Positions 1 through 64,000 of a stretch of DNA of 64,000 nt are shown piece by piece. The stretch covers positions 1 through 64,000 of the IMG/VR virus record IMGVR_UViG_3300037042_007110; one strand, 5' to 3'. Below the pieces are notes generated by a model. It worked only from the letters and a program-made list of their open reading frames with translations, was not told where the DNA came from and made no database searches. The position numbers were made by a program, and so were the translations under genes. The stretch comes from an uncultured virus (IMG/VR IMGVR_UViG_3300037042_007110). Lineage: Duplodnaviria > Heunggongvirae > Uroviricota > Caudoviricetes. Positions within the stretch are counted from its first letter, which is position 1. Each line of letters begins with the position of its first letter.

Positions 1-2
1 CC

Positions 3-2243
3 ATGAGCAAGGAGCTGCTCGCGAGCAAGGTCATCATCGTCGAGGAAGAAGCTCGCGTTCCTCAGATTCAGGGCGTCCCGACGAACGTCCTCGGGATGGT
101 CGGCATCACCGAGCGCGGGCCGGTCGGCGAGCGCGTGCGAAGCACGAGCTTCAACGAGTGGTTCGACGTGTTCGGTGGCGCCATCGCCAACGGCGATGCC
201 TACCACTCCGTCCAGGGGTTCTACCTGAACGGAGGGCAGGTGCTCGACTTCGTGCGGACCGTCCACTACACGGACATCAACACCCCAGCGAGCAAGACCT
301 CGGCGGCCGGCGAGGAGACGATCCAGACAGCGGCCGGGGCTCCGACGCAGGGAACCGTGCTGGGAACGGTCGTCGGCCCGTTCGACCTGGCGCCGGGCGA
401 CACGTTGCTCGTGTCCGTGGACGGAGCCGGGCCGCTGACCGCCACGTTCAACGCCACGCAGGCGAGCGTGACCGGGGCGTCAACGCAACCGTTCGCGCTG
501 GTCGACGGACAGGCGCTCACCTTCCGCGTCGACAGCGGGGCGATCAGGACGGCCATCTTCAACACGGCCGAGTTCGTCAACATCGCGGCGGCCACGGCAG
601 CCGAGGTCGCTGCGGTCATCAACGCGGAGTGCACGGGCGTCGAGGTCACAGCGGTCGCCGGAGCGGTCGTCATCAAGAGCGACACCTACGGCACCGACTC
701 CGACCTCGACACGTTTGGCGGGACGGCCTGCGCGGCGCTCGGCTTCACCGGCCTGTCGGCCACCGGCACGGGCAACGTCGCCGACATCAACGCGGTGGCC
801 GTCGCCGAGGTGAAGACAATCGTCGAGGCTGCGGTGGTCGGCGTCACCGTCACGAACGACGGCGGGGCGGCGCGCATCACGCGGAACACGGCAGGTGCTT
901 CGTTCTCCGTCGCCGTGACCGCGGCGTCCACGGCGGACGACGAGCTCGGGCTCGACAACGCCACCCACTCGGGCACGAGCGGGGCTGCTCAGGACACGCT
1001 GACCGTGACCGGGAAGTACGACGGCACGTACACGGACGACCTCTCGGTCGTCATCGCGGCGGCGACGAGCGGCGTGGTGTCGGAGTTCAACCTGAAGCTC
1101 CTCGACGCCGGGGTCGTCGTGGAGGTCTGGCCGAACCTGACGATGGACACGGCCGGAGAGCGGTACGTCGAGACGTTGCTCAACAACGTGAACACGGGCA
1201 GCCTGCTCCTCGCCGTCACCGACGAGAGCGCGGGCGGTACCCCGACCGAGCGGCGGCCGGCGAACGGCACGTACTCCAGCCTCGTCGGTGGGAACGATGG
1301 CCTGGTCGGGCTCGTGGACAACGACTTCATCGGGTCGAGCGCCGGGCCGACCGGGCTGCGCGTGCTCGACCAGTCGTTGGACCTCGCGCTGCTCGCGATC
1401 CCGGACCAGCCCACCTCCGCCGTCCACAACGCCATGGTCACGTACTGCGAGGACACGCGGGACGGCCAGGCGTTCGCCATCATCGACCCGCCGGCAGGGC
1501 TGGACAGGGACGAGATCGTCGACTACGTCGAGGTCACGGCCGGGCTGCTCAACCTGACGGAGTACGCGGCCATCTACTGGCCGCAGATCAAGGTCGTCAA
1601 CCCGAGCGTGCCCGTCTTCGGCGACGTGGACAGCATCGTGGTCCCGCCTTCCGGGCACATCGCGGGCGTCTTCGCCCGGACCGACGGCAGCCGCCCGGGC
1701 GGCATCTACCAGCCGCCGGCTGGCGTCGAACGCGGAGTTCTGCGCGGGGTCGTCGGGTTCGAGACGGACACCGTGAAGCAGGAGGCGGTGCGGGACATCG
1801 TGTACCCGAAGCGCATCAACCCGCTCACGACGGGACCCGGCCTGCCCCTCTTCATCGACGGCACGAAGACGCTGCGCGGGGACAGCAACTTCCCGAGCGT
1901 CGCCGAGCGGCGAGGCGTCATCTACATCCAGCAGTCCCTGAAGGGCGGGCTCCAGTTCGCGCGCCACTCCAACAACACGGCGGAGCTTCGTCGTCGCGTG
2001 GACCGCGCCATCACGGCGTTCCTGCTCATTCAGTTCAAGCAGGGCGCGTTCCGAGGCGCGACCCCGGCGACGTCCTTCTTCGTGGACGTGGGCGACGGCA
2101 TCAACCCGCCGAGCGAGCAGTTTGCGCGCAAGCTGCACGCGCGGATCGGGTTGGCCACGAACAAGCCCGTGGACTTCGTCATCCTTCGGTTCTCCCAGGA
2201 CACCCGGGAGCTGGAGACGGAGCTGCAGGCGGCGGGCGCGTAG
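3..2243 (+). CDS. Contractile tail sheath protein
   Basis: N-terminal GMVGITERGP and FYLNGG motifs; C-terminal YAAIYWP, VPPSGHIAGVFARTD, RINP and KPVDFVILRF motifs typical of sheaths; lies directly upstream of the tube gene. Confidence 0.95.
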   Translation: MSKELLASKVIIVEEEARVPQIQGVPTNVLGMVGITERGPVGERVRSTSFNEWFDVFGGAIANGDAYHSVQGFYLNGGQVLDFVRTVHYTDINTPASKTSAAGEETIQTAAGAPTQGTVLGTVVGPFDLAPGDTLLVSVDGAGPLTATFNATQASVTGASTQPFALVDGQALTFRVDSGAIRTAIFNTAEFVNIAAATAAEVAAVINAECTGVEVTAVAGAVVIKSDTYGTDSDLDTFGGTACAALGFTGLSATGTGNVADINAVAVAEVKTIVEAAVVGVTVTNDGGAARITRNTAGASFSVAVTAASTADDELGLDNATHSGTSGAAQDTLTVTGKYDGTYTDDLSVVIAAATSGVVSEFNLKLLDAGVVVEVWPNLTMDTAGERYVETLLNNVNTGSLLLAVTDESAGGTPTERRPANGTYSSLVGGNDGLVGLVDNDFIGSSAGPTGLRVLDQSLDLALLAIPDQPTSAVHNAMVTYCEDTRDGQAFAIIDPPAGLDRDEIVDYVEVTAGLLNLTEYAAIYWPQIKVVNPSVPVFGDVDSIVVPPSGHIAGVFARTDGSRPGGIYQPPAGVERGVLRGVVGFETDTVKQEAVRDIVYPKRINPLTTGPGLPLFIDGTKTLRGDSNFPSVAERRGVIYIQQSLKGGLQFARHSNNTAELRRRVDRAITAFLLIQFKQGAFRGATPATSFFVDVGDGINPPSEQFARKLHARIGLATNKPVDFVILRFSQDTRELETELQAAGA

Positions 2244-2260
2244 CTCGAGGAGGCTGAACT

Positions 2261-2737
2261 ATGGCAGCGATCCCAGGGATCATCGGCACGCCCCGTTCCT
2301 TCCACAAGCGGTTCAAGTTCCGCGTGGAGGTGGACGGGCTCGGGAGCGCAGCGTTCCGCACGTGCAGCGATATCGCGATCGAGCTGGCGACGGTCGAACA
2401 CCGCGAGGGCGGCGTGCTCATCCCCGACAAGTCGCCGGGGCTGGCGACCGTCGATGACGTGACGCTGGAACGCGGCGCGACGATGGACCGCGACCTGTAC
2501 GACTGGCTGCTCCAGGTGGCCAACATCGCGGCGAACGGCGGGGAGGTCGACGCCCGCTACAAGCGGATGATCGACGTGGTCCAGTACGACCGGGACAACA
2601 CCGTCCTCCGGCGCTGGCGTCTGCACAACGCATGGATCAAACGGTTCGTCGCGGGCGCGTGGGATAACGAGGCGGACGAGAACGTCATCGAAACCTGCGT
2701 GCTGGTCTACGACTTCCCGGAGCTCATCCAGGCGTAG
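2261..2737 (+). CDS. Tail tube protein (T4 gp19-like)
   Basis: 158 aa; FKFRVEVDG, EHREGG, KSPGL..DDVTLERG, LYDW, RRWRLHNAW motifs; GGAGG RBS; follows sheath. Confidence 0.93.
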   Translation: MAAIPGIIGTPRSFHKRFKFRVEVDGLGSAAFRTCSDIAIELATVEHREGGVLIPDKSPGLATVDDVTLERGATMDRDLYDWLLQVANIAANGGEVDARYKRMIDVVQYDRDNTVLRRWRLHNAWIKRFVAGAWDNEADENVIETCVLVYDFPELIQA

Positions 2738-2817
2738 GGCCGAACTTCCACCTCCAGCGTTCCCTGTGCTACCCTCGGCTGCGCGGGTAGAGCCCGCGTA
2801 GCAAGGGGAAGGACACG

Positions 2818-3615
2818 ATGGAACGACTCTGCGAATGCCCGTCCGGGCTCTCCGGCCGGGTCACACACCTTCGCGCCGAGGACGCCGGAGTTCTTGCCGA
2901 TGGTCGGGCGGTCAGGAGCGGCCGTGCCGCCGACCGCATCCTTCAACGGTGCTGGACCGAGACGAGCGAGGCCGGTCCCTACCACTTCGCCGCGACCGGC
3001 CCGGAATGGTCGAACGTCCTGGTCTGCGACCGCATCTGGGCGCTGCTCATGATCCGCATCGCCACCTACGGCGAGACGGAGGAGCTGGAGCTTCGGTGCC
3101 CGGAGTGCGGCCACCGCTTCGTGTGGGACTTGCCGCTGCTCGAGCTGCCTTTCCGCCGGCTTCCCGACACGAGCCGGGCTGCCATCGCCGCCGGGAGGAA
3201 CCGATTCGAGTGTGTGCTCCCCGGCGGCACGGTAGTCGGGTTCAAGCTGGCGAACGGGGCTGACCAGGTGAAGGCCGTCAAGGAGGTCAGGCTGGGAGAG
3301 GGCGACCTGGTCGTCGCCATGCTCCGCCAGCGCGTCCTCGACGTGTCCGGGGTCGACCCGAAGGCGCTCGGTGCGTGGTTCTCGGACATGAGCATGGGCG
3401 ACGTCCAGACGCTCGTGGACGCGATGGACGCTCACGACGGCGGGATCGACACCGGCTTCGACGTTTACTGCCCAAGCTGCACAGTCGAGTGGGAGGTCGA
3501 CCTCCCTTTGGACCTCTCGCGGATGTTCGCTCCCAAGAAGGCGACTCCGCGGCGGAGGAAGCGGATGGAGTCCGGGACGGGCGGGCGGGCGGCCGTGGAG
3601 AAGGCGAAGTCGTAG
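2818..3615 (+). CDS. Tail assembly chaperone / T4 gp26-like hub assembly protein with two CxxC pairs
   Basis: Between tube and tape measure; DRIWALLMIRIATYG, CPECG and CPSC motifs. Confidence 0.7.
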   Translation: MERLCECPSGLSGRVTHLRAEDAGVLADGRAVRSGRAADRILQRCWTETSEAGPYHFAATGPEWSNVLVCDRIWALLMIRIATYGETEELELRCPECGHRFVWDLPLLELPFRRLPDTSRAAIAAGRNRFECVLPGGTVVGFKLANGADQVKAVKEVRLGEGDLVVAMLRQRVLDVSGVDPKALGAWFSDMSMGDVQTLVDAMDAHDGGIDTGFDVYCPSCTVEWEVDLPLDLSRMFAPKKATPRRRKRMESGTGGRAAVEKAKS

Positions 3616-3845
3616 CGGCTGCGCCCGGGGTCTTCTGGGGTCTGTTCCCGCTCATCACGGAGGAGGAGCTGCGCGCCCTGTGTCGGGCGCTCTGCTACCA
3701 CCCGGATGGCGGCGGCGGCTTCATGTTCACCCATGCCGACTTCCTGCGGATGGGGATGGGCGAGGCGATCTCCCACGTCGAGTGGCTGGAAGAACAGCGA
3801 GCAGCCGAGCGCCGGGCTGTGGAGCGGGCATCCAAGAAGCGGTAG
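3504..3845 (+). CDS. Putative -1 frameshift extension of the tail assembly chaperone (G/GT-type)
   Basis: In-phase slippery heptamer C CCT TTG at 3504-3510; the -1 frame stays open to 3845 and encodes a helical segment (ITEEELRALCRALCYH...EWLEEQRAAE) with no obvious start/RBS of its own. Confidence 0.65.
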   Translation, partial: PFGPLADVRSQEGDSAAEEADGVRDGRAGGRGEGEVVAAAPGVFWGLFPLITEEELRALCRALCYHPDGGGGFMFTHADFLRMGMGEAISHVEWLEEQRAAERRAVERASKKR

Positions 3846-4027
3846 ACTGACCAGGTGACGTACCCTGGGCAGACGTTCGAGCCACTGACCGAGCGCCGGG
3901 GCGGGGCGACGTCAGCCTTCGTGCGCAGCGGGCCGGAGGCTGGCCCTCGGGCCGGTGGGCCGTCCCTGGAAAGCGAGCCTCTGGCGACGCGCCAGAGGCC
4001 AAGGCGGGCCGGGCGTGAGGAGAGGCC

Positions 4028-6685
4028 ATGCTGAACAACCTCGGACTCGGCTTCATCTTCACCGCACGCGACCAAGCGTCGGCGACCATGGCCAGGGTTG
4101 GCACCGCGTTCGACCGGCAGGCTGCTCGGGCGCGGATGGCGAGCCGGGTCATGCAGGTGGGGATGGTCGCCGTCGGCGCCAGCACTGCGACGATGGTGTC
4201 CGGGCTCGGGCTGCTCCGCGGTGCTTGGGACATGGCGCAGTCCAGTGCCGCCTTCTCACAGGGCATCTCGCGCGTCGCCGGCGCGTCGAATGCAACGGCC
4301 GAAGAACTCGCTCAGCTACGGAACCGCGCAATCGAGGCGGGTATCGCCACGCAGTTCACCCCGGACCAGGCAGTCGAAGGTCTGTTCAACCTGGCCACCC
4401 TCGGCTACACGGCACAGGAGTCGATGAGCGCGCTCGGCGGAGCGCTCGACCTAGCGGCCGGCGGGGCGATCTCCGTCGAAGAAGCGTCCGGCACGCTCGG
4501 AGCAGCGATGCGCGTCTTCTCGCTCGATGCCTCCGAAGCCGCGTCGGTCACCGACAGGTTGCTGGCCATCTCGAACTCCACCGCACTTCAGGCGTCCGAC
4601 CTCGGACTCGCTCTCGGCAACATCTCCCGCGGCGCCGGGCTCGCACACCAGAGCCTCAACGAGATGCTCCCGGCCATCGGACTCGTGCGGAACACGGGCG
4701 TCGAGGCCTCCGTCGCGTCGTCGTCGGTGTCCGCTGCTCTCACGGAGATGGCGAACAACCGAGAGGCGTTCCAGGAGCTGGGCGTCAGCGTGACCGACGC
4801 ACAGGGGCGCTTCCGTCCGTTCCTCGACATCGTCATGGAAACGCAGACGGCGCTCGGAACGCGGTACACGTCGGAGGCGGAGCGCGCGTCGGCGGCGACG
4901 GAGCTGTTCGGGAGGTACGGCACGACCGCCTTCCAGGGCATCTCGACGCAGCTGGCGGCCGGCATCCGAGACTCGACCGGGGCCATTCGCCGCAACGGCG
5001 AAGCCGTGACCATGCTGCGCCAGCAGATGGAGAACGCAGCCGGGGCGGCGGGCCAGTTTCGGGACAGGATGCTCAACACGTTCGCCGGTCAGAACACGTT
5101 GCTCCGTGGGTCCATGGCCACCCTCGCCGTGGTCATGGGCGAGCCGCTCGCCCGGGTCTTCTCTCCGCTCGTCTCGCTGGTGGTCGCGTTCGTCAACGCA
5201 TGGATCATGGTCTTCAACACGATGCCCGACGCCGTGAAGACCGGTGTGGCTACGATGATCGTCGCGTTCGGCGGGCTCCTGACGGGCGGCGGAGCGATTG
5301 CCACGCTCGGGCTGCTCATCGCGTTGGTCATCCCGTTCATCGAAACGCTCGCGGGCGTCATTGGCGTCCTCGTCGCCGTCATGGCACCGATGATCGCCGG
5401 GGCGCTTGCCGCCACCGCCGCCTTCTACGGGCTGTTCCAGCTGTTCCAACGGAACATCGGGAACATCCGCGCCGTCTGGACCGACTTCGTTCGCCAGGTC
5501 TCTCTCGGCATCGACGGACTCCGGATGCTGTTCACCCGCGGCGGGCTCACGGAAGCGATGGACAGGTCGCTGGACGCAAGCCCGACGCTGCGGAAGCTCA
5601 TCATCTGGCTCTACCGCATCGGCCATCGCGTGCAGCAGTTCACGGTCGGCTTTCGCACGGGCATCACCGAGGGGTTCGTCCGGGCACGCCCGGCCATCAA
5701 CGCGCTCGTCGAAGCCTTCCGTACGCTGGGGCGAATGCTCATGGGAGCAGCGGAACCCTTGGGCAAGCTCGCGCGCACGCCGAGCCGCAGCTTCCGTGAC
5801 ATGGGGGACTCCATTGGCAGGTGGGTCGTGCGTCCTCTGGTCGTCCTCATCGATGTGGTCCGCGGCGTCGTTCAGTTCTTCCAGGGGTTGCTTCACTACG
5901 GACGGATCGCGGCGGCCGTCCTTGCCCCGGTGTGGTACGACCTCGTCAACGCCTTCCGAGAGCTCGGCAACGCGCTCACCACGGCGCTCGGGCTCGCGGA
6001 GCAGGCGGGTACCGCCGGGCGAACTGGCGTCTCGCCTTGGCGCGAGTTCGCGATGATCGTCGTTCCGCTCATCGCGACCGGCCTGCGGATCGCGCTTGGA
6101 TGGATCATTGCCTTCGTCCACGCCATTACCTGGTGCATCCAGCTGTTCAACGAGCTGAACGCGGGATGGGACCGGATGATGTTCGTGATCCAGAACCCGG
6201 CGCTCATCTTCGTCGCCTCGTGGAACTGGGCGCGCGGGCAGTTCTTCAACATGCTCAACGCGATGATCGCCGGCGTCAATTCGTTGGTCCAAGCCCTTCC
6301 GCCGTTCATGCGGAACGGACTCGGAATCACGACGATTCCGTCCATCCCGACACCGCAGGTGGTGGGCCAGGCGCAGTCGCAGGCATCCAGGCAGGCGAAG
6401 GCCACCGCGCCGCGAGCAGCAGAGCCGGCCCCGACGGCGATGGCGACCATCAGCGCCAGCCCGGAAGCGCGTGGCGGACAGAACGCCATGCTCCAAGCTG
6501 CACAGGCGATGCAATCCCAGAACGCAGCCTTCCTCGGCGCACTACGCCAGCGGGACCAGACGGAGGGGAACCGCCCGATCCAGCTCATCGTGGACGGGGA
6601 GGTGCTGGCACGGGCGACGGCACGAGCCGCCCGCGGCGGAGCAGCAGCAGCCGGTGCCCCGACGCCGGGGTTCGCGGAGGACTGA
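4028..6685 (+). CDS. Tail tape measure protein
   Basis: 885 aa Ala-rich helical protein; TP901-like core (ATQFTPDQAVEGLFNLATLG), central hydrophobic stretches; canonical position. Confidence 0.93.
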   Translation: MLNNLGLGFIFTARDQASATMARVGTAFDRQAARARMASRVMQVGMVAVGASTATMVSGLGLLRGAWDMAQSSAAFSQGISRVAGASNATAEELAQLRNRAIEAGIATQFTPDQAVEGLFNLATLGYTAQESMSALGGALDLAAGGAISVEEASGTLGAAMRVFSLDASEAASVTDRLLAISNSTALQASDLGLALGNISRGAGLAHQSLNEMLPAIGLVRNTGVEASVASSSVSAALTEMANNREAFQELGVSVTDAQGRFRPFLDIVMETQTALGTRYTSEAERASAATELFGRYGTTAFQGISTQLAAGIRDSTGAIRRNGEAVTMLRQQMENAAGAAGQFRDRMLNTFAGQNTLLRGSMATLAVVMGEPLARVFSPLVSLVVAFVNAWIMVFNTMPDAVKTGVATMIVAFGGLLTGGGAIATLGLLIALVIPFIETLAGVIGVLVAVMAPMIAGALAATAAFYGLFQLFQRNIGNIRAVWTDFVRQVSLGIDGLRMLFTRGGLTEAMDRSLDASPTLRKLIIWLYRIGHRVQQFTVGFRTGITEGFVRARPAINALVEAFRTLGRMLMGAAEPLGKLARTPSRSFRDMGDSIGRWVVRPLVVLIDVVRGVVQFFQGLLHYGRIAAAVLAPVWYDLVNAFRELGNALTTALGLAEQAGTAGRTGVSPWREFAMIVVPLIATGLRIALGWIIAFVHAITWCIQLFNELNAGWDRMMFVIQNPALIFVASWNWARGQFFNMLNAMIAGVNSLVQALPPFMRNGLGITTIPSIPTPQVVGQAQSQASRQAKATAPRAAEPAPTAMATISASPEARGGQNAMLQAAQAMQSQNAAFLGALRQRDQTEGNRPIQLIVDGEVLARATARAARGGAAAAGAPTPGFAED

Positions 6686-6686
6686 C

Positions 6687-7253
6687 ATGTCGACCGTCGA
6701 CAGATGGGTGCCCCCGAAGGTGACGCTGACGAACCTGTCCACGGGCGTCACGTTGGAGGCGCAGTTCAATCCGGACGCGCTCGAGGAGACGGTCAGCGCG
6801 AACTACGCGAAGCAGACCGTCCCCGGGCTGTCGCACGAGGTCCTCCAGTTCAGCAACACGACGAACGAGGCATTCCCCCTGAACTTGTTCTGGCGTGCCG
6901 AGAGCCGGGGGGACGTCGAGACGCTTCAGCGCGCTCGGCGGTTCCTCAAGAGCCTCCTGTACCCAAAGTCCGGAGCCGAGGACATGGCCAGTGGCGGGCC
7001 GCCCAGGGTGCTGGTCGTGTGGCCAGGAATGATCGCGATGACGTGCGTCATCATGTCGGTCAAGTTCTCGCACGCCTTGTTCACGAAGTTCATGCGGTCC
7101 CGCGCCTACATGGCCACCGTACAATGCGAGGAGATTCGCGACACCCGCATCGGCAGTGACGACGTCTTCGACGACACGAGCCTTCGGCTTGGCGAGCGGC
7201 CGGACATCGGCGTTCCTCCGGACGCGCGCATTCGGCGGACGATGGAGGACTGA
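6687..7253 (+). CDS. Tail tube initiator / contractile-system tube-like baseplate protein
   Basis: AQFNP, VPGLSHEVLQF, PPRVLVVW motifs; ATG at 6687 after GGAGG; follows tape measure. Confidence 0.75.
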   Translation: MSTVDRWVPPKVTLTNLSTGVTLEAQFNPDALEETVSANYAKQTVPGLSHEVLQFSNTTNEAFPLNLFWRAESRGDVETLQRARRFLKSLLYPKSGAEDMASGGPPRVLVVWPGMIAMTCVIMSVKFSHALFTKFMRSRAYMATVQCEEIRDTRIGSDDVFDDTSLRLGERPDIGVPPDARIRRTMED

Positions 7254-7256
7254 GCC

Positions 7257-7604
7257 ATGCCACCGCGTTTCATGTCACGCCACTCCTTCAGCGAGGCCAC
7301 GGCGCTGTCCGACCTGGACGACGACCGGCGGTTCCTCACCGACCGGGAGTGCTTCGGCTTCCGGCAGTTCTCGGACAACCGAACGCACCTCGTTCGGGCC
7401 GGGGACACGCTGCAGAGCGTTGCTGCTCGGTACTACCGAGGGCTTCCGCGCCCGAGTGGGCTGTGGTGGGTCATCGCTGACTACCAGCCCCAGCGCGTTC
7501 ACGACCCGACCTTGGAGTTGACCGAGGGGTCAGTCCTGGCCATCCCGAGCCGACGGACGGTGGAGCGAGAGGTGTTCGGTGAGAAGCGGAGGCTGACCGG
7601 ATGA
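7257..7604 (+). CDS. LysM / tail X-like baseplate protein
   Basis: HLVRAGDTLQSVAARYY...LWWVIAD...LAIP LysM-like pattern. Confidence 0.85.
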   Translation: MPPRFMSRHSFSEATALSDLDDDRRFLTDRECFGFRQFSDNRTHLVRAGDTLQSVAARYYRGLPRPSGLWWVIADYQPQRVHDPTLELTEGSVLAIPSRRTVEREVFGEKRRLTG

Positions 7605-9058
7605 CCTTCCGCCCGTTCCAGCGGAGCGAGCCTCAGTTCTTCGTCTCGGTCGAAGCCGAGAGCGGTGAGCACCGCGTTGCCGTTGCAGACGGAGAGACCC
7701 CGGGCAGCCCGCTGTACGACCGCGGGGCTGCTCGTGTGCTGTCCTTCGAGTTCACGGACAGCGACGACAAGGCGGACAAGCTCTCGCTGACGGTGGACAA
7801 CTGGGACCTCCGCAACTTCGACGACCCCGTGTGGAAGGAAGGGAACGTCATCATCGCGAGTTGGGGCTACCCGGCGCGGATGCGTCCGGATCAGCGCATG
7901 GTCATCCAGAAGGTGACCGGAGCCCAGCAACTGACCATCGAGGCGAAGGCCGAGGCCGTCCTGATGAACCGCATCGTCAGGACCGGTCGGTGGGAGCACG
8001 CCCGTCGGAGCGACGTCGTCCGCGAGCTCGCCCTTCGCGCCGGGTTCCGGGACGAGCAGCTCGACATCGAGGACACGAGCGCCGTCTTGCCGAGCATCCA
8101 GCAGGCAAGGCAGACCGACGCCCAGCTCGTGCGCCGCCTCGCCGACGCCGAGGGCTTCGTCTGGTACGTCGACTTCGACGGCTTCCACTTCCACCAGCGC
8201 CGACTCGACGAGCGGCCGCTCCGCGTCTATCGCTGGTACACCGACCCGTTCATGGGCGAGATCATGTCGTTCAACATCACGAACGACTTGACCGCCCGGC
8301 CGCGGAGGAACGTCCAGCGTGGCCGGAACCCCGTCGCCGGGGAAGACATCACTGGGGACAGCACGGGAACAGAGCAGCCGAACGAACGAACGGAGCCCGC
8401 CCTTGCGCCGGTCGCCGAGCAGTTGCTGACTGGGCTGGACGAGCTGGTGCTGCTCATCGACCCGGAGTCCGGTCAGGAGCGTGAGCTTCCTCAGTCGCGG
8501 GAGGCGCACCAGGAAGCGACCGCGCAGAGCGACACCGCCCCGACCAGCACGAGCAGCCCACAGGTTGCGCAGCGCGAAGCGGCCGGGCGGGCGCGGCGGC
8601 ACCGCCACACCGCGGTCCAGGCTACCTTCCAGGCGGTCGGCGATCCGATGCAGTTCGCCAAGACCGTCATCCAGCTTGAAGGCCTCGGCCGACGGCTATC
8701 CATCAGGTACTACGTGAAGGAGGTGAAGCACACGCTCGGCTCGAGCGGGTACACGATGGAGCTGACCGTCCTCTCCGATGGGACCGGCGGGCACAGCACG
8801 CGAAGCGAGCTGGCGAGTGGCCTGGAGCTGTTCTCGACGCCGGAACGGAACCCGGGCCGACCCAACAACCAGGAAGCTCCGGGAAGCGAAGCGGGCGCCG
8901 AGGGCACCGGCGGCCCGGGCGGGCAGGGTGGCGCGGGCGCGGCGGACGCTGAGCCGGCTGCTCTCGAGACGATCACGCGGGTCGACCCCGAGACAGGACG
9001 CGAGACGACGACGTTCGAGCGGCCGACCGGGCGAGCCCCGCGGGCGGAGCAACACTGA
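7601..9058 (+). CDS. Baseplate hub protein (P2 gpD / late control D-like)
   Basis: DKADKLSLTVDN, QQARQTDAQLVRRLA, YYVKEVKHT..SGYTMEL motifs; between LysM and spike genes. Confidence 0.85.
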   Translation: MTFRPFQRSEPQFFVSVEAESGEHRVAVADGETPGSPLYDRGAARVLSFEFTDSDDKADKLSLTVDNWDLRNFDDPVWKEGNVIIASWGYPARMRPDQRMVIQKVTGAQQLTIEAKAEAVLMNRIVRTGRWEHARRSDVVRELALRAGFRDEQLDIEDTSAVLPSIQQARQTDAQLVRRLADAEGFVWYVDFDGFHFHQRRLDERPLRVYRWYTDPFMGEIMSFNITNDLTARPRRNVQRGRNPVAGEDITGDSTGTEQPNERTEPALAPVAEQLLTGLDELVLLIDPESGQERELPQSREAHQEATAQSDTAPTSTSSPQVAQREAAGRARRHRHTAVQATFQAVGDPMQFAKTVIQLEGLGRRLSIRYYVKEVKHTLGSSGYTMELTVLSDGTGGHSTRSELASGLELFSTPERNPGRPNNQEAPGSEAGAEGTGGPGGQGGAGAADAEPAALETITRVDPETGRETTTFERPTGRAPRAEQH

Positions 9059-9618
9059 TGGACGAGCACGACGGGAACAGGGACCTCCGCTACACGGCCA
9101 TGCACCGCGGAGTTGTCGTCGCCAACGACGACCCGATGAAGATCGGTCGCGTCCGCGTCCGGGTACCGGGGCTCATCGAGCCCGACTCCGGGTGGGCGCT
9201 TCCAGTTCGGCAGGCCCACGGCTACGACGTCCCGGACGTCGGGGCCGAGGTCTGCGTGTGGTTCCACCAGGGCGACGTGGACGAGCTTCAGTACGCGCCC
9301 GGCAACCCGCACGCACCGTCGGGACAGAGCGAGCTCAACTCCCGCGTGACCAGCAAGTCGCCGGCCGACGCCCCGAAGGTCAAACTCATCGAGACGGAGC
9401 GGTGGCTCATCGTCTACGACGACAGCGCGGAGACGCCTGCGCTGCTCCTCCAGGACAAGGTCAGCGGCGACGGCATCGAGTACGACGGCCTGACCAGGGC
9501 GATGACCATCTCGGCGACCTCGGCGCTGACCATTCGTTCGGTCGGCCAGGTCAACATCGACGCGGTCGGCGTGACCATCATGGGTCGGCCCGTTCTGCCA
9601 AACGGGCAGCCGATCTAG
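9058..9618 (+). CDS. Baseplate spike protein (gpV / gp5 OB-fold)
   Basis: RGVVVANDDP..GRVRVRVP, GWALP, PDVGAEVCVWFHQGD motifs. Confidence 0.9.
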   Translation: MDEHDGNRDLRYTAMHRGVVVANDDPMKIGRVRVRVPGLIEPDSGWALPVRQAHGYDVPDVGAEVCVWFHQGDVDELQYAPGNPHAPSGQSELNSRVTSKSPADAPKVKLIETERWLIVYDDSAETPALLLQDKVSGDGIEYDGLTRAMTISATSALTIRSVGQVNIDAVGVTIMGRPVLPNGQPI

Positions 9619-9627
9619 GAGGCCAGC

Positions 9628-10332
9628 GTGACGACCCCGTTCCAGTGTCCGGTCATCCCCGTCAACGATCAGGGGCTGTCTGTGCGGTTCCCGGGCGGGG
9701 CGCGCGTGACGGCTACGCACCCAGGCTTGAACGCGCAACCACTGGAACTGGCCCGGGCGCTCATGGGCCAGGCGTCCTCGGCGATGGCTCCCCTTCAGCC
9801 GATCTTCGACATCGTCGGTGCCATTCAGGCGGTTATGGACTGTATCACGGCCGTGCCTGAGATGATCGCCAACCCGGCCGCGCTCGTAGACGCCATCCAG
9901 ACGCTCATCGAGAAGGTCGACAGGCTCGCGTCCCTGGTCCCCGTCCTGTCCGTTCCGCTGATGGCCTTGGACCTCATCGACTGCCTGTTGGCGTATCTCT
10001 CCGGACTCAGCAGCCTTCTGTCCGGAATGGCTGCTCAAGAGGCGCGGATCGCTAACGCCGAGGCGGTCGCCGAGAGCGAGGACTTGGACGTGCTGCGTCA
10101 GTCCGCCGCCTGCGCTCGGGAGCAGCTCGACGCCTACTTCGCCGGGGTCAAGGCGAGCGGCGGGCCGGTCGACGCGATCATCGCGTTGCTCAACTCGTTC
10201 CTCTCCGTGGTGCCGGGCGCTCCTGAGATCCCAGGCATGGGCGACCTTGGCGAGAGCGTGCAGGAGGCGGCCGACTCCGTCGCTGCTCTGGTCGCCGTGC
10301 TGGAAGGCATCCGTCGGCTCATTCCGGTGTAG
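9628..10332 (+). CDS. Hypothetical helical protein in baseplate module
   Basis: GGAGG RBS, GTG start, phage-like codon usage; no recognised domain. Confidence 0.6.
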   Translation: MTTPFQCPVIPVNDQGLSVRFPGGARVTATHPGLNAQPLELARALMGQASSAMAPLQPIFDIVGAIQAVMDCITAVPEMIANPAALVDAIQTLIEKVDRLASLVPVLSVPLMALDLIDCLLAYLSGLSSLLSGMAAQEARIANAEAVAESEDLDVLRQSAACAREQLDAYFAGVKASGGPVDAIIALLNSFLSVVPGAPEIPGMGDLGESVQEAADSVAALVAVLEGIRRLIPV

Positions 10333-10383
10333 GGGCGCGCGTACCGGGCGCGGTAGACTGGCCGTGCGCTGGAGGAGAGAGAG

Positions 10384-11514
10384 ATGGCAGGAATCCACGT
10401 CCGAAACCTTGTTGCTCCCAGCGTCACCTCGCTTCGCGGTGTCACGCTGTTCTCCGTCGTCGCTGCCGAGCTGCTGCGCGTCGCTCGATGGACCTTCTCC
10501 TCGGACGAGGGCGGCGGTCGCTGGCAGAGCAACGTGACGCTCGACGAGCCAGGTGGGTTCGCTACCGGGTTCCGTGTGAATCCGGCAAGCCCGCGTGTCA
10601 TCTACGATCCGCTCGGGCGGTTCACGACGGCGATGGTCACGAACGGGGCGATGATCAGTCTGTTCGCGGCCAACGACCAGAACTGCGGCATGTACCGTAT
10701 CGCCGAGCGCATCGACGCGAACAACATCCGCATTTCCACCATCGCGGCGCTGCCTGCTGGATGGCTACTCGAGACTGGAATCCCAGGAAGAGTAATTGAT
10801 CTGGACACCTGGCTCATCGCTTCCGACTACACGATCATGAACGCGCCAAGCCCGTCGAACATGCAAGCGCGCATCTTCGTTGTTGCGACGTCTGGAAACG
10901 TGAACTTGTATGTGAGACCCAGAGGGAAGATCGCTGTGCCAGCAGAGTCCGCTTTGTACGCCGCGATCAACGCCTACTATCTCTTCACGCTCCACTTCAA
11001 CATGTACGCGGACGGCCAGAACGTCGTCATCTATGCCTTCGCGAACTCCAATGGGTCGCCTATAACCTACATATTTGGGTGGGGCGAACTCGATGAAGCA
11101 CCGCTTGCCGATGTGCGTCCTGGGTTCGTGTTTGGGAACGGGAATCTCCACGCGGACTACGGGAACAATCTCACGGTGCGTATGCTCGACCACGCGGACG
11201 GGCCAATCAACGGGCTCTTGACTTGGCTGCGGCGCACCTGGGACGACAGGAACAGCGCACAGACATATCGTCAGTCCCACTTCAGGCTCTTGGGAGGGAA
11301 GAAGGCGCCCGTCCGACGCCCCGAGGTCTTCATGGATAACGTGGCCACGGGTGCGTACTTGCGAGGCAGGTTTCCGCCAATCCTGGGTCAGACTTATCAG
11401 CTCTACGACCGGGAACGGCCATTCGACTCAGCGGGGAACTGGCTGCACCTTGACTCTGGAATCATCGTGCCGCGAGCTGGCGCAGATGACCCTCTTCCCC
11501 TTCGCGCGCTCTGA
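10384..11514 (+). CDS. Putative virion/tail appendage protein, paralog of 11861..13861
   Basis: GGAGG RBS; beta-rich; shares N-terminal, central and C-terminal motifs with 11861..13861; visibly more AT-rich than flanks. Confidence 0.55.
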   Translation: MAGIHVRNLVAPSVTSLRGVTLFSVVAAELLRVARWTFSSDEGGGRWQSNVTLDEPGGFATGFRVNPASPRVIYDPLGRFTTAMVTNGAMISLFAANDQNCGMYRIAERIDANNIRISTIAALPAGWLLETGIPGRVIDLDTWLIASDYTIMNAPSPSNMQARIFVVATSGNVNLYVRPRGKIAVPAESALYAAINAYYLFTLHFNMYADGQNVVIYAFANSNGSPITYIFGWGELDEAPLADVRPGFVFGNGNLHADYGNNLTVRMLDHADGPINGLLTWLRRTWDDRNSAQTYRQSHFRLLGGKKAPVRRPEVFMDNVATGAYLRGRFPPILGQTYQLYDRERPFDSAGNWLHLDSGIIVPRAGADDPLPLRAL

Positions 11515-11528
11515 GAAGGAGGGAACCG

Positions 11529-11861
11529 ATGGCGTTGCTTGATGACATCCAAACGGCAGCGGACGCGCTCAAGGCGCTGCTCGACGGCATGGAGTTCCTC
11601 GACCCTGGGGGTCGTGACCTCCCGGACGAGGTCCTCGTGGCCGAGATCCTGGCTAGTTGCTCGGCGCTCACGGCCGACGGAATTGAGCTCGTCACCGATT
11701 GGCGTGGAGCCGCGCACGCGCCAACGGCGGAGGAGATGGCCGACTGGCTCTTTGACGGATACCCTCCAAGTCAACACGCGCTGACGTTCATGGTGCGCAC
11801 GCTGTCTGGAGAAACGGCGCTGCGGTTCACGACCGACGTTCCGTTCCCCTGGAGGAGCTGA
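11529..11861 (+). CDS. Hypothetical protein
   Basis: AGGAGG RBS; TGATG coupling to next gene. Confidence 0.6.
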   Translation: MALLDDIQTAADALKALLDGMEFLDPGGRDLPDEVLVAEILASCSALTADGIELVTDWRGAAHAPTAEEMADWLFDGYPPSQHALTFMVRTLSGETALRFTTDVPFPWRS

Positions 11862-13861
11862 TGGCAACGAAGCACTGGGTCCATGACGTCCTGCTCACCG
11901 ACACGCAGGACTACATCGCGGGCGGCAACCACAACCGAGCGAACGCGCTGCTGTTCCACTTCCTTCGTGTCGCCGGGCCAACCGGATGGGAGTGGCTGTG
12001 GGAATGCGACGGCGAGGTGGGTACCCACGCGCTCAACCCAAACCACGTTCAGGATGGCAACGTCCAGGCGGTCGACGCGGCTCTCTTCTCCCAGTACGGC
12101 TCCTGCACGCTGTCAAAGGAGACGGTCGGCGTCGTGACGGGGGTGCGCCGGCTCAAAGCCGTCGTCGGCGCGGCGGGCAATGGCTTCACGACCGCTGCTC
12201 TACTGGCTATGACTGCTCCCACGGTCACAGCAACGGCCAACGGGGACACGTTGAGCGGCCCGACCAATGGGTTCATGACGCTGACCCGCGGGTCCACGTA
12301 TTTCGATCACGAGCACTCGAATCAGCAGATCACGATCAGCGGTTCTGTCAGGCCGAGCAACAATGGCAGTTTCCGCATTCTGAAGCAGGGCGGCCCCGAC
12401 GACGACAACCTGACGAAGCTGGTCTTCTACAACCCGGCCGGCATCGCGGAGAGCTACTCGAGCATCTACACGGTCGCCTATCGAATCCAGCGACGGTACG
12501 AGCTCGTCGTGCTGGCGTCGAATGGCGGGCCTGCTTGGGACGTCCAGGTCGACCCCGGAACCGGGGTCTTCGCGTCGGTCGGCTCGTTGCTGCCCACCGG
12601 CGGCGGGGCTGCAGAGCTTCAACGCTTCACGTTCTACGTCAACGGGTCTGGAAGCTGCTATGTGCGCTTGGTCGCCAGCGGCGCGGGCACGCTGTACGTC
12701 GAGGGGATGAGCGCCCACAGGTCGCTGTTCGAAGGCTGGATATGGGCGGCGGGCGAGGCCACCGGGGTCATCGCCGCGCCGGATAGGTTCTCCGTGTCGA
12801 GCGGGTTCATCTGCGACGGTGGCGTCGTTGGAATGCACCTGTTCGTCTGGGACGCGACAAACCCGAAGAACTCTGGGTGCTACGAGATCGCTGGCGATGC
12901 GGGTGGTGGCCAGGTCACGCTGAACCTCCGCTCGTCAACGAAGGTCCTGGTGGCAGCTACTGGATTGCGGTGGCGGATCGTCCACATCAGGAGCGTCCCG
13001 AACTCGACCATGCCGCTTTGGCAGCAGTCGGCTGGGTTCGGAGTCGAGTCGCCCCACGCGTCGAAGTGGCGCTTCTTCCTTCGTCAGAACCAGACATCCG
13101 CCCAGGCCTCGAAGAACTCGCAACTCTGGGCTGCTCCTGAGGACACGGACTTCGACTTCTCGAACGGGCACTTCTATCTGACCGGGGCGTCGTGTATGCG
13201 GAATCGCTGCGCGACGTGGACGCGGAACGTAAGCGGCGGCGGCAACACGCCGCTGATGCACACCTGGCGAGGGCATTACACCTACGGAACCGCGGACACG
13301 AAGAGTCGCGTCTTCGTCATGACCGACGAGGACTGCTCCTTCTTCGCCTTCGCGGTGATGGACGCGGATGGCACGCACGAGCACGGCGCGTTCACGGTCG
13401 GCTTCACGCGGACGGACCTCCCCGCGTGGCTCGACAGCGCGGAGGAGACCTTTGCGATTCTGGCTCAGTGGGAAGTGCTCTCTTCCGTGAGCGCGTTGTA
13501 CTTCGACGCAGCCGCAACACGGTTCGGGTACAGCGGAACAGGGTTCGGTGGCGACGGGCTCGCTTGCGAGTTGAGCATCGCCCAGCTTGGGCTCGGGCTC
13601 GGGACGAGCGACGACTACGAGCCCGAGCTGTACTCGCTGGCGAAGGCCAACCCAATCGACGGGACGGAATGGATGCGTCCGTTCATTGTCATGCGCGACC
13701 CGGTGGGCGCGGTCGGCCAGAGCAGCTACTGGCAGAGCGACTTCGGGCAGCACCAGGGGCGGGCGAACATGGCCGAGATCCTGACCTTCGACGCGAATGC
13801 CTTCTTGCACCTCGGCTACGGAGTCATCTGGGAGTGGGACGGCGAGGCGCTCGCGCCGTAG
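11861..13861 (+). CDS. Putative virion/tail appendage protein
   Basis: 666 aa Gly/Thr/Ser- and aromatic-rich, within the baseplate module. Confidence 0.6.
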   Translation: MATKHWVHDVLLTDTQDYIAGGNHNRANALLFHFLRVAGPTGWEWLWECDGEVGTHALNPNHVQDGNVQAVDAALFSQYGSCTLSKETVGVVTGVRRLKAVVGAAGNGFTTAALLAMTAPTVTATANGDTLSGPTNGFMTLTRGSTYFDHEHSNQQITISGSVRPSNNGSFRILKQGGPDDDNLTKLVFYNPAGIAESYSSIYTVAYRIQRRYELVVLASNGGPAWDVQVDPGTGVFASVGSLLPTGGGAAELQRFTFYVNGSGSCYVRLVASGAGTLYVEGMSAHRSLFEGWIWAAGEATGVIAAPDRFSVSSGFICDGGVVGMHLFVWDATNPKNSGCYEIAGDAGGGQVTLNLRSSTKVLVAATGLRWRIVHIRSVPNSTMPLWQQSAGFGVESPHASKWRFFLRQNQTSAQASKNSQLWAAPEDTDFDFSNGHFYLTGASCMRNRCATWTRNVSGGGNTPLMHTWRGHYTYGTADTKSRVFVMTDEDCSFFAFAVMDADGTHEHGAFTVGFTRTDLPAWLDSAEETFAILAQWEVLSSVSALYFDAAATRFGYSGTGFGGDGLACELSIAQLGLGLGTSDDYEPELYSLAKANPIDGTEWMRPFIVMRDPVGAVGQSSYWQSDFGQHQGRANMAEILTFDANAFLHLGYGVIWEWDGEALAP

Positions 13862-13873
13862 GAGGCGGAACTC

Positions 13874-14344
13874 GTGGCGACAACTATCTACTTGGTGGAG
13901 TTCCTTGGGGGTGGGCCACTCTTGGACGGGGACCCGCGGTTTGCCACGGTGTACCCAGAAACGGACCCGATCGGGGAGTTGGTCTACCCCTGGCCGTATC
14001 CCTGCCCAGCTCCGCCAACCCCGGACCCGGACCCGCCTGTCGTGACCTTCGTCGCCCCGACGCCGGGGACGACCCTGCAGCCGGGGGGCACGATCACCGT
14101 AGACGTGACCGATCCGGGCTCCGGCCTGCGGCTCACGTTCCTGGCGATCATCGAGTCCGGGACGGAGCTCGTGGAGCTGGTCCACGACGGGAGCAGCTTC
14201 ATGCCTCGCTACGTCGGCCACTCCTACAGGACGGCCATCACGGACGGGTTCCGGTACTTCTTGCGACGAGCCGGCGGGTGGCCTGCCGGCATGGTACTCA
14301 CGCTTCGCGTGTGGTCGGTCGACAAGAGCGGTAACATGGTCTGA
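13874..14344 (+). CDS. Hypothetical Ig-like virion protein
   Basis: AGGAGG RBS; Pro-rich linker followed by PPVVTFVAP...VDVTD...SVDKSGN Ig-like pattern. Confidence 0.55.
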   Translation: MATTIYLVEFLGGGPLLDGDPRFATVYPETDPIGELVYPWPYPCPAPPTPDPDPPVVTFVAPTPGTTLQPGGTITVDVTDPGSGLRLTFLAIIESGTELVELVHDGSSFMPRYVGHSYRTAITDGFRYFLRRAGGWPAGMVLTLRVWSVDKSGNMV

Positions 14345-14345
14345 G

Positions 14346-14864
14346 ATGAGCAGGGACGCAACATACCCAGTCGCGGGCGGCGGGGCGGTTCCGGGGCCGG
14401 CTGCTCCCACGTTCGCGCCCGGCCCGGCACCCGGCGGGCTCGCTGACTTCCTCGGCTTCGGGCCAGTCCGACCATGGCGGCGGGACATCAAGCACGACTG
14501 GGCCACGGCCGGCGGTCAGAAGCTGATCGCCTCGTGCGTCGGACAGGTGCTGGGAACGCGCTGCGACTGCGACTACGCGGGCGGGGAGGTGCGCTGGAGA
14601 ACCGAGTTCGGAAGCCTCCTGTACCTCATCCGGCACAGGAACAACGATCCGACGACCCGGGAGCTGGCCCGCGTCTACGTTGCAGAGGCAATCGGTCGGT
14701 GGGAGCCGCGCGTCCGGGTCACCGGAGTCGAGGTGAAGTCGCAGGACGTGCCCGGGCTCGGCGAGGTCGCCATGGCCCTCCGCGTGCGGTACGATGTCGT
14801 GAGCAGCAACCGCCCGGGCAACGCCGTCATCCTCACCGGAGCCGAGGTAGATATCGCTCTGTAG
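14346..14864 (+). CDS. Baseplate wedge protein (gp25 / gpW-like)
   Basis: VLGT..GEVRWRTEFGS, EAIGRWEPRVRV motifs. Confidence 0.9.
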   Translation: MSRDATYPVAGGGAVPGPAAPTFAPGPAPGGLADFLGFGPVRPWRRDIKHDWATAGGQKLIASCVGQVLGTRCDCDYAGGEVRWRTEFGSLLYLIRHRNNDPTTRELARVYVAEAIGRWEPRVRVTGVEVKSQDVPGLGEVAMALRVRYDVVSSNRPGNAVILTGAEVDIAL

Positions 14865-14889
14865 CTCCGGCTGCGGTATGCTCTCCCCG

Positions 14890-16407
14890 ATGGCACTCCT
14901 CGGGCAGAACGTCGACTACACGGACAAGGACTTCGACAGCCTGCGGGCGCGTCTCATTTCGCTCGTGCGCTCAGCCTTCCCGGAGTGGACCGACTTCAAC
15001 ATCGCGAACATCGGGAACATCCTGTTGGAATCGTTTGCCTTCGTTGGCGACATCCTTCTGTTCTACCAAGACAGGCAAGCCGACGAGAGCCGCATCACCT
15101 CCGCGCAACTGCGGAAGAACCTGCTCGGCCTCGTGAAGCTCATCGGCTACGAACCGGGCGGAGCAGCAGCCGCCGCGGCGGAGGTCACCGTGACCCTTGC
15201 CGTGCCGCCCGTCGGCTCCGTCACCTTCGCGGCCGGGGACACGTTCCGAACCCTGGAGATTACCGACCCTGTCGTGTTTCAGTTGCTCGCCGGCGTTACC
15301 ATGCCTGCCGGAACGAACCCGCCCGTCATCATCCTCACGGTCGAGCACAGCGCGAACGCTTCGGAGGTCTTCTCGAGCAACGGTCTGGCCAACCAGTCCA
15401 TCGTCTTCAGCGACTCGCCCTATCTGGACGGCTCGGCCGTCGTGACTGCGACCGACGGAACGTACACGGAGGTCGACAACTTCCTGACCAGCGGGAGCAC
15501 GGACCGACACTTCACCCTCCAGGTCGACGAGAACGACCGGGCGACCATCACCTTCGGAAACGGCATCAACGGCACCATCCCGAGCGGGGCCATCACCGTC
15601 GGCTACAAGACGGGCGGCGGACGGGACGGGAACGTCGTCGCCGGGGCCATCCAGAAGGCGGACAGGAACTACACGGACAACCTCGGCAACCCGGTCACGC
15701 TTACCGCCGTGACGAACACCGACCCGGCCAACGGAGGTGCGAACCGCGAGACGGTCGAGCAGATTCGGTACAACGCACCGGAGAGCATCCGGGTGCTGAA
15801 CAGGACGGTCGCCCGCGAGGACTTTGAGATCGTCGCGCGCCAGGTTGCGGGTGTTGCCCGGGCGCTCATGCTCACGTCCAACGAACGCGCCGTCATCGAC
15901 GAGAACGCGGGCAAGCTCCACGTCGTCCCCTCTGGAGGCGGGCTCCCGACCACAGTACTCAAGGACGACGTCCTCGCCGCCGTCACCACGACGTATCCGC
16001 ACACGCTGACGTTCGTCGTGGACGTCGTCGACCCCGAGTACCTCACGGTCAACGTCCAGGCCACGGTCTATCTGGCACAGGGCGCTGCGCCGGCCACGGT
16101 GGACGCGGCCATCCGGGCGAACCTCGCCGTGTTCTTCGCCTTGGAGAACGACGACGGGAGCCCGAACCTGACCGTGGACTTCGGCCTGAACTACCGCAAC
16201 GCGAACGGCGACCCGGCCGGAGAGATCGCCTGGAGCGACGTCTTCGACGTGGTTCGCGACACGACCGGGGTCCGGAAGGTCGGCGACCGGCTCGGCAGCT
16301 TCCTGCTCAACGGCGAGCAGCGCGACGTCGCCATCGCGGTGCAGCAGTTCCCCGTGCTGGGAACCGTGGTCCTGCTGAACGGGGACACGGGTGGGGTGCT
16401 GGTGTAG
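14890..16407 (+). CDS. Baseplate J / gp6-like wedge protein
   Basis: DYTDKDFDSL, PEWTDFN, FGNGING.IP, YKTGGGRDGNV, RTVAREDFE motifs; start 14890 preferred over 14878. Confidence 0.92.
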   Translation: MALLGQNVDYTDKDFDSLRARLISLVRSAFPEWTDFNIANIGNILLESFAFVGDILLFYQDRQADESRITSAQLRKNLLGLVKLIGYEPGGAAAAAAEVTVTLAVPPVGSVTFAAGDTFRTLEITDPVVFQLLAGVTMPAGTNPPVIILTVEHSANASEVFSSNGLANQSIVFSDSPYLDGSAVVTATDGTYTEVDNFLTSGSTDRHFTLQVDENDRATITFGNGINGTIPSGAITVGYKTGGGRDGNVVAGAIQKADRNYTDNLGNPVTLTAVTNTDPANGGANRETVEQIRYNAPESIRVLNRTVAREDFEIVARQVAGVARALMLTSNERAVIDENAGKLHVVPSGGGLPTTVLKDDVLAAVTTTYPHTLTFVVDVVDPEYLTVNVQATVYLAQGAAPATVDAAIRANLAVFFALENDDGSPNLTVDFGLNYRNANGDPAGEIAWSDVFDVVRDTTGVRKVGDRLGSFLLNGEQRDVAIAVQQFPVLGTVVLLNGDTGGVLV

Positions 16408-16410
16408 CCG

Positions 16411-17316
16411 ATGTCGATCTCGAACGGCGATTTCGAGCAGCGGAAGACGGGCGGCGGACCCGGAGAAGCCGAAGGCTGGGACGTCGTCGAGGTCTACACC
16501 GCCGAGGAATACGCCGAGTTCACCGTCGCCGTTGCCGACGCCGCAACGCGGGGACAGGAGACGTTCGAAGGCGAGTGGCCGGCCGGCTTCACCGTCGGCG
16601 TCATCGAAGGGTACGCGAGCTACTTCGACGACCTGTACCCCGCCTTCTTCTGCGCCCCGGGAGGGCGGCCGCGCGAGGACTTTGAGAACGGCTGGCCGGA
16701 GTCCAGCATGGGTCCGTTCACCTACTACTCGCTGCCGCTTGTGTTCGCGATGTTCAACGAGTTCCTCATCGACGACCCGCCGTTCGACGGGTTCGAGACG
16801 TGGCCGACGGTAAGCGACGAGCTCATCCCGGCGTTGATCCCAGGGGACAACATCGTCTTCGCGTCGTTCGGGTCGAGCCCGCAGCCCTACGACGGGTTCG
16901 AGACGGAGTGGCGCGACAACGAGGACTTCATCCCGGCGTTCGTCGGCCTTCTGACGGACATTGGTCCGGCCTACTTCGCGATCGGATACACGAGCGTGGC
17001 CGGGTACGATGGGTTCGAGGGGACGCTGCTCGACCTGGTCGCCGCCATCTTTGCGCCGGCGACGGACGTCTGGACGAAGGTCGGACACGGCCTTCAGAAC
17101 GGCTGGGCGGTCACGCTCACGAACTCCGGAGGCCGGCTGCCGAACGGCTTCCTCACGGAGACCGAGTACGTCGTCCAGAACAAGACGGCCGACACGTTCC
17201 AGCTCGCGGCGGTGGCCGGAGGGACGATCGTCGGCGGGACGGACGTCGGCTTCGGACAGCACTCGGCGAGACACGACACGACTTGGTGGTGGGCGACGGA
17301 GTTGACCGGAGTGTAG
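16411..17316 (+). CDS. Acidic virion-associated protein with repeated FExxW motifs
   Basis: In baseplate operon; five (D/E)xFE(x)xW-like repeats. Confidence 0.6.
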   Translation: MSISNGDFEQRKTGGGPGEAEGWDVVEVYTAEEYAEFTVAVADAATRGQETFEGEWPAGFTVGVIEGYASYFDDLYPAFFCAPGGRPREDFENGWPESSMGPFTYYSLPLVFAMFNEFLIDDPPFDGFETWPTVSDELIPALIPGDNIVFASFGSSPQPYDGFETEWRDNEDFIPAFVGLLTDIGPAYFAIGYTSVAGYDGFEGTLLDLVAAIFAPATDVWTKVGHGLQNGWAVTLTNSGGRLPNGFLTETEYVVQNKTADTFQLAAVAGGTIVGGTDVGFGQHSARHDTTWWWATELTGV

Positions 17317-17325
17317 GAGAACGCC

Positions 17326-18054
17326 ATGGCTGAATCAGAGTGGACCTTCCTGACCGGAGGCCTCGGCATCGGGAGCGTGGCTCGGGGTGTGACAGCCGGT
17401 GTGGCGAAGCCCAACGGAGGCGGCTCCTTCGTCTACGGCTTCAACAGCCGGGCCATAGTGGACGGCGCCGTCGCCCTCCACAACAACCAGGCGAGCTTCG
17501 TGCCGATGGTCAAGGGCTGCTCGATCCGCGGTGCGATCAAGCGCGCTCCCGGCGGCGGGCCGATAGGCTTCGCGCCGTTCCTGTTCGGCGGACTCCAGGG
17601 CGGTGCGGTCACGGATCAGGGGTACCTGCTCGGCCTCGGCGACGACGACCCGCACCACATCGTGCTCCGCAAGGGGTCCATCGTGGGCGGGCTGCCAGAC
17701 GACGTTCCGAATCCGCCGACGACCGACGTCTTGCTGCGGAGCAGCGCCAGCTTCTCGGAAGACGAGTGGCACCACCTCCGCCTGGACATGATCGTCCAGG
17801 GAACGGGCGACGTGTTGCTCCAGTGCTTCCAGAACGACCTGGGCGTCAACCCGGTGACGGCGCCTGTGTGGGCGCTCATCCCAGGGATGGAGGGGCCACA
17901 GTACCCAGCCATCGCCGGGTTCGTGGACGATGCCCTCGGCGTGAACACCGGCAGCCCGCCCTTCACCAGTGGCCGGGGCGGGTTCGCGTTCCGCGTCGAG
18001 GACGTGACGAGGCGCGCGTTCTTCGACCATCTCGAGATCGCCCGCCAGCTGTAA
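17326..18054 (+). CDS. Putative beta-sandwich (lectin-like) virion protein
   Basis: AGGAG RBS; WHHLRLD and GRGGFAF...FFDHLEI pattern resembling concanavalin-like folds. Confidence 0.5.
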   Translation: MAESEWTFLTGGLGIGSVARGVTAGVAKPNGGGSFVYGFNSRAIVDGAVALHNNQASFVPMVKGCSIRGAIKRAPGGGPIGFAPFLFGGLQGGAVTDQGYLLGLGDDDPHHIVLRKGSIVGGLPDDVPNPPTTDVLLRSSASFSEDEWHHLRLDMIVQGTGDVLLQCFQNDLGVNPVTAPVWALIPGMEGPQYPAIAGFVDDALGVNTGSPPFTSGRGGFAFRVEDVTRRAFFDHLEIARQL

Positions 18055-18063
18055 GGAGGGACC

Positions 18064-18462
18064 GTGGCTCTGTCGCCATTCCAGCGCGACCTCGCTGAAG
18101 ACCAGGGGCGCATCCCGAGCAACGAGATGTCCGGGGGCTACGTGTTCGAGCTTGGGCACGCGCGCCGAGAGGGCGGGAGCTTCAACATCGGCGACTACGT
18201 CGAGGTGCGCCAGACCGGAATCACCTTCGACGGGCAAGCGGCGCTCGTCCGTGTCCAGGTCAACGTCGCGCTCCCAGCCACGCTTCCCACAAGCCCAGCT
18301 GTGGAATGGGAGTTCACGGCCAGGCTGAACGGGTCGGTCCGCTACACGAGGCGCTTGCGTGCCGAACCACGGACGCTGGCGTTGCGCGACATCGCCGTCC
18401 CGACGGTGGCCGCTGGCGGCGGCGACACGCTCGCCTTTCGGCTGGAGCTGAAGGCTGCCTGA
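18064..18462 (+). CDS. Hypothetical virion protein
   Basis: AAGGAGG RBS, GTG start, TGATG coupling to next gene. Confidence 0.6.
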   Translation: MALSPFQRDLAEDQGRIPSNEMSGGYVFELGHARREGGSFNIGDYVEVRQTGITFDGQAALVRVQVNVALPATLPTSPAVEWEFTARLNGSVRYTRRLRAEPRTLALRDIAVPTVAAGGGDTLAFRLELKAA

Positions 18463-20231
18463 TGGCCACGACGGTCACACTTCCAGGCATCGCGCTGGAC
18501 CTCGTTGCCGAGGACGTCGGGGACGCCGTCCATGGAACGGTCCTGTCCGGGAATGCCGAGCCGTTCGCGCTGCTCGACGGTCAGACGCTCGTCATCCAGG
18601 CCGACGGAGGGGCGGGTCAGACGGTCGCCTTCGCCGCCGTGGACTTCGACGACATAACGGAGGCCACCGCCGAAGAGGTCGTCGCCTGCATCAACCGGAC
18701 GACGGGCGGGCTCGTCGGGGCAAGTGCCTCCGTGGACGGAGGCAAGGTCCGCCTCACGACGGGCTCGTGGGGCGTGGTCGGCTCGGTCCAGGTCACGGGC
18801 GGGACGGCGAATGCGGGGCTCGCGTTTGATCTGCTGCTCCACAGCGGGACCGACTTCGCCCCGGTCGTGCAGCTCATCAACCGACTGCCCGAGCCGGCAG
18901 AGGTCGGCCACCCGCTCGACGGCGGGGTCGCGCTGGAACTCCACGACGGAGACGGCACCGCGCCAGCGTCGACCGGGGTGACGGTCGCCATCGACCTGGT
19001 CCTGGCCTACGACGGCGGGGCGGGCGGCTTCCAGCCCGGGTTCTCCGGCACGACAAGCAACCCGGACGCGGCCACGCTCCGCATCGTGATCGTCCCGGCC
19101 GCGGACTTCGTCAGCGACTCCCGCGTCGAGGTCGACGTCGCCGAGGCCGTGAGCAGCCTGGCCGAGTCCTACGCCTTCTACACCGCGGACGAGACTCCGC
19201 CGTCCGTCCTCACCGCGACACCGCAGACGCTCGACGTGGTCCGAATCGTCTTCGCCGAGCCGGTGAAGATGACGGACGCGGCGGCTGCCGACGACGCGCT
19301 GAACCCGGAGAACTACGAGTTCGAGCCGGGCTCCGTCCCGACCGTGGACGTTGTGGCGGTCAGCGTCGCGGCTGTCGACGCCTTCACGGTGGACGTGACG
19401 GTCAACGTGGAGTTCGCCTTCGGGTCCATCTACGAGGTCACGGTCGTCGCCGTCGAGGACCTGGTCGGGAACGCCGTGTCCCCGCCGACGAACAGTGCGA
19501 GCTTCACGTCGCTCCCGGGGTGTGCTCCGGCCGGCCGGCGGTTCTTGTACCTCGAACTGCTTCCGCAGATGAACAGGACGGAGGACGTCACCGGCGAACT
19601 CGCCATGTACGCAGCCTGCAAGCAGGACGTCATCTGGCTGCTCCTGTGTGAGATCGACCGCTGGTCCACGATCCTCGACCCGGACCTCGCGCCGGAGGAC
19701 TTCCTCGACGCGATGCTCGCCGACATGGGCAACCCCTTCCGTTTCCTCGAGCTGACGGAGGTCGACAAGCGGCGGCTGCTCCGGGTGCTTATCGACATCT
19801 ACAAGCTCAAGGGGACGGAGGTCGGTGTCACCTCGGTCATCCTGTTCTTGCTCGGCCTCACCGTTACCGTCGACGTCTTCAACGGCGATGGCTGGGAGCT
19901 TGCCGCGAGCGACAACCCAACCCTGGACGGCCAAAGCCCACCGCCCGGCCCGGGCAAGGAGCTCTCGAACGACTACGTCATCCCCGCCAACTACGCGGTG
20001 CTGGGACCGGGAGAGCGGCGGTTGCTCTACACGTTCGACATCATCTCGGCGGTCAACCTGACGGATGAACAGCGCGACCGGATCGAAGACATCGTGGACC
20101 TGATGAAGCCCGCGCACACGCACCTCGGGCGCATCATCGAACCGCAGACCGAGGAGGTCATCGACCACCTCGAGCTGAGCCTCTCCGCTCTTGGCGGAGC
20201 GAGCACGCCGGGCAACTGGCGGCTGCACTAG
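18462..20231 (+). CDS. Baseplate/tail protein I-like with N-terminal sheath-shared and Ig-like domains
   Basis: LDPDLAPEDFLDAMLADMG, IYKLKGT, LMKPAHT motifs of the P2 gpI family. Confidence 0.85.
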   Translation: MATTVTLPGIALDLVAEDVGDAVHGTVLSGNAEPFALLDGQTLVIQADGGAGQTVAFAAVDFDDITEATAEEVVACINRTTGGLVGASASVDGGKVRLTTGSWGVVGSVQVTGGTANAGLAFDLLLHSGTDFAPVVQLINRLPEPAEVGHPLDGGVALELHDGDGTAPASTGVTVAIDLVLAYDGGAGGFQPGFSGTTSNPDAATLRIVIVPAADFVSDSRVEVDVAEAVSSLAESYAFYTADETPPSVLTATPQTLDVVRIVFAEPVKMTDAAAADDALNPENYEFEPGSVPTVDVVAVSVAAVDAFTVDVTVNVEFAFGSIYEVTVVAVEDLVGNAVSPPTNSASFTSLPGCAPAGRRFLYLELLPQMNRTEDVTGELAMYAACKQDVIWLLLCEIDRWSTILDPDLAPEDFLDAMLADMGNPFRFLELTEVDKRRLLRVLIDIYKLKGTEVGVTSVILFLLGLTVTVDVFNGDGWELAASDNPTLDGQSPPPGPGKELSNDYVIPANYAVLGPGERRLLYTFDIISAVNLTDEQRDRIEDIVDLMKPAHTHLGRIIEPQTEEVIDHLELSLSALGGASTPGNWRLH

Positions 20232-20240
20232 GAGGGAAGC

Positions 20241-22193
20241 ATGGACCGCTTCAACTTCTTCTTCCGGCAGAAGGTCACCGAAGGGGAGCTGGACGCTGCC
20301 TTCACAGCCGTCGAGGATGCCCTGAAGGACTGGGCGCTGGACAACGGGGTCGTCGGCATCACGAGCGGAGCGGCCGTCTCGGAGAACGCCGGGACGCCGA
20401 ACCTGACGGTCGACGTCGGTGGCCCGGCGTCCATCTACAACCAGAACGGGAACCGCGTCACATGGACCGGCACGCAGGACGTGAACTGCGCCGTGGACGA
20501 GAACAGCAATCCGACTGCGGTGGCGGCACCCGGCAACGAGAAGTGGCTGACCATCTTCGCTGATTACGTCCAGGTGCAGTCGGACCCGCGGCTGGATGGC
20601 GACGGAAACACCGTCTTCTACGAGTTGACCGACTCGTTCGCCCTCCGTGTGGTACAAGGCGCGGAGGCGGTCATCCCGACCGCGACGAGGCCGGCGCTCC
20701 GAGCCAGCCAGATTCTCTTGGCAGACGTGCGTCTCGTCTTCGGCACGACGCAGGTCTTCAACGCGGACATCAGCACCCTCCGGCGCGAGTGGGCCATCAA
20801 GACGACCTCCGGAACGGCCGTCGCCTGCGGAACCGTCGAGGCGGCGGTCCAAGCACTGGCCACGGCCATCGCCACGAGCGGCACCGACCTGGCTGCTCAC
20901 AAGGCAGCGGTCACGAAGGAGCACAACGCGACCGCCGTCGAGTACGCGTCGAGCCCGACGTGGCACGATGGGACGACGCTGACGGTGCCGGAGTCGGTGG
21001 AACAGGCCATCGACGAGATCATCGTGAAGCTCGCCGACGTCGGAACGTTCGGGCTCGGCGGCGGCGACAAGATCGGCATCGAAGGCCAGACCGTCGGGCT
21101 CGCGACCGTCGCGAACGGGTCGCTCTATGACCAGATCGGCCAGCTCCTCACCGACATCGACATGCTGAAGCGGACAGGAACGGTTGGTTCGAAGGCACGG
21201 GCGTCGAACTTCCGGATGTCTGCGATGGTCAGCTCCGGCGCCGGGGTCAACGTGCAGGCGGTCGCGATGAGCGCGCCTCCGGCGTCGACGCACCAGTGGG
21301 GTGCCGTCGCAGAGGCGGTTGGCGCGCCAGAAGTTCGGTACTCGAACGAAGGTCCGCTCTCCGGGTGGCAGGCGGGCGCTGCTCTGCCCGGAACGTGCGA
21401 CCGCATTCGGGCCATCGCCTACTCCCCGACGCTGAACCTCTGGGTCGTGGCGGGGCGCGTCTCGGCTGCTCTCGGGGCGTACATCGCAACTGGAACGACG
21501 CTCGCCGGTCTGACGGAGCGGACGGCGACGGGGATGCTCGCAGCCGGCGACCAGATTGAGAGCCTCATCTGGGACCCGGTCGGCGCGCAGTTCATCGCCG
21601 GCGGAGCAGCGGGCAAGATCATCACCTCCGCGAACGGCACCGCGTGGGCCGCGTCCACGACGCCCGGCGGTGCGGTGGAGGTCGTGGACCTCGCGGTGAA
21701 CCCGGACACCGGAACCCTGGTCGCCGCCGTCAGGACGGGCGGGAACGGGCAGGCCTGGCGGTCCGTGAACAGCGGGGCCACCTGGACGCTGAACGCCACG
21801 CTCACCGGGTCGGACGCCCGCTGCTGCTGCTTCGACGAAGTCGGCGGGTTCTTCTGGATTGGGTGCGAGAGCAGCAAGGTCTGGAGGGCGGCCGCGACGG
21901 GTTCCGGCTGGACCGACCAATCTCCCGGAGCCATGCCGACGGCGGACACGGCCGACGGCATCGCCGCCGCGGACGACGGGCTGGTCCTCGCAAACATGGC
22001 GGTCGACCGAGAGGTGTACACGATGGACGGCGGAACGACGTGGGGTTACGTCGGCGTGGACACGGAGGACGGCTCCCCGGCTGGCGGATCGTGGGGACCA
22101 ATCCTGCGTTTCATCGGCGGCCGCTTCGTGCAGCTCAGCAGCACATACGTTCTCACCTCCCTGATCGGCGGAGCAGAGCGGGACGTGAGCTGA
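20241..22193 (+). CDS. Tail fibre / receptor-binding protein
   Basis: Follows gpI-like gene; N-terminal baseplate-attachment segment (FFFRQKVTEGELD); C-terminal Asp-box-like repeats (SANGTAW, SVNSGATW, TMDGGTTW) suggesting a beta-propeller. Confidence 0.75.
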   Translation: MDRFNFFFRQKVTEGELDAAFTAVEDALKDWALDNGVVGITSGAAVSENAGTPNLTVDVGGPASIYNQNGNRVTWTGTQDVNCAVDENSNPTAVAAPGNEKWLTIFADYVQVQSDPRLDGDGNTVFYELTDSFALRVVQGAEAVIPTATRPALRASQILLADVRLVFGTTQVFNADISTLRREWAIKTTSGTAVACGTVEAAVQALATAIATSGTDLAAHKAAVTKEHNATAVEYASSPTWHDGTTLTVPESVEQAIDEIIVKLADVGTFGLGGGDKIGIEGQTVGLATVANGSLYDQIGQLLTDIDMLKRTGTVGSKARASNFRMSAMVSSGAGVNVQAVAMSAPPASTHQWGAVAEAVGAPEVRYSNEGPLSGWQAGAALPGTCDRIRAIAYSPTLNLWVVAGRVSAALGAYIATGTTLAGLTERTATGMLAAGDQIESLIWDPVGAQFIAGGAAGKIITSANGTAWAASTTPGGAVEVVDLAVNPDTGTLVAAVRTGGNGQAWRSVNSGATWTLNATLTGSDARCCCFDEVGGFFWIGCESSKVWRAAATGSGWTDQSPGAMPTADTADGIAAADDGLVLANMAVDREVYTMDGGTTWGYVGVDTEDGSPAGGSWGPILRFIGGRFVQLSSTYVLTSLIGGAERDVS

Positions 22194-22196
22194 CCC

Positions 22197-22664
22197 GTGC
22201 CCTGGTGGGTGCCACTGGCCGTTGCTCTCCCGGGCTTCCTGCTCTGGTCGGTCGTGCACGAAGGCGCACACGCGCTCGCCGCCCGGGCGTCTGGGCTCCG
22301 CGTGGTGGCCTTCGAACCCTGGCCTCACCGGATGCCGAGTGGCCGCTTCGCCTTCGCGTGGGTGGCCTTCGACGGGGAGCCTTCGACGATCGTGCGCGTC
22401 GCGCCGTTCGTCCTCGACGCGTTCGTCGTGGCCGGCGTCGCGGCCGGCTTCGCGCTCTGGCCCAGCGACGCCCCGCGATGGGTTCTTGCGACCGCGGCCG
22501 CGCTCCCGGCCGTCAACTCCACGGTCGGCGTGCTCGGGCGGTACCGCCGAGTCAACGACACCGATCTCTCGAACGTGGACTGGAAGGTCGCGACGCCGTT
22601 CCTGTTCCTGGTCCTCGCCTACTGGGCGGCTCTCGGCGCTGCTGTGCTGCTCCTCCTGACGTGA
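22197..22664 (+). CDS. Small membrane protein with HExxH motif (M50/zincin-like)
   Basis: VVHEGAHAL immediately after a hydrophobic helix; about four hydrophobic segments. Confidence 0.6.
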   Translation: MPWWVPLAVALPGFLLWSVVHEGAHALAARASGLRVVAFEPWPHRMPSGRFAFAWVAFDGEPSTIVRVAPFVLDAFVVAGVAAGFALWPSDAPRWVLATAAALPAVNSTVGVLGRYRRVNDTDLSNVDWKVATPFLFLVLAYWAALGAAVLLLLT

Positions 22665-22701
22665 TAGCCTGGAAGCATGGGGGTCGACATGGAGCGGGGC
22701 C

Positions 22702-23130
22702 GTGTGGGACTTCCTGAGCAACGTGCTGGAACAGGCCGGAGTCGTCGCTGCTCTGTACTTCCTGACGCTCATCGGGGTGGCCTTCGCGTTCCGCGCCATG
22801 TGGCACAGCCACCAGACCGAGGCGACGAAGCGGCTGGACGCATACAAGGCATTCGAGGAGGAGCGCACCACGCTGCTCAAGGGCTTCACCGCGGAACTCG
22901 CGGAGCAACGAAGGAAGCACGAGATCGAGTTGCGGAAGCTGAACGAGCAGGTCCGCGCGGAAGCCTCGAGCTACGCCATGCGACTCGACGCTTTGCACGA
23001 GCGACGAGTTGTTGAAATGCGCGACCTGACCACGAAGACCATCGGCCACATCGCCAGCATCGACCAGACCGTAGGCAAGCTCGGCTCGGCCGTGGACGTC
23101 CTGATCCGCATCACGGACGGAGGGAGGTGA
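22702..23130 (+). CDS. Membrane-anchored coiled-coil protein (holin/antiholin-like)
   Basis: One N-terminal TM helix plus coiled coil, upstream of candidate endolysin. Confidence 0.5.
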   Translation: MWDFLSNVLEQAGVVAALYFLTLIGVAFAFRAMWHSHQTEATKRLDAYKAFEEERTTLLKGFTAELAEQRRKHEIELRKLNEQVRAEASSYAMRLDALHERRVVEMRDLTTKTIGHIASIDQTVGKLGSAVDVLIRITDGGR

Positions 23131-23396
23131 GCATGGTACGCAGGAACGCCTGTGCCGAGGCACCCGACTTCGACGCGCTGTTCGACGACGACATGACCGA
23201 GGTGACGCGGATGCTGCGCTGGCTCGACGCCTGTGTCGAGGAGAGCGCGGGGAATCTGCGCGAGGTCGGCGAGAAAGCCGAGCGCCTCACGAGCAGCCTC
23301 GAACGAAGCGCGGACCCGGAGCGAATGAAACGCCACATCCGCGAAACGCTGACCCCGCCGCCAACCATGTTCATCCAGGACCCGTCCGACGACTGA
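23127..23396 (+). CDS. Hypothetical protein
   Basis: GTGA overlap with upstream gene; GGAGG RBS. Confidence 0.55.
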   Translation: MSMVRRNACAEAPDFDALFDDDMTEVTRMLRWLDACVEESAGNLREVGEKAERLTSSLERSADPERMKRHIRETLTPPPTMFIQDPSDD

Positions 23397-23448
23397 GCTT
23401 GCTTGCCGCGCCGCCCGCGCGGTACGCTCGGCGCAGAAGGGGAAGGAC

Positions 23449-24297
23449 ATGCCAGTACCAACCGGGATTGGGCTCTACCTCCGTGCACTGAAGATCAAGA
23501 CCGTCGCCGACGCCAGGGCGCTCGGAAAGAAGTTCTCCGACAACGGGCTGTCGTGGGTCGCCGTCGCCGGACCCTGGCACGACCGGGCCGGGGAGCGCTG
23601 GATGAACCCGCCCGCCACGGTCCAGCGCGCGCTCGACGGCATCGCCTGCTGCGGAATCGGGGCGCACGTCTGGGGTTACCCGTGGTGGGACCGCGTCGAG
23701 AAGTTCGTGGACGACATGTGCTTGGCCAGCGGCCGGGGCGTCGGGCTCGCCGGATGGCTGCTCGACCCGGAACTCGGGCTGAAAGGCCACACCGAGGAGG
23801 CGACTCGCCTGTTCCGGCAGTCGAGAGCGGCACTCGACGCGGTCGGCGAACCGTCCGTCGTGCTCGGGCTCACGTCCTACGGGCTGCCGCGGGGCCACCG
23901 GAACTTCCCCTTCGCTGCCTTCGGCAAGCCGGGCAAGGCGGGGCGGCTGCTCGAATGCGACTACGGAAGCCCGCAGCTCTACGACGTGCCGGCGGGGCGC
24001 GTGCTGGAAGGGCTCGCGGACTACGCGAAGATCGGCTTCGACACAGTCGTCCCGAGCTTTGGGTGCTACCGCTTCGTCAAGCGCGACCCCGGGCTGCCGC
24101 TGACCGGCGCCAACCGGAAGGCCGTCCCGAAGACGCCGGAGGAGCTGGAGGCTCACCTGATGGACTTCGTGCGCAGCCCGGTCCCCGTCCGCGGAATGAT
24201 CGGGTGGGCGGAGAACTTCGTCGGACCGGGGCAGTGGCGGGTGCTCGCCCGGTGGGCGGAGCTGCTCCGCCGCGGTGCCGGGGCGCTCCCGGCCTGA
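23449..24297 (+). CDS. Putative endolysin, TIM-barrel glycoside hydrolase-like
   Basis: HVWGY, LLDPE (DxE), LGLTSY, SPQLY motifs resemble GH25/DUF1906-like barrels; flanked by membrane genes. Confidence 0.6.
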   Translation: MPVPTGIGLYLRALKIKTVADARALGKKFSDNGLSWVAVAGPWHDRAGERWMNPPATVQRALDGIACCGIGAHVWGYPWWDRVEKFVDDMCLASGRGVGLAGWLLDPELGLKGHTEEATRLFRQSRAALDAVGEPSVVLGLTSYGLPRGHRNFPFAAFGKPGKAGRLLECDYGSPQLYDVPAGRVLEGLADYAKIGFDTVVPSFGCYRFVKRDPGLPLTGANRKAVPKTPEELEAHLMDFVRSPVPVRGMIGWAENFVGPGQWRVLARWAELLRRGAGALPA

Positions 24298-24322
24298 TAC
24301 ACTCGGGGCGGGAGGTCGCGTG

Positions 24323-24754
24323 ATGGAGTTCGTCAACGAATACGTCCTCGCTCACTGGCCGTTCATCACGTTCGCCCTGGTCGCGGGGCTCACGGTCCAG
24401 GTCTTCAAGGCGGAAGTCTGGACGAAGAGGCGGGCGGAGGCGAAGGGACGCTGGCAGTGGCTGTTCTGGTGGGGGCGAAAGACGCTCGCCCTGCATCCGT
24501 TCGTGGTCGGGGCGCTGCTCGGCCTCATCCCAGGGATGCCGACGACGGTTCCGGCGGCGGAGTCGCTGGCCGGGCGTGCCGTGTACTACGCGGCGGCTGG
24601 GCTCGCGAGTTGCTGGGCGTTCGACGTGATCCAAGGGCTCGCGAAGAAGCGAGGCATCGTGCTCACCGGGATCAACAACGGGAGTGGTGAGGGAGGCGGA
24701 GAGGTGGCGGCCGGCGGGGAAGGCGGCGGGTCCGAGAACGGCGGGCCGGTGTGA
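24323..24754 (+). CDS. Putative holin
   Basis: Three hydrophobic segments, basic C-terminal patch; GGAGG RBS; follows candidate endolysin. Confidence 0.6.
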   Translation: MEFVNEYVLAHWPFITFALVAGLTVQVFKAEVWTKRRAEAKGRWQWLFWWGRKTLALHPFVVGALLGLIPGMPTTVPAAESLAGRAVYYAAAGLASCWAFDVIQGLAKKRGIVLTGINNGSGEGGGEVAAGGEGGGSENGGPV

Positions 24755-25098
24755 CGACGGGTGTGCTCCGCAAGGGTTGGCGGTGGCTGCGCCGATGGTG
24801 GGGTGTGGTGGCTGGAGTCGTTGGGGTTGCCATCGGCGCAGCCATCGCCGTTGGCGCATACCAGCGGAGGGTATCCTCTCTCCGTGACGCTGTCACGGTC
24901 GAGCACGCACAGCGCGAGGTGGCAGAGCTGCGCGGGCGGAAGGCCGAGCTGTTGGCCGCCGACAAGCACGACGCGGCGGCGGTCCTCGTCGTGGACACGA
25001 AGCTCGAGGAGAACCGCCAGGCCATCGCGGCTGCTCGGAAGAAGGCGGACGTTCCGGACGCCGAGCTTGCCGCGGAGTTCGAGAGGCTCGGGTACTGA
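24751..25098 (+). CDS. Putative inner-membrane spanin-like protein
   Basis: Basic N-terminus, single TM helix, coiled coil; follows holin. Confidence 0.5.
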   Translation: MTTGVLRKGWRWLRRWWGVVAGVVGVAIGAAIAVGAYQRRVSSLRDAVTVEHAQREVAELRGRKAELLAADKHDAAAVLVVDTKLEENRQAIAAARKKADVPDAELAAEFERLGY

Positions 25099-25634
25099 TG
25101 CGCTTGACCAGGGATGAGGAGCGGGCGCTCCGTGCGGCAAACGCGGTCTTCGCCGACACACGCACGTCGGCGCGGGTTGCCGCTGTCGTGTTCGCCATCG
25201 CCTTCGGCATCATCGTCCTGGTCGCGGCCGGGGCGTGTTTCGCCGAGGAGCAGCCGGCGGAGTCGCCGCGCCGAGCGACCTTGACCTATGCCGGGGCGTC
25301 CGGTGTGTGGTTCCGCGCGGACGTCGCCCGCGAGATGCTCTCCGACCTGGAGGAACTTCCGCTGCTCCGGGAGCGGGTCGGCTTGATGGGGGAGCGGCTG
25401 CAGCTCCGGGACGACCAGGTCGAACGGCTCCACAGGATCGTCAGTTTGTCCGAGGAGGCGGAGGCTAGGGCGGTCGCCGCACTTGCGGCGGCGGACCGTG
25501 GAAGGCAGGCGGCGGAGGACAGGGCCAGCGCATGGTGGCGCCACCCCGCGCTCTGGACGGTGGTCGGGTTCGTGGCCGCCGCTGCTCTCGTTGCGCTGAC
25601 GGCCTACGCCCTGTCGGCAGTCCCGGAATGGTAA
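25098..25634 (+). CDS. Putative spanin-like protein with N- and C-terminal hydrophobic segments
   Basis: Signal/TM segment ending AAGAC, central coiled coil, C-terminal TM helix; last gene of the late operon. Confidence 0.45.
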   Translation: MRLTRDEERALRAANAVFADTRTSARVAAVVFAIAFGIIVLVAAGACFAEEQPAESPRRATLTYAGASGVWFRADVAREMLSDLEELPLLRERVGLMGERLQLRDDQVERLHRIVSLSEEAEARAVAALAAADRGRQAAEDRASAWWRHPALWTVVGFVAAAALVALTAYALSAVPEW

Positions 25635-25706
25635 AGCCGTCGCCGCCCCGACCCGGGGGGGAAGGTCCCGGAATCGACGCGACGACGGCCGGCTCCGATT
25701 CTACCG

Positions 25707-26099
25707 CTACTTGGGCTCCGCGATGAACTCCCCGCACGCAGAAATCGTCACGAGGATGGTGGAGCCGTCGGCGTCCGGGGCGAAACGGCAGACCGTGGCG
25801 TGCGCGCACCGCAAGCACAGGTGGCGCGACGCCCAGAGCGCCTCCGCCGCTTCCCGGGGCACGTCCGCGTAGGCGAGCGTCAGGTCGTCCTCCACGACGG
25901 CCTCGGCGGCTCGGCGTTTCGAGCAGTCCGGACACAGGAAGCAACTCCCATCGTCCGTTTGGGCGACCGTCCAGGGCGCGGGCGGTTCGGCCTTCCCAGG
26001 GTCGCCGTCGGTGGGGACGTGGAACCGCTGCTGGACAGCGTGCTTGCACCCCACCGTGGAGCAGCGCCACTCGACAGACTTCCAGTTCGACCCGGGCAT
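25707..26099 (-). CDS. Cys-rich (zinc-finger-like) hypothetical protein
   Basis: GGAGG RBS before ATG at 26099; CSTVGC, CPDC, CLRC..C motifs. Confidence 0.6.
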   Translation of the reverse strand: MPGSNWKSVEWRCSTVGCKHAVQQRFHVPTDGDPGKAEPPAPWTVAQTDDGSCFLCPDCSKRRAAEAVVEDDLTLAYADVPREAAEALWASRHLCLRCAHATVCRFAPDADGSTILVTISACGEFIAEPK

Positions 26100-26206
26100 C
26101 GGTTGCCTCCGTGTACAGCCCAGCCTACCATCACCGAGCACCGACGGCGCGTGCCGCCCAATGACCGGCCGCGGCTTGCGCCCGAGCCCACACAAGGAGG
26201 TACCTC

Positions 26207-27238
26207 ATGCGGGCTGTCATGTTCTTGATCTGGACGATACTGGTCGGAGTCGGTTGCGGCGCCGAACCCGCACCGGTCGAGCAACCTCGACCGTACCGCG
26301 GGGCGCGGTCCGTACCGCGGAGCGTCGCCCTCGACGACTTCGACATGGAAGCCAGGGTGAACGCGATCCGCGGGGAGCTGCGCCTTCCCGACGTACAGCG
26401 GGCAACCCCGGAGGAGGTCGCGGCGGCCGAAGCCGAAGCGGAGGCCTTGCGCGCCAAGCGGCTGCGCGAGCGCCAGCTACGACGGTGGGCGTGGGAGTCG
26501 CCGGCGGAGGTGCGCTCTCGCCTGTGGAACGTGCCCGAAGAGGAGTCGGCGGAGGCAGAGGCGACGGCGCTGCTCCGGGTCTGCATGTGCGAGGCGGACG
26601 GAAGCGAACTCGACTGCCTTGGAATCTGGCAGGTTCTGCGAAACATCCGCAGCCGGGGCTGCACCAGGGAGGGCTTCCGGCAGCGGATCACGGAATGCGA
26701 CGACGACGGAGAGACGATGCTGTCCGTGATGCGCCGTGCACAGAGGTTCGCCACAGGGATGCTCCCGCCGCGGTCGCGGCGCACGCAGTGGGTGGCCGAG
26801 CTCGAGCTCGATTGCACCCGGCCGCGAAGCTACCCAGGATCGGACGCATCCTGGGCAAGTCAGTACGGGCGGTCCTGCCCAGGCACCGCTGCTCTGGCGC
26901 AGAGGCTCATTGCCGGGGACGAGCCGCCCATGCCCTTCCCCGGGGTCAGGCCGATCACCTGGGGCGGGCGCTGCGAGGACGAGCGCGGAGCCTGCGACGA
27001 CACGGTGGCGTGTGGCCGCGGGCTCGCCCGGGTTACGGGAGTCGAGACACTCAATGCCTTCTGGTGTGTTCCTGGTACCCAGGGATGCGCGGAAGAGATG
27101 GACCCGCTCTGCGCGCAGTACCTACGGCTCGACCCGGCCGTTCCGCACGTCACCGCTCCCGACGGGAGCCAGGACAGGCTCCCCGGCGAGGCGGCGGAGG
27201 CGGACCCAGTCCTCGACCAGAGCGATCCAGTCGGATAG
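26207..27238 (+). CDS. Cys-rich lipoprotein with possible SleB-like cell wall hydrolase segment
   Basis: AAGGAGG RBS; signal peptide with lipobox VGVGC; LLRVCMCEADG...IWQVLRNIR resembles the SleB/Hydrolase_2 catalytic-Glu helix; 14 Cys. Confidence 0.55.
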   Translation: MRAVMFLIWTILVGVGCGAEPAPVEQPRPYRGARSVPRSVALDDFDMEARVNAIRGELRLPDVQRATPEEVAAAEAEAEALRAKRLRERQLRRWAWESPAEVRSRLWNVPEEESAEAEATALLRVCMCEADGSELDCLGIWQVLRNIRSRGCTREGFRQRITECDDDGETMLSVMRRAQRFATGMLPPRSRRTQWVAELELDCTRPRSYPGSDASWASQYGRSCPGTAALAQRLIAGDEPPMPFPGVRPITWGGRCEDERGACDDTVACGRGLARVTGVETLNAFWCVPGTQGCAEEMDPLCAQYLRLDPAVPHVTAPDGSQDRLPGEAAEADPVLDQSDPVG

Positions 27239-27571
27239 CTCCATCGTCACCGTTGGCGGGGCGAGCGCCCGCCCGACCTTCCAGCCCGGAGGTGGCTTGT
27301 CGTCCTTGCAGATGGCGACCGCGGGGCGGAGGTCGCCCCGTTCGGCCTGCTTCGTTCGCGCTTGGCGGAGCGCGGCACGCGGGTTCGATAGCTGCTCGTG
27401 CTTGGCTTCGACCCAGAACGGGGTGCCTTCGTTGTCGCATCCTTCGCCGGGAGCCGAGCCGCCCTGCCGCCGCTGGTCGCCGCGGTGCACACCGTCGCCG
27501 AAGACGGGGCGGAGCAGCCGACAGACCGCCCGTTCCCAGACCTTTCCCTTCCGCGCGCTCCTCGAGCCCAT
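27122..27571 (-). CDS. Holliday junction resolvase (PD-(D/E)XK, Hjc-like)
   Basis: SARKGKVWERAV, GCD, WVEAK motifs. Confidence 0.85.
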   Translation of the reverse strand: MGSRSARKGKVWERAVCRLLRPVFGDGVHRGDQRRQGGSAPGEGCDNEGTPFWVEAKHEQLSNPRAALRQARTKQAERGDLRPAVAICKDDKPPPGWKVGRALAPPTVTMELSDWIALVEDWVRLRRLAGEPVLAPVGSGDVRNGRVEP

Positions 27572-27774
27572 CAGTTCATCCTCCGCTCGGCACCGAAGGC
27601 GCAATGTGCGAGCCGGGCAACGGCGAAGGCTTCGCCTGGGTCCACGCCGAATCTCCGACAGAGCTTCCCGAGGACGATTGCCAGGGCGGTCACGCTGGGC
27701 TGACCGACCGGCACGGCAAGGCACTCCAAGCGGGCGGCAAGGAGGTCTACGGTACGTCGCGTGTTCGTTTCCAC
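27571..27774 (-). CDS. Hypothetical protein
   Basis: TGATG coupling to resolvase; GTG start 6 nt after a GCGCAATGATC motif. Confidence 0.55.
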   Translation of the reverse strand: METNTRRTVDLLAARLECLAVPVGQPSVTALAIVLGKLCRRFGVDPGEAFAVARLAHCAFGAERRMN

Positions 27775-27810
27775 ACTTCGATCATTGCGCGGAACGCGGC
27801 GGAAGGGGAA

Positions 27811-27879
27811 GAGGGATCACTCCCTGTACGGTGCGTTGATTGTTTCCCTTGCGTTCGGTGCATTCGTAGCACAATAATG
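27811..27879 (+). promoter_or_regulatory. Putative promoter/operator region P1
   Basis: GAGGGATCACTCC (27811-27823), TTGCGT (27849-27854), TGCATTCGTAGCA (27859-27871), AATAAT; two 13-mers shared with 30496-30553. Confidence 0.6.
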
Positions 27880-27913
27880 AACTCGGTGCCGAGTGGCGCC
27901 GACGGAGGCTGAA

Positions 27914-28864
27914 ATGACGGGAGAAGAGATCAAGAACGGGACCGCCGGGGTGGTGGTCGTCGCGGACGCCGGAAACGTAGCCGGGAGGGTCGTCTACTGG
28001 CGGCTCGCCGGAACCGTCGAACACGAGGTACTCGTGGACGCGTGGGCCGAGGCCGACCTGGACCTCGCGCTCCTGCCCTCGCCGCCGAGCCCGCTTCACT
28101 CGTTGCGCCGAACGATGGCCGTGCTGACGGGCACGCGCTCCAAGCGGCGGCTGCTCGTCCGCCCGCTGGGCCGCGGAGTGGATGGGTTCGCCCTGGTCCA
28201 CGAGGCGGCGGACGGCCGCGACCTGGAGCACGCGACGATCCTGACCGCGTCCATCTCCGACGAGCGGACGGAGGCTGGAACGCCGATCCTCGACGTCCGG
28301 CCCGGCCCGGCGCTCAACATCATCGACCTGGACGCGGCGGGGTGGGCCAACGGAGGCGTTCAGCGCGACGTTCAGCGCCAGTTCGGCGTCGCCTGCATGG
28401 AGCACGACCCGGGCGCGACCTCGTACTGGCTCACGAACCTGTTGCCCAAGATGAACGCGGTGTCGCTGCGGGACAAGGGCGGTGTGTACTTCCTTCCGCG
28501 CGACATGATCCCCGTCTGGGACCGCATGGTCGAGGTCATTCGAAGCGTCTCCGACCACGCCATCTTCCAGCTCCCCGCGATGCAGACGCAGGACGCCGTG
28601 GACGCGATCCTCGACGCCGTGACGCAGGAGGCAAAGACGCTCGCGACCAGCATCGAGCGCGAGCTGAACGACGGCGAGGAGCTCGGCAAGCGGGCGCTCC
28701 AGACCCGCGTGCGGTACTGCGACGAGATGCGCGCCAAGCTGGACAGGTACGCGGAGCTGCTCGACACGAAGCTCGACGACATCGACGCGCGGCTCGACTC
28801 GCTCAAGGCCAACGTGGCGCAGGCAATCCTGATGGCGGAAGCGGAGGAGGGTGCCCATGAGTAG
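27914..28864 (+). CDS. Helical protein of the DUF3150/DUF6744-like type found beside AAA/VWA genes
   Basis: VVYWRL, LPSPPSP, SLRDKGGVYFLP motifs and C-terminal coiled coil; GGAGG RBS. Confidence 0.6.
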   Translation: MTGEEIKNGTAGVVVVADAGNVAGRVVYWRLAGTVEHEVLVDAWAEADLDLALLPSPPSPLHSLRRTMAVLTGTRSKRRLLVRPLGRGVDGFALVHEAADGRDLEHATILTASISDERTEAGTPILDVRPGPALNIIDLDAAGWANGGVQRDVQRQFGVACMEHDPGATSYWLTNLLPKMNAVSLRDKGGVYFLPRDMIPVWDRMVEVIRSVSDHAIFQLPAMQTQDAVDAILDAVTQEAKTLATSIERELNDGEELGKRALQTRVRYCDEMRAKLDRYAELLDTKLDDIDARLDSLKANVAQAILMAEAEEGAHE

Positions 28865-30476
28865 GCGCGACGAGCGGAGGGCGGCGGTCGAGAAGTCGAA
28901 GCGGCTCAGCCCGGAGCAGAAGCTGTCGACGGCGCGGTACATGGCGCGTCGGCGGTTCGGCTACTACGGGGCGAGCTTCGTGAAGCTCGTTCCCGTCTGG
29001 GTCGAACGCGGCGCGGTCGGGACGGTCGGCATCCTGCCGAACTACGTCATGCTGGTGGACCCGGAACCGCTGGACCGCTGGTCGGTGTCCGAGCTGGAAG
29101 GCGTCCTATGCCACGAGGTTCAGCACCCCATTCGCGGCCATGCCGAGCGCGGAGAGAAGCTGGCCCGCAGCCTGGGGCTGGACCACGATGCGTTCTTCCC
29201 GCTGTGGAACATCGCGACGGACATGGAGATCAACGACGACCTCGTCGCGGCCGGCGTCACGTTGCCAGACGATGGTGGAATCCTTGCCGAGAAGTTCGGC
29301 CTGGAACGTGGCTGGACCGCGGAGGCGTACTTCCGGGCGCTCCTCAAGGAGCAGCAGAGCTGTCAGCAGTGCGGCCGTGAGGGCAAGGGGAAGCAGGGCA
29401 AGGGCGACGCCGCCGGCGAGCAGAATGGCAAGGGCACGGAGGAGGGCGACCCGGGCGAGCAGGACCAAGACGCCGAGGGCGAGGGCGAGGGCGAGGGTGC
29501 TGGGAAGGGCAAGGCGAAGGGCCAGGCAGCGCGCAGCGGGAAGTCTGGAACGGGGAAGGGCGAGGGCGGGCAACCCGGGAAGGACGACGCTGGCGGCGGC
29601 CCAGAGGCCAGCGGTAGCCGAAGCAACGGCAACTGCCCGGCGTGTGGAAAGAACGCACCGCAGAAGCCCGTGGCCGGCGGTGGCTGGGACGGGTCGGGCG
29701 GCGGCCGGCCGCTCCCCATCGAGAAGACGTACGCGCCGCAGACCGACAAGGTCGGCCGCACCCCGGCCGAGCAGCGAGCCATCCAGCGTCAGGTCGCGGA
29801 AGCGGTGCGTGCCGCGGCCGCAAAGGGGCGGGGTGACGTTCCGGGCGGGCTCGTGCGCTGGGCCGAGGAGTTCCTGAAGCCGCCGAAGGTCGACTGGCGC
29901 ACCAAGCTCGGCGAGGTCTGCCGAACCGCCGTGAAGTACCGCGCCGGGGCGACGACGTACACGTACAGCCGACCGTGCCGTCGCCAAGCCGTCTACGGGT
30001 TCGGACCGGGCCGGCCAATCCTCCCGGACATGGTCCAGCCCGTTCCGCGCGTGGCGATTGCCGTGGACACGAGCGGCTCCATGTCGCCGCGCGAGCTTGC
30101 CGACGCAGTCTGCGAGGCGGACGGCATCCTGAAGGCAATCGGCGCGTCGGCAACCTTCATCGCCTGCGACGCCACGGTTGGAGCACTCCGCGAGGTCAGG
30201 ACGCGCCGAGAGGTGCTGGCCGCCCTGGTCGGCGGTGGCGGAACGGACTTCCGCCCCGTGTTCGAGGCGGTCGAGAAGCTCCGGCCGCGGCCGGAGGTCG
30301 TGGTCTTCGCGACGGACGGGCAGGGGCCGGCTCCCGCTCGCCCGCCCGCCGGGGTCAAGACCGTGTGGCTGCTCGTCGGCCGCGGGGCGCAGAAGCCGTG
30401 GTTCCCGACAGGAACGCAGCCGTGGGGCGAGTTCGTGGAGATCAAATCCGACGACGTGGAAGGGGCTAGCGCGTGA
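28857..30476 (+). CDS. DUF2201-like putative metallopeptidase fused to VWA domain
   Basis: HEVQH (HExxH), WNIATDMEIND, low-complexity Gly/Glu/Lys linker, VDWR, MIDAS DTSGS, GGGGTDF, ATDG. Confidence 0.9.
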   Translation: MSRRDERRAAVEKSKRLSPEQKLSTARYMARRRFGYYGASFVKLVPVWVERGAVGTVGILPNYVMLVDPEPLDRWSVSELEGVLCHEVQHPIRGHAERGEKLARSLGLDHDAFFPLWNIATDMEINDDLVAAGVTLPDDGGILAEKFGLERGWTAEAYFRALLKEQQSCQQCGREGKGKQGKGDAAGEQNGKGTEEGDPGEQDQDAEGEGEGEGAGKGKAKGQAARSGKSGTGKGEGGQPGKDDAGGGPEASGSRSNGNCPACGKNAPQKPVAGGGWDGSGGGRPLPIEKTYAPQTDKVGRTPAEQRAIQRQVAEAVRAAAAKGRGDVPGGLVRWAEEFLKPPKVDWRTKLGEVCRTAVKYRAGATTYTYSRPCRRQAVYGFGPGRPILPDMVQPVPRVAIAVDTSGSMSPRELADAVCEADGILKAIGASATFIACDATVGALREVRTRREVLAALVGGGGTDFRPVFEAVEKLRPRPEVVVFATDGQGPAPARPPAGVKTVWLLVGRGAQKPWFPTGTQPWGEFVEIKSDDVEGASA

Positions 30477-30495
30477 GCACACGGTGGAGCAACAG

Positions 30496-30553
30496 GAGGG
30501 ATCACTCCGCCGCCAATGTTTCGCTTGCTACGAATGCAACGCAGGGGTAAGCT
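30496..30553 (+). promoter_or_regulatory. Putative sigma70-type promoter/operator region P2
   Basis: TTGCTA (30525-30530)-N17-TAAGCT (30548-30553); GAGGGATCACTCC (30496-30508) and TGCTACGAATGCA (30526-30538). Confidence 0.65.
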
Positions 30554-30613
30554 GAGGTCTGGTCGAGTACCGCGGATGACGGGCCGCGGGGAAAGAAGCG
30601 AAGGAGGCTGGTC

Positions 30614-31810
30614 ATGGACATCAATGCCGTACTGAAGGTCGCGTGGTTCACCCCGGGGCTGAACGGGCGGTGGGGCTTGCCGCTGCTGTTCTGGGGACCG
30701 CCTGGCGTGGGCAAGACGCGCCGCATCGAGGAAGCCGCCCGTCGGTGCGGGCTGGTCTGCAATACCATGCTCGGGTCCATCCGACGGCCCGAGGACTTCG
30801 GCGGCTTCCCGATCCCCGTGCTGAAGGGGAAGTCGACGTACATGGAGTTCGCGCCGCCCGCGTGGGCCGCGGACGTCGAGGTCGAAGGCGGCGGCCGGGG
30901 CGTGGTGCTCACCGACGAGCTGACCACGGTCGAGCCGCAGACCCAGAAGGCGTTGCTCAGGATGGTGCTGGACGGCTTCCTGGGCGACCACGAGCTGAGC
31001 AAGATGATCCGCTTCACCGCGGCCGCGAACAGCGTCATGGACGCGGTGGGCGGGTATGACCTGGGCGGGCCGCTCGCGAACCGCTTCGGTCACCTCGACT
31101 TCGACAAGCCCGACGCCCGCGAGTGGTGCGACTGGCTCATCGGCGTCAACGGCACCTCAGAGCATGAAGACGACGACGTCCTCGACCCCACGGTCGAGGA
31201 AGCCCGGGTGCTGAACGCTTGGCCCGCCGCCTTTGCGAAGGCCAAGGGCATCGTCGGCGCCTTCATCAAGTCGTTCGAGCAACACCTCCACGACCAGCCC
31301 GAGGCGGGGAGCGAGGCGCGCGGTCGGGCGTGGCCGTCGCCCCGCACCTGGGAGATGGCGACCAGGGCGCTCGCCGGGTGCTTCGTCCATCGCGCCGACG
31401 AGGCCGTGCGCGACGACCTGATAACCGCGTTCGTTGGGGCGGGTGCCTGTGCCCAGCTCGTGACCTTCATCGTCGACGTTGCCCTTCCGGACCCGGAGAT
31501 GCTGCTCGACGGACGCATCGCCTGGACGCACGAACCGCACCGCCTGGACAGGACGGACGCCGTGATGGCCGCCTGCGCGGCGCTCGTGCGGAGTGACCGC
31601 TGCGAACGGCGGGAAGCGCGTGTGGAGGCGCTGTGGGGCATCATCGACCGGATCGTCACAGACGCGTCGGTGTACGACCTGGTCGTGACCGCGGCGCGGG
31701 CCGCCATCTCGACGCGGCTGGCCACCGGCTGCTCCGCGAAGCAACACGCGCTCGTCAACCTGCTGCCGTTCCTGAACGCGGCGGACATCCAGCCCGGAGA
31801 GACGGTCTGA
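30614..31810 (+). CDS. MoxR-type AAA+ ATPase
   Basis: Walker A GPPGVGKT, Walker B LTDE, sensor AAAN, arginine finger LANRF, WPSPRTWE; adjacent to VWA gene. Confidence 0.92.
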   Translation: MDINAVLKVAWFTPGLNGRWGLPLLFWGPPGVGKTRRIEEAARRCGLVCNTMLGSIRRPEDFGGFPIPVLKGKSTYMEFAPPAWAADVEVEGGGRGVVLTDELTTVEPQTQKALLRMVLDGFLGDHELSKMIRFTAAANSVMDAVGGYDLGGPLANRFGHLDFDKPDAREWCDWLIGVNGTSEHEDDDVLDPTVEEARVLNAWPAAFAKAKGIVGAFIKSFEQHLHDQPEAGSEARGRAWPSPRTWEMATRALAGCFVHRADEAVRDDLITAFVGAGACAQLVTFIVDVALPDPEMLLDGRIAWTHEPHRLDRTDAVMAACAALVRSDRCERREARVEALWGIIDRIVTDASVYDLVVTAARAAISTRLATGCSAKQHALVNLLPFLNAADIQPGETV

Positions 31811-31811
31811 G

Positions 31812-32246
31812 ATGAAGACGGTCGGGCAGCCGAGGGTGCCGCCGACATCCGTCAAGCCACGGCTTCCGCGCGCCTACGCGGAAGCCGTGGCCTGGCTGAC
31901 CTTCCACCTACCGCCCGCGCACGCTCGGAATGTCCAAGTCGAGGAGGCCTCCCGGCGGCTCGGTGGGCCACGGGAGGCACCGCTCCAGCCGACGCGGCGA
32001 CGGATCGTCATCCTGGACGTGGCCATGGCGCGGCTCTCCGGCAGCGCCGTGCTGTTCTACCCTGTGCGGATGCTGGTCGAGGAATCGGGCGTGCCCCTAT
32101 GGAACTCGGAGTGGGACGCCTACGACGAACCGGGGCTCCGCAAGTTGGAGTCGACCGTGCGGAGCTTCGGTTGCCTTGTAAGACGGGTCCCGCGGGTTCC
32201 TCCGCGGGTGGCTGGAGGCGACGATGGAAATCGAGAAGGTCGTTGA
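31812..32246 (+). CDS. Hypothetical protein
   Basis: Starts 1 nt after AAA+ gene; contains LPP...EEASRRLGG, a loose variant of the recurrent motif. Confidence 0.5.
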   Translation: MKTVGQPRVPPTSVKPRLPRAYAEAVAWLTFHLPPAHARNVQVEEASRRLGGPREAPLQPTRRRIVILDVAMARLSGSAVLFYPVRMLVEESGVPLWNSEWDAYDEPGLRKLESTVRSFGCLVRRVPRVPPRVAGGDDGNREGR

Positions 32247-32754
32247 ATCCCTGGTCAAGCGGTATGCGATACGGTATCCGCACGCGGATCGCGACGACCT
32301 TGGCCAGACGGCATGGGAAGCTGCTGCGTGCGCCCAGCGCACCTGGAAGGCGGACGGCGGGGCGCTGCTCACGTCGTACGTCTGGCGGGCGGTCAACACC
32401 GCGCTCTGGCGCGAAGTCGTGTACCAGTGGAGCCCGGTCCACGCCGGGACCAGGAAGCTGGGCGCGCTGCTCTGCGACACGCGGTCAGTGCCGCTCGAGG
32501 AGTTCCACAGCGAGGCCGAGTCGGCAGACCGATTGCTGGACCGGGCACGCGCCTTCCGCCGGCTGCGGGAAGCCATCGAGGCACGGCCGGATGGGGCACT
32601 CGCCCTGACCTACCTGCTCGGCGACGAGCCGGCGACGGCTGTGGCAAAGCGGCTGGGCGTGCGCGTCGAGGACATTCGCGCCGTCGCGAGGGCGACGTGC
32701 GCCGCAGTCCGTGAAGACGAGACGCTGCGCGAGGTGGCGTTGGCGCTCCGCTGA
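32224..32754 (+). CDS. Sigma-70 family RNA polymerase sigma factor (small, region 2 + region 4)
   Basis: DRDDLGQTAW..A..TWKADGGALLTSYVWRAV region-2 pattern; C-terminal HTH ATAVAKRLGV. Confidence 0.8.
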   Translation: MEIEKVVESLVKRYAIRYPHADRDDLGQTAWEAAACAQRTWKADGGALLTSYVWRAVNTALWREVVYQWSPVHAGTRKLGALLCDTRSVPLEEFHSEAESADRLLDRARAFRRLREAIEARPDGALALTYLLGDEPATAVAKRLGVRVEDIRAVARATCAAVREDETLREVALALR

Positions 32755-32765
32755 AGGAGAGCGGC

Positions 32766-33416
32766 ATGTATGCCCATCCGGAGACGGACAACGAGGCCAG
32801 GATCATCGAGGCGGAGGCGCGGCTTCAGCCCAGACGGACGCGGGTCATCGTTGTGTGCCACCGCTGCGGGCAGAACTACGTGGCCGGCATGGGGCACCAC
32901 GAAAGCGACTGGTGTCGTGTCGCTGAGGCGCAGCGCCGGTGGGCGGGGCGGGGAATGACGGTCGTCCATTCCGGGGTGCTTGGCATTGCCGCGGACGCAG
33001 GCGTTCGCGTCGTCCAAGACATCGGCGGGTTCGCGTACTCGTACGGAAGCTACAAACTCGCCAAGGCCGAGTCCCGGCCGTACGTGCCAAAGTGGTTCGC
33101 GAAGGTTGTCGGCGCGACGCAGTATATGCAGCGACCGAGGCGCGTGCTGCTCTTGCGGGTGTTGCAGGACCAGCGTTTCAGGCTGGCCCGCGCGTTCATA
33201 GCGGAGCGCGGCACGGCGTGGCTTGAGCTCCCGATCGCGAACATTCGGAAGGCGCGGCTCCGCGCGCCGCACTACCCCTGGTCACGCATGATGGACGAGG
33301 TCGCCGGCGCATGGGGGCACGTCCTCGTGACCCCGCCGATGTGGCAGTCGAAGAGTCAGGAGGAGCGGGCGCTCCGCGAGCAACTTCGGTGCGAGGACTA
33401 CACGGACACCGTGTAG
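32766..33416 (+). CDS. Hypothetical protein with CxxC..H..C zinc-binding motif
   Basis: AAGGAG RBS; CHRC...HESDWC; N-terminal EAEARLQ. Confidence 0.55.
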   Translation: MYAHPETDNEARIIEAEARLQPRRTRVIVVCHRCGQNYVAGMGHHESDWCRVAEAQRRWAGRGMTVVHSGVLGIAADAGVRVVQDIGGFAYSYGSYKLAKAESRPYVPKWFAKVVGATQYMQRPRRVLLLRVLQDQRFRLARAFIAERGTAWLELPIANIRKARLRAPHYPWSRMMDEVAGAWGHVLVTPPMWQSKSQEERALREQLRCEDYTDTV

Positions 33417-33450
33417 GCGGCCGCGGGAGCGGACCGCGAGAGGTGAAGTC

Positions 33451-33681
33451 ATGGGAGGACCAGGGAAGTTGGTGGATAAGATGCGGCGGGCCGGGTACAT
33501 GACCGTCCACGAGGCTGCTCGCCGGGCCGGCGTCCACGCGACGACGATCTACAGACTGATCGACAGCGGCACCGTGGGAGGGCTCCGCATTGGGCGGTTC
33601 CGCTTCGTACATGCAGCCCAGCTCGGCGCCTACTACCCAGAGCCGGTACGCTCGATGATCTTGTCCGAGGCGGCCGCATGA
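33451..33681 (+). CDS. Excisionase-like HTH DNA-binding protein
   Basis: YMTVHEAARRAGVHATTIYRLIDSG...RIGR pattern (HTH_17-like). Confidence 0.85.
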   Translation: MGGPGKLVDKMRRAGYMTVHEAARRAGVHATTIYRLIDSGTVGGLRIGRFRFVHAAQLGAYYPEPVRSMILSEAAA

Positions 33682-35105
33682 AGCTCGAGATCGGCAACTG
33701 CGCGACGCGGGTGGTTGCGGCTTCGGACGACGAGACCAGGTGGCTCATCGGCTACCTGACCTTCGTGGACGAGAGCAACGCCTTCCGGCAGCAACGGGGC
33801 GGGCGCGCGAAGCGGGTCAAGCCTCCGCGCATCCGGCTATACGATCCGCTCTCGGACACGTTTCCGAGCGGGCTGCTCCGCTTGGTACACGACCGGGCGA
33901 AGGAGCAGGGGTTCAGCGTGGAATGGCGGGACGCCCGCCAGCCGGGGCTGCAGCGCGACCCCGCCGCAGACCTCGCTTGGCTGCGACCCTACCAGCGCGA
34001 CGCACTGGAGGCGGCCATCAAGGGCGAGCGCGGGTTGCTTTGGCTGGCAACGGGAGGCGGAAAGACGGAGGTCGCAATCGGGTTGACCCGGGCGTTGCCC
34101 GGGAAGTGGCTGTTCGTGGTTCACCGCTCCAGCATCATGTACGAGGTCGCCGAGCGGTACGACAAGCGGACGGCCGAGCACGGGCTCGCCCTTGCCCCGG
34201 CCGCGCGGTTCGGGGACGGGCATCACGACCTTGGGGACTTCACCGTCGGGACGTTCCAGACCATCTACGCCAAGCTCGCCGCGCCGGAAGGGCGGGCACT
34301 GGTCGCCGGAACCCGCGGGCTCATCGTGGACGAGGCCCACACGCTTCCGGCGCGGACCTTCTACGGAGTGGCCATGGAGTTCGTGCACGCCCGGCACAGG
34401 ATCGGCCTCTCGGGCACCCCGCTGGACCGAGAGGACAGGCGGTCGCTGATGGCGGTCGGCGCTCTCGGTCCTGTCGTCTACCGCCTCCGTGCTGAGGCGC
34501 TCATCGAGGCTGGCGTCCTGGCTGCTCCCACGGTGCGCATGGTCCCAGTCGAGCAGTACGTCATCCGGCCAACGTACCGCGGGGTCTACGGCGAGGCGGT
34601 CGTCCGGTCGAAGGAACGGAACGACGCACTCGTCGCCATCGCGAAGTTCGCGCGGAAGCCCGCGTTGGTCTTCGTCAAGCTGACCGCGCACGGAATGGCG
34701 CTCCGGACGCTGATGGAGAAGGCAGGCCTTCGGGTTGCGTTCGTGTGGGGGAACTCTCAGCAGGCGACGCGGAGCAACGCCATTCGGTCCCTGGAACGGG
34801 GCGACCTGGACGTGGTCATTTGTTCGGTCGTCTGGCAGGAGGGCATCGACATCCCGGCGCTCGCAAGCGTCATCGTCGGCGCGGGCGGCAAGAGCACAAT
34901 CGCTGCTCTCCAGAGAATCGGTCGTGGAATGCGCCGACCCGACGGGAAGGACGGGTTCGACGTGTGGGACATCAACGACGTGGGCACCCCTGTGCTCGAG
35001 CGCCACTCCAAGACGCGGCGCCGGGCTTACGAACGGGAGGGCTTCGACGTGAGCGATCACGCGCTGGCCCAGTTACCCCTATGCGACTTGGCCAAGGCGA
35101 GCTAG
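33678..35105 (+). CDS. Superfamily 2 DNA helicase (UvsW/XPB-like)
   Basis: LRPYQ, ATGGGKT, DEAH, SGT, EGIDIP, QRIGRGMR motifs. Confidence 0.93.
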   Translation: MKLEIGNCATRVVAASDDETRWLIGYLTFVDESNAFRQQRGGRAKRVKPPRIRLYDPLSDTFPSGLLRLVHDRAKEQGFSVEWRDARQPGLQRDPAADLAWLRPYQRDALEAAIKGERGLLWLATGGGKTEVAIGLTRALPGKWLFVVHRSSIMYEVAERYDKRTAEHGLALAPAARFGDGHHDLGDFTVGTFQTIYAKLAAPEGRALVAGTRGLIVDEAHTLPARTFYGVAMEFVHARHRIGLSGTPLDREDRRSLMAVGALGPVVYRLRAEALIEAGVLAAPTVRMVPVEQYVIRPTYRGVYGEAVVRSKERNDALVAIAKFARKPALVFVKLTAHGMALRTLMEKAGLRVAFVWGNSQQATRSNAIRSLERGDLDVVICSVVWQEGIDIPALASVIVGAGGKSTIAALQRIGRGMRRPDGKDGFDVWDINDVGTPVLERHSKTRRRAYEREGFDVSDHALAQLPLCDLAKAS

Positions 35106-36502
35106 AGCGACACCTGGGCACCTCGGCTGCGTGCCTCTGGCGGGTGCTGGTTGCCGCCGCCCACGGAGGCTACGTGACGCTCTGCGCGTTCGAGATGGAG
35201 ACGGCCTCCGGGCTCACCCCGAAGCAGACGCGCCACGCGCTGGAACGCCTCCGGGTCGCTGGGTTGCTCAGCTCGGCGTCAGGCTCGTCGTCCGTGCGCC
35301 GGGTGCGCGGCTCCGTCCTCGGTGCCGACGACGTCGTCCCGAAGGCTGCCTTGCGGCGGGCCGAAGGCGGGCGGCGCGGCAACGGGAAGGACGTGGGCGC
35401 GCAGGCGGGGCGGCAAGCGGGGCGACAAGCGGGGCGACAAACGGGGCGACAAACAGAGGAGCAGCGCGAAACAACTCTGGAAATAGGATTGGGCACCGCA
35501 AGCAAGATGGCCAGTCCAAAGGACGGCGTTCTAGACGGAGTCGGGGCGGAGTCTGCCCTCCCCTACGGGGAGGTGCAGCCCGGGGCGGTGCATGCGCTCG
35601 CGCGAAGCCGCGCGCCCGCGAAGGACATCGTGGACATGACGTTGGTAACTATGGAGTCTTACTCGCTCACTTCGTTCGCTCGTAAGACGTGCCCCGCGTC
35701 CGGGACGCAGGGCACGCCTTGCGGGGAATTTGTCGAACATCGAGACGGGGTTGCGGGGGTTGTCGCCCCATCAGCAGGCCCTTCCGACGCGCCGGACGGA
35801 GCCCCAAGGCGGGGCGTGCGGGAGCTGCTGGCGCTGCCGTTCGTGCCGAGTCTGCGCCTGCCCGATGGGCGCTCCGCGGAGCTGGCCGTTCGTACTCCGA
35901 ACCCGCCGCCGGCCACGCCCACGACGGCCGGACCCGACGTGTGTCGGCATCTCGGGCGGCTGTGGCTGACCGCTCGGCGGGCGCTCCAGAACGTGGACGA
36001 TGTCCGGGCGCACTCGCTGGCGAAGGGTCACGGGCAGCTCGGCGTTGCTGCTCTGGACTTCTGGGCTGCCTGCGCCGAGCATAGCGTGGAGCCCGCTGAG
36101 TGGGTGGCGTGGTCGTTGGAGTGGTGGTCGCGTGAGAAGGGCGGGCAGCCGCCGATCAAGCTCGTCCTGTCCGGGGACCAGGTGCAGAAGGGGCGCGTTC
36201 GTCGAATGTACCGTATCCGGCAGCGGCACCTTGGCGGGCGCGTCACCTACGACCCGGTCGGCCGGGCGTTCCTGTACCGCTTCCGTGCGATGGAGCGCAA
36301 GCTGGATGCCCTTGTGGCGCGGACGGCGGGAGCAGCCGGAGACGACCAGGTACGTTCCGTCGTTTCCGAGTTCTTCCCGCGTGGTGCGGAGCACGCGGCG
36401 GCTCTGCTCGCGGAAGTCCATTCACGCTGCGTCACCGCGATGAGCGGGCTCCGCGACGACGCCGCACGCGGGACGTTCATCTGGGTCGACGGAGCGCAAT
36501 AA
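35081..36502 (+). CDS. Putative replication initiator / winged-HTH protein
   Basis: N-terminal wHTH (EMETASGLTPKQTRHALERLRVAGLL), internal 12-bp tandem repeats, directly upstream of DnaB-like helicase; start uncertain. Confidence 0.5.
   Translation: MRLGQGELERHLGTSAACLWRVLVAAAHGGYVTLCAFEMETASGLTPKQTRHALERLRVAGLLSSASGSSSVRRVRGSVLGADDVVPKAALRRAEGGRRGNGKDVGAQAGRQAGRQAGRQTGRQTEEQRETTLEIGLGTASKMASPKDGVLDGVGAESALPYGEVQPGAVHALARSRAPAKDIVDMTLVTMESYSLTSFARKTCPASGTQGTPCGEFVEHRDGVAGVVAPSAGPSDAPDGAPRRGVRELLALPFVPSLRLPDGRSAELAVRTPNPPPATPTTAGPDVCRHLGRLWLTARRALQNVDDVRAHSLAKGHGQLGVAALDFWAACAEHSVEPAEWVAWSLEWWSREKGGQPPIKLVLSGDQVQKGRVRRMYRIRQRHLGGRVTYDPVGRAFLYRFRAMERKLDALVARTAGAAGDDQVRSVVSEFFPRGAEHAAALLAEVHSRCVTAMSGLRDDAARGTFIWVDGAQ
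35402..35454 (+). repeat. 12-bp tandem repeat CA(A/G)(G/A)CGGGGCG(A/G) x4 plus partial copy (candidate iterons)
   Basis: CAGGCGGGGCGG CAAGCGGGGCGA CAAGCGGGGCGA CAAACGGGGCGA CAAAC read directly. Confidence 0.9.
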
Positions 36503-36514
36503 CCCGGGGCGACC

Positions 36515-37834
36515 ATGACAGACGGAACAGAGCAGTACGGGTTCACCCGTGCGTTCGAGCTGGCGGTCCTTCGCCATCTGGTTCTCGAACCGCGGGTGTG
36601 GGGACAGGTCGGAGGGAGCATCGAGCCCGACGCGCTGGGCTCGGAGGAGGCGAAGCTGCTCGCGAAGGCGGTGGCGGCGATTGCGGCGGAGACGGGCCGG
36701 GGACCTGGAAGCGGAACGCTTGTTGTCCAGCGGGTTGCGCGCTGGCGGCACGAAGGGCGGGTCACACACGAACAGGTGATGGCCGTCTCGGACCTGGTCG
36801 ATGAACTCGAGGACTGGGAGAACCCACCGCCCGTGGACGGCGTCGTCCACGAGCTCGTTCCAGTTCTCCAGGAACGGCGAAACCGAGAGGCCGTGCGCAT
36901 GGCCATGAAGCGGGTCGCCACCCGGGACGACCTGACGGACGTGATCGAGCATCTCCAGGCGACCAGTCGACTCGGAACTACTCAGGCCGTCACCGGAGTG
37001 GAGCTTGGGCCGGACGCGCTCGCCGTCGTGCGCAACCTGCGTCAGACGGACCGGCTCCGCACGGGGATTCTCGAGCTGGACACGGAGCTGGGCGGCGGGC
37101 CGCCGATCAGCTCGCTGTCCGTCGCGATGGGTGGAAGCGGCGACGGCAAGTCGATGTTGCTCTGCCACATGGCGGGGTCCGCGCTGATGGGCGGGTTCAA
37201 CGTGCTGGTCGCGACGCTGGAGCTGAACGACGGGCAGTGGCTCGCGCGGCTCATGGCGAACCTGACCGGCATCCCCATCGACACCATCATCGAAGGCTCG
37301 ATGGAGCGGGACTGTGCGCACCGGCTCGGGGACCTTCCGCTCGGCCGGTGCGAGGTCGGGCATTGGGCGCCGGAGGTGACCAGGGTCGCCGACCTCATGG
37401 AGTGGGTCGACCAGGTCGAGCAGCGGAAAGGCTGGAAGGCCGATCTCTTGGTCGTGGACTACGCCGACCTCCTCGGGCACAGCAAGATGCGCGACTACGA
37501 AGGGATGCGCGAGGTCTACAGCGGGCTCCGGGAAGAGTTCGCCGTGAAGCGCCACGGGTGGGTCTGGACGGCGTGCCAGAGCCGGCGGAAGGCGAAGGGC
37601 GGCAAGGAGAAGCAGGGCGCCGATGACGGTGCTGACTCCCAGCACAAGATCAGGGTGTCCGACCTCTGGATCGTGTTGCGAATGAGCGAAGACGGCTCCG
37701 AGATCGAGTACTACGTGGCGAAGAACCGGGGAGGGAAGCGCGGTGGCTCGGTCACGTTGCCGACCGAGTTGGAGTGCGCGCGGATCGCTCCCATCGCGGA
37801 GTTGACGTCCGATGACCTACCAGACCTCTTCTGA
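36515..37834 (+). CDS. DnaB-like replicative helicase
   Basis: Walker A GGSGDGKS, TLE, VVDYAD, WTACQ, AKNR motifs. Confidence 0.92.
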   Translation: MTDGTEQYGFTRAFELAVLRHLVLEPRVWGQVGGSIEPDALGSEEAKLLAKAVAAIAAETGRGPGSGTLVVQRVARWRHEGRVTHEQVMAVSDLVDELEDWENPPPVDGVVHELVPVLQERRNREAVRMAMKRVATRDDLTDVIEHLQATSRLGTTQAVTGVELGPDALAVVRNLRQTDRLRTGILELDTELGGGPPISSLSVAMGGSGDGKSMLLCHMAGSALMGGFNVLVATLELNDGQWLARLMANLTGIPIDTIIEGSMERDCAHRLGDLPLGRCEVGHWAPEVTRVADLMEWVDQVEQRKGWKADLLVVDYADLLGHSKMRDYEGMREVYSGLREEFAVKRHGWVWTACQSRRKAKGGKEKQGADDGADSQHKIRVSDLWIVLRMSEDGSEIEYYVAKNRGGKRGGSVTLPTELECARIAPIAELTSDDLPDLF

Positions 37835-38708
37835 ACCGGGAGCTGACCTGGAGCTTGTGCGGCGGGCCGTCCGGCTTGCGGACCACACCGGGCGCACGGG
37901 ATGGGCGCGCTGCTCGTGTCCGCTCTGCGTTCAGCGAGTCGGGACGCAGGACCGGCGTGCTTCGCTCGGCATCAACTTCGACACCGGGCGGTACCACTGC
38001 TTTCGGTGCGCCGCGTGGGGCTACCTCCGCGCCGGCGACAAGAACGCGCCTGCGCGTATCGCGGAGGAGCCGGAGGAGGGTGCGCCCGACCTCGGGCCGC
38101 CCGAAGACTGGACGCCCCTATGGGAGCCGCCAGGGGACTCTGCGTCGGTGCTCGCGGCGGCTCGGGCCTACCTCCGTCGGCGGAGGGTCAGCAGCCAGAC
38201 CATCCGGGACGTGCAGATCGGCGCGTGCCTACGGGGCTGGGCGCGCGGGCGTGTCGTCGTTCCCGTCCTCGCCGCGGACAGGCGGACGTGGGTTGGCTGG
38301 CAAGGGCGGTTCTGGGGTCAGTGCCCGCCAGCTATCCCGAAGTACCTCACGGCCGGGGGGATGGATCGTTTCAACACGGTCTTCAACGAAGCCGCTCTCC
38401 TGGTCGAGACAGACCGCCCGGTCATGGTGGTGGAAGGCACGTTCGACGCGCTCCCCTACTGGCCGGACGTCGTGGCGTTGCTGGGCAAGCCGAGCGCGGG
38501 ACAGGAAGCAAAGCTCAGGAGGGCACCGCGCCCGGTCGTGTGCTGTCTCGATGGGGACGCGTGGCTGGAGTGCGAGATGCTGGCGATGCGATTGCAGCTT
38601 GACGGAGCAGCCGCCTCGTGGGTGAAGCTCCCGCCCGGGGAGGACCCCGGTTCGGTGGACCCGGCTTGGCTGACGCAGAAGGTGAACGAAGCGGCTGGCG
38701 CGCAATGA
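37812..38708 (+). CDS. DNA primase (zinc finger + TOPRIM)
   Basis: CPLC..CFRC, PKYL, VVEGTFDAL, CLDGDA, EDP motifs. Confidence 0.92.
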   Translation: MTYQTSSEPGADLELVRRAVRLADHTGRTGWARCSCPLCVQRVGTQDRRASLGINFDTGRYHCFRCAAWGYLRAGDKNAPARIAEEPEEGAPDLGPPEDWTPLWEPPGDSASVLAAARAYLRRRRVSSQTIRDVQIGACLRGWARGRVVVPVLAADRRTWVGWQGRFWGQCPPAIPKYLTAGGMDRFNTVFNEAALLVETDRPVMVVEGTFDALPYWPDVVALLGKPSAGQEAKLRRAPRPVVCCLDGDAWLECEMLAMRLQLDGAAASWVKLPPGEDPGSVDPAWLTQKVNEAAGAQ

Positions 38709-38730
38709 CCGTACAGAGGAGGATGGACCG

Positions 38731-39522
38731 ATGGCAATGCTGAGAGTGACGGGGTTCCAGGCGACCGCGGAGATCCGCGGTACCGTGAAGAACGTCGGGT
38801 ACGATGGCGCGATCCGCCGTCTCTGGATCGATGCGCTGGACGCGGACGAGGCGGTCGTGCTCATCGCTGCTCTCGGCGGTGCGCCGGGGCACGTCGTGGG
38901 CGCGATGCCGCAGGGCGAGCAGGAGGTGGTGATGGCGGCGGCCGCTCCGGCGGCGGCGGCCCGAGCAATGGCCGTGCTGCACACGGGCGAGCCGAAGGTC
39001 GAGACGGTTGTCGTTCCGGCCGCGGTTCCAGCCTCCGCTACGCCGCCGGCCCCGGCCGAGCAACCGTCCGCCGCCGAGGTGAAGTCGGCACGGAAGCCGC
39101 CAGCAAGGAGGCGCGGGGTGGGCACCGCAGCGACGGTGCAGGACGACGTCGGAGCGATGGCTAAGAGCGAGCCCGAGCCGGCCGACGACTTCTCCCTGTC
39201 CGCCTCGCCGGTGGTCGAGCAGCCGGCGCCTCCGCCGGTGCATTCGGACCCGGACCCGGCCCCGGCCCCGGCCCCGGCCCCGGCCCCGGCCCCGGCGGTG
39301 CCTGTCGCCGCGCCGAGCACGGGAGGGGTGCCGCGCGAGCTGACCGAGGCGAAGAAGATACGGGACGTGGTTGCCTACTTCTACGACTCCGGCATCCGCG
39401 ACCCGGAGGAGATCGTCCGCCGGTGCCTGGAGGTCAAGGACGACATCCAGGTGCTGGCTCGCATCCGGAACGCCGACGAGCGTGTTCGGCGGGCCATCAC
39501 AGTCATGGGTCTGGACGCGTAG
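38731..39522 (+). CDS. Hypothetical protein with long Pro/Ala-rich linker
   Basis: GAGGAGG RBS; two small globular ends joined by a low-complexity PA-repeat linker. Confidence 0.65.
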   Translation: MAMLRVTGFQATAEIRGTVKNVGYDGAIRRLWIDALDADEAVVLIAALGGAPGHVVGAMPQGEQEVVMAAAAPAAAARAMAVLHTGEPKVETVVVPAAVPASATPPAPAEQPSAAEVKSARKPPARRRGVGTAATVQDDVGAMAKSEPEPADDFSLSASPVVEQPAPPPVHSDPDPAPAPAPAPAPAPAVPVAAPSTGGVPRELTEAKKIRDVVAYFYDSGIRDPEEIVRRCLEVKDDIQVLARIRNADERVRRAITVMGLDA

Positions 39523-39529
39523 CGGAGCC

Positions 39530-42094
39530 GTGCGCAGCCGCCCGCTATACCCGGAGGAGCCGGTCAGCCCCGTCAGCACAGGGGCCGAGCTGGACATCGA
39601 CCGTGGCTGCTCGCGGTGCAAGCTCGGCGCACTCGCGCGCCATCCCTGTCTCCCAGCGGACGGAACCCCTGGCGGGGTCGTGTTCATCGGCAAGCACCCA
39701 GGAAAGGTCGAGGACACGGCCGGCCGCGCGCATGTAGGCCAGAGCGGAAAGACGCTTCGTGAGATCGTTGGAAGACACTGGACCGGTCCAGCCGTCTACG
39801 ACAACGTCGTTCGGTGCTTCCCGGGACAGGGGAGGTCGCTGCCAGCGAACAGCATCACCGAGTGCCGCCCGTACCTCCGTCGCATACTCCGACAGGCTCG
39901 ACCGCAGCGCATCATCGCGCTTGGCGCCGAGGCTGCGCTCGGGCTGGTCGGACGGTCGGTTCCGGTGATGAGCGTCCGCAGCGGCTACGCCTGGACGCGG
40001 ATGCCAGACGGGGCTCTCGTGCCCGTGTTCTTCGTTCCGCACCCGGCGGCCGGGGAGCGGAATCCCACGCTCCAGCGGTTCATCGAGGACGACATTGCCT
40101 TCGCCCTGCGGCGGCCCGTTCCTATCCGACCGCCCTGGGCCGCGAGCTACCACCTGGTCGAGACGCCGGACGACGCAGCCGCCGCGGTCGCGGACATCCG
40201 GGACGAGGCTCCCTGGTGCGCGTACGACCTGGAGTGGTCGGGCGTACCGTTCACGCGGTTCTTCGAGGTCGTGACCGCGGCGGTGTGCTCCTCTGGCACA
40301 GACGAGCCCTACGTCTGGAGCAGGAACGCGCTCCATGACCCGGCGACGCGGCGGCCGCTGCTCGATCTGCTGGCCGACCCGGCGGTCGGGAAGGTCGGCC
40401 ACAACATCAAGAGCGACAACCAGTCGGTGTACGCGGCGTGGGGCGTTCAGGTACGCGGGACCTACGGCGATACCCGGCTCTGGCGGCGGCTCCTGTGTGC
40501 CGACGTCAACGCCAAGCTCGACGTGTGCGCCGAGCTCGTCGGGATGGGTGGGCACAAGGAGGAGAACGAGTCCTGGCTCGAGAAGGCGGTGGCGGCCATC
40601 CGTGACAGGCGCCGAGACAGGAAGTCCCGGCAAGAGGCGATGTTCGAGGGGAACGACCCCGCGTTGCTCGCCGCCGTTGCGGCCCCGGACGAAGACCCGA
40701 AGCGGTTCGCCTTCGCCCTCATTCCGCCCGAAGTTCGCGACCGCTACTGCGCTCGAGACGCCGTGGCGACGGCCCGGCTCGGAGACATGGAGGAGCGCCA
40801 GCTCGACGCCGACCCGCCGATCCGCCGGGTGTGGACGTCCATCGTGCACCGGGCGACGGACGCCGTGGAGCAGATGGAGCGGTGGGGCATCGCCGCCGAC
40901 CGAGCAGCGATGGGCCAGTTCGACGCCTACCTCGGAATGGAGATCGAGCAGGTCTCGCGGCGGCTCGCGACCTATGGGACGTTCAACCCGGCCTCCGCCG
41001 CCGACGTGTCGCGGTTGCTCTTTGACGAGCTGAAGCTGAAGCCGCTGGCCATGACCAGCTCCGGGGACCGCCCGTCCACGGACAAGGAGGTGCTGAAGCG
41101 GCTGCGCTACGACCATCCGGTGGTCGGCGACATCATCGAGTACCGCCGGCTCGAGAAGCTCCGGTCCAACTACGGACTGAAGATGGCCGCGTTCGTTCGG
41201 ATGGACGGCCGCATCCACCCCGAGCTGAAGATCGACGGTGCGGAGACGGGGCGGCTGTCGTGCGTCAACCCTCCGCTGCACCAGATACCCCGCTCCTTCA
41301 CGGCCGAGGGCAAGATGATCAAGCGGTGCTTCGTGGCACCGCCCGGGTACCTAATCCTCAACGCCGACTACTCGCAGATCGAACTGCGCACCGCCGCCTT
41401 CCTGTCTGGCGACCCGGTGATGATCGCCATGTTCCAGAGCGGGGAGGACTTCCATCTGGCGACGGCCAAGCTCATTTGCGAGGCGTACTGGGGAATCAAG
41501 GCGTCGGCCGTCGAGGACAAACACAGGACACAGGCCAAGAGCTTCAACTTCGGGCTTCTGTACGGCATGACCGACCGCGGGCTCGCGAAGCGGCTCGGCT
41601 GCTCGGTCGCGGATGCCAGCCGCCTGCGCGCCGCGATCATGGGGAAGTGGAAGCGCCTCGCCGTCTGGATGCACGAGCGCATCACGTCGACCAGGAAGAC
41701 GGGCTATGCTCGGACCTGGTGGGACGGCGCCGACGCGCGTCGGCGGCCGCTCTTCGGCATCCGGTCGACGGACAATCTCCAGCGCAGCAACGCGGAGAAC
41801 AGCGCCATCAACACCCCGGTCCAGGGGACCGCGAGCGACTTCATGCTCTCGTCCATCTGCGCCCTGGTCGAGTGGGTGCTCCGGGATGGGCTACCCGCCA
41901 AAGTTGTGCTCACCGTTCACGACAGCGTCGTGTTCGAAGTGCGGGCAGACGCCGTGGATGACCTTGCCGTGGGGGCGCTCGACATCATGCTCGCGCACAA
42001 CAGCCTGGCCGTGCCGCTGCGCGTGGACGTCGAGGTCGGGCAGACGCTCGGCGACATGGACGAGTGGCAACAGCCGGGAGCAGCGGCGCAATAA
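39530..42094 (+). CDS. Family A DNA polymerase with N-terminal uracil-DNA glycosylase (family 4-like) domain and 3'-5' exonuclease
   Basis: CSRCKL, GKHPG..ED, VRCFP, ECRPYL, HPAA (UDG); YDLE, GHNIKSD, YCARDA (exo); ETGRLS, ADYSQIELR, AKSFNFGLLYG, NTPVQGTA, VHDS (PolA). Confidence 0.95.
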   Translation: MRSRPLYPEEPVSPVSTGAELDIDRGCSRCKLGALARHPCLPADGTPGGVVFIGKHPGKVEDTAGRAHVGQSGKTLREIVGRHWTGPAVYDNVVRCFPGQGRSLPANSITECRPYLRRILRQARPQRIIALGAEAALGLVGRSVPVMSVRSGYAWTRMPDGALVPVFFVPHPAAGERNPTLQRFIEDDIAFALRRPVPIRPPWAASYHLVETPDDAAAAVADIRDEAPWCAYDLEWSGVPFTRFFEVVTAAVCSSGTDEPYVWSRNALHDPATRRPLLDLLADPAVGKVGHNIKSDNQSVYAAWGVQVRGTYGDTRLWRRLLCADVNAKLDVCAELVGMGGHKEENESWLEKAVAAIRDRRRDRKSRQEAMFEGNDPALLAAVAAPDEDPKRFAFALIPPEVRDRYCARDAVATARLGDMEERQLDADPPIRRVWTSIVHRATDAVEQMERWGIAADRAAMGQFDAYLGMEIEQVSRRLATYGTFNPASAADVSRLLFDELKLKPLAMTSSGDRPSTDKEVLKRLRYDHPVVGDIIEYRRLEKLRSNYGLKMAAFVRMDGRIHPELKIDGAETGRLSCVNPPLHQIPRSFTAEGKMIKRCFVAPPGYLILNADYSQIELRTAAFLSGDPVMIAMFQSGEDFHLATAKLICEAYWGIKASAVEDKHRTQAKSFNFGLLYGMTDRGLAKRLGCSVADASRLRAAIMGKWKRLAVWMHERITSTRKTGYARTWWDGADARRRPLFGIRSTDNLQRSNAENSAINTPVQGTASDFMLSSICALVEWVLRDGLPAKVVLTVHDSVVFEVRADAVDDLAVGALDIMLAHNSLAVPLRVDVEVGQTLGDMDEWQQPGAAAQ

Positions 42095-42111
42095 CCAGCG
42101 CGGAGGACACC

Positions 42112-42594
42112 ATGGAGAAGCAGGAACGGAACGACCTGGACACGTTCAACGAGGATTCGATTCGGATCGACCCGATGGACCTGAACCGGGCGTACTGCGA
42201 GTTGCCCGGGCAACTCGCCTACTGGAACGGACAGCTCGCCGACCTGACCCACAAGGCGATGCTGGCCAAGGCCGACCACGAAGCCGACCGCGCCCGGGCC
42301 ACGCTTGCCATTCGGGAGGCGGACCGGCTCGACAAGGGCAAGATGACGGTCGGCGAGGTCGACGCCAAGGTGTTGCTCGACACCGAGGTGCAGGACGCGC
42401 AGATGGTGTGGATCGAGGCGGAGGCGGCTCGGCTGCGGGTGCGCGGTGTCGTGGACGCGCTGCTCGCGAAGCGAGACATGATCCAGAGCCTCGGTGCGAA
42501 GCTCCGCGCTGAGATGTGGGCGGACCCCGTTCTGCGAGACCAGATGGCGGCGGCAACGGCCATGGAGTTCGGACATCGGGGCAACCACGAGTAG
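42112..42594 (+). CDS. UvsY-like recombination mediator
   Basis: All-helical; IRIDPMDL...AYW...DAKVLLD...DALLAKRDMIQSL pattern like T4 UvsY; next to SSB and RecA-like genes. Confidence 0.65.
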   Translation: MEKQERNDLDTFNEDSIRIDPMDLNRAYCELPGQLAYWNGQLADLTHKAMLAKADHEADRARATLAIREADRLDKGKMTVGEVDAKVLLDTEVQDAQMVWIEAEAARLRVRGVVDALLAKRDMIQSLGAKLRAEMWADPVLRDQMAAATAMEFGHRGNHE

Positions 42595-42658
42595 AACGCC
42601 CGGAGCAGCAAGCGAGACAAGCCAGGCAAGTACGCCAGGCAGGGACAAGGAGAAGGAC

Positions 42659-43444
42659 ATGCCAGCAAAGAAGGAAGACGGGAACATCGTGGAGTACGGG
42701 GCGTACACCCCGGAGGCGGCCGAAGAGGAGCACGACGCGCTCGGGAAGGCGAGCGGCGGCCAGTTCATGAAGCTGGAGGTCGGACGCAACGTCATCCGCA
42801 TCCTCCCGCCGCCGCCCGGGCGGAACACGCCGTTCGTGACCACCTACCAGCACTTCATCAACCTGCCCGGGCGCGAGCCGATCGTGTTCAACTGCCCGCG
42901 CATGATGGAGCGGCGGCAGTGCCCCGCCTGCATGAAGGCGGACAAGCTGCGGTCCAGCGCGAACTCGATGGACCAGGACGCGGCGCGGGACTTCTGGGCG
43001 AGCCGCCGGGTCTTCTGCGCGGTCATCGACCGCGCCGACCAGGACGCCGGACCGAAGGTGCTTGGGTTTGGCAAGACCGTCCACGAGGCGCTCGTCGCCA
43101 TCCGGCGGGACGAGGACGCGGGCGGCGACTTCACCGACCCCGCTCACGGCTTCGACATCATCGTCGAACGTGTGGGCACGGGGAAGATGGACACCCGCTA
43201 CAAAGTGATGCCGGCCCGTAAGAGCAGCCCGCTCGGCAAGCACGAGTGGATCACCGCTCAGCCCAACCTGCGTGCCCTTGCTGGGGTTCCCTCCTGGGAG
43301 GAGATCGTTGGCATGGTGAAGGGCGGAAGCGACGACGGAGAGGACAGCGACGGTGGCGGCCGCACGGCACAGGACGACGTCGCCCGCGACGTGGTCGGCG
43401 ACGCGGACGGCACACCGGCCGGCGGCCGCGAGCCGCCCTTCTAG
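42659..43444 (+). CDS. Single-stranded DNA-binding protein (T4 gp32-like)
   Basis: IRILPP, H..C...CPAC zinc site, DFTDP..GFD, TRY, acidic tail ending PPF. Confidence 0.85.
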   Translation: MPAKKEDGNIVEYGAYTPEAAEEEHDALGKASGGQFMKLEVGRNVIRILPPPPGRNTPFVTTYQHFINLPGREPIVFNCPRMMERRQCPACMKADKLRSSANSMDQDAARDFWASRRVFCAVIDRADQDAGPKVLGFGKTVHEALVAIRRDEDAGGDFTDPAHGFDIIVERVGTGKMDTRYKVMPARKSSPLGKHEWITAQPNLRALAGVPSWEEIVGMVKGGSDDGEDSDGGGRTAQDDVARDVVGDADGTPAGGREPPF

Positions 43445-43455
43445 GCGACACGCAC

Positions 43456-44427
43456 ATGGCAAAGACCATCAAGGCGCAAGCGCACGCCGCGGACGTGTGC
43501 GCCGCGATCAAGAAGGCGCTCCCCAAGCTCGCGCGGTCCGCCGCCGACGGGTCGCAGAGCGAAGTGCGGGAGGTCATCCAGACCGGCATCGAAGTGCTCG
43601 ACCTGCACGTCCTCGGGTGCGGTGGGCTTCCCATCGGGAGGATGGGAGAAGTCTTCGCTGACGAAGGCGCGGGGAAGACCAGCCTCGGCTTCACGTTCTT
43701 GGCGGCGGCGCAACGGGCCGGCGGGGTTGGCGTGTTGCTCGAGACGGAGAAGACGCTACAGGTAGAGCGAGCAGCGGTGTTCGGGGTCGTGGTCGAAGAC
43801 CTGATCCTGATGGAGCCGAAGACGATGGAGCAGACGCTCGACGCGCTCCATGCCACGCTGGACGTGATTCCAGCCGGGGCCGGACCAAACGTCTTGGTCT
43901 GGGACAGCCTCGCGGCGACGGAGTTGCGTGGACAGGACGGCGCGGTGTTCGACAAGGACAAGGGCGGGCAGGGCTTCGTTGGGAAGAAGGCCAGGTTGAT
44001 GAGCCAGGCGCTTCCGGTCCTCGGGCGCATCGCCCGCGACCGCCGGGCAGCCATCGTCATTATCAACCAAGTGCGGGAGAAGATCGGGGTCGTGTTCGGC
44101 GACCCGACGACGACGCAGGGCGGGAACGCCACCAAGCACCACATGACGTGGCGGCTTCAGCTCTGGCGCGGAGCAGCCGTGAAGGAAGGCGCCGAGGCCA
44201 TCGGCATCCAGTCCACGGTGAAGGCAGTCAAGAACAAGGTGGCCCGTCCGTTCCGCAAGGCCAAGCTCCGCTTGCTGTTCGAGGATGGCTGGGACAGTGC
44301 CTGGTCCCTGATGGACCTGGGCAAAGACCTCGGCGTCCTTCCAGACGGGGCGCACCGCAGCACAGAGAACCTCGCCGCCGTCCGCGAGTACCTGGTCGCC
44401 CTACGCACCGGTCCGACCGCTCAATAA
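43456..44427 (+). CDS. RecA/UvsX-like recombinase
   Basis: GGLPIGR, EGAGKT, WDSLAA, ARLMSQAL, INQVREKIGVVFG, VKNKVARP. Confidence 0.95.
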   Translation: MAKTIKAQAHAADVCAAIKKALPKLARSAADGSQSEVREVIQTGIEVLDLHVLGCGGLPIGRMGEVFADEGAGKTSLGFTFLAAAQRAGGVGVLLETEKTLQVERAAVFGVVVEDLILMEPKTMEQTLDALHATLDVIPAGAGPNVLVWDSLAATELRGQDGAVFDKDKGGQGFVGKKARLMSQALPVLGRIARDRRAAIVIINQVREKIGVVFGDPTTTQGGNATKHHMTWRLQLWRGAAVKEGAEAIGIQSTVKAVKNKVARPFRKAKLRLLFEDGWDSAWSLMDLGKDLGVLPDGAHRSTENLAAVREYLVALRTGPTAQ

Positions 44428-44450
44428 CCAGAGCGGAAGGGGAACACACC

Positions 44451-45641
44451 ATGGGTCGAATCGCCGTCCTCGCCGACGTCCACGTCGGCAACCCACGCCG
44501 ACTCGGCGGCCCGATGACGGCCGGGCTCAACGAGCGGTGCCGCCTGGCCATAGACACCCTGAGAGCAGCATGCGGCCAGGCCCGCGAACAGGGATGCGAC
44601 GCGCTGTACGTGGCCGGCGACCTGTTCGACAGCGTGAACCCAGGTCCGAGGGTCGTCTCCCCGGTCCAGACCGTGCTGGACGAGAGCCGGGTCCTCGGCG
44701 TGCCGGTCTACGTCATGCCCGGGAACCACGACGCCGTAAGCACAGAGCGTGGCGACCACGCGCTCGGGCCGCTCGGTCCGGTGTGCTTCGTGGTGGACCG
44801 GCCCAGTCTGTCTGTCCCAGAGCACAGGGGCAAGTCGACGGGCATCCAGGTCGTGATGGTGCCGCACCGCTCCGGGCCGGCCTCCGGCTGGCTACCGGGG
44901 GCGATTGCCGGGGTGCGGAACGAGCATCCGGAGTGGGTAACCGATGGGGTCCCGTCAACAGCCTCCCTCGCCCCGTTCCGGGTGCTCGTTCTGCATCTCG
45001 GCATCACACATCAGGGGACGCCGGGGCACCTGCGCTCCGACCCGAGCGCCGTGGACGTCGCGCTGCTCGACGCGCTGTGCGTCGAACACGGCTTCCGGGC
45101 GGTGCTCGCCGGCCACTGGCACGAGGCCTACGACGCGGCGCTGCCGTGCGGGGCGACGGTCGTGCAGATCGGGGCTCTCGTTCCGACGGGCTGGTCGGAC
45201 CAGGGCACCGTGAACCGAGGGCGAATGCTGCTCGTCAGCAGCGGCCGGCCGCACATCTCGGCGGTCGAGGTGCCTGGGCCGCGGTTTGTGCGCGTGTCCG
45301 GACCGGACGGTCTGCCCGACGCACTGGAACAGCGAGAACACGCAGCCGCCGGCTCGCGATTGTTCGTGGAGTGGCACGCCGCACCCGGTGAGACGGACTT
45401 CGCAAGGCAGGAGCTGCGGTCGGCCGAGGCGCGAGGAGACGTTGCCCGGGGAACCGTGGTCGTGAGCGTCGAGGAGGCGGCCGGGCGTGCCCACCGAGCG
45501 GCCGTGGCGGCGAGGAGCGCGGCGACGCTGACCGAGGCGCTCGCCGCCTACGTTGCGGAGATGGACTTGCCAGCGGGAGTCGACCGCAAGCGGGTGCTGT
45601 CCGAGGCTCGGCGCTACGTCGGGGCCGGAGGTAGCGAATGA
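44451..45641 (+). CDS. Mre11/SbcD-like metallophosphoesterase nuclease
   Basis: ADVH, AGDLFD, GNHD, GHWH motifs; upstream of Rad50-like gene. Confidence 0.92.
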   Translation: MGRIAVLADVHVGNPRRLGGPMTAGLNERCRLAIDTLRAACGQAREQGCDALYVAGDLFDSVNPGPRVVSPVQTVLDESRVLGVPVYVMPGNHDAVSTERGDHALGPLGPVCFVVDRPSLSVPEHRGKSTGIQVVMVPHRSGPASGWLPGAIAGVRNEHPEWVTDGVPSTASLAPFRVLVLHLGITHQGTPGHLRSDPSAVDVALLDALCVEHGFRAVLAGHWHEAYDAALPCGATVVQIGALVPTGWSDQGTVNRGRMLLVSSGRPHISAVEVPGPRFVRVSGPDGLPDALEQREHAAAGSRLFVEWHAAPGETDFARQELRSAEARGDVARGTVVVSVEEAAGRAHRAAVAARSAATLTEALAAYVAEMDLPAGVDRKRVLSEARRYVGAGGSE

Positions 45642-47257
45642 TCCACGTTCGGCGCATCCAGACGGACCACGTCCTCGGCCACGACGCCGTGACCCTGGAC
45701 CTACCTGACACCGGGGTCGTGGTCATCACCGGCGACAACGGGGCGGGGAAGTCGACGTGCATCGAGGCGGTCGCTGCCGCGCTCTGGGGAAAGACGCTTC
45801 GTGGCTCGCCGTGGCATGTTGAGGGCGTCCGAAGCTACGTGCTGCTCGACACGGAGATGGCGGTGGTGGAACGGGTGCGCGACCACAAGACGAACGTGGT
45901 CCGCTTCGCCCCGCCCGGGGGCAGCCGGCGGGAGTTCGAGACGGCGACGAAGGCGCAAGCCGAGCTCGACAGCCTCGTCGGCGACCTCGAGACGTGGCGC
46001 CGGACGAGCGTGTTCTCGTCGCAGGACGTCCTGTCCTTCAGCCTCGCCACAGACGCGGAGCGGAAGCGACTGGTCGAGGGGATGCTCGGCCTCCACGTCT
46101 TCGACATCGGCCTGGACGCCTGCCGCAAGGACATCGCTGAGGCGCGTCAGGGAGCAGCGAACGCCGCGTCTGCCGTGCGCACCATGCAGGCAAGGTTGGA
46201 AGGCGAACGGAAGCGGCTCGTGGACGCAGGCGGCGGGCCGGGCGCCGAGCCGCCGCATACCGCCCCTTCCGAGGTGCGGAAGCTGGAAGCCGCGCTGGCG
46301 GAAGCCAGGCGGGACGGAACCGTTGCCTCCAGGGCGAGCGCAACGGCAGCTGCAGAGGCAACTGCGCTTCGCCAGAAGGCGGCCGATGCGCGGCGGGTTG
46401 TGGAGCGGGCGCAGGCCATGACCCACTGTCCGACGTGTGCGCAGCCTGTGGACGACGCGGTCCGCGCCCGGCTCGGCGCTGGTGCTGCCGAGACGGTGCG
46501 AGCAGCGGAGGCTGGCGCGCCCGCCGCGGAGGAGAGCGCACGGGCGTCGGCCGATGAAGCCGCCGAGCTGGCTGACGAGCAACAGGCGCTGGCCGAGCGT
46601 GTCGGAACGGCCCGGGCCGCGGTCGTCGCCCGTCGCGAATGGGAGGAGCGCGACCGCTACCACCGCGAGAAGGCGGCGGAGGTGCAGCGGGCGGTCCGCG
46701 AGGCGGAGGGCGAGTTGCTCGATTTGGAGGACGCGGCGTCGGCGGCGGACGCTCGGTTGGCCGAGCTTCAAGCCGTGGAGCGCGTGCTTGGCCTGCGCGG
46801 TGTCAGGAGTCACGTCATCGCCGGGGCGCTCGGTGGGCTGGAGGCCGTAGCGAATGCCTGGCTCGACCGCCTGATGCCCGGCGGAGCGATCTCGTTGCGG
46901 TCGGACAGCGAGACGGCCCGGGGCGGGACGGTCGAGCGGATCGCCCTGGACATCCACGGGCTCGGCCACGACCACGGCTACAAGGGATGCTCGGGCGGGG
47001 AGCGCCGTCGTGTGGACGTTGCCATGGTGCTCGCGCTTGCCGAGGTCCACGCAGCCGCCGCCGGGACAGGCCAAGGGACGATGTGGTTCGACGAGGTCTT
47101 CGATACGCTGGACCCGGCTGGCATCGCCGGCGTCTCCGAAGCCCTTTCCGAGATCGCCGAGGACCGCTGCGTGGTGGTCATCACCCACTCCGACGACGTT
47201 GCCTCCGAGCTGGACGCCGCCCAGCGGTTCGTGTTCGCGAACGGCGTTGCTTCCTGA
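45638..47257 (+). CDS. Rad50/SbcC-like ABC ATPase
   Basis: GDNGAGKS, coiled coil with CPTC zinc hook, SGGE signature, FDEVFDTLD, ITH. Confidence 0.93.
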   Translation: MIHVRRIQTDHVLGHDAVTLDLPDTGVVVITGDNGAGKSTCIEAVAAALWGKTLRGSPWHVEGVRSYVLLDTEMAVVERVRDHKTNVVRFAPPGGSRREFETATKAQAELDSLVGDLETWRRTSVFSSQDVLSFSLATDAERKRLVEGMLGLHVFDIGLDACRKDIAEARQGAANAASAVRTMQARLEGERKRLVDAGGGPGAEPPHTAPSEVRKLEAALAEARRDGTVASRASATAAAEATALRQKAADARRVVERAQAMTHCPTCAQPVDDAVRARLGAGAAETVRAAEAGAPAAEESARASADEAAELADEQQALAERVGTARAAVVARREWEERDRYHREKAAEVQRAVREAEGELLDLEDAASAADARLAELQAVERVLGLRGVRSHVIAGALGGLEAVANAWLDRLMPGGAISLRSDSETARGGTVERIALDIHGLGHDHGYKGCSGGERRRVDVAMVLALAEVHAAAAGTGQGTMWFDEVFDTLDPAGIAGVSEALSEIAEDRCVVVITHSDDVASELDAAQRFVFANGVAS

Positions 47258-47318
47258 CGTCCTGCCTTGCAGGAAACCCACAGACGCTCAATAACGGAAG
47301 GGGAGTGGAGGTAGCGCG

Positions 47319-47576
47319 ATGGGGCTCTACGACAGGCAGACCAGCCTCAAGATGTCCGAGGCGGAGGAGCTGTCTTGGCGACAGGCGGCGGCGGCGAACG
47401 GGATGCCGCTTCAGACGTGGATGCGTGTGACGCTGGACTACGCGGCGGGGTGCGGTCAACTGGCCGAGCAACTGACCGCGGCGGCCGGAGCGCAGCGGGT
47501 CGAGCACGCGGCGCTCATGCGGGACGCGAAGGCGCTCGGCGGGCCGACGAAGGCGCAGGGCGGGCGGAGGAGGTAG
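47319..47576 (+). CDS. Ribbon-helix-helix-like DNA-binding protein
   Basis: TSLKMSEAEELSWRQAAAANGMPLQTWMRVTL pattern; GGAGG RBS. Confidence 0.65.
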   Translation: MGLYDRQTSLKMSEAEELSWRQAAAANGMPLQTWMRVTLDYAAGCGQLAEQLTAAAGAQRVEHAALMRDAKALGGPTKAQGGRRR

Positions 47577-48019
47577 TGCCGACCGCGCGGGTCACCGTCT
47601 GTGCCGAGTTGCCCGGGCTTGTGGACTGGCTGCTCGGATGGAACCGCTCGGCGCCAAGAGGCTCCGACCTCTGGCCGGACCAGGTCGCCGCCCTGTCCCG
47701 CGTGGCCGCGCGCCTGGCGAACGAGCCGACGGAAGACGACCCCGAGCACCGGCAGGCCTGGAAGCCGTCCGACACGCTCGTCCGGGTCAACAACTTCTGG
47801 ACGGACGTGGCGTACCTGAAAGCCCGTGGCCCGCGCGGGCCGGCTGGCCGTGTGTTGTGGCCTCCGAAGGACAGGGAGCTGATCACGCACGCTCGGTACG
47901 TTTGCCAGCTCGCCGTGGCGGCCCGGCCGCACCCCGACGAAGTGGCCGCTGCTCTGGAGCGGTTGCTGCTGGCGGCGAACATCATGGAGGCGGAGTGGCG
48001 CCTGGGAGGCGGGCTGTGA
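47576..48019 (+). CDS. Hypothetical protein with C-terminal AEWRLG motif
   Basis: GGAGGAGG RBS, TAGTG overlap; ends IMEAEWRLGGGL. Confidence 0.6.
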   Translation: MPTARVTVCAELPGLVDWLLGWNRSAPRGSDLWPDQVAALSRVAARLANEPTEDDPEHRQAWKPSDTLVRVNNFWTDVAYLKARGPRGPAGRVLWPPKDRELITHARYVCQLAVAARPHPDEVAAALERLLLAANIMEAEWRLGGGL

Positions 48020-48324
48020 CCGTTACCGACCGCACGTCCGCCGACGAGCTGCGCGACCTCATGCTTGCGCTCTGCGGCGAAGCGATTCAAATGGGGTGCT
48101 CGAGCTGGTACTTGTCAAGCGAGGTGCGGCGGCTCCGCGGAATGGACTGTTCCGCCCCCATTCGCAAGCAGACCAGGGACGGCTTCAGGCGGTCGATGAG
48201 CGTCGTGGACTCCATCGCCCTCGGGATGCCGGCGAGCGCAGCCTTCAGGGAGATGCGCGCTGCAGTCGGCCGTGCCTGGTCCATCATGGACGCGGAGTGG
48301 CGCTTGGGCGGGCTGGGCCTGTGA
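48016..48324 (+). CDS. Hypothetical protein with C-terminal AEWRLG motif
   Basis: GTGA overlap; ends IMDAEWRLGGLGL. Confidence 0.6.
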   Translation: MTVTDRTSADELRDLMLALCGEAIQMGCSSWYLSSEVRRLRGMDCSAPIRKQTRDGFRRSMSVVDSIALGMPASAAFREMRAAVGRAWSIMDAEWRLGGLGL

Positions 48325-48361
48325 GCATCGGATTGCCAGCGGCCGGCGGCGGGGCGGGTCG

Positions 48362-48883
48362 ATGAGGCGGCCGGCCGGCTGGGCGCTGACCGACCCGGAG
48401 TTCGGCACGCCGCCCGCGCTGGCGAAGTCGCTGGCTGTTCGGTGGGCTGGCGGCGCGTTCGACCTGGACGTGGCCGCCAGCGACGCGCTCCACGTCTGTC
48501 CGACCTACTTCACCGCCCGCGACGACGGGCTGACGCAGCCGTGGGCCGGCGTCTGCTACATGAACTGCCCCTACGGAACGGCCGAGCAGCGATGGGTGAC
48601 GAAGGCGCGGGCGGAGGTGCTGACCGGGCGGGCTCGCCGCGTTGTCGCCCTTCTGCCTGCGAAGACGGGGAAGGTCTGGTGGCGAAGGTTCATCGTCGCT
48701 CAGGATCAGCCTCCGGCCGGTGGGCTCGTCCTCGTGTACCCCGCGTTCCACTTGGAGTTCCTGCCCAACAAGCTGCGGTACGTGCGGCCGGATGGGGTGC
48801 CGCTCGACAAGGCACGGTTCTACTCGGTCGTGGTCGTGTTCGAGGACTGGGCGGGCCGCGCTCGGTGCGCGGGCGCTCAATGA
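48362..48883 (+). CDS. Phage-type DNA N6-adenine methyltransferase (Dam-like), NCPY variant
   Basis: FGTP, FDLDVAAS, DDGLTQPW, YMNCPYG, VALLPAKT..WW motifs. Confidence 0.85.
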   Translation: MRRPAGWALTDPEFGTPPALAKSLAVRWAGGAFDLDVAASDALHVCPTYFTARDDGLTQPWAGVCYMNCPYGTAEQRWVTKARAEVLTGRARRVVALLPAKTGKVWWRRFIVAQDQPPAGGLVLVYPAFHLEFLPNKLRYVRPDGVPLDKARFYSVVVVFEDWAGRARCAGAQ

Positions 48884-49959
48884 GCGCGGTGGGGAACGGG
48901 ACCATGCAGCTTCACGAACAGAACCCGGAGTTGACCGCTCGCGTGATGGCCGCGGTGCGGCGGTCGAAGCGCAAGGACGGGCTGACAGCGACCAACGTTG
49001 GCCGGCGGTGCGGGCTTCCACCGTCGAACTCCGGGAAGGACGACCCCGACGTGCGGATGCGTGTCCAAGGCTCGTACCAGGAGGTGCGTGTGCTGCTCGG
49101 CTACCTCGTCGACATCGGGTGGCTCGAGAGGCTCCGTGGGCGGGGCGGCTCCTCGTACCGTCTGGCGTCGGAGACTGTTCGCGAGCAACACGTCACGGAC
49201 GCCGGCAGAAACGCGGCGGCCGAGGACGTGTGCCGCGCGCTCGGTGTCCTGTACGACGGCACCCCGACCGTCTACATCAGGGCGGAAGAGATGCCGGACG
49301 TGCGGTCGGTGCTCCTGATGACCGGGCTGGTCGCGAGCGGGCCGCCGCACGGACGGGCGATCACGCTGACGCTGACGGCGGACGAGGCGACGTTGATCCG
49401 GGGACTCCTAGAGCCGGCGCGAATCGAGGAGGCGGTGCTCTTGGACCGGCTTGGCGCAGCAGTGGCGCGGGCAGCGACCCGGCGGCTGGGTGTGGAACCG
49501 TGCCCAGCCTGCAGCGGCGGCGGTGTCGTGAGCCACACGGACTACGTCGGCTACCACAGCTGGCCCTGTGATCGGTGCGGCGGCTCCGGCGATGCGCCCG
49601 GAGGCGATCCAGCGGCGAGTACAGCGACACCGGACCTGCAACGACGGGCTCGCCGGCTCTCGTGCTCGCCGGATTGCCCGGGTTACAGGACGGTGCGCGG
49701 GTTCGCAACGAGCATCCTCCCAAGCGATTACATCCAGGTCGTCGGGTGCCGAAAGTGCGGGCTGTACAGGAACCGAGAGGCGGCGCTCGCCATATCGGCG
49801 GACCGAGCGATTGCGGTCGACGTCCGATCCGGAGTTCGGCGCCCGGTCATCGGGTCCGACGCGTGGATGAACTTCCGGAATCTCGTGTACGCCATTCCAG
49901 TCGAGGACGTCGTGGCGCTCGACTTGGCCCTCCCGGCGGCCGGAGGGGATGGGGGCTGA
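48880..49959 (+). CDS. Multi-domain protein: winged-HTH plus CxxCxGxG and further Cys clusters
   Basis: LLGYLVDIGWLER...SSYRL wHTH end; CPACSGGG, CDRCGGSG, CSPDC, CRKC; start may be 48904. Confidence 0.55.
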   Translation: MSAVGNGTMQLHEQNPELTARVMAAVRRSKRKDGLTATNVGRRCGLPPSNSGKDDPDVRMRVQGSYQEVRVLLGYLVDIGWLERLRGRGGSSYRLASETVREQHVTDAGRNAAAEDVCRALGVLYDGTPTVYIRAEEMPDVRSVLLMTGLVASGPPHGRAITLTLTADEATLIRGLLEPARIEEAVLLDRLGAAVARAATRRLGVEPCPACSGGGVVSHTDYVGYHSWPCDRCGGSGDAPGGDPAASTATPDLQRRARRLSCSPDCPGYRTVRGFATSILPSDYIQVVGCRKCGLYRNREAALAISADRAIAVDVRSGVRRPVIGSDAWMNFRNLVYAIPVEDVVALDLALPAAGGDGG

Positions 49960-50389
49960 CGTGCGCCAGAAGTTGGCCGCGCTGCTCGATCACCACGCTC
50001 CGCCAGAGGCGGTCGCCGCCTACCGACTGAGCGGCGGCCCGGCGACCGGCTTCGTGGTCCTGTCGGCACTCGAGACGGGGCTCTCGCACCACCCGGCGCT
50101 CCTGCTCCTCCTCTGCGACGACGGCGGGCCACCTTTGGCCGGGAAGCGATGGTGGGCGGGCCGTGGCTTCGTCGCGTTGACCCAGGTCATGCGGCCGACC
50201 AGCGGGGAGGCGGCGGACACGGACATCAGCACGACGGAGGTCCAGCTCCTGAACATCGACCCCGTGCAGGCGGACGGGCTGGAGGGTGCGGTCCGGCCCG
50301 GGGCGCGGCTGTCGCTGGCGTTCGACGCCATCCGGCGTCGCTGGTGCATTGGGGTTGACCGTGGGCGCGGGGATGTGGAGTGGTGGTGA
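49949..50389 (+). CDS. Hypothetical protein, motif-bearing (APPEAVAAYRLS)
   Basis: GGAGG RBS; chained overlap with neighbours. Confidence 0.6.
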   Translation: MGADVRQKLAALLDHHAPPEAVAAYRLSGGPATGFVVLSALETGLSHHPALLLLLCDDGGPPLAGKRWWAGRGFVALTQVMRPTSGEAADTDISTTEVQLLNIDPVQADGLEGAVRPGARLSLAFDAIRRRWCIGVDRGRGDVEWW

Positions 50390-50754
50390 TGCCCAAGCAG
50401 CGGCACCGACTCCCGGGGAACCTGTTCGAGCGCATGCACGACGCCTTCGTGGAGGCGGCCGGAAACGACACGCCCGGGCTGGTCGGCGCGCTGCTCGGGT
50501 TTCTGCCACCGGAGATAGCGGCCGAGGTGAGGCTAGGCGGCGGGGCGCGCGTCAACATGTGGTTCGAGCACAGGAACAGCCTGGCGTTCGCCTACGCGTC
50601 GCTCGATGGGAGGACGTATCGGGTCGGGTGCTTGGACCGCGCCGACACCGAGGGTTTCCGGCGCCTTGTGGCTGCTGCGTTCGAGTGCCACATTCAGCTC
50701 CGGGTGCCACGTCAAGAGGCGCGGGCGCTCTGGAGGGGGACGAGGCGGCCGTGA
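50389..50754 (+). CDS. Hypothetical protein, motif-bearing (LPPEIAAEVRLG)
   Basis: TGATG coupling; also DGRTYRVG. Confidence 0.65.
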   Translation: MPKQRHRLPGNLFERMHDAFVEAAGNDTPGLVGALLGFLPPEIAAEVRLGGGARVNMWFEHRNSLAFAYASLDGRTYRVGCLDRADTEGFRRLVAAAFECHIQLRVPRQEARALWRGTRRP

Positions 50755-51113
50755 CGCACTGGCTGGATCGTCAGGTCTCTATTTCCAAGGCTGAGGGGCT
50801 GCGCATCCACAGGCGGATCGTGCGGAAGTTGCCAATGGTGGGTCAGGCGGCCGCTCGGCTCGGCGAGCCCGTGGCGCTTATGATCGAGACGGTGACCGTG
50901 CGCGGCAAGCCGTACGCGTGGATCAACCACGTTGTCTGGGCACGGACCTTGAGTTCCAACGAGCGTTGGACGCGGGTGTCGACGCTGTTGATGGCCAAGA
51001 CTGCGCGCAAGTACCTGACCGCGGCGCGGGCCGTTGGCTGGTCCGTGGAGTTCCGGAAGCGGAGCATGAGCGACGAGCAGCCGGACCAGCCAATGCCGGA
51101 AGACGAGGCGTGA
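50751..51113 (+). CDS. Hypothetical protein, motif-bearing (LPMVGQAAARLG)
   Basis: GTGA overlap, GAGG RBS. Confidence 0.6.
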   Translation: MTHWLDRQVSISKAEGLRIHRRIVRKLPMVGQAAARLGEPVALMIETVTVRGKPYAWINHVVWARTLSSNERWTRVSTLLMAKTARKYLTAARAVGWSVEFRKRSMSDEQPDQPMPEDEA

Positions 51114-51115
51114 GG

Positions 51116-51526
51116 ATGCCGTTCCGTCGGCGGGAGTTCGTGGGCGAGGACAGGAGCGGGCGGAACCTCTGCGACGTCTTGTTTCCCGGCACCGGGGACG
51201 ACGTGAAGGACTTGGAGGTGTCGGCCGGGCGGCTGCGGGCGCTGCTTCCGGAAGCCGTCCAGGCAGCCCTTCGGCTCGGTACACAGGGGACGCTCTGCGT
51301 CTTGACCGAGTTCCTGTGCGGCCAGCTCGAGCTCCGCCACCCGTTCGTCTGGCACGTCGTCCTGGTCGTCGACAACGAGTGCTACTCGCTTGGTGGGTGC
51401 CACGGGTGGGGCACGCCGACAGCGGTAGCCAGTTGCGCGCAGACGCTCGGCCTTGGGTACGAGGACGGGGCCGCGGAGACCCCGAAAGGCGCCCTGTTCA
51501 ACTACGACCGTGGGTGGCTGTCGTGA
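51116..51526 (+). CDS. Hypothetical protein, motif-bearing (LPEAVQAALRLG)
   Basis: ATG 2 nt after upstream stop. Confidence 0.6.
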   Translation: MPFRRREFVGEDRSGRNLCDVLFPGTGDDVKDLEVSAGRLRALLPEAVQAALRLGTQGTLCVLTEFLCGQLELRHPFVWHVVLVVDNECYSLGGCHGWGTPTAVASCAQTLGLGYEDGAAETPKGALFNYDRGWLS

Positions 51527-51536
51527 GGGCGTACTG

Positions 51537-52028
51537 ATGGGGCAACAAACGGGGCAACAAACGGGGCAACAAACCACGCAACTATGCGAGCAGCAAGGCG
51601 AAGATGGTATCGTGCTCCGAACGAGTTTGGAAGACGATTTGTTCCGGGCTTACATGACCTTCGACGGCGGGGCATCCGTGGACAGATGGGGGTACACGAA
51701 CGCCCGTCGGATGACCGATTGGAACCTGGCGAAGCAAGCCATCCTGACCGGCGTGGTGCTTCGCCGTCTGCCCGACGCGACCGGAGCAGCGATCCGTCTC
51801 GGCGAGCGGGCGTGCGCGGTGGTGACGGTTGAGACCAGGGAGCACCGGCGACGGAAGCCGGGAGGGCACGTCGTTGTTCGGCAGCTCAATCTGCACGCGC
51901 TGGTGAGGGTGCTGGGACGGACGTATCGGCTCGGCTCCGTCCGACGCAAGCGGGCCAGGGAGCTGTTGAGGGAGGCGTTGCTCGGGTGTTGCGTGTCGGT
52001 GTGCTGGGACGGGAACGTGCTGAAGTGA
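51537..52028 (+). CDS. Hypothetical protein, motif-bearing (LPDATGAAIRLG)
   Basis: Begins with GQQT repeats; also LGRTYRLG. Confidence 0.6.
   Translation: MGQQTGQQTGQQTTQLCEQQGEDGIVLRTSLEDDLFRAYMTFDGGASVDRWGYTNARRMTDWNLAKQAILTGVVLRRLPDATGAAIRLGERACAVVTVETREHRRRKPGGHVVVRQLNLHALVRVLGRTYRLGSVRRKRARELLREALLGCCVSVCWDGNVLK
51539..51574 (+). repeat. 12-bp tandem repeat GGGGCAACAAAC x3
   Basis: Three perfect copies read directly. Confidence 0.95.
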
Positions 52029-52525
52029 GCCGGCCCGGACCACTCGTCATCGCGCCTCCGGTGACGCTCGCGGTGGTCGCGAGCGCGCTTCTCCAGCGGG
52101 TGTGCGACGTGCTGCCGCCGGACAAGGCGGCGCTGCTCCGGCTTGGCCAGACGTTCCCGTTGGCGATCGGCTGGCGCTTCCTGGCGAAGTACTCGGACGG
52201 CCCGAGGGGAAGCGGCCGGCTCCACGTCTGCGTCCGCGCCGTGGGGAAACGCGACGGGTGTTCGGCCTACCTGGGCTTCCTGCCCGGTTTCGACAAGTCG
52301 GGTCAGGACGCGACGACCATCACGCAGGCGGCCATGGAGTACGGCTGGGCTGTGGACCCCGGCGCCTACGCAGCCGAAAGCGCGTGCTCCTCGTGCAGAC
52401 GCCGGTCGCGCGACCCGACGACCCCGTACATGGCGCGGTGCTGGTGGCACCATCGGACGCTCAAGCGCCGGGTCGCCCTGCTCCAGCGTCCTCGGGGCGT
52501 CGGCGGGCCGACCTGGTCGTGGTAG
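52025..52525 (+). CDS. Hypothetical protein, motif-bearing (LPPDKAALLRLG) with CxxC..C..H tail
   Basis: GTGA overlap; CSSC...CWWH. Confidence 0.6.
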   Translation: MSRPGPLVIAPPVTLAVVASALLQRVCDVLPPDKAALLRLGQTFPLAIGWRFLAKYSDGPRGSGRLHVCVRAVGKRDGCSAYLGFLPGFDKSGQDATTITQAAMEYGWAVDPGAYAAESACSSCRRRSRDPTTPYMARCWWHHRTLKRRVALLQRPRGVGGPTWSW

Positions 52526-52567
52526 ACGACCTTCCGCGTCCGCCGAAGCGGTGACCGCTCGCCAGCT

Positions 52568-52634
52568 TGCAGACGCCGTGCAGACGATGCTGACCGGTGC
52601 AGACGATGCTGACCAGGTGCAGACGATGCAGACC
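52568..52634 (+). repeat. Intergenic array of TGC(A/T)GAC cores; GTGCAGACGATGC(T/A)GACC x3
   Basis: 18-mer copies at 52578, 52597, 52617; seven TGCWGAC cores spaced 9-11 bp. Confidence 0.9.
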
Positions 52635-52644
52635 CCGCTCCCAC

Positions 52645-53784
52645 CTATCGGACCCAGTCGGTGAGCGGCATGAGGATGTCCAGGTCGCGAGGCCCGAGCC
52701 GGCACTGGCGCGCCCCTGCCCGCCGGAGCCAGGCGGGGAGCGTCTCCTTGTTGTGGATGCCCCGCATCAGCCAGTAGAAGCGGAAGGCGCCGAGCGCGCG
52801 GTCCGTCCAGTAACGGCCCACGTGCTTGCCGGCCCGTTCGATCTTGTCCAGCGGGACGTACTGCTGCGGGTACGGGCGGATGCCGAGCCGGAGGACCTCC
52901 ATCAGCTTGTAGTGCGACTCCGCCGGCGTGTCGTGGAAGTTGTAGAGCACGAACGCCATCATGTCCTCGACGTGGCACCCCGCCTTGATGAGCCGGCGGG
53001 CCGCCGACTGGAACACGCCATCGTCGCCGACCCGGTCGAAGCTCATGCGGAGCCCCGACAGCCCGTACCGAAGCCGGGCCAGCCGTGCGGCCACGTCGTC
53101 GTCGACCCGGTGGCAGTCGAAGCCGTTGTCGAAGCACGCCTTGAGTCCCGACGCTTCCACGGCGTCCAGCACGGCGGTCCAGTGGGCGTCGGGCCACGCG
53201 AGCAGGTTGTTGTCGCTGACGAGGACCGTGTCCTTGCCGCGGACGACCATCTGCTCACGCCACCCCTCGACGACGTAGCGGGGCCGCTCGATGCGTCCGA
53301 CCACGCAGTATGGGCAGGAGTTTGGGCAGCCGCGGGTCGTGTAGACGAAGGCGGCCGTCTCGAACTTGGGGTCGGGCCGCCAGGCGAGCGAGTAGTCGGG
53401 ACGGACCGCGTCCAGTACCGGGGAGGTGCCGCAGAAGACGTCGGCCCCGGTCGCCCCGGCCACAAGGTCGGGCATGAGCGACGCCAGTACCCCGCCAACC
53501 ACGATGCGAGCTCGCGGCGCGACTCGCCTCGCCCGGTCGATGGACTGGATGAGGATGGTCAAGTCCTGCGTCCACAACGACCCCACGCAGACCAGGTCCA
53601 CGTCCGCGTCGCCACGGTTCAGCCACCGCCCGTACCGCGGCGCCTTCCCAGCCAGCCGTAGATAACCCGCGATCCGCGCGAGTCCCATCGGGATGTGCTT
53701 CCGCCGATGCGGCGGCTCGAGCAGGAATACCACCCGCCCGGCGTCCAGCGCTCCGAGCATCTCCGCTTCCGTCAGTCGTGCCAT
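52645..53784 (-). CDS. Radical SAM protein with N-terminal cobalamin-binding-like domain
   Basis: PMGLARIAGYL and IVVGG.AS (B12-binding-like), TTRGCPNSCPYC (CxxxCxxC), SDNNLL, FVLYNF.DT; GGAAGGAG RBS. Confidence 0.88.
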   Translation of the reverse strand: MARLTEAEMLGALDAGRVVFLLEPPHRRKHIPMGLARIAGYLRLAGKAPRYGRWLNRGDADVDLVCVGSLWTQDLTILIQSIDRARRVAPRARIVVGGVLASLMPDLVAGATGADVFCGTSPVLDAVRPDYSLAWRPDPKFETAAFVYTTRGCPNSCPYCVVGRIERPRYVVEGWREQMVVRGKDTVLVSDNNLLAWPDAHWTAVLDAVEASGLKACFDNGFDCHRVDDDVAARLARLRYGLSGLRMSFDRVGDDGVFQSAARRLIKAGCHVEDMMAFVLYNFHDTPAESHYKLMEVLRLGIRPYPQQYVPLDKIERAGKHVGRYWTDRALGAFRFYWLMRGIHNKETLPAWLRRAGARQCRLGPRDLDILMPLTDWVR

Positions 53785-54044
53785 CGTCGCGTGGCTCCTT
53801 CCCAGCCCACGCCCCGAACTCTACCGGGTGGTGGCCAGCGTATCCAGTGGCCAAGCCCTCGGCGGCCCGTGAGCAACAGGACGGGGAAGTAGGACGGACG
53901 GAGCAGCGCGGCCGGCTTGGGTGGTTGCCCGGTGTACCCGGCCGCGGTGACGGCGCCGGGTGCAGAAGCGGGCGCACCCCGTTGTCAGGCTGGATGACCG
54001 GCCCCAGGTCGAGTACAGTCGTGTGGACAACGGAGGCGGTCCCC

Positions 54045-54860
54045 GTGAGCGAGAAGTCAGAACCCCTGTGCAAGCCAATCGAGCGGGAGGTCTATGACGC
54101 GCTGCTCGCTGCGTTTCGTGCCGTACCCGGAAACGTCAGTGCTGCTGCGAAGGCGGCGGGGGTCGCGCGTAAAACGGCACGATTAGCACTACTTAGGGGC
54201 TGGCCGGCCCGCCGGTGGCCGCCGATTCGGGACGTGTTGGAGCAGGAGCAACGGCTGGCCAGGGCGATCCGATTTCAGGCCGATGGTGGGGGCGTGCAGG
54301 CGCCCGGCGGCGATACAGCTTCCGTGCAGACGCCGGGTTCTATGGCAGCACTCCAGGCCTCCCCGCAGGGGCTCCATCCCGAAGCCGCACGGAAGCTGGC
54401 CTTGGACGCGGAAGCGGCCGCGCTCGACGCAGCCCGGGCACGAGCTCAGGAAGGACAGATGGTCCAGCTGTCCCGCGGCAACACCATTGCCCTGATGGGC
54501 ACGACAAGCCACCTGCTCCGAGCGGGCGTGGCCCGTGCGCAGGCGCTGCAGAAGTCGCTGGACGCTGGCGATGTGCTGCTGACGCCCGCGCAGACGTTGC
54601 AGTTCGTCTCGAGCTGCGGGTACTTGGCGAAGACCGCGGCCGAAGCCGCGGAGACCACCATGCGAATGGAGCGCCTCCTCCTCGGCGCGCCGACCGAGAT
54701 ACTCGGCATCCAGGCCGACCGCATGTCCATGGACGACGCCGAGCGCGTCATCGACATGGCCTCCCGGGCGCTCGAGCGCGTCCGAGCCCAGGAAGGCCTC
54801 GTGCGGGTCGAGGCTTACGTCGTGGACCCGCCGCCCAAGGGCGAGCCGCGCAAGCCGTGA
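54045..54860 (+). CDS. HTH protein resembling terminase small subunit
   Basis: GNVSAAAKAAGVARKTAR N-terminal HTH then helical body and MERLLLGAPTEI; GGAGG RBS before GTG. Confidence 0.55.
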   Translation: MSEKSEPLCKPIEREVYDALLAAFRAVPGNVSAAAKAAGVARKTARLALLRGWPARRWPPIRDVLEQEQRLARAIRFQADGGGVQAPGGDTASVQTPGSMAALQASPQGLHPEAARKLALDAEAAALDAARARAQEGQMVQLSRGNTIALMGTTSHLLRAGVARAQALQKSLDAGDVLLTPAQTLQFVSSCGYLAKTAAEAAETTMRMERLLLGAPTEILGIQADRMSMDDAERVIDMASRALERVRAQEGLVRVEAYVVDPPPKGEPRKP

Positions 54861-54888
54861 GCGCGGGCGGACGAGGCTGCCTGCCGCG

Positions 54889-54996
54889 GTTCACCATGCT
54901 CACCATGTTCACCACGCTGTAGAACATGCAGGCCGGCTACAGACCATGCAGACCGCCTGTAGAACATGCAGACCGCCTGTAGAACATGCAGACCGG
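54889..54996 (+). repeat. Composite array: G(T/C)TCACCA(T/C) x3 then 20-bp CTGTAGAACATGCAGACCGC-like x4
   Basis: 9-mers at 54889-54915; 20-mers start at 54917, 54937, 54957, 54977. Confidence 0.9.
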
Positions 54997-54999
54997 GGC

Positions 55000-55660
55000 G
55001 CTTCCGTACAGACTCCGAACACTTGGCGCGGTTGTAGGTCCATCCGCGCGGAGCCACGACCTCACAGACTGTACACCGATTCCGCGGTGAGCCGGCCTGT
55101 CGGGGCCGGCCGCGACGGGACGCGCGCGGGCGCGCGAGTAGAGAACGCCGTCCTGTGGCCTCCCCGACCCCGTGCCGCGCCCACCGAGGCGCCAGGCCGG
55201 CTGGCCGTTCCAGCAGCACTCCGGCGGCGGCCAGCCGCCGGCCTGGCGCCAGACCCGCATCCGGCCGGAGTCACCCTAACGATTTGGAGGGGTTGCCCCT
55301 CCAGGCCGGGCTCCGCTGCCGGAGCTAAACCCTCCATATCATTGACGAAACCGCCCCCCCGGGGGGGCCGCCGGCCGTGGCCGGGGCGGTGGGTGCTAAC
55401 GTGCTCCTCCATCCGCACCCTGAACTCACCCCTTGCGCCCCGCACGCAGTCCGCGCCGATTCTGCGAAGACGGCGCGGCTCCGGCCCGACGGCGCTGCTC
55501 GGGTGGGGGTCGGCGCGCTGCCGCCAATGCGCCACCGCCCCGAGCAGCCGCCCTTCTGCGCGGACTTGAGCCACCGTCCTTGGCCGCACAACGGGCTCCG
55601 CACCGACTCTGGCTTTGACCCGGCACCCTTTCGACGGCTTTGCTTCGTGCTGCGCCGCGG
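55000..55660. other. Long apparently non-coding, inverted-repeat-rich region
   Basis: No ORF with convincing RBS or protein-like content; stems at 55188-55250, 55285-55303, 55451-55478, about 55494-55548. Confidence 0.55.
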
Positions 55661-55680
55661 GCCGGCTCAATGACCCGGCC

Positions 55681-56022
55681 GTGACCTTCATCGACAGAAC
55701 CGGAGCGCTGCTGACCACCGCCCCCACCGTGGAGGCTGCTGCCGTGGAGTCGGCCGAGGCGCGGCTCTACGGGCCAGTGGCCCACCAGCTCGTGATGATG
55801 GTGCCGCGAAGCGACCCGCTACAGCGTCGGGTCTTGCCGCCGGACCTGCTGCTCGACCTGAAGTTCGAGCGCGAGGTGGACACGGCTCCGTTCTTCGTCC
55901 CCAACCTGCGGGCCGCCCGCGACGCCGGCTACGTCGCGCTGTGCCTGGGACGGACCTACCGCCTGTTCGGCGTGAAGTCCCTGTTCGCCAGCGCGGTACA
56001 GCTCCGCCTGGTCGCCCAATGA
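55681..56022 (+). CDS. Hypothetical protein, motif-bearing (ESAEARLY)
   Basis: GTG 6 nt after GCTCAATGACC; N-terminus similar to 59048 and 59482 ORFs; LGRTYRL. Confidence 0.6.
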   Translation: MTFIDRTGALLTTAPTVEAAAVESAEARLYGPVAHQLVMMVPRSDPLQRRVLPPDLLLDLKFEREVDTAPFFVPNLRAARDAGYVALCLGRTYRLFGVKSLFASAVQLRLVAQ

Positions 56023-56030
56023 CCGCGTCG

Positions 56031-56405
56031 ATGAAGGGCTTGCGCGTGTTCGCGCTGCGGTTCCTGTCCCCGTCGCCAGACGAGCCGACGGAGGCTGACC
56101 TGAACCGGCACGGCCTCCTCGACGTGGGGGCGCACGGGTGGGACATGCTGCTCTCGCGGCTGCCGCCCGAGGCCGAGGCGGAGGTGCGGCTCTCGGTGGT
56201 GCGCCCCGTCGTGTACATCGAGGTGGGGCGCGAGCTCAACCCGCACCGGATGGCGGTCGAGGTCGCCGGCCTCGGTCTGTACGACGTGGGCTGGTCCTGG
56301 TACTCGAGCCTGGTCGTGGCGGCGGCGGGCGGCTTCGGCCAGCGGATTCCGCTCCTGCTGTGGGACGCGGCGCTGGCCGGTCACTACGCCCGGCGGGCGC
56401 AATGA
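56031..56405 (+). CDS. Hypothetical protein, motif-bearing (LPPEAEAEVRLS)
   Basis: Start 56031 or 56019; ends AQ-stop. Confidence 0.6.
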   Translation: MKGLRVFALRFLSPSPDEPTEADLNRHGLLDVGAHGWDMLLSRLPPEAEAEVRLSVVRPVVYIEVGRELNPHRMAVEVAGLGLYDVGWSWYSSLVVAAAGGFGQRIPLLLWDAALAGHYARRAQ

Positions 56406-56412
56406 CCGGGCC

Positions 56413-56889
56413 GTGGCGAAGCGGAAGCCCGACGTCTTTCTGAACGGTCTGCTCCTCCTCGGCGATGATGACGCGCCCGACGGCCACGGCGACTACTTCT
56501 GGGAGCCGGGGCAGCTGCTCCCCACGTTCGGCTTCAACCCGAAGGAGGGGCACGTCCTCATCCTGGCCCGAGCCAACGGCGACAGGGAGGCGTTCATCTA
56601 CCGCGGCGGCGAGTGGCTCGGCGGGGTGGCGTCGGTGGTCAAGGCGATCAAGCGGCTCCACGGGGTCAGGGGCGTGCGGGTCATCTCCGCCCGCGACGTG
56701 CAGGGCGACTACAGCATCCTGATGGTGACCGCCGCCCGGAAGCACCACGCCGCGTTGCAGAAGATGGCCGAGGTCTTCATCGGCGGAACCTTCGCCGCGG
56801 TGCGGTGCATGGCGCTGATCCGCGCACCCGGGCTGTTGGGCGACGCGGACGAAGCCGCATGGCGCCTCGGGCAGCAGGCGAAGCCGTGA
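56413..56889 (+). CDS. Hypothetical protein with C-terminal motif (LGDADEAAWRLG)
   Basis: GTG 6 nt after GCGCAATGACC; strong GC3 bias. Confidence 0.65.
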   Translation: MAKRKPDVFLNGLLLLGDDDAPDGHGDYFWEPGQLLPTFGFNPKEGHVLILARANGDREAFIYRGGEWLGGVASVVKAIKRLHGVRGVRVISARDVQGDYSILMVTAARKHHAALQKMAEVFIGGTFAAVRCMALIRAPGLLGDADEAAWRLGQQAKP

Positions 56890-57524
56890 GCCGGGGCACC
56901 GGGTACAACAGGCGGCGGCGGGTTCGGCTACGGGAAGGCGCGGGGCTGCCCTACCGCTGGTGGGCGACGCAGAAGTCGGTCAGGTACAGCGTCAGCATCG
57001 ACTACACGACAGGTGCCGGACCCTTCTGGCCGGGGCGCGGGCCGTCGGAGGGCGCCCGACGGGTTCCGGTCTCGACGTTCGACGAGCTCGACGGCGACGC
57101 TCTGCGGCGGGCGCTGCTCGACCGGCTGCCGGACACGGTCGTCGCGGAGTGGCGGCTGGGGTGCGGCCGGCTCACGGTCTGGCTGGAGGAGCGGGCGGCC
57201 CGGGCCGAGGGCTTTCTGCCGACGGGCGTGCGTCGGCTCGGCCGGGCGGTCAGTCGACAGAAGGTCGTCTGCCTCAACCCGTTGCTGTCGCGGGAAGGCT
57301 GGTTTGTGACGACCCCGGAGTGGACGCCGGACCACGTCCCGGAGTGGTCGGCGGCCGGGCGGCTCGTGGTCGTGGACGTGGCTGTCTACGGGGTCGGTGT
57401 GTTCCGCGTCGGCCGGGCGACCCGCCCGAGTACCGTGGCCCGTGTGGTCGGAGCAGCAGTCGCGCTGCGGCTGCCCGCCTATGGCGACCCGGGCGCCGAG
57501 CTGTGGCTCCGGTCCGCGCAATGA
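56886..57524 (+). CDS. Hypothetical protein, motif-bearing (LPDTVVAEWRLG)
   Basis: GTGA overlap; ends AQ-stop. Confidence 0.6.
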   Translation: MSRGTGYNRRRRVRLREGAGLPYRWWATQKSVRYSVSIDYTTGAGPFWPGRGPSEGARRVPVSTFDELDGDALRRALLDRLPDTVVAEWRLGCGRLTVWLEERAARAEGFLPTGVRRLGRAVSRQKVVCLNPLLSREGWFVTTPEWTPDHVPEWSAAGRLVVVDVAVYGVGVFRVGRATRPSTVARVVGAAVALRLPAYGDPGAELWLRSAQ

Positions 57525-57542
57525 TCAGGCCGGAGGCCGACC

Positions 57543-57668
57543 ATGTTCCACCACCCGACCGTGTTCCCGCGCTGGCTGGTGTGCCTCGCGTGGGTCATCG
57601 ACGGCGCCGTCGCGGCGGCCGCCGGCGCCGCCCGTTGGTTGCGGCGATTCCCGGGGTTCGAGTCATGA
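57543..57668 (+). CDS. Small hydrophobic peptide (41 aa), not in the ORF track
   Basis: GGAGG RBS at 57532-57536; MFHHPTVFPRWLVCLAWVIDGAVAAAAGAARWLRRFPGFES; ATGA overlap with next gene. Confidence 0.55.
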   Translation: MFHHPTVFPRWLVCLAWVIDGAVAAAAGAARWLRRFPGFES

Positions 57669-58027
57669 GCGAGTCCTACGTCAAGAGGATGCAGCGGGAA
57701 CGCGACGCGGCTGTCCGCCGGGCCGAGGCTGCCCAGGACGCGCTGGAGGCTGCTCTGGGCGGCGACCTGGCCTGGCAGAAGCGGCTGGCCGAGGAACGGC
57801 GCGATCGCTGCCGCGTGCTGTGGGCGGTGCTGGAGCACTACCGCGTCGCCGTCGCCGAGTTCATCGCTCCGACGGCGACGACCGACTGCGTCGCGGCGAT
57901 CAACCGGGCCGGGCGGGTAGCTGCCGTCGCCGTCGAAGGCGGGCCGCTCGGGCACCAGGGCGAAATCACGACCGAGGACAGGCCTCCGCTGGCCGATCTG
58001 GAGCGCATTCTCGGGGTGGTGCGATGA
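57665..58027 (+). CDS. Hypothetical coiled-coil protein
   Basis: ATGA overlaps on both sides. Confidence 0.55.
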   Translation: MSESYVKRMQRERDAAVRRAEAAQDALEAALGGDLAWQKRLAEERRDRCRVLWAVLEHYRVAVAEFIAPTATTDCVAAINRAGRVAAVAVEGGPLGHQGEITTEDRPPLADLERILGVVR

Positions 58028-58752
58028 TGCCCGCGTCGATCCGCGACCTCGTCGTCCGGGCCGTCGAGGCTGAAGGCTGGGACGGGCTATTCAACGAGGA
58101 CGGAGAGTGCGCCTGCGAGGCGCGCGACCTGTTTCCGTGCTGCGACCCGTCCGTCGACTGCATGCTCGGCATGAAGTGCCCGTGCCCGCCCGAGCTGTGT
58201 GGCGAGCACGACTGGCACATCGCGCCGGGCTGTCCGCGCGGCGCTGGGTCTGGTTTGCCCTCGGAGTTGAACATCGCAGCTGCGATGTCGCCGGTGAAGC
58301 CGCCCCGAGCCGACGAGCCGCTGCTGGAGGCGCTCGACAACCAATGCATGCTCGGGGACGACCCCGCCGATCCTGCGACGGCGATAGAGCGGCACGCACG
58401 CGAACTGATCGCGGAGCGCGACGCCGCCGTCGCCCGCGCCGAGAAGGCCGAGGCTGCTGTAGTGCAGTGGAAGGCGCGCTCCGCGTCGTGGGCCGCGTGC
58501 TTGAGGCTCTTCAAGAACGACGGTGACGTGGCCGACGTGGTCGCACTGATCGACGCCGCGCTCGATAGCTCCGACGTTGCCACCATGGCCGACACGCGCC
58601 GCGTTGACTGGCTAGAGACTCAGGACTGCTGGATCGGGCTGCGCGATACGGGCTCTGAGATCAGACCGCTGCGGTATGCCGGCGGGTGCTACAGACGCTC
58701 GGTGCGTGACGTAGTTGACGCCGCCCTGGTCGACGAGCCCGAGGAGGAGTGA
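58024..58752 (+). CDS. Hypothetical protein with Cys-rich N-terminus and coiled coil
   Basis: WDGLFNEDGECAC..DLFPCC; chained overlaps. Confidence 0.6.
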   Translation: MMPASIRDLVVRAVEAEGWDGLFNEDGECACEARDLFPCCDPSVDCMLGMKCPCPPELCGEHDWHIAPGCPRGAGSGLPSELNIAAAMSPVKPPRADEPLLEALDNQCMLGDDPADPATAIERHARELIAERDAAVARAEKAEAAVVQWKARSASWAACLRLFKNDGDVADVVALIDAALDSSDVATMADTRRVDWLETQDCWIGLRDTGSEIRPLRYAGGCYRRSVRDVVDAALVDEPEEE

Positions 58753-59048
58753 CCGTGGGCACGCCAGACAGGATGCGGCGTCCGCCTTACCCGGTCTGTC
58801 CGGTGTGCGGAGGCCAGGTCGTCGGTGCGATGATGACGAGCGGCTCCGTTGAGATTGACGGTGTTCGGTTCTACCGACCGGAGGCCGTCTCGGTCTACTG
58901 CTCGTCCGGCGGCTGTAACTACGACAGGCTGCTCGCCGAGCTACCATTCCCTCCGGTTGACCAGAACAGGACGTCGGACGCCGCCCAGCGCGAGGCCACG
59001 GCGGTCAGTTCGCCGGGTGACCGCGCCGGGCGAAGGGGACCGCGCTGA
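58749..59048 (+). CDS. Hypothetical zinc-ribbon protein
   Basis: CPVCGG...CSSGGC; GAGGAGG RBS. Confidence 0.55.
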   Translation: MTVGTPDRMRRPPYPVCPVCGGQVVGAMMTSGSVEIDGVRFYRPEAVSVYCSSGGCNYDRLLAELPFPPVDQNRTSDAAQREATAVSSPGDRAGRRGPR

Positions 59049-59482
59049 TGGGCGTTGCCGTGAACGATACCGTTGCGGGTCTAGACCCTGTGGTCTTCAT
59101 CGACACGCGGGGCTGCGCCGTCACGCTTGCCGCCACACGCCGAGCAGCGACGTTGGCCGAAGCCGAGGCGCGGCTCGGTGGGCTGCGGTACGAGGTCGAC
59201 ACGATGGCCGTCGGAGCCTACCGGCGCGTCGTGAAGGAGCGGGGACGGGGTGACGTCGTGGCGTCCATCCGTGGCGTCCGCCTTCCGCGCCCCTTCCGCG
59301 ACCGCGACGGCACATGTCGGTCGGTCTATGGTGACGTGTCGGAGCGTTGGCTCGCGTTGTCGCTCCGCGCCTTCATGCACTATCCCGTGCTCGCCGATTC
59401 CCGTTGGCTCTTCCTGCTTGGCGCCACGGAGGCGAATCGAACTTTGGAGCTCGAGCTCGTTTGGATGCTCGGAGCAAACTGA
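59048..59482 (+). CDS. Hypothetical protein, motif-bearing (LAEAEARLG)
   Basis: TGATG coupling; N-terminus VVFIDTRG similar to 55681 and 59482 ORFs. Confidence 0.6.
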   Translation: MGVAVNDTVAGLDPVVFIDTRGCAVTLAATRRAATLAEAEARLGGLRYEVDTMAVGAYRRVVKERGRGDVVASIRGVRLPRPFRDRDGTCRSVYGDVSERWLALSLRAFMHYPVLADSRWLFLLGATEANRTLELELVWMLGAN

Positions 59483-59820
59483 TGGGGTCGCCGGCGAAAC
59501 CGCTCATCGTGGTGGACGAGGGCGGTGCGTTGCTCGTCTGTGCCAGAACCCAAGCGGACGCCGTGGCTGCCGAGGCGGAGGTGCGGCTCGGAGCCGACCT
59601 GGTTCCGGTCCTCTTCATGCGGATCGCGGACGAAGCTCCCGGCCTCCTGGTCGTTCTGTTGCTCTGGCGTGGGGGCCGCACGAGCGAGGTTACGCTCTGG
59701 GCGACGGCCGCCCTCCAGGCGTACATCGGGCTCCCGGTACGGTTCAACGATGCCGCGTGGGTGCTGAACGATGTGGAGCGGAGCGAGTGGGGCGTGATCC
59801 GGCTGACGCTCCGTCCGTGA
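59482..59820 (+). CDS. Hypothetical protein, motif-bearing (AAEAEVRLG)
   Basis: TGATG coupling; N-terminus LIVVDEGGA. Confidence 0.6.
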   Translation: MGSPAKPLIVVDEGGALLVCARTQADAVAAEAEVRLGADLVPVLFMRIADEAPGLLVVLLLWRGGRTSEVTLWATAALQAYIGLPVRFNDAAWVLNDVERSEWGVIRLTLRP

Positions 59821-59895
59821 CAGGAGTCGCCGACGGTTTCTTTCTTCCTTGCGCGCGCCCACCGGGCGCGCAATGACCCGGGGCGCGGAGGCAAC

Positions 59896-60015
59896 ATGGC
59901 ACAGGAAGCGGAGATGACGAAGACCTCGCTGTCCAGGGCGGCCACTCCGGACGCGCCCGAGGCGCAGACGCGATGGAACCTCGCTGGACAGGCACCGGGC
60001 CGGGCCGGGCAATGA
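59896..60015 (+). CDS. Small peptide (39 aa), not in the ORF track
   Basis: GGAGG RBS 59887-59891 after GCGCAATGACC; ATGA overlap with next gene. Confidence 0.45.
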   Translation: MAQEAEMTKTSLSRAATPDAPEAQTRWNLAGQAPGRAGQ

Positions 60016-60245
60016 GCGGGGCGAACATCCACGTCCTTCGCGACAGCCCAGCCGACATCGACGGGTGGGCGGAGCTGCTGTTGGCGGCGGCGGAACGCGT
60101 CCGGGCGAGCGACAAGCCGATCCACGGCATAGCCGTGATTGTGGTCCGCGGGGAGCGCGTTGGAACGGAGTACGCTGGGGAGGAGCTGCGCCTGCTGGGA
60201 GGGGCGCAAGTGCTCGCTGCTCGGCTGGAACGGACGCTTGGGTGA
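60012..60245 (+). CDS. Hypothetical protein
   Basis: ATGA overlap; protein-like composition. Confidence 0.55.
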   Translation: MSGANIHVLRDSPADIDGWAELLLAAAERVRASDKPIHGIAVIVVRGERVGTEYAGEELRLLGGAQVLAARLERTLG

Positions 60246-60256
60246 AGGAGGGTTCG

Positions 60257-60514
60257 ATGGCACAGGGCGCAGAACTCACGCGGACGCCGTTGTCGGCTGC
60301 GGTCGCCCGGGACAGGGGCGACGAGAAGTGGCGGAAGCTGAAGCCCGGTGACGAGGTCATCGTGCGTTACGCGGTCGATGCGGTGGCGCGGGCGGTGCTC
60401 GGGCGGCGGTTCGTCCTCGACCGCTTCTCCAAACCACACGGCTACGCCGTTGTCCGTGACGACGCCGGGGCGCTCTATGTTCACCCGGGGGCGCTCGAGC
60501 GGGTCGGCACATGA
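60257..60514 (+). CDS. Hypothetical SH3/KOW-like protein
   Basis: AAGGAGG RBS; LKPGDEVIV...VHPGALERV. Confidence 0.55.
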   Translation: MAQGAELTRTPLSAAVARDRGDEKWRKLKPGDEVIVRYAVDAVARAVLGRRFVLDRFSKPHGYAVVRDDAGALYVHPGALERVGT

Positions 60515-60756
60515 GCCGGGCGACGGAGTACGCCGACGGCGACCGGGCGTTCGCCGAGTGGCTGGAAGATGTCGACGTGCTCGTGCGGGCGCGCGTTCCG
60601 CTGGAGCTGTTCGACTTGGAGGACATGGCGCTGCGCGAGAGCTTCGACGCGGGCGACACCCCGGCTGATTGCCTTCGTGACGTAGTCGTCGAGTCGGTGC
60701 GCGAGTGCTACGGCGACGAGTACGCGGAGCTGCTCGTTGCGGAGGCGGACGAATGA
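60511..60756 (+). CDS. Small acidic hypothetical protein
   Basis: ATGA overlap; FAEWL..VD...DLED..LRESFDAG.TP pattern. Confidence 0.6.
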   Translation: MSRATEYADGDRAFAEWLEDVDVLVRARVPLELFDLEDMALRESFDAGDTPADCLRDVVVESVRECYGDEYAELLVAEADE

Positions 60757-60995
60757 ACCTCTCGGTGATAGCCCGCGAAGAACGACTCGCCCGCGCGCTC
60801 AAGTTGACGACGACGGAGCAACTACGAATCGAATACTGCGCGGTCGGCGGCAAGCGCGGGTGGTGGCTCCGTGGTTGTGTCGAAGGCGACCAGCCCTTGC
60901 CCCAAACGGCTGCGGCGCACACGGTGCGTGAAGCACTGGACATGGTGGAGGCGTGGCTCGCGCCGGAGATCGACGGAGGGGACGATGCCGGGTAG
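60753..60995 (+). CDS. Hypothetical protein
   Basis: GGAGG RBS, ATGA overlap. Confidence 0.55.
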   Translation: MNLSVIAREERLARALKLTTTEQLRIEYCAVGGKRGWWLRGCVEGDQPLPQTAAAHTVREALDMVEAWLAPEIDGGDDAG

Positions 60996-61218
60996 GCGCG
61001 GGTCGAAGGGCAACCCGTTCAAGGTCGGGGAGCGGGTGCGTCTGCGCGGATCTGAAGTCGTCGCGGAGGTCGCGGAGGTTTGCAGCCCGGAGCAGAACAG
61101 TCCGGCAATGGGCGAGCGCAGCTATGCGCCGATCCGCTACTCCGTCAAGGTGGGCGCGATCGCCTTCTGGTTTGCGGCCCGGGATTTGGAGGCTGTGGAT
61201 GAAGATGACGCGAGCTAA
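60985..61218 (+). CDS. Hypothetical SH3/KOW-like protein
   Basis: GGAGG RBS; FKVGERVRL...YSVKV...WFAARDLEAV. Confidence 0.55.
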   Translation: MPGRRGSKGNPFKVGERVRLRGSEVVAEVAEVCSPEQNSPAMGERSYAPIRYSVKVGAIAFWFAARDLEAVDEDDAS

Positions 61219-61281
61219 GGCTACCGTTCCGCCGGGCGCGGACCTTCGGGCGATTGTGGAGAACGCGGAGGTCGACTTCTG

Positions 61282-61575
61282 ATGAAGGTCCACACCCTGA
61301 AGTGCTGGCCTCGGGAGTTCATGGCGATCAAGGACGGGCTGAAGACGTACGAGTGGCGGAAGGACGATCGCGGTTTCCACGTCGGGGACTTGCTCGAGCT
61401 GTGGGAGTTCATCCCGAAGTACAGCCGCATGTCCGGGATGGCCCTCCGGGCGGGCGTGACCTGGATCACGGCCGGCCCCGAGTTCGGGGTTCCGGAGGGA
61501 TTCGTGGTGATGGGGCTCCAGTTCCTCGAGACGTTCGACGGCACCGCGTGGGCGCGGTGGGAGAGGGTAGGGTAG
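61282..61575 (+). CDS. ASCH/PUA-like (DUF3850-type) protein
   Basis: HTLKCWP..F.AIKDGLKTYEWRKDDRGFHVGDLLELWE signature. Confidence 0.85.
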   Translation: MKVHTLKCWPREFMAIKDGLKTYEWRKDDRGFHVGDLLELWEFIPKYSRMSGMALRAGVTWITAGPEFGVPEGFVVMGLQFLETFDGTAWARWERVG

Positions 61576-61579
61576 CGGG

Positions 61580-61780
61580 ATGCACTTGGATGGCTTGGAC
61601 GAGACGTTCGGGGAGCTGGAGATCACGGAGATGTTCGCCCACAGGAAGATCGGCCTGTGGACCGTTCGCGCCTACAGCAAGAACGCCAATTTCGAGAGCC
61701 AGCACGCGTCGCTGAAGGAGGCGCTGGAGCGTCTGGTCATCAAGATCGTGGCCGGTCGCGCCACCGCCGGCTTGGCCTGA
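61580..61780 (+). CDS. Hypothetical protein
   Basis: Starts 4 nt after upstream stop; phage-like codon usage. Confidence 0.5.
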   Translation: MHLDGLDETFGELEITEMFAHRKIGLWTVRAYSKNANFESQHASLKEALERLVIKIVAGRATAGLA

Positions 61781-61887
61781 CGGTGCGAGCAGCCGTTGAC
61801 CGCGGCTGCCATTCCAGCCAATTTGGACAGCGCGACTGCAGGAGGCCTGGTCCCGTCAGGCGCTCAATGACCAGAACGGAGGACGCG

Positions 61888-62091
61888 ATGAACGGATCGG
61901 TGATGGCCGACGCGCGACAGCGGTACGAGATCTGCGACGCGGAAGCCTGGGAACGCCAGGCAGCGGGCGTCGAGGCCGAGGCTGACCGCCTGGAGAGCAA
62001 CGCGCGGGCGCTCCGCGAGCAGGCGAAGTCCATGCGGCTCCTGGCGCAGCAGGCGCGGGGACGGGCTGCTCACCCGACGGGGGTGGCCTGA
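61888..62091 (+). CDS. Small coiled-coil protein
   Basis: GGAGG RBS after GCTCAATGACC. Confidence 0.55.
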   Translation: MNGSVMADARQRYEICDAEAWERQAAGVEAEADRLESNARALREQAKSMRLLAQQARGRAAHPTGVA

Positions 62092-62360
62092 TGCCCACGC
62101 AGGAACGCTACATGGGGCGGATAGGGGTCGTTCGGTTCTGTCGGGAGGTGACGCGGGCGCTGCCGCGCCTCTCGGTGCGCCGAAACCGCGTCTGGTACTG
62201 GCTGCCGTCCTGCTGGGGCATCGAGGTCGCGCGCCCGCTCTCGACGTGGCTCCTGTCCGCCTGGGGACGGACGCTCGTGCTGCGGCCGTCTCGTACCACG
62301 ATGGACGCCGTCGACGAGCTGAAGAACTGCTGCGCCTACTGGCACGAGACGGGGCGCTGA
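62091..62360 (+). CDS. Hypothetical protein
   Basis: TGATG coupling on both sides. Confidence 0.5.
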   Translation: MPTQERYMGRIGVVRFCREVTRALPRLSVRRNRVWYWLPSCWGIEVARPLSTWLLSAWGRTLVLRPSRTTMDAVDELKNCCAYWHETGR

Positions 62361-62665
62361 TGGACTACGCGGCGGAGAAGGTCGCCTTCGTGGACGCGCT
62401 CGGCCACTGGGAAGGCGGCTGCCCAGCGAAGGACGCCAGGGTCATCGTCCGTCAGCGCGTTCGCGGCGAGTACGAGGTGACCAGGCGGGTCGCTCCAGGC
62501 AGTTCGCTGGCGACACGGCTCGGGTGGTTGTTGGAGGGGCCGCACCACTGGGAGGTTCGACCGGCCCAGGGGTTGTCACCGTGGACTGCCCGGATGACGG
62601 TGTCCCGCGATTCGGGCATCGCGCTGCTCATGTCGCTGTACGCGGAGCGGGGCCGGCCGTGCTGA
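62360..62665 (+). CDS. Hypothetical protein
   Basis: TGATG coupling. Confidence 0.5.
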   Translation: MDYAAEKVAFVDALGHWEGGCPAKDARVIVRQRVRGEYEVTRRVAPGSSLATRLGWLLEGPHHWEVRPAQGLSPWTARMTVSRDSGIALLMSLYAERGRPC

Positions 62666-62862
62666 CCTCCAAGGAAGGGGTCGGGTCCGGCCTCCACTAC
62701 GAGTCGCGGCTCATCGTCCGGCCGGACGCCGCGGACGGGCTGATGTTCGAGGTCGTGCTGCCGGAGGGAGCAGCGTGCCTCGTGCTCCACGAAGACCACG
62801 TCCGCGAGCTGTACGGCGCCATCGGGCGTTGGCTGGAGGGGCGGCGGAGGTTGCATGGGTAG
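62659..62862 (+). CDS. Hypothetical protein
   Basis: GGAG RBS, GTG start overlapping upstream gene. Confidence 0.5.
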   Translation: MLTSKEGVGSGLHYESRLIVRPDAADGLMFEVVLPEGAACLVLHEDHVRELYGAIGRWLEGRRRLHG

Positions 62863-63631
62863 GGCGCTCGACGCTGCGGCCGAGGCCGTCTTCTTCGGAC
62901 AACGGCTGTCCGACGTGGACGCCATGGTGAAGCGGTCGTCGGACCGCTGGTCCGAGGCGGCCGGAGTGCGACTGCTTGTGGATGGGCGCCGGGCGGCTTG
63001 TCCGGGCTGCGGGCTTGGGCACTGCTGCTACCAGCCAGTCCTGACGACGTTCGTCGAGGCGCTGGCCGTCGCTCGCGCCTTGACCGCGGCCGGTCGGGCG
63101 ACGCGTTCCTTTCGCCGCGCACTGCGCCGAGCTGGCGAGAAGCAGGAGCGTACGCTGCTCGTCGGTCGGGAGAGCGAGCGCATGAGCCGGTGCCCGTTGC
63201 TCGACCGACAGAACCGCTGCACCGTGTACGCCGTCAGGCCGACCAGCTGCAGGACGTACATCGTCTTCGATGGGCGGGACGCCTGCCGTCCCTACGCGGA
63301 GCGCGAAGACGGGGAGCGGCCGATGGTCGCCGTGGTCGACAACGGGGCTCCGGTGGCGACCTCGATCCAGGTGGCGATGACCGCCGCCGCGGGGCTCGGG
63401 TGGCCGCGCGACATCTACGTCCGCGGGCTCCCACTTCAGGTTGCCGCGTGGCTGGATGCCGACGTTGGCCCGGCGGACGACTTCTGGGAGACGATCCGTC
63501 GTCAGTCTGCCATCGACCACGTCAGCCTGGCCAAGATCGCAGCGAACCAAGCGGGCTCCGTGATCGGGTTCGATTCGCGTGGCATCTTGGACATCATCCG
63601 ACAGTTCGCCGAGAGCGTGGAGGCACCATGA
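62855..63631 (+). CDS. YkgJ-family cysteine cluster (CxxCxxCC-type) protein
   Basis: CPGCGLGHCC and CPLL....CTVYAVRPTSCRTY signature. Confidence 0.88.
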   Translation: MGRALDAAAEAVFFGQRLSDVDAMVKRSSDRWSEAAGVRLLVDGRRAACPGCGLGHCCYQPVLTTFVEALAVARALTAAGRATRSFRRALRRAGEKQERTLLVGRESERMSRCPLLDRQNRCTVYAVRPTSCRTYIVFDGRDACRPYAEREDGERPMVAVVDNGAPVATSIQVAMTAAAGLGWPRDIYVRGLPLQVAAWLDADVGPADDFWETIRRQSAIDHVSLAKIAANQAGSVIGFDSRGILDIIRQFAESVEAP

Positions 63632-64000
63632 ACTTGCTGGAACGTCAGGTCTGGGCAGCCGTCTTCGGAGACAGCTTCAACAGGTACTCGTCGATGGCCG
63701 AGCCCCCACGAGCAGCGGCGCTCGGTGTCGGGCTTGCCGACGAAGCCGTGCTGCTGCTGCGGGAGCGTGCGGACCTGGGGGCGCTGCACAACAGCGAGGA
63801 CTTGGAAGCCGAACGCCAGGCCGAGCTCGACCTGGGCGAAACCGACCAGTCCGACGTCGCCAACCCGGCGCTCGCCGGGCCGCCGCCAGGCGTCGTCGAT
63901 CTCGTGCTCGCAGCCGGCGACCGACACGAGGCTGAGGCGAAGCGGCTCCGCAAGGAAGGCGCTCCGCGTGTCGTGGACATGTTGGCGGAGGAACGCGCGC
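63628..64000 (+). CDS. Hypothetical protein, truncated by window end
   Basis: GGAGG RBS, ATGA overlap, frame open to end of window. Confidence 0.55.
   Translation, partial: MNLLERQVWAAVFGDSFNRYSSMAEPPRAAALGVGLADEAVLLLRERADLGALHNSEDLEAERQAELDLGETDQSDVANPALAGPPPGVVDLVLAAGDRHEAEAKRLRKEGAPRVVDMLAEERA

Follow-up and report, generated by a model that had tools for sequence, protein, structure and literature searches.

A stretch of 64,000 nucleotides from an uncultured virus (IMG/VR IMGVR_UViG_3300037042_007110; hereafter, the window) carries fourteen small genes marked by a 12-residue motif, LPxxxxA[EA]xRL[GS]. The reading preferred here, which is given about an even chance of being correct, is that these genes form a phage-specific, tandemly duplicated family of small proteins, in which the 12-mer alone is strongly conserved and has been kept for a shared contact. 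Judged from the sequence, the motif is real, under selection at the protein level and restricted to small accessory genes. It is predicted to be a short helix, opened by Leu-Pro and closed by Gly. The genome hosting the family is that of a myovirus-like phage of ~108.6 kb with 69% G+C, known from metagenome contigs only.

All 14 copies named in the original prediction translate exactly as they were written there. Each lies inside a called gene (codon-usage gene call, 110 genes, 77,156-base contig) and in that gene's own frame, the one with the highest third-position G+C. The codons vary among copies as described (Arg as CGC, CGA, AGG, CGG or CGT; Leu as CTG, TTG, CTA, CTC or CTT). Among codon pairs that specify an identical residue, 254 of 582 have the same third base (43.6% vs. 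38.8% expected from composition); synonymous positions are no more alike than chance, which bears out the claim of protein-level conservation.

The carriers, all on the + strand, are arranged in four tandem groups, with the replication and recombination genes upstream of them, and tandem carriers show 4-base start/stop overlaps. In the first pair, g050 (47576..48019, 147 aa) has its motif at 47972-48007 (residues 133-144), which leaves three residues before the C-terminus and no domain downstream; reading through its TGA stop gives off-frame-looking sequence. Its partner g051 (48016..48324, 102 aa), the start of which overlaps the g050 stop by four bases, has the motif at 48274-48309 (residues 87-98), and its chain ends after four more residues. 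The run of six consecutive carriers (g054-g059, 49949-52525), with one copy per gene, was found as predicted. It consists of g054 (49949..50389, 146 aa; motif 49997-50032, residues 17-28, with 118 residues downstream), g055 (50386..50754, 122 aa; 50503-50538, residues 40-51, 71 downstream), g056 (50751..51113, 120 aa; 50829-50864, residues 27-38, 82 downstream), g057 (51116..51526, 136 aa; 51245-51280, residues 44-55, 81 downstream), g058 (51537..52028, 163 aa, 124 aa in the database call; 51768-51803, 74 downstream) and g059 (52061..52525, 154 aa; 52112-52147, residues 18-29), which has Leu at motif position 8.

The predicted run of four (g062-g065, 55681-57524), again with a single copy in every gene, is equally present. 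Here, g062 (55681..56022, 113 aa, 135 aa in the database call) has the motif at 55735-55770 with a final Tyr for Gly, and g063 (56019..56405, 128 aa) at 56160-56195 (residues 48-59), followed by 69 residues. The motif of g064 (56413..56889, 158 aa) is at 56836-56871 (residues 142-153), with five residues remaining up to the C-terminus; a database search with this protein returned its own cluster only. The g064 stop overlaps the start of g065 (56886..57524, 212 aa; motif 57126-57161, residues 81-92, 120 downstream). The last group, like g050/g051 an additional adjacent pair with one copy per gene, is g070 (59048..59482, 144 aa, 130 aa in the database call; motif 59144-59179, 100 downstream) and g071 (59482..59820, 112 aa; 59557-59592, residues 26-37, 75 downstream). 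By our own gene calls, the motif begins between residues 17 and 142. The starts of the genes are uncertain (database calls differ for g058, g059, g062, g065 and g070), so N-terminal distances may err by up to ~40 residues; distances from the motif to the C-terminus are firm.

The core pattern, A[EAL].RL[GSY], is found 15 times in the 110 called proteins, compared with 1.09 +/- 1.05 times (maximum 5) in 500 composition-matched, within-protein shuffles, and 0/500 shuffles reach 15. The longer LP....A[EAL].RL[GS] is observed 7 times, with 0.00 expected from the shuffles. All core-pattern matches lie within 47.5 to 62.4 kb. The called frames (24,241 codons) hold 15 matches, and the remainder of the 154,312 six-frame codons, shadow frames included, holds nine. 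No match occurs in tail, baseplate or replication genes; since tail and replication carriers are lacking and the synonymous codon positions are alike at chance level, the motif is conserved at the level of the protein. With a 16-column profile of the 14 copies, the carriers score 13.8-22.4 bits, the best non-carrier protein scores 5.0, and 20 shuffled proteomes score at most 7.8. Leave-one-out profiles rank 12/14 carriers first of 97 proteins; the exceptions, g059 (rank 35) and g062 (rank 20), are weak members. The 15th regular-expression match, g081 (62091-62360), is missed by the profile, and one match is the chance expectation.

The local setting of the motif is the same in 11/14 carriers: Leu-Pro, a short helix, Arg-Leu-Gly, 1-6 residues, a beta-strand and 69-125 further residues. 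A beta-prone stretch directly follows the motif in 11/11 domain-bearing carriers, where the mean beta propensity is 1.24, compared with 1.116 +/- 0.036 at random anchors (0/5000 draws as high). The earlier statement that the motif is attached to at least three different sequence contexts is, hence, an overstatement. In the AlphaFold2 model of g055, the motif helix (42-49) is followed by three strands forming a meander (56-63, 66-73 and 76-84) and by a helix (85-99), with four to five helices in total; pLDDT is 74-88 over approximately residues 31-100 and highest, 78-88, in blocks 41-90. The second modelled member, g071, gave a low-confidence model (mean pLDDT 48.2) with strands 6-12 and 15-21, a helix at 24-35 and, after the motif helix, strands 41-48, 55-63 and 66-73 and a helix at 74-82. 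The order motif helix, three strands, helix is predicted in 2/2 models, of which that of g071 is of low confidence and both were built from the same 11-sequence paralogue alignment. The constant setting and the models are more in keeping with a family that arose by tandem duplication than with a tag carried by unrelated proteins.

Ala7, Arg10 and Leu11 are the three invariant residues of the motif (Arg10 in 14/14 copies), and position 9 is hydrophobic in 14/14. On an ideal helix, Ala7 and Leu11 share one side, and Arg10 sits at 180 degrees, between the mostly polar positions 6 and 3, in the only polar stripe. The original prediction had named a buried core helix with no exposed conserved face as the case that would tell against it; with the invariant Arg placed in that stripe, this is not what ideal-helix geometry gives. 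The position of this unvarying Arg, predicted to face the polar side, suggests that the copies have a contact in common.

Outside the motif, the proteins are strongly diverged. An all-against-all BLASTP aligned the motif area only, with a best pair of E=0.003 over 36 residues. Post-motif leave-one-out profiles, each made from the other ten sequences, placed the left-out member at ranks 52, 33, 5, 60, 5, 74, 49, 31, 16, 66 and 55 of 100; for most members, post-motif homology is not detectable by these profiles (median rank ~49 of 100). The Smith-Waterman Z after the motif averages 0.09 among family pairs (n=55) vs. -0.02 for family-control pairs (n=220; p=0.56). The exception is a trio, g055, g058 and g062, related after the motif as well (Z 5.5, 2.7 and 2.2): g058 scores 5.5 with g062 and 2.7 with g055, and a second short stretch, Gly-Arg-Thr-Tyr-Arg-Leu-Gly, is common to the three. 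By eye, g062, g070 and g071 have an alike, beta-hairpin-like stretch before the motif.

In g050, g051 and g064, the helix stands alone at the extreme C-terminus, without a downstream domain. The tails of g050 and g051 contain a DNA patch of 37 alignment columns (32/34 aligned bases identical, one 3-base indel) within otherwise dissimilar genes, which indicates that the helix can occur without the remainder of the protein and can apparently be copied separately from it. In these three C-terminal carriers, the helix appears usable on its own.

These observations can be accommodated by the following scenario. One small alpha/beta gene would have been duplicated repeatedly in tandem, and the copies would have diverged until only the helix was recognisable, plus one further short stretch in three members. 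As the remainder of the domain would have tolerated complete sequence turnover, a helix kept for the fold only would be expected to have drifted as well; the three invariant residues (Ala, Arg and Leu), of which Arg is predicted to lie on the polar side, would instead point to a shared contact, made either with one common partner or among the family members themselves. Fourteen small genes with little but a helix in common suggest, without proving it, one common purpose of that helix.

The original prediction saw in the motif a portable docking tag that recruits many variable proteins to one partner. This would be an autonomous helix, joined by recombination or convergence to unrelated folds, that plugs into one hub of the phage or host. 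Such a tag is possible but unlikely. Part of the proposal stands, as the proteins share little else, the sequence outside the motif being statistically unrelated, and as the motif stands by itself at the very C-terminus of three carriers, two of them (g050 and g051) being alike only in the 37-column DNA patch over the tail. The invariant Arg in the predicted polar stripe also favors it, and a phage precedent is described in PMC3012670, where T-even internal proteins share only the capsid targeting sequence. Unrelated folds, however, are less probable: 11/14 carriers have the same local architecture, followed by a domain of similar size, and both models give the same element order. Moreover, duplication is a simpler account of tandem arrays of similar-sized genes, and Ala7, Leu11 and the hydrophobic position 9 form a wide hydrophobic arc, typical of a packed helix. 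Equally tentative is the idea of a bacteriophage adaptor system, in which an Arg-Leu-Gly helix plug would bring 14 or more fast-evolving proteins to a single hub and would be transferable by short-patch DNA copying. Candidates for this hub are a host protein, a phage protein or a mixed assembly of family members.

It is rather improbable that the helix and its capping residues are purely structural, nucleating the fold of a small domain that the proteins have in common and being kept for stability only, without a partner. The Leu-Pro start and the Gly end do fit helix caps, Ala7 and Leu11 are on one face, and the motif region belongs to the most confident part of the g055 model. However, the remainder of the domain has lost all recognisable sequence, and a fold alone needs no near-invariant residues. 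Arg10 is invariant yet located on the predicted polar side, and the helix persists in three proteins that lack the domain.

A virion-targeting or processing signal, sending diverse proteins into the prohead or marking a protease site, is very unlikely. It would follow the same logic as the T4 internal proteins, which are diverse and have one short sequence in common (PMC3012670), and the phage encodes metallopeptidase-like proteins (DUF2201_N match). Against this, the motif is never N-terminal, and the carriers have replication and accessory genes as neighbours instead of head genes.

Even less probable is the signature of a known domain, with Ala-x-x-Leu-Gly representing either the first helix and turn of a helix-turn-helix (HTH) or an N-terminal signature of the SUKH/SMI1 type. 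The motif presumably resembles A-x-x-L-G turns, and SUKH proteins have an N-terminal helix with an A-E-x-x-L-G type signature. According to PMC3113570, SUKH genes occur in tandem arrays and in viruses. However, a Pfam search with 15 proteins at E<=1 yielded only four noise-level matches to unrelated families, all below the cut-offs, and none to SUKH, HTH, F-box or SOCS-box profiles. No clear match was present among the best 50 of each fold search (no Foldseek E<=0.001; best VIA Z 4.8). In the g055 model, the Gly is followed by a strand instead of a recognition helix, and three strands are seen, compared with the four helices and six strands of the SUKH core (PMC3113570). The helix-turn-helix was rejected on this modelled strand, the beta-prone stretch in 11/11 domain-bearing members and the lack of an HTH match in Pfam. 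Finally, an accidental product of an Ala/Arg/Leu/Gly-rich proteome has practically no probability and was refuted by the shuffles, the six-frame count, the profile gap (13.8 vs. 5.0 bits) and the leave-one-out ranks, with every copy in a coding frame within 12 kb, even if RLG alone is frequent (31 observed vs. 16.45 expected) and nine core matches fall in non-coding frames.

No relatives were identified beyond this phage and a 99.8% identical contig (Pfam, PHROGs, PADLOC and PDB/BFVD fold searches), and a profile search of 1.84 billion proteins found the family in no other genome. The best match of the 11-member profile among PDB sequences was a ribosomal protein (E 0.45). The twin contig has a 6-base in-frame deletion in g059, further on than the motif. 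Among near-identical database copies, 12/1130 columns vary, and 0/96 within the motif, where ~1 would be expected, numbers too few to test constraint. No toxin gene was recognised among the scanned neighbours.

The accessory regions of phages are rich in small genes that have neither recognised relatives nor a known function and that offer few starting points for study. In this case, a single genome provides its own comparison: fourteen genes with little mutual similarity retain three invariant residues in one helix. This marks the helix as the place to mutate and as a bait for pull-downs. If it is a docking element, it offers a route to its target hub; if it serves only as a fold nucleus, the family nevertheless illustrates well the extent to which tandem paralogues can diverge within a single phage.

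The lineage-specific multigene families of large phages and giant viruses likewise consist of small accessory genes in tandem arrays that evolve fast, share a strand and have coupled starts and stops. Unlike in those families, all that is left of pairwise similarity here is an island of 12 residues, three of them invariant. In F-box and BC-box (SOCS-box) adaptors, a short conserved helical element with a variable remainder brings many specificities to one hub. The concept is alike, but the motif described here is from a bacteriophage, has no Pfam match and lies mostly in a constant local architecture. SUKH (SMI1/KNR4) proteins, according to PMC3113570, are small alpha+beta proteins of low pairwise similarity, often tandem paralogues, that were recruited by viruses and bind diverse partners; their six strands form a hairpin and a four-stranded meander. 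The likeness lies in tandem, diverged, small alpha+beta proteins and the difference in the lack of a profile match and the three strands of the g055 model; the g071 model has more strands, at a mean pLDDT of 48.

The original prediction knew of no described phage system of this kind, yet the capsid targeting sequence (CTS) of the T-even internal proteins is a precedent and the nearest described phage analogue of a docking tag (PMC3012670). These proteins are highly diverse, have only one short conserved sequence in common and are brought by it to one common partner, the scaffolding core (PMC3012670). A docking element in the present family would be a second, independent phage case of one short tag for diverse proteins, and the adaptor system outlined above would be functionally analogous to F-box/BC-box adaptors or to the T4 capsid targeting sequence and unrelated to both. 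The CTS is N-terminal and carried by virion-internal proteins, whereas the motif, in genes of an accessory region, begins at residues 17-142 and is C-terminal in three copies; alternative database starts still do not put it at residue 1. Unlike the CTS, it is followed in 11/14 carriers by a beta-strand and a domain.

A 12-residue helical motif, LPxxxxA[EA]xRL[GS] (positions numbered 1 to 12), recurs once in each of 14 small genes between 47972 and 59592, and the family that it defines is real and statistically robust. The original prediction holds at this level: all 14 stretches translate exactly as claimed, and each copy lies within one called gene, in the frame of highest third-position G+C. 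The carriers form four tandem groups, numbered here by their order in the gene call: g050-g051, g054-g059, g062-g065 and g070-g071, the second and third of which are the predicted runs of six and four consecutive genes. In several carriers, start and stop overlap by 4 bases. The 110 proteins of the contig contain 15 matches to the core of the motif, A[EAL].RL[GSY], where 500 within-protein shuffles give 1.09 ± 1.05 (maximum 5); the longer pattern that includes Leu-Pro has 7 matches, with 0.00 expected. Outside the called frames, where the translated sequence is more than fivefold longer, the core has 9 matches, and tail, baseplate and replication genes contain no copy of the motif. With a 16-column profile, the 14 copies score 13.8 to 22.4 bits, the next best protein 5.0, and shuffled proteomes (20 replicates) at most 7.8. 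When each copy is left out in turn, 12 of the 14 still rank first among 97 proteins; the weak members are g059 (rank 35) and g062 (rank 20). A fifteenth match, in g081, was rejected: it matches the regular expression only, the profile does not recover it, and one extra match is the chance expectation.

In the motif-anchored alignment, Ala7, Arg10 and Leu11 are invariant in all 14 copies. Position 8 is Glu or Ala in 13 copies, Gly12 is found in 11, and Leu1 and Pro2 in 8 each; position 9 always carries a hydrophobic or aromatic residue (Trp 4, Val 3, Ala 3, Leu 2, Tyr 1, Ile 1). In an ideal-helix projection, a broad hydrophobic arc takes in positions 1, 4, 5, 7, 8, 9 and 11; the sole polar stripe consists of positions 2, 3, 6 and 10, with the invariant Arg10 at its middle, a matter of geometry and not of exposure. 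As predicted, the Arg and Leu codons differ between copies, and where the residues are identical, 43.6% of 582 codon pairs also have the same third base (38.8% expected from composition). The conservation of the motif is at the protein level.

The source contig, an IMG/VR virus contig, has 77,156 bases and a G+C content of about 69%; the window comprises its first 64,000 bases. A twin metagenome contig of the same phage has 108,577 bases and a CheckV rating of complete; over the 20 kb that were compared, it is 99.8% identical to the source contig, with 32 mismatches and a single 6-base gap. A DNA similarity search of 50,697 deposited phage records returned nothing resembling the window, including 47-60 kb and the tail genes, and the window gave no matches in scans for tRNAs and Rfam families. 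The 110 genes come from a codon-usage model trained on the long open reading frames of the 77,156-base contig, and nearly all of them lie on the plus strand. Pfam places tail and baseplate genes at 4-16 kb, the replication and recombination genes in a block at 33-47 kb and a Dam methylase at 48.4 kb. The block includes a helicase, DnaB-like, gp32-like, RecA-like, Mre11-like and Rad50/SbcC-like proteins and a family-A polymerase with a UDG domain, and the motif carriers sit immediately downstream of it. The polymerase (39530-42094) is a single protein of 854 residues with both a 3'-5' exonuclease domain and, at its N-terminus, a domain of the uracil-DNA-glycosylase superfamily. The sole clearly significant paralogue pair of the all-against-all comparison is g001 (3-2243; residues 150-256) with g019 (18462-20231; residues 21-130), at 35% identity (E = 9e-12), both within the tail-gene region.

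The twin and the source contig differ by 12 non-synonymous and 4 synonymous substitutions within the family genes and by 7 and 7 in other genes, which is not a significant contrast (Fisher p = 0.26). A 6-base in-frame deletion in the twin affects g059 (52402-52407). Among near-identical database copies, 0 of 96 motif columns vary and about 1 was expected, a variation too low to gauge constraint.

The neighbourhood of the arrays has several features of its own. Between g061 and g062, about 820 bases (54861-55680) are without a called gene; they contain four head-to-tail copies of a 20-base unit (54917-54996) and several G+C-rich inverted repeats, and may be a regulatory or origin-like region. 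The arrays are split by a B12-binding/radical-SAM-like gene (52645-53784, minus strand), the only minus-strand gene of the region. Its relatives, at 35-43% identity, lie in phage contigs of 31-37% G+C, compared with 69% here, and the motif is absent from those low-G+C contigs. Two Cys-rich proteins (48880-49959 and 58749-59048) adjoin the arrays and show weak, sub-cut-off matches to the Lar restriction-alleviation zinc-ribbon family. Further along the same contig, beyond the window (about 66.3-69.0 kb), g090, g094, g095 and g096 share a Gly-rich N-terminus, starting Met-Gly-Gly-Arg-Gly-Gly, after which they diverge; next to the motif carriers, they are this phage's second example of different proteins with one common end.

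In 11 of the carriers (all except g050, g051 and g064), a beta-prone stretch begins 1 to 6 residues after the motif and 69 to 125 more residues follow. Mean beta propensity after the motif is 1.24; anchors placed at random within these proteins give 1.116 ± 0.036, and not one of 5000 draws was as high as the motif. The AlphaFold2 model of g055, with 11 paralogues as the alignment, has a pLDDT of 74-88 over about residues 31-100. It consists of helices at residues 13-26, 30-37 and 42-49 (the motif), strands at 56-63, 66-73 and 76-84, and a helix at 85-99. A model of g071 from the same sequence set has the same order of elements, motif helix, three strands and helix, at a mean pLDDT of only 48.2.

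The evidence for one shared domain is mixed. In its favor are the constant local setting, the similar sizes, the tandem layout and the two models. However, all-against-all BLASTP among the carriers finds the motif area only (36 residues in the best family pair, E = 0.003), and profiles of the post-motif part rank the held-out members 52, 33, 5, 60, 5, 74, 49, 31, 16, 66 and 55 of 100. Smith-Waterman Z averages 0.09 for family pairs (n = 55) and -0.02 for family-control pairs (n = 220; p = 0.56). By these three comparisons, homology beyond the helix is not shown by sequence for most members; only the architecture and the two models suggest it. Downstream of the motif, a second short stretch is common to g055, g058 and g062 (Z of 5.5, 2.7 and 2.2), which also favors a shared domain.

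In the remaining three carriers, g050, g051 and g064, the motif ends 3-5 residues before the stop, and reading through the stop gives no sensible continuation. The tails of g050 and g051 are alike at the DNA level (37 columns, 32 of 34 aligned bases identical, one 3-base indel), and the sequence upstream is dissimilar. Nowhere else does the motif look as if a short DNA patch had been copied, and these tails are also the best support for a helix that would work without a downstream domain. The last codons of g050 (47999-48019; Arg-Leu-Gly-Gly-Gly-Leu) also contain the GGAGG-like ribosome site for g051, and the GTG start of g051 overlaps the stop codon of g050. No match to g064 or g050 was found by tblastn in the 50,697 deposited phage records.

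Against Pfam, PHROGs and PADLOC, the carriers give noise-level matches only, below the cut-offs, and a word-indexed protein search with g058, g064 and g050 returned only the own cluster of each query. A profile of the 11 domain-bearing members, compared with 1.84 billion representative proteins, gave 10 matches at E <= 0.001. Nine are proteins of this phage; the tenth, a tandem-repeat sequence of 1060 residues with 10 matched stretches, was judged spurious. The best match of this profile among PDB sequences has an E of 0.45. For g055, the ESM Atlas provided no usable match, Foldseek of the model against PDB and BFVD none at E <= 0.001, and a wide VIA-align search a best Z of 4.8; this weak fold-search result does not show a new fold. 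A resemblance of g064 to Lrp/AsnC-like clusters in the ESM Atlas (score 0.76 only) lies under the level that the Atlas search treats as evidence. The RecA-like gene matches only the twin contig, which has the same carriers; its additional 31 kb contain no further member. A scan of viral contigs with the back-translated motif DNA pattern gave at least 120 stretches, and among the 80 loci checked with the profile only the twin contig has more than one match (six). Six others have one match each (8.2-13.0 bits), a single match being forced by the pattern; the best of them, on a 105-kb contig, was discarded as a relative, having no family-profile match and sharing only a 32% identical polymerase. 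The family is so far unique, an unusual island of conservation. Its novelty is based on database searches and not on a literature search, because the motif pattern is not searchable as words, and its confinement to one uncultivated phage lineage limits inference.

The favored reading has about an even chance. One small alpha/beta gene would have been amplified in tandem, its copies would have diverged beyond recognition, in 11 genes the helix would be an integral part of the domain, and the helix would have been retained because it carries a shared function. The original prediction instead took the motif for a portable docking tag recruiting many proteins to one partner, which has only the concept in common with F-box and BC-box adaptors. 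Its mechanism overlaps that of the tandem amplification, but the data speak against carriers as unrelated contexts, since 11 of the 14 have the same local setting, and the tag in this form is unlikely. A purely structural helix is more doubtful still. Against it, a function beyond folding is indicated indirectly by the turnover of the domain, the invariant Arg on the predicted polar side and the three helix-only proteins. Improbable, in descending order, are a capsid-targeting or processing signal and the signature of a known domain, such as helix-turn-helix or SUKH; chance, set beside the excess over shuffled proteins, can practically be dismissed.

Like the motif family, the SUKH immunity superfamily, in the accessible part of its description (PMC3113570), combines tandem arrays, low similarity and viral recruitment. 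It gives no profile match with the family, and the six-stranded core described for it (PMC3113570) is not seen in the g055 model. In T-even phages, the internal proteins are presented, in the accessible part of the source, as a highly diverse defence-countering set in which only the capsid targeting sequence is conserved (PMC3012670). An N-terminal position is defining for that sequence, and the motif of this phage departs from it; the T-even capsid targeting sequence is the nearest described phage system to the motif family.
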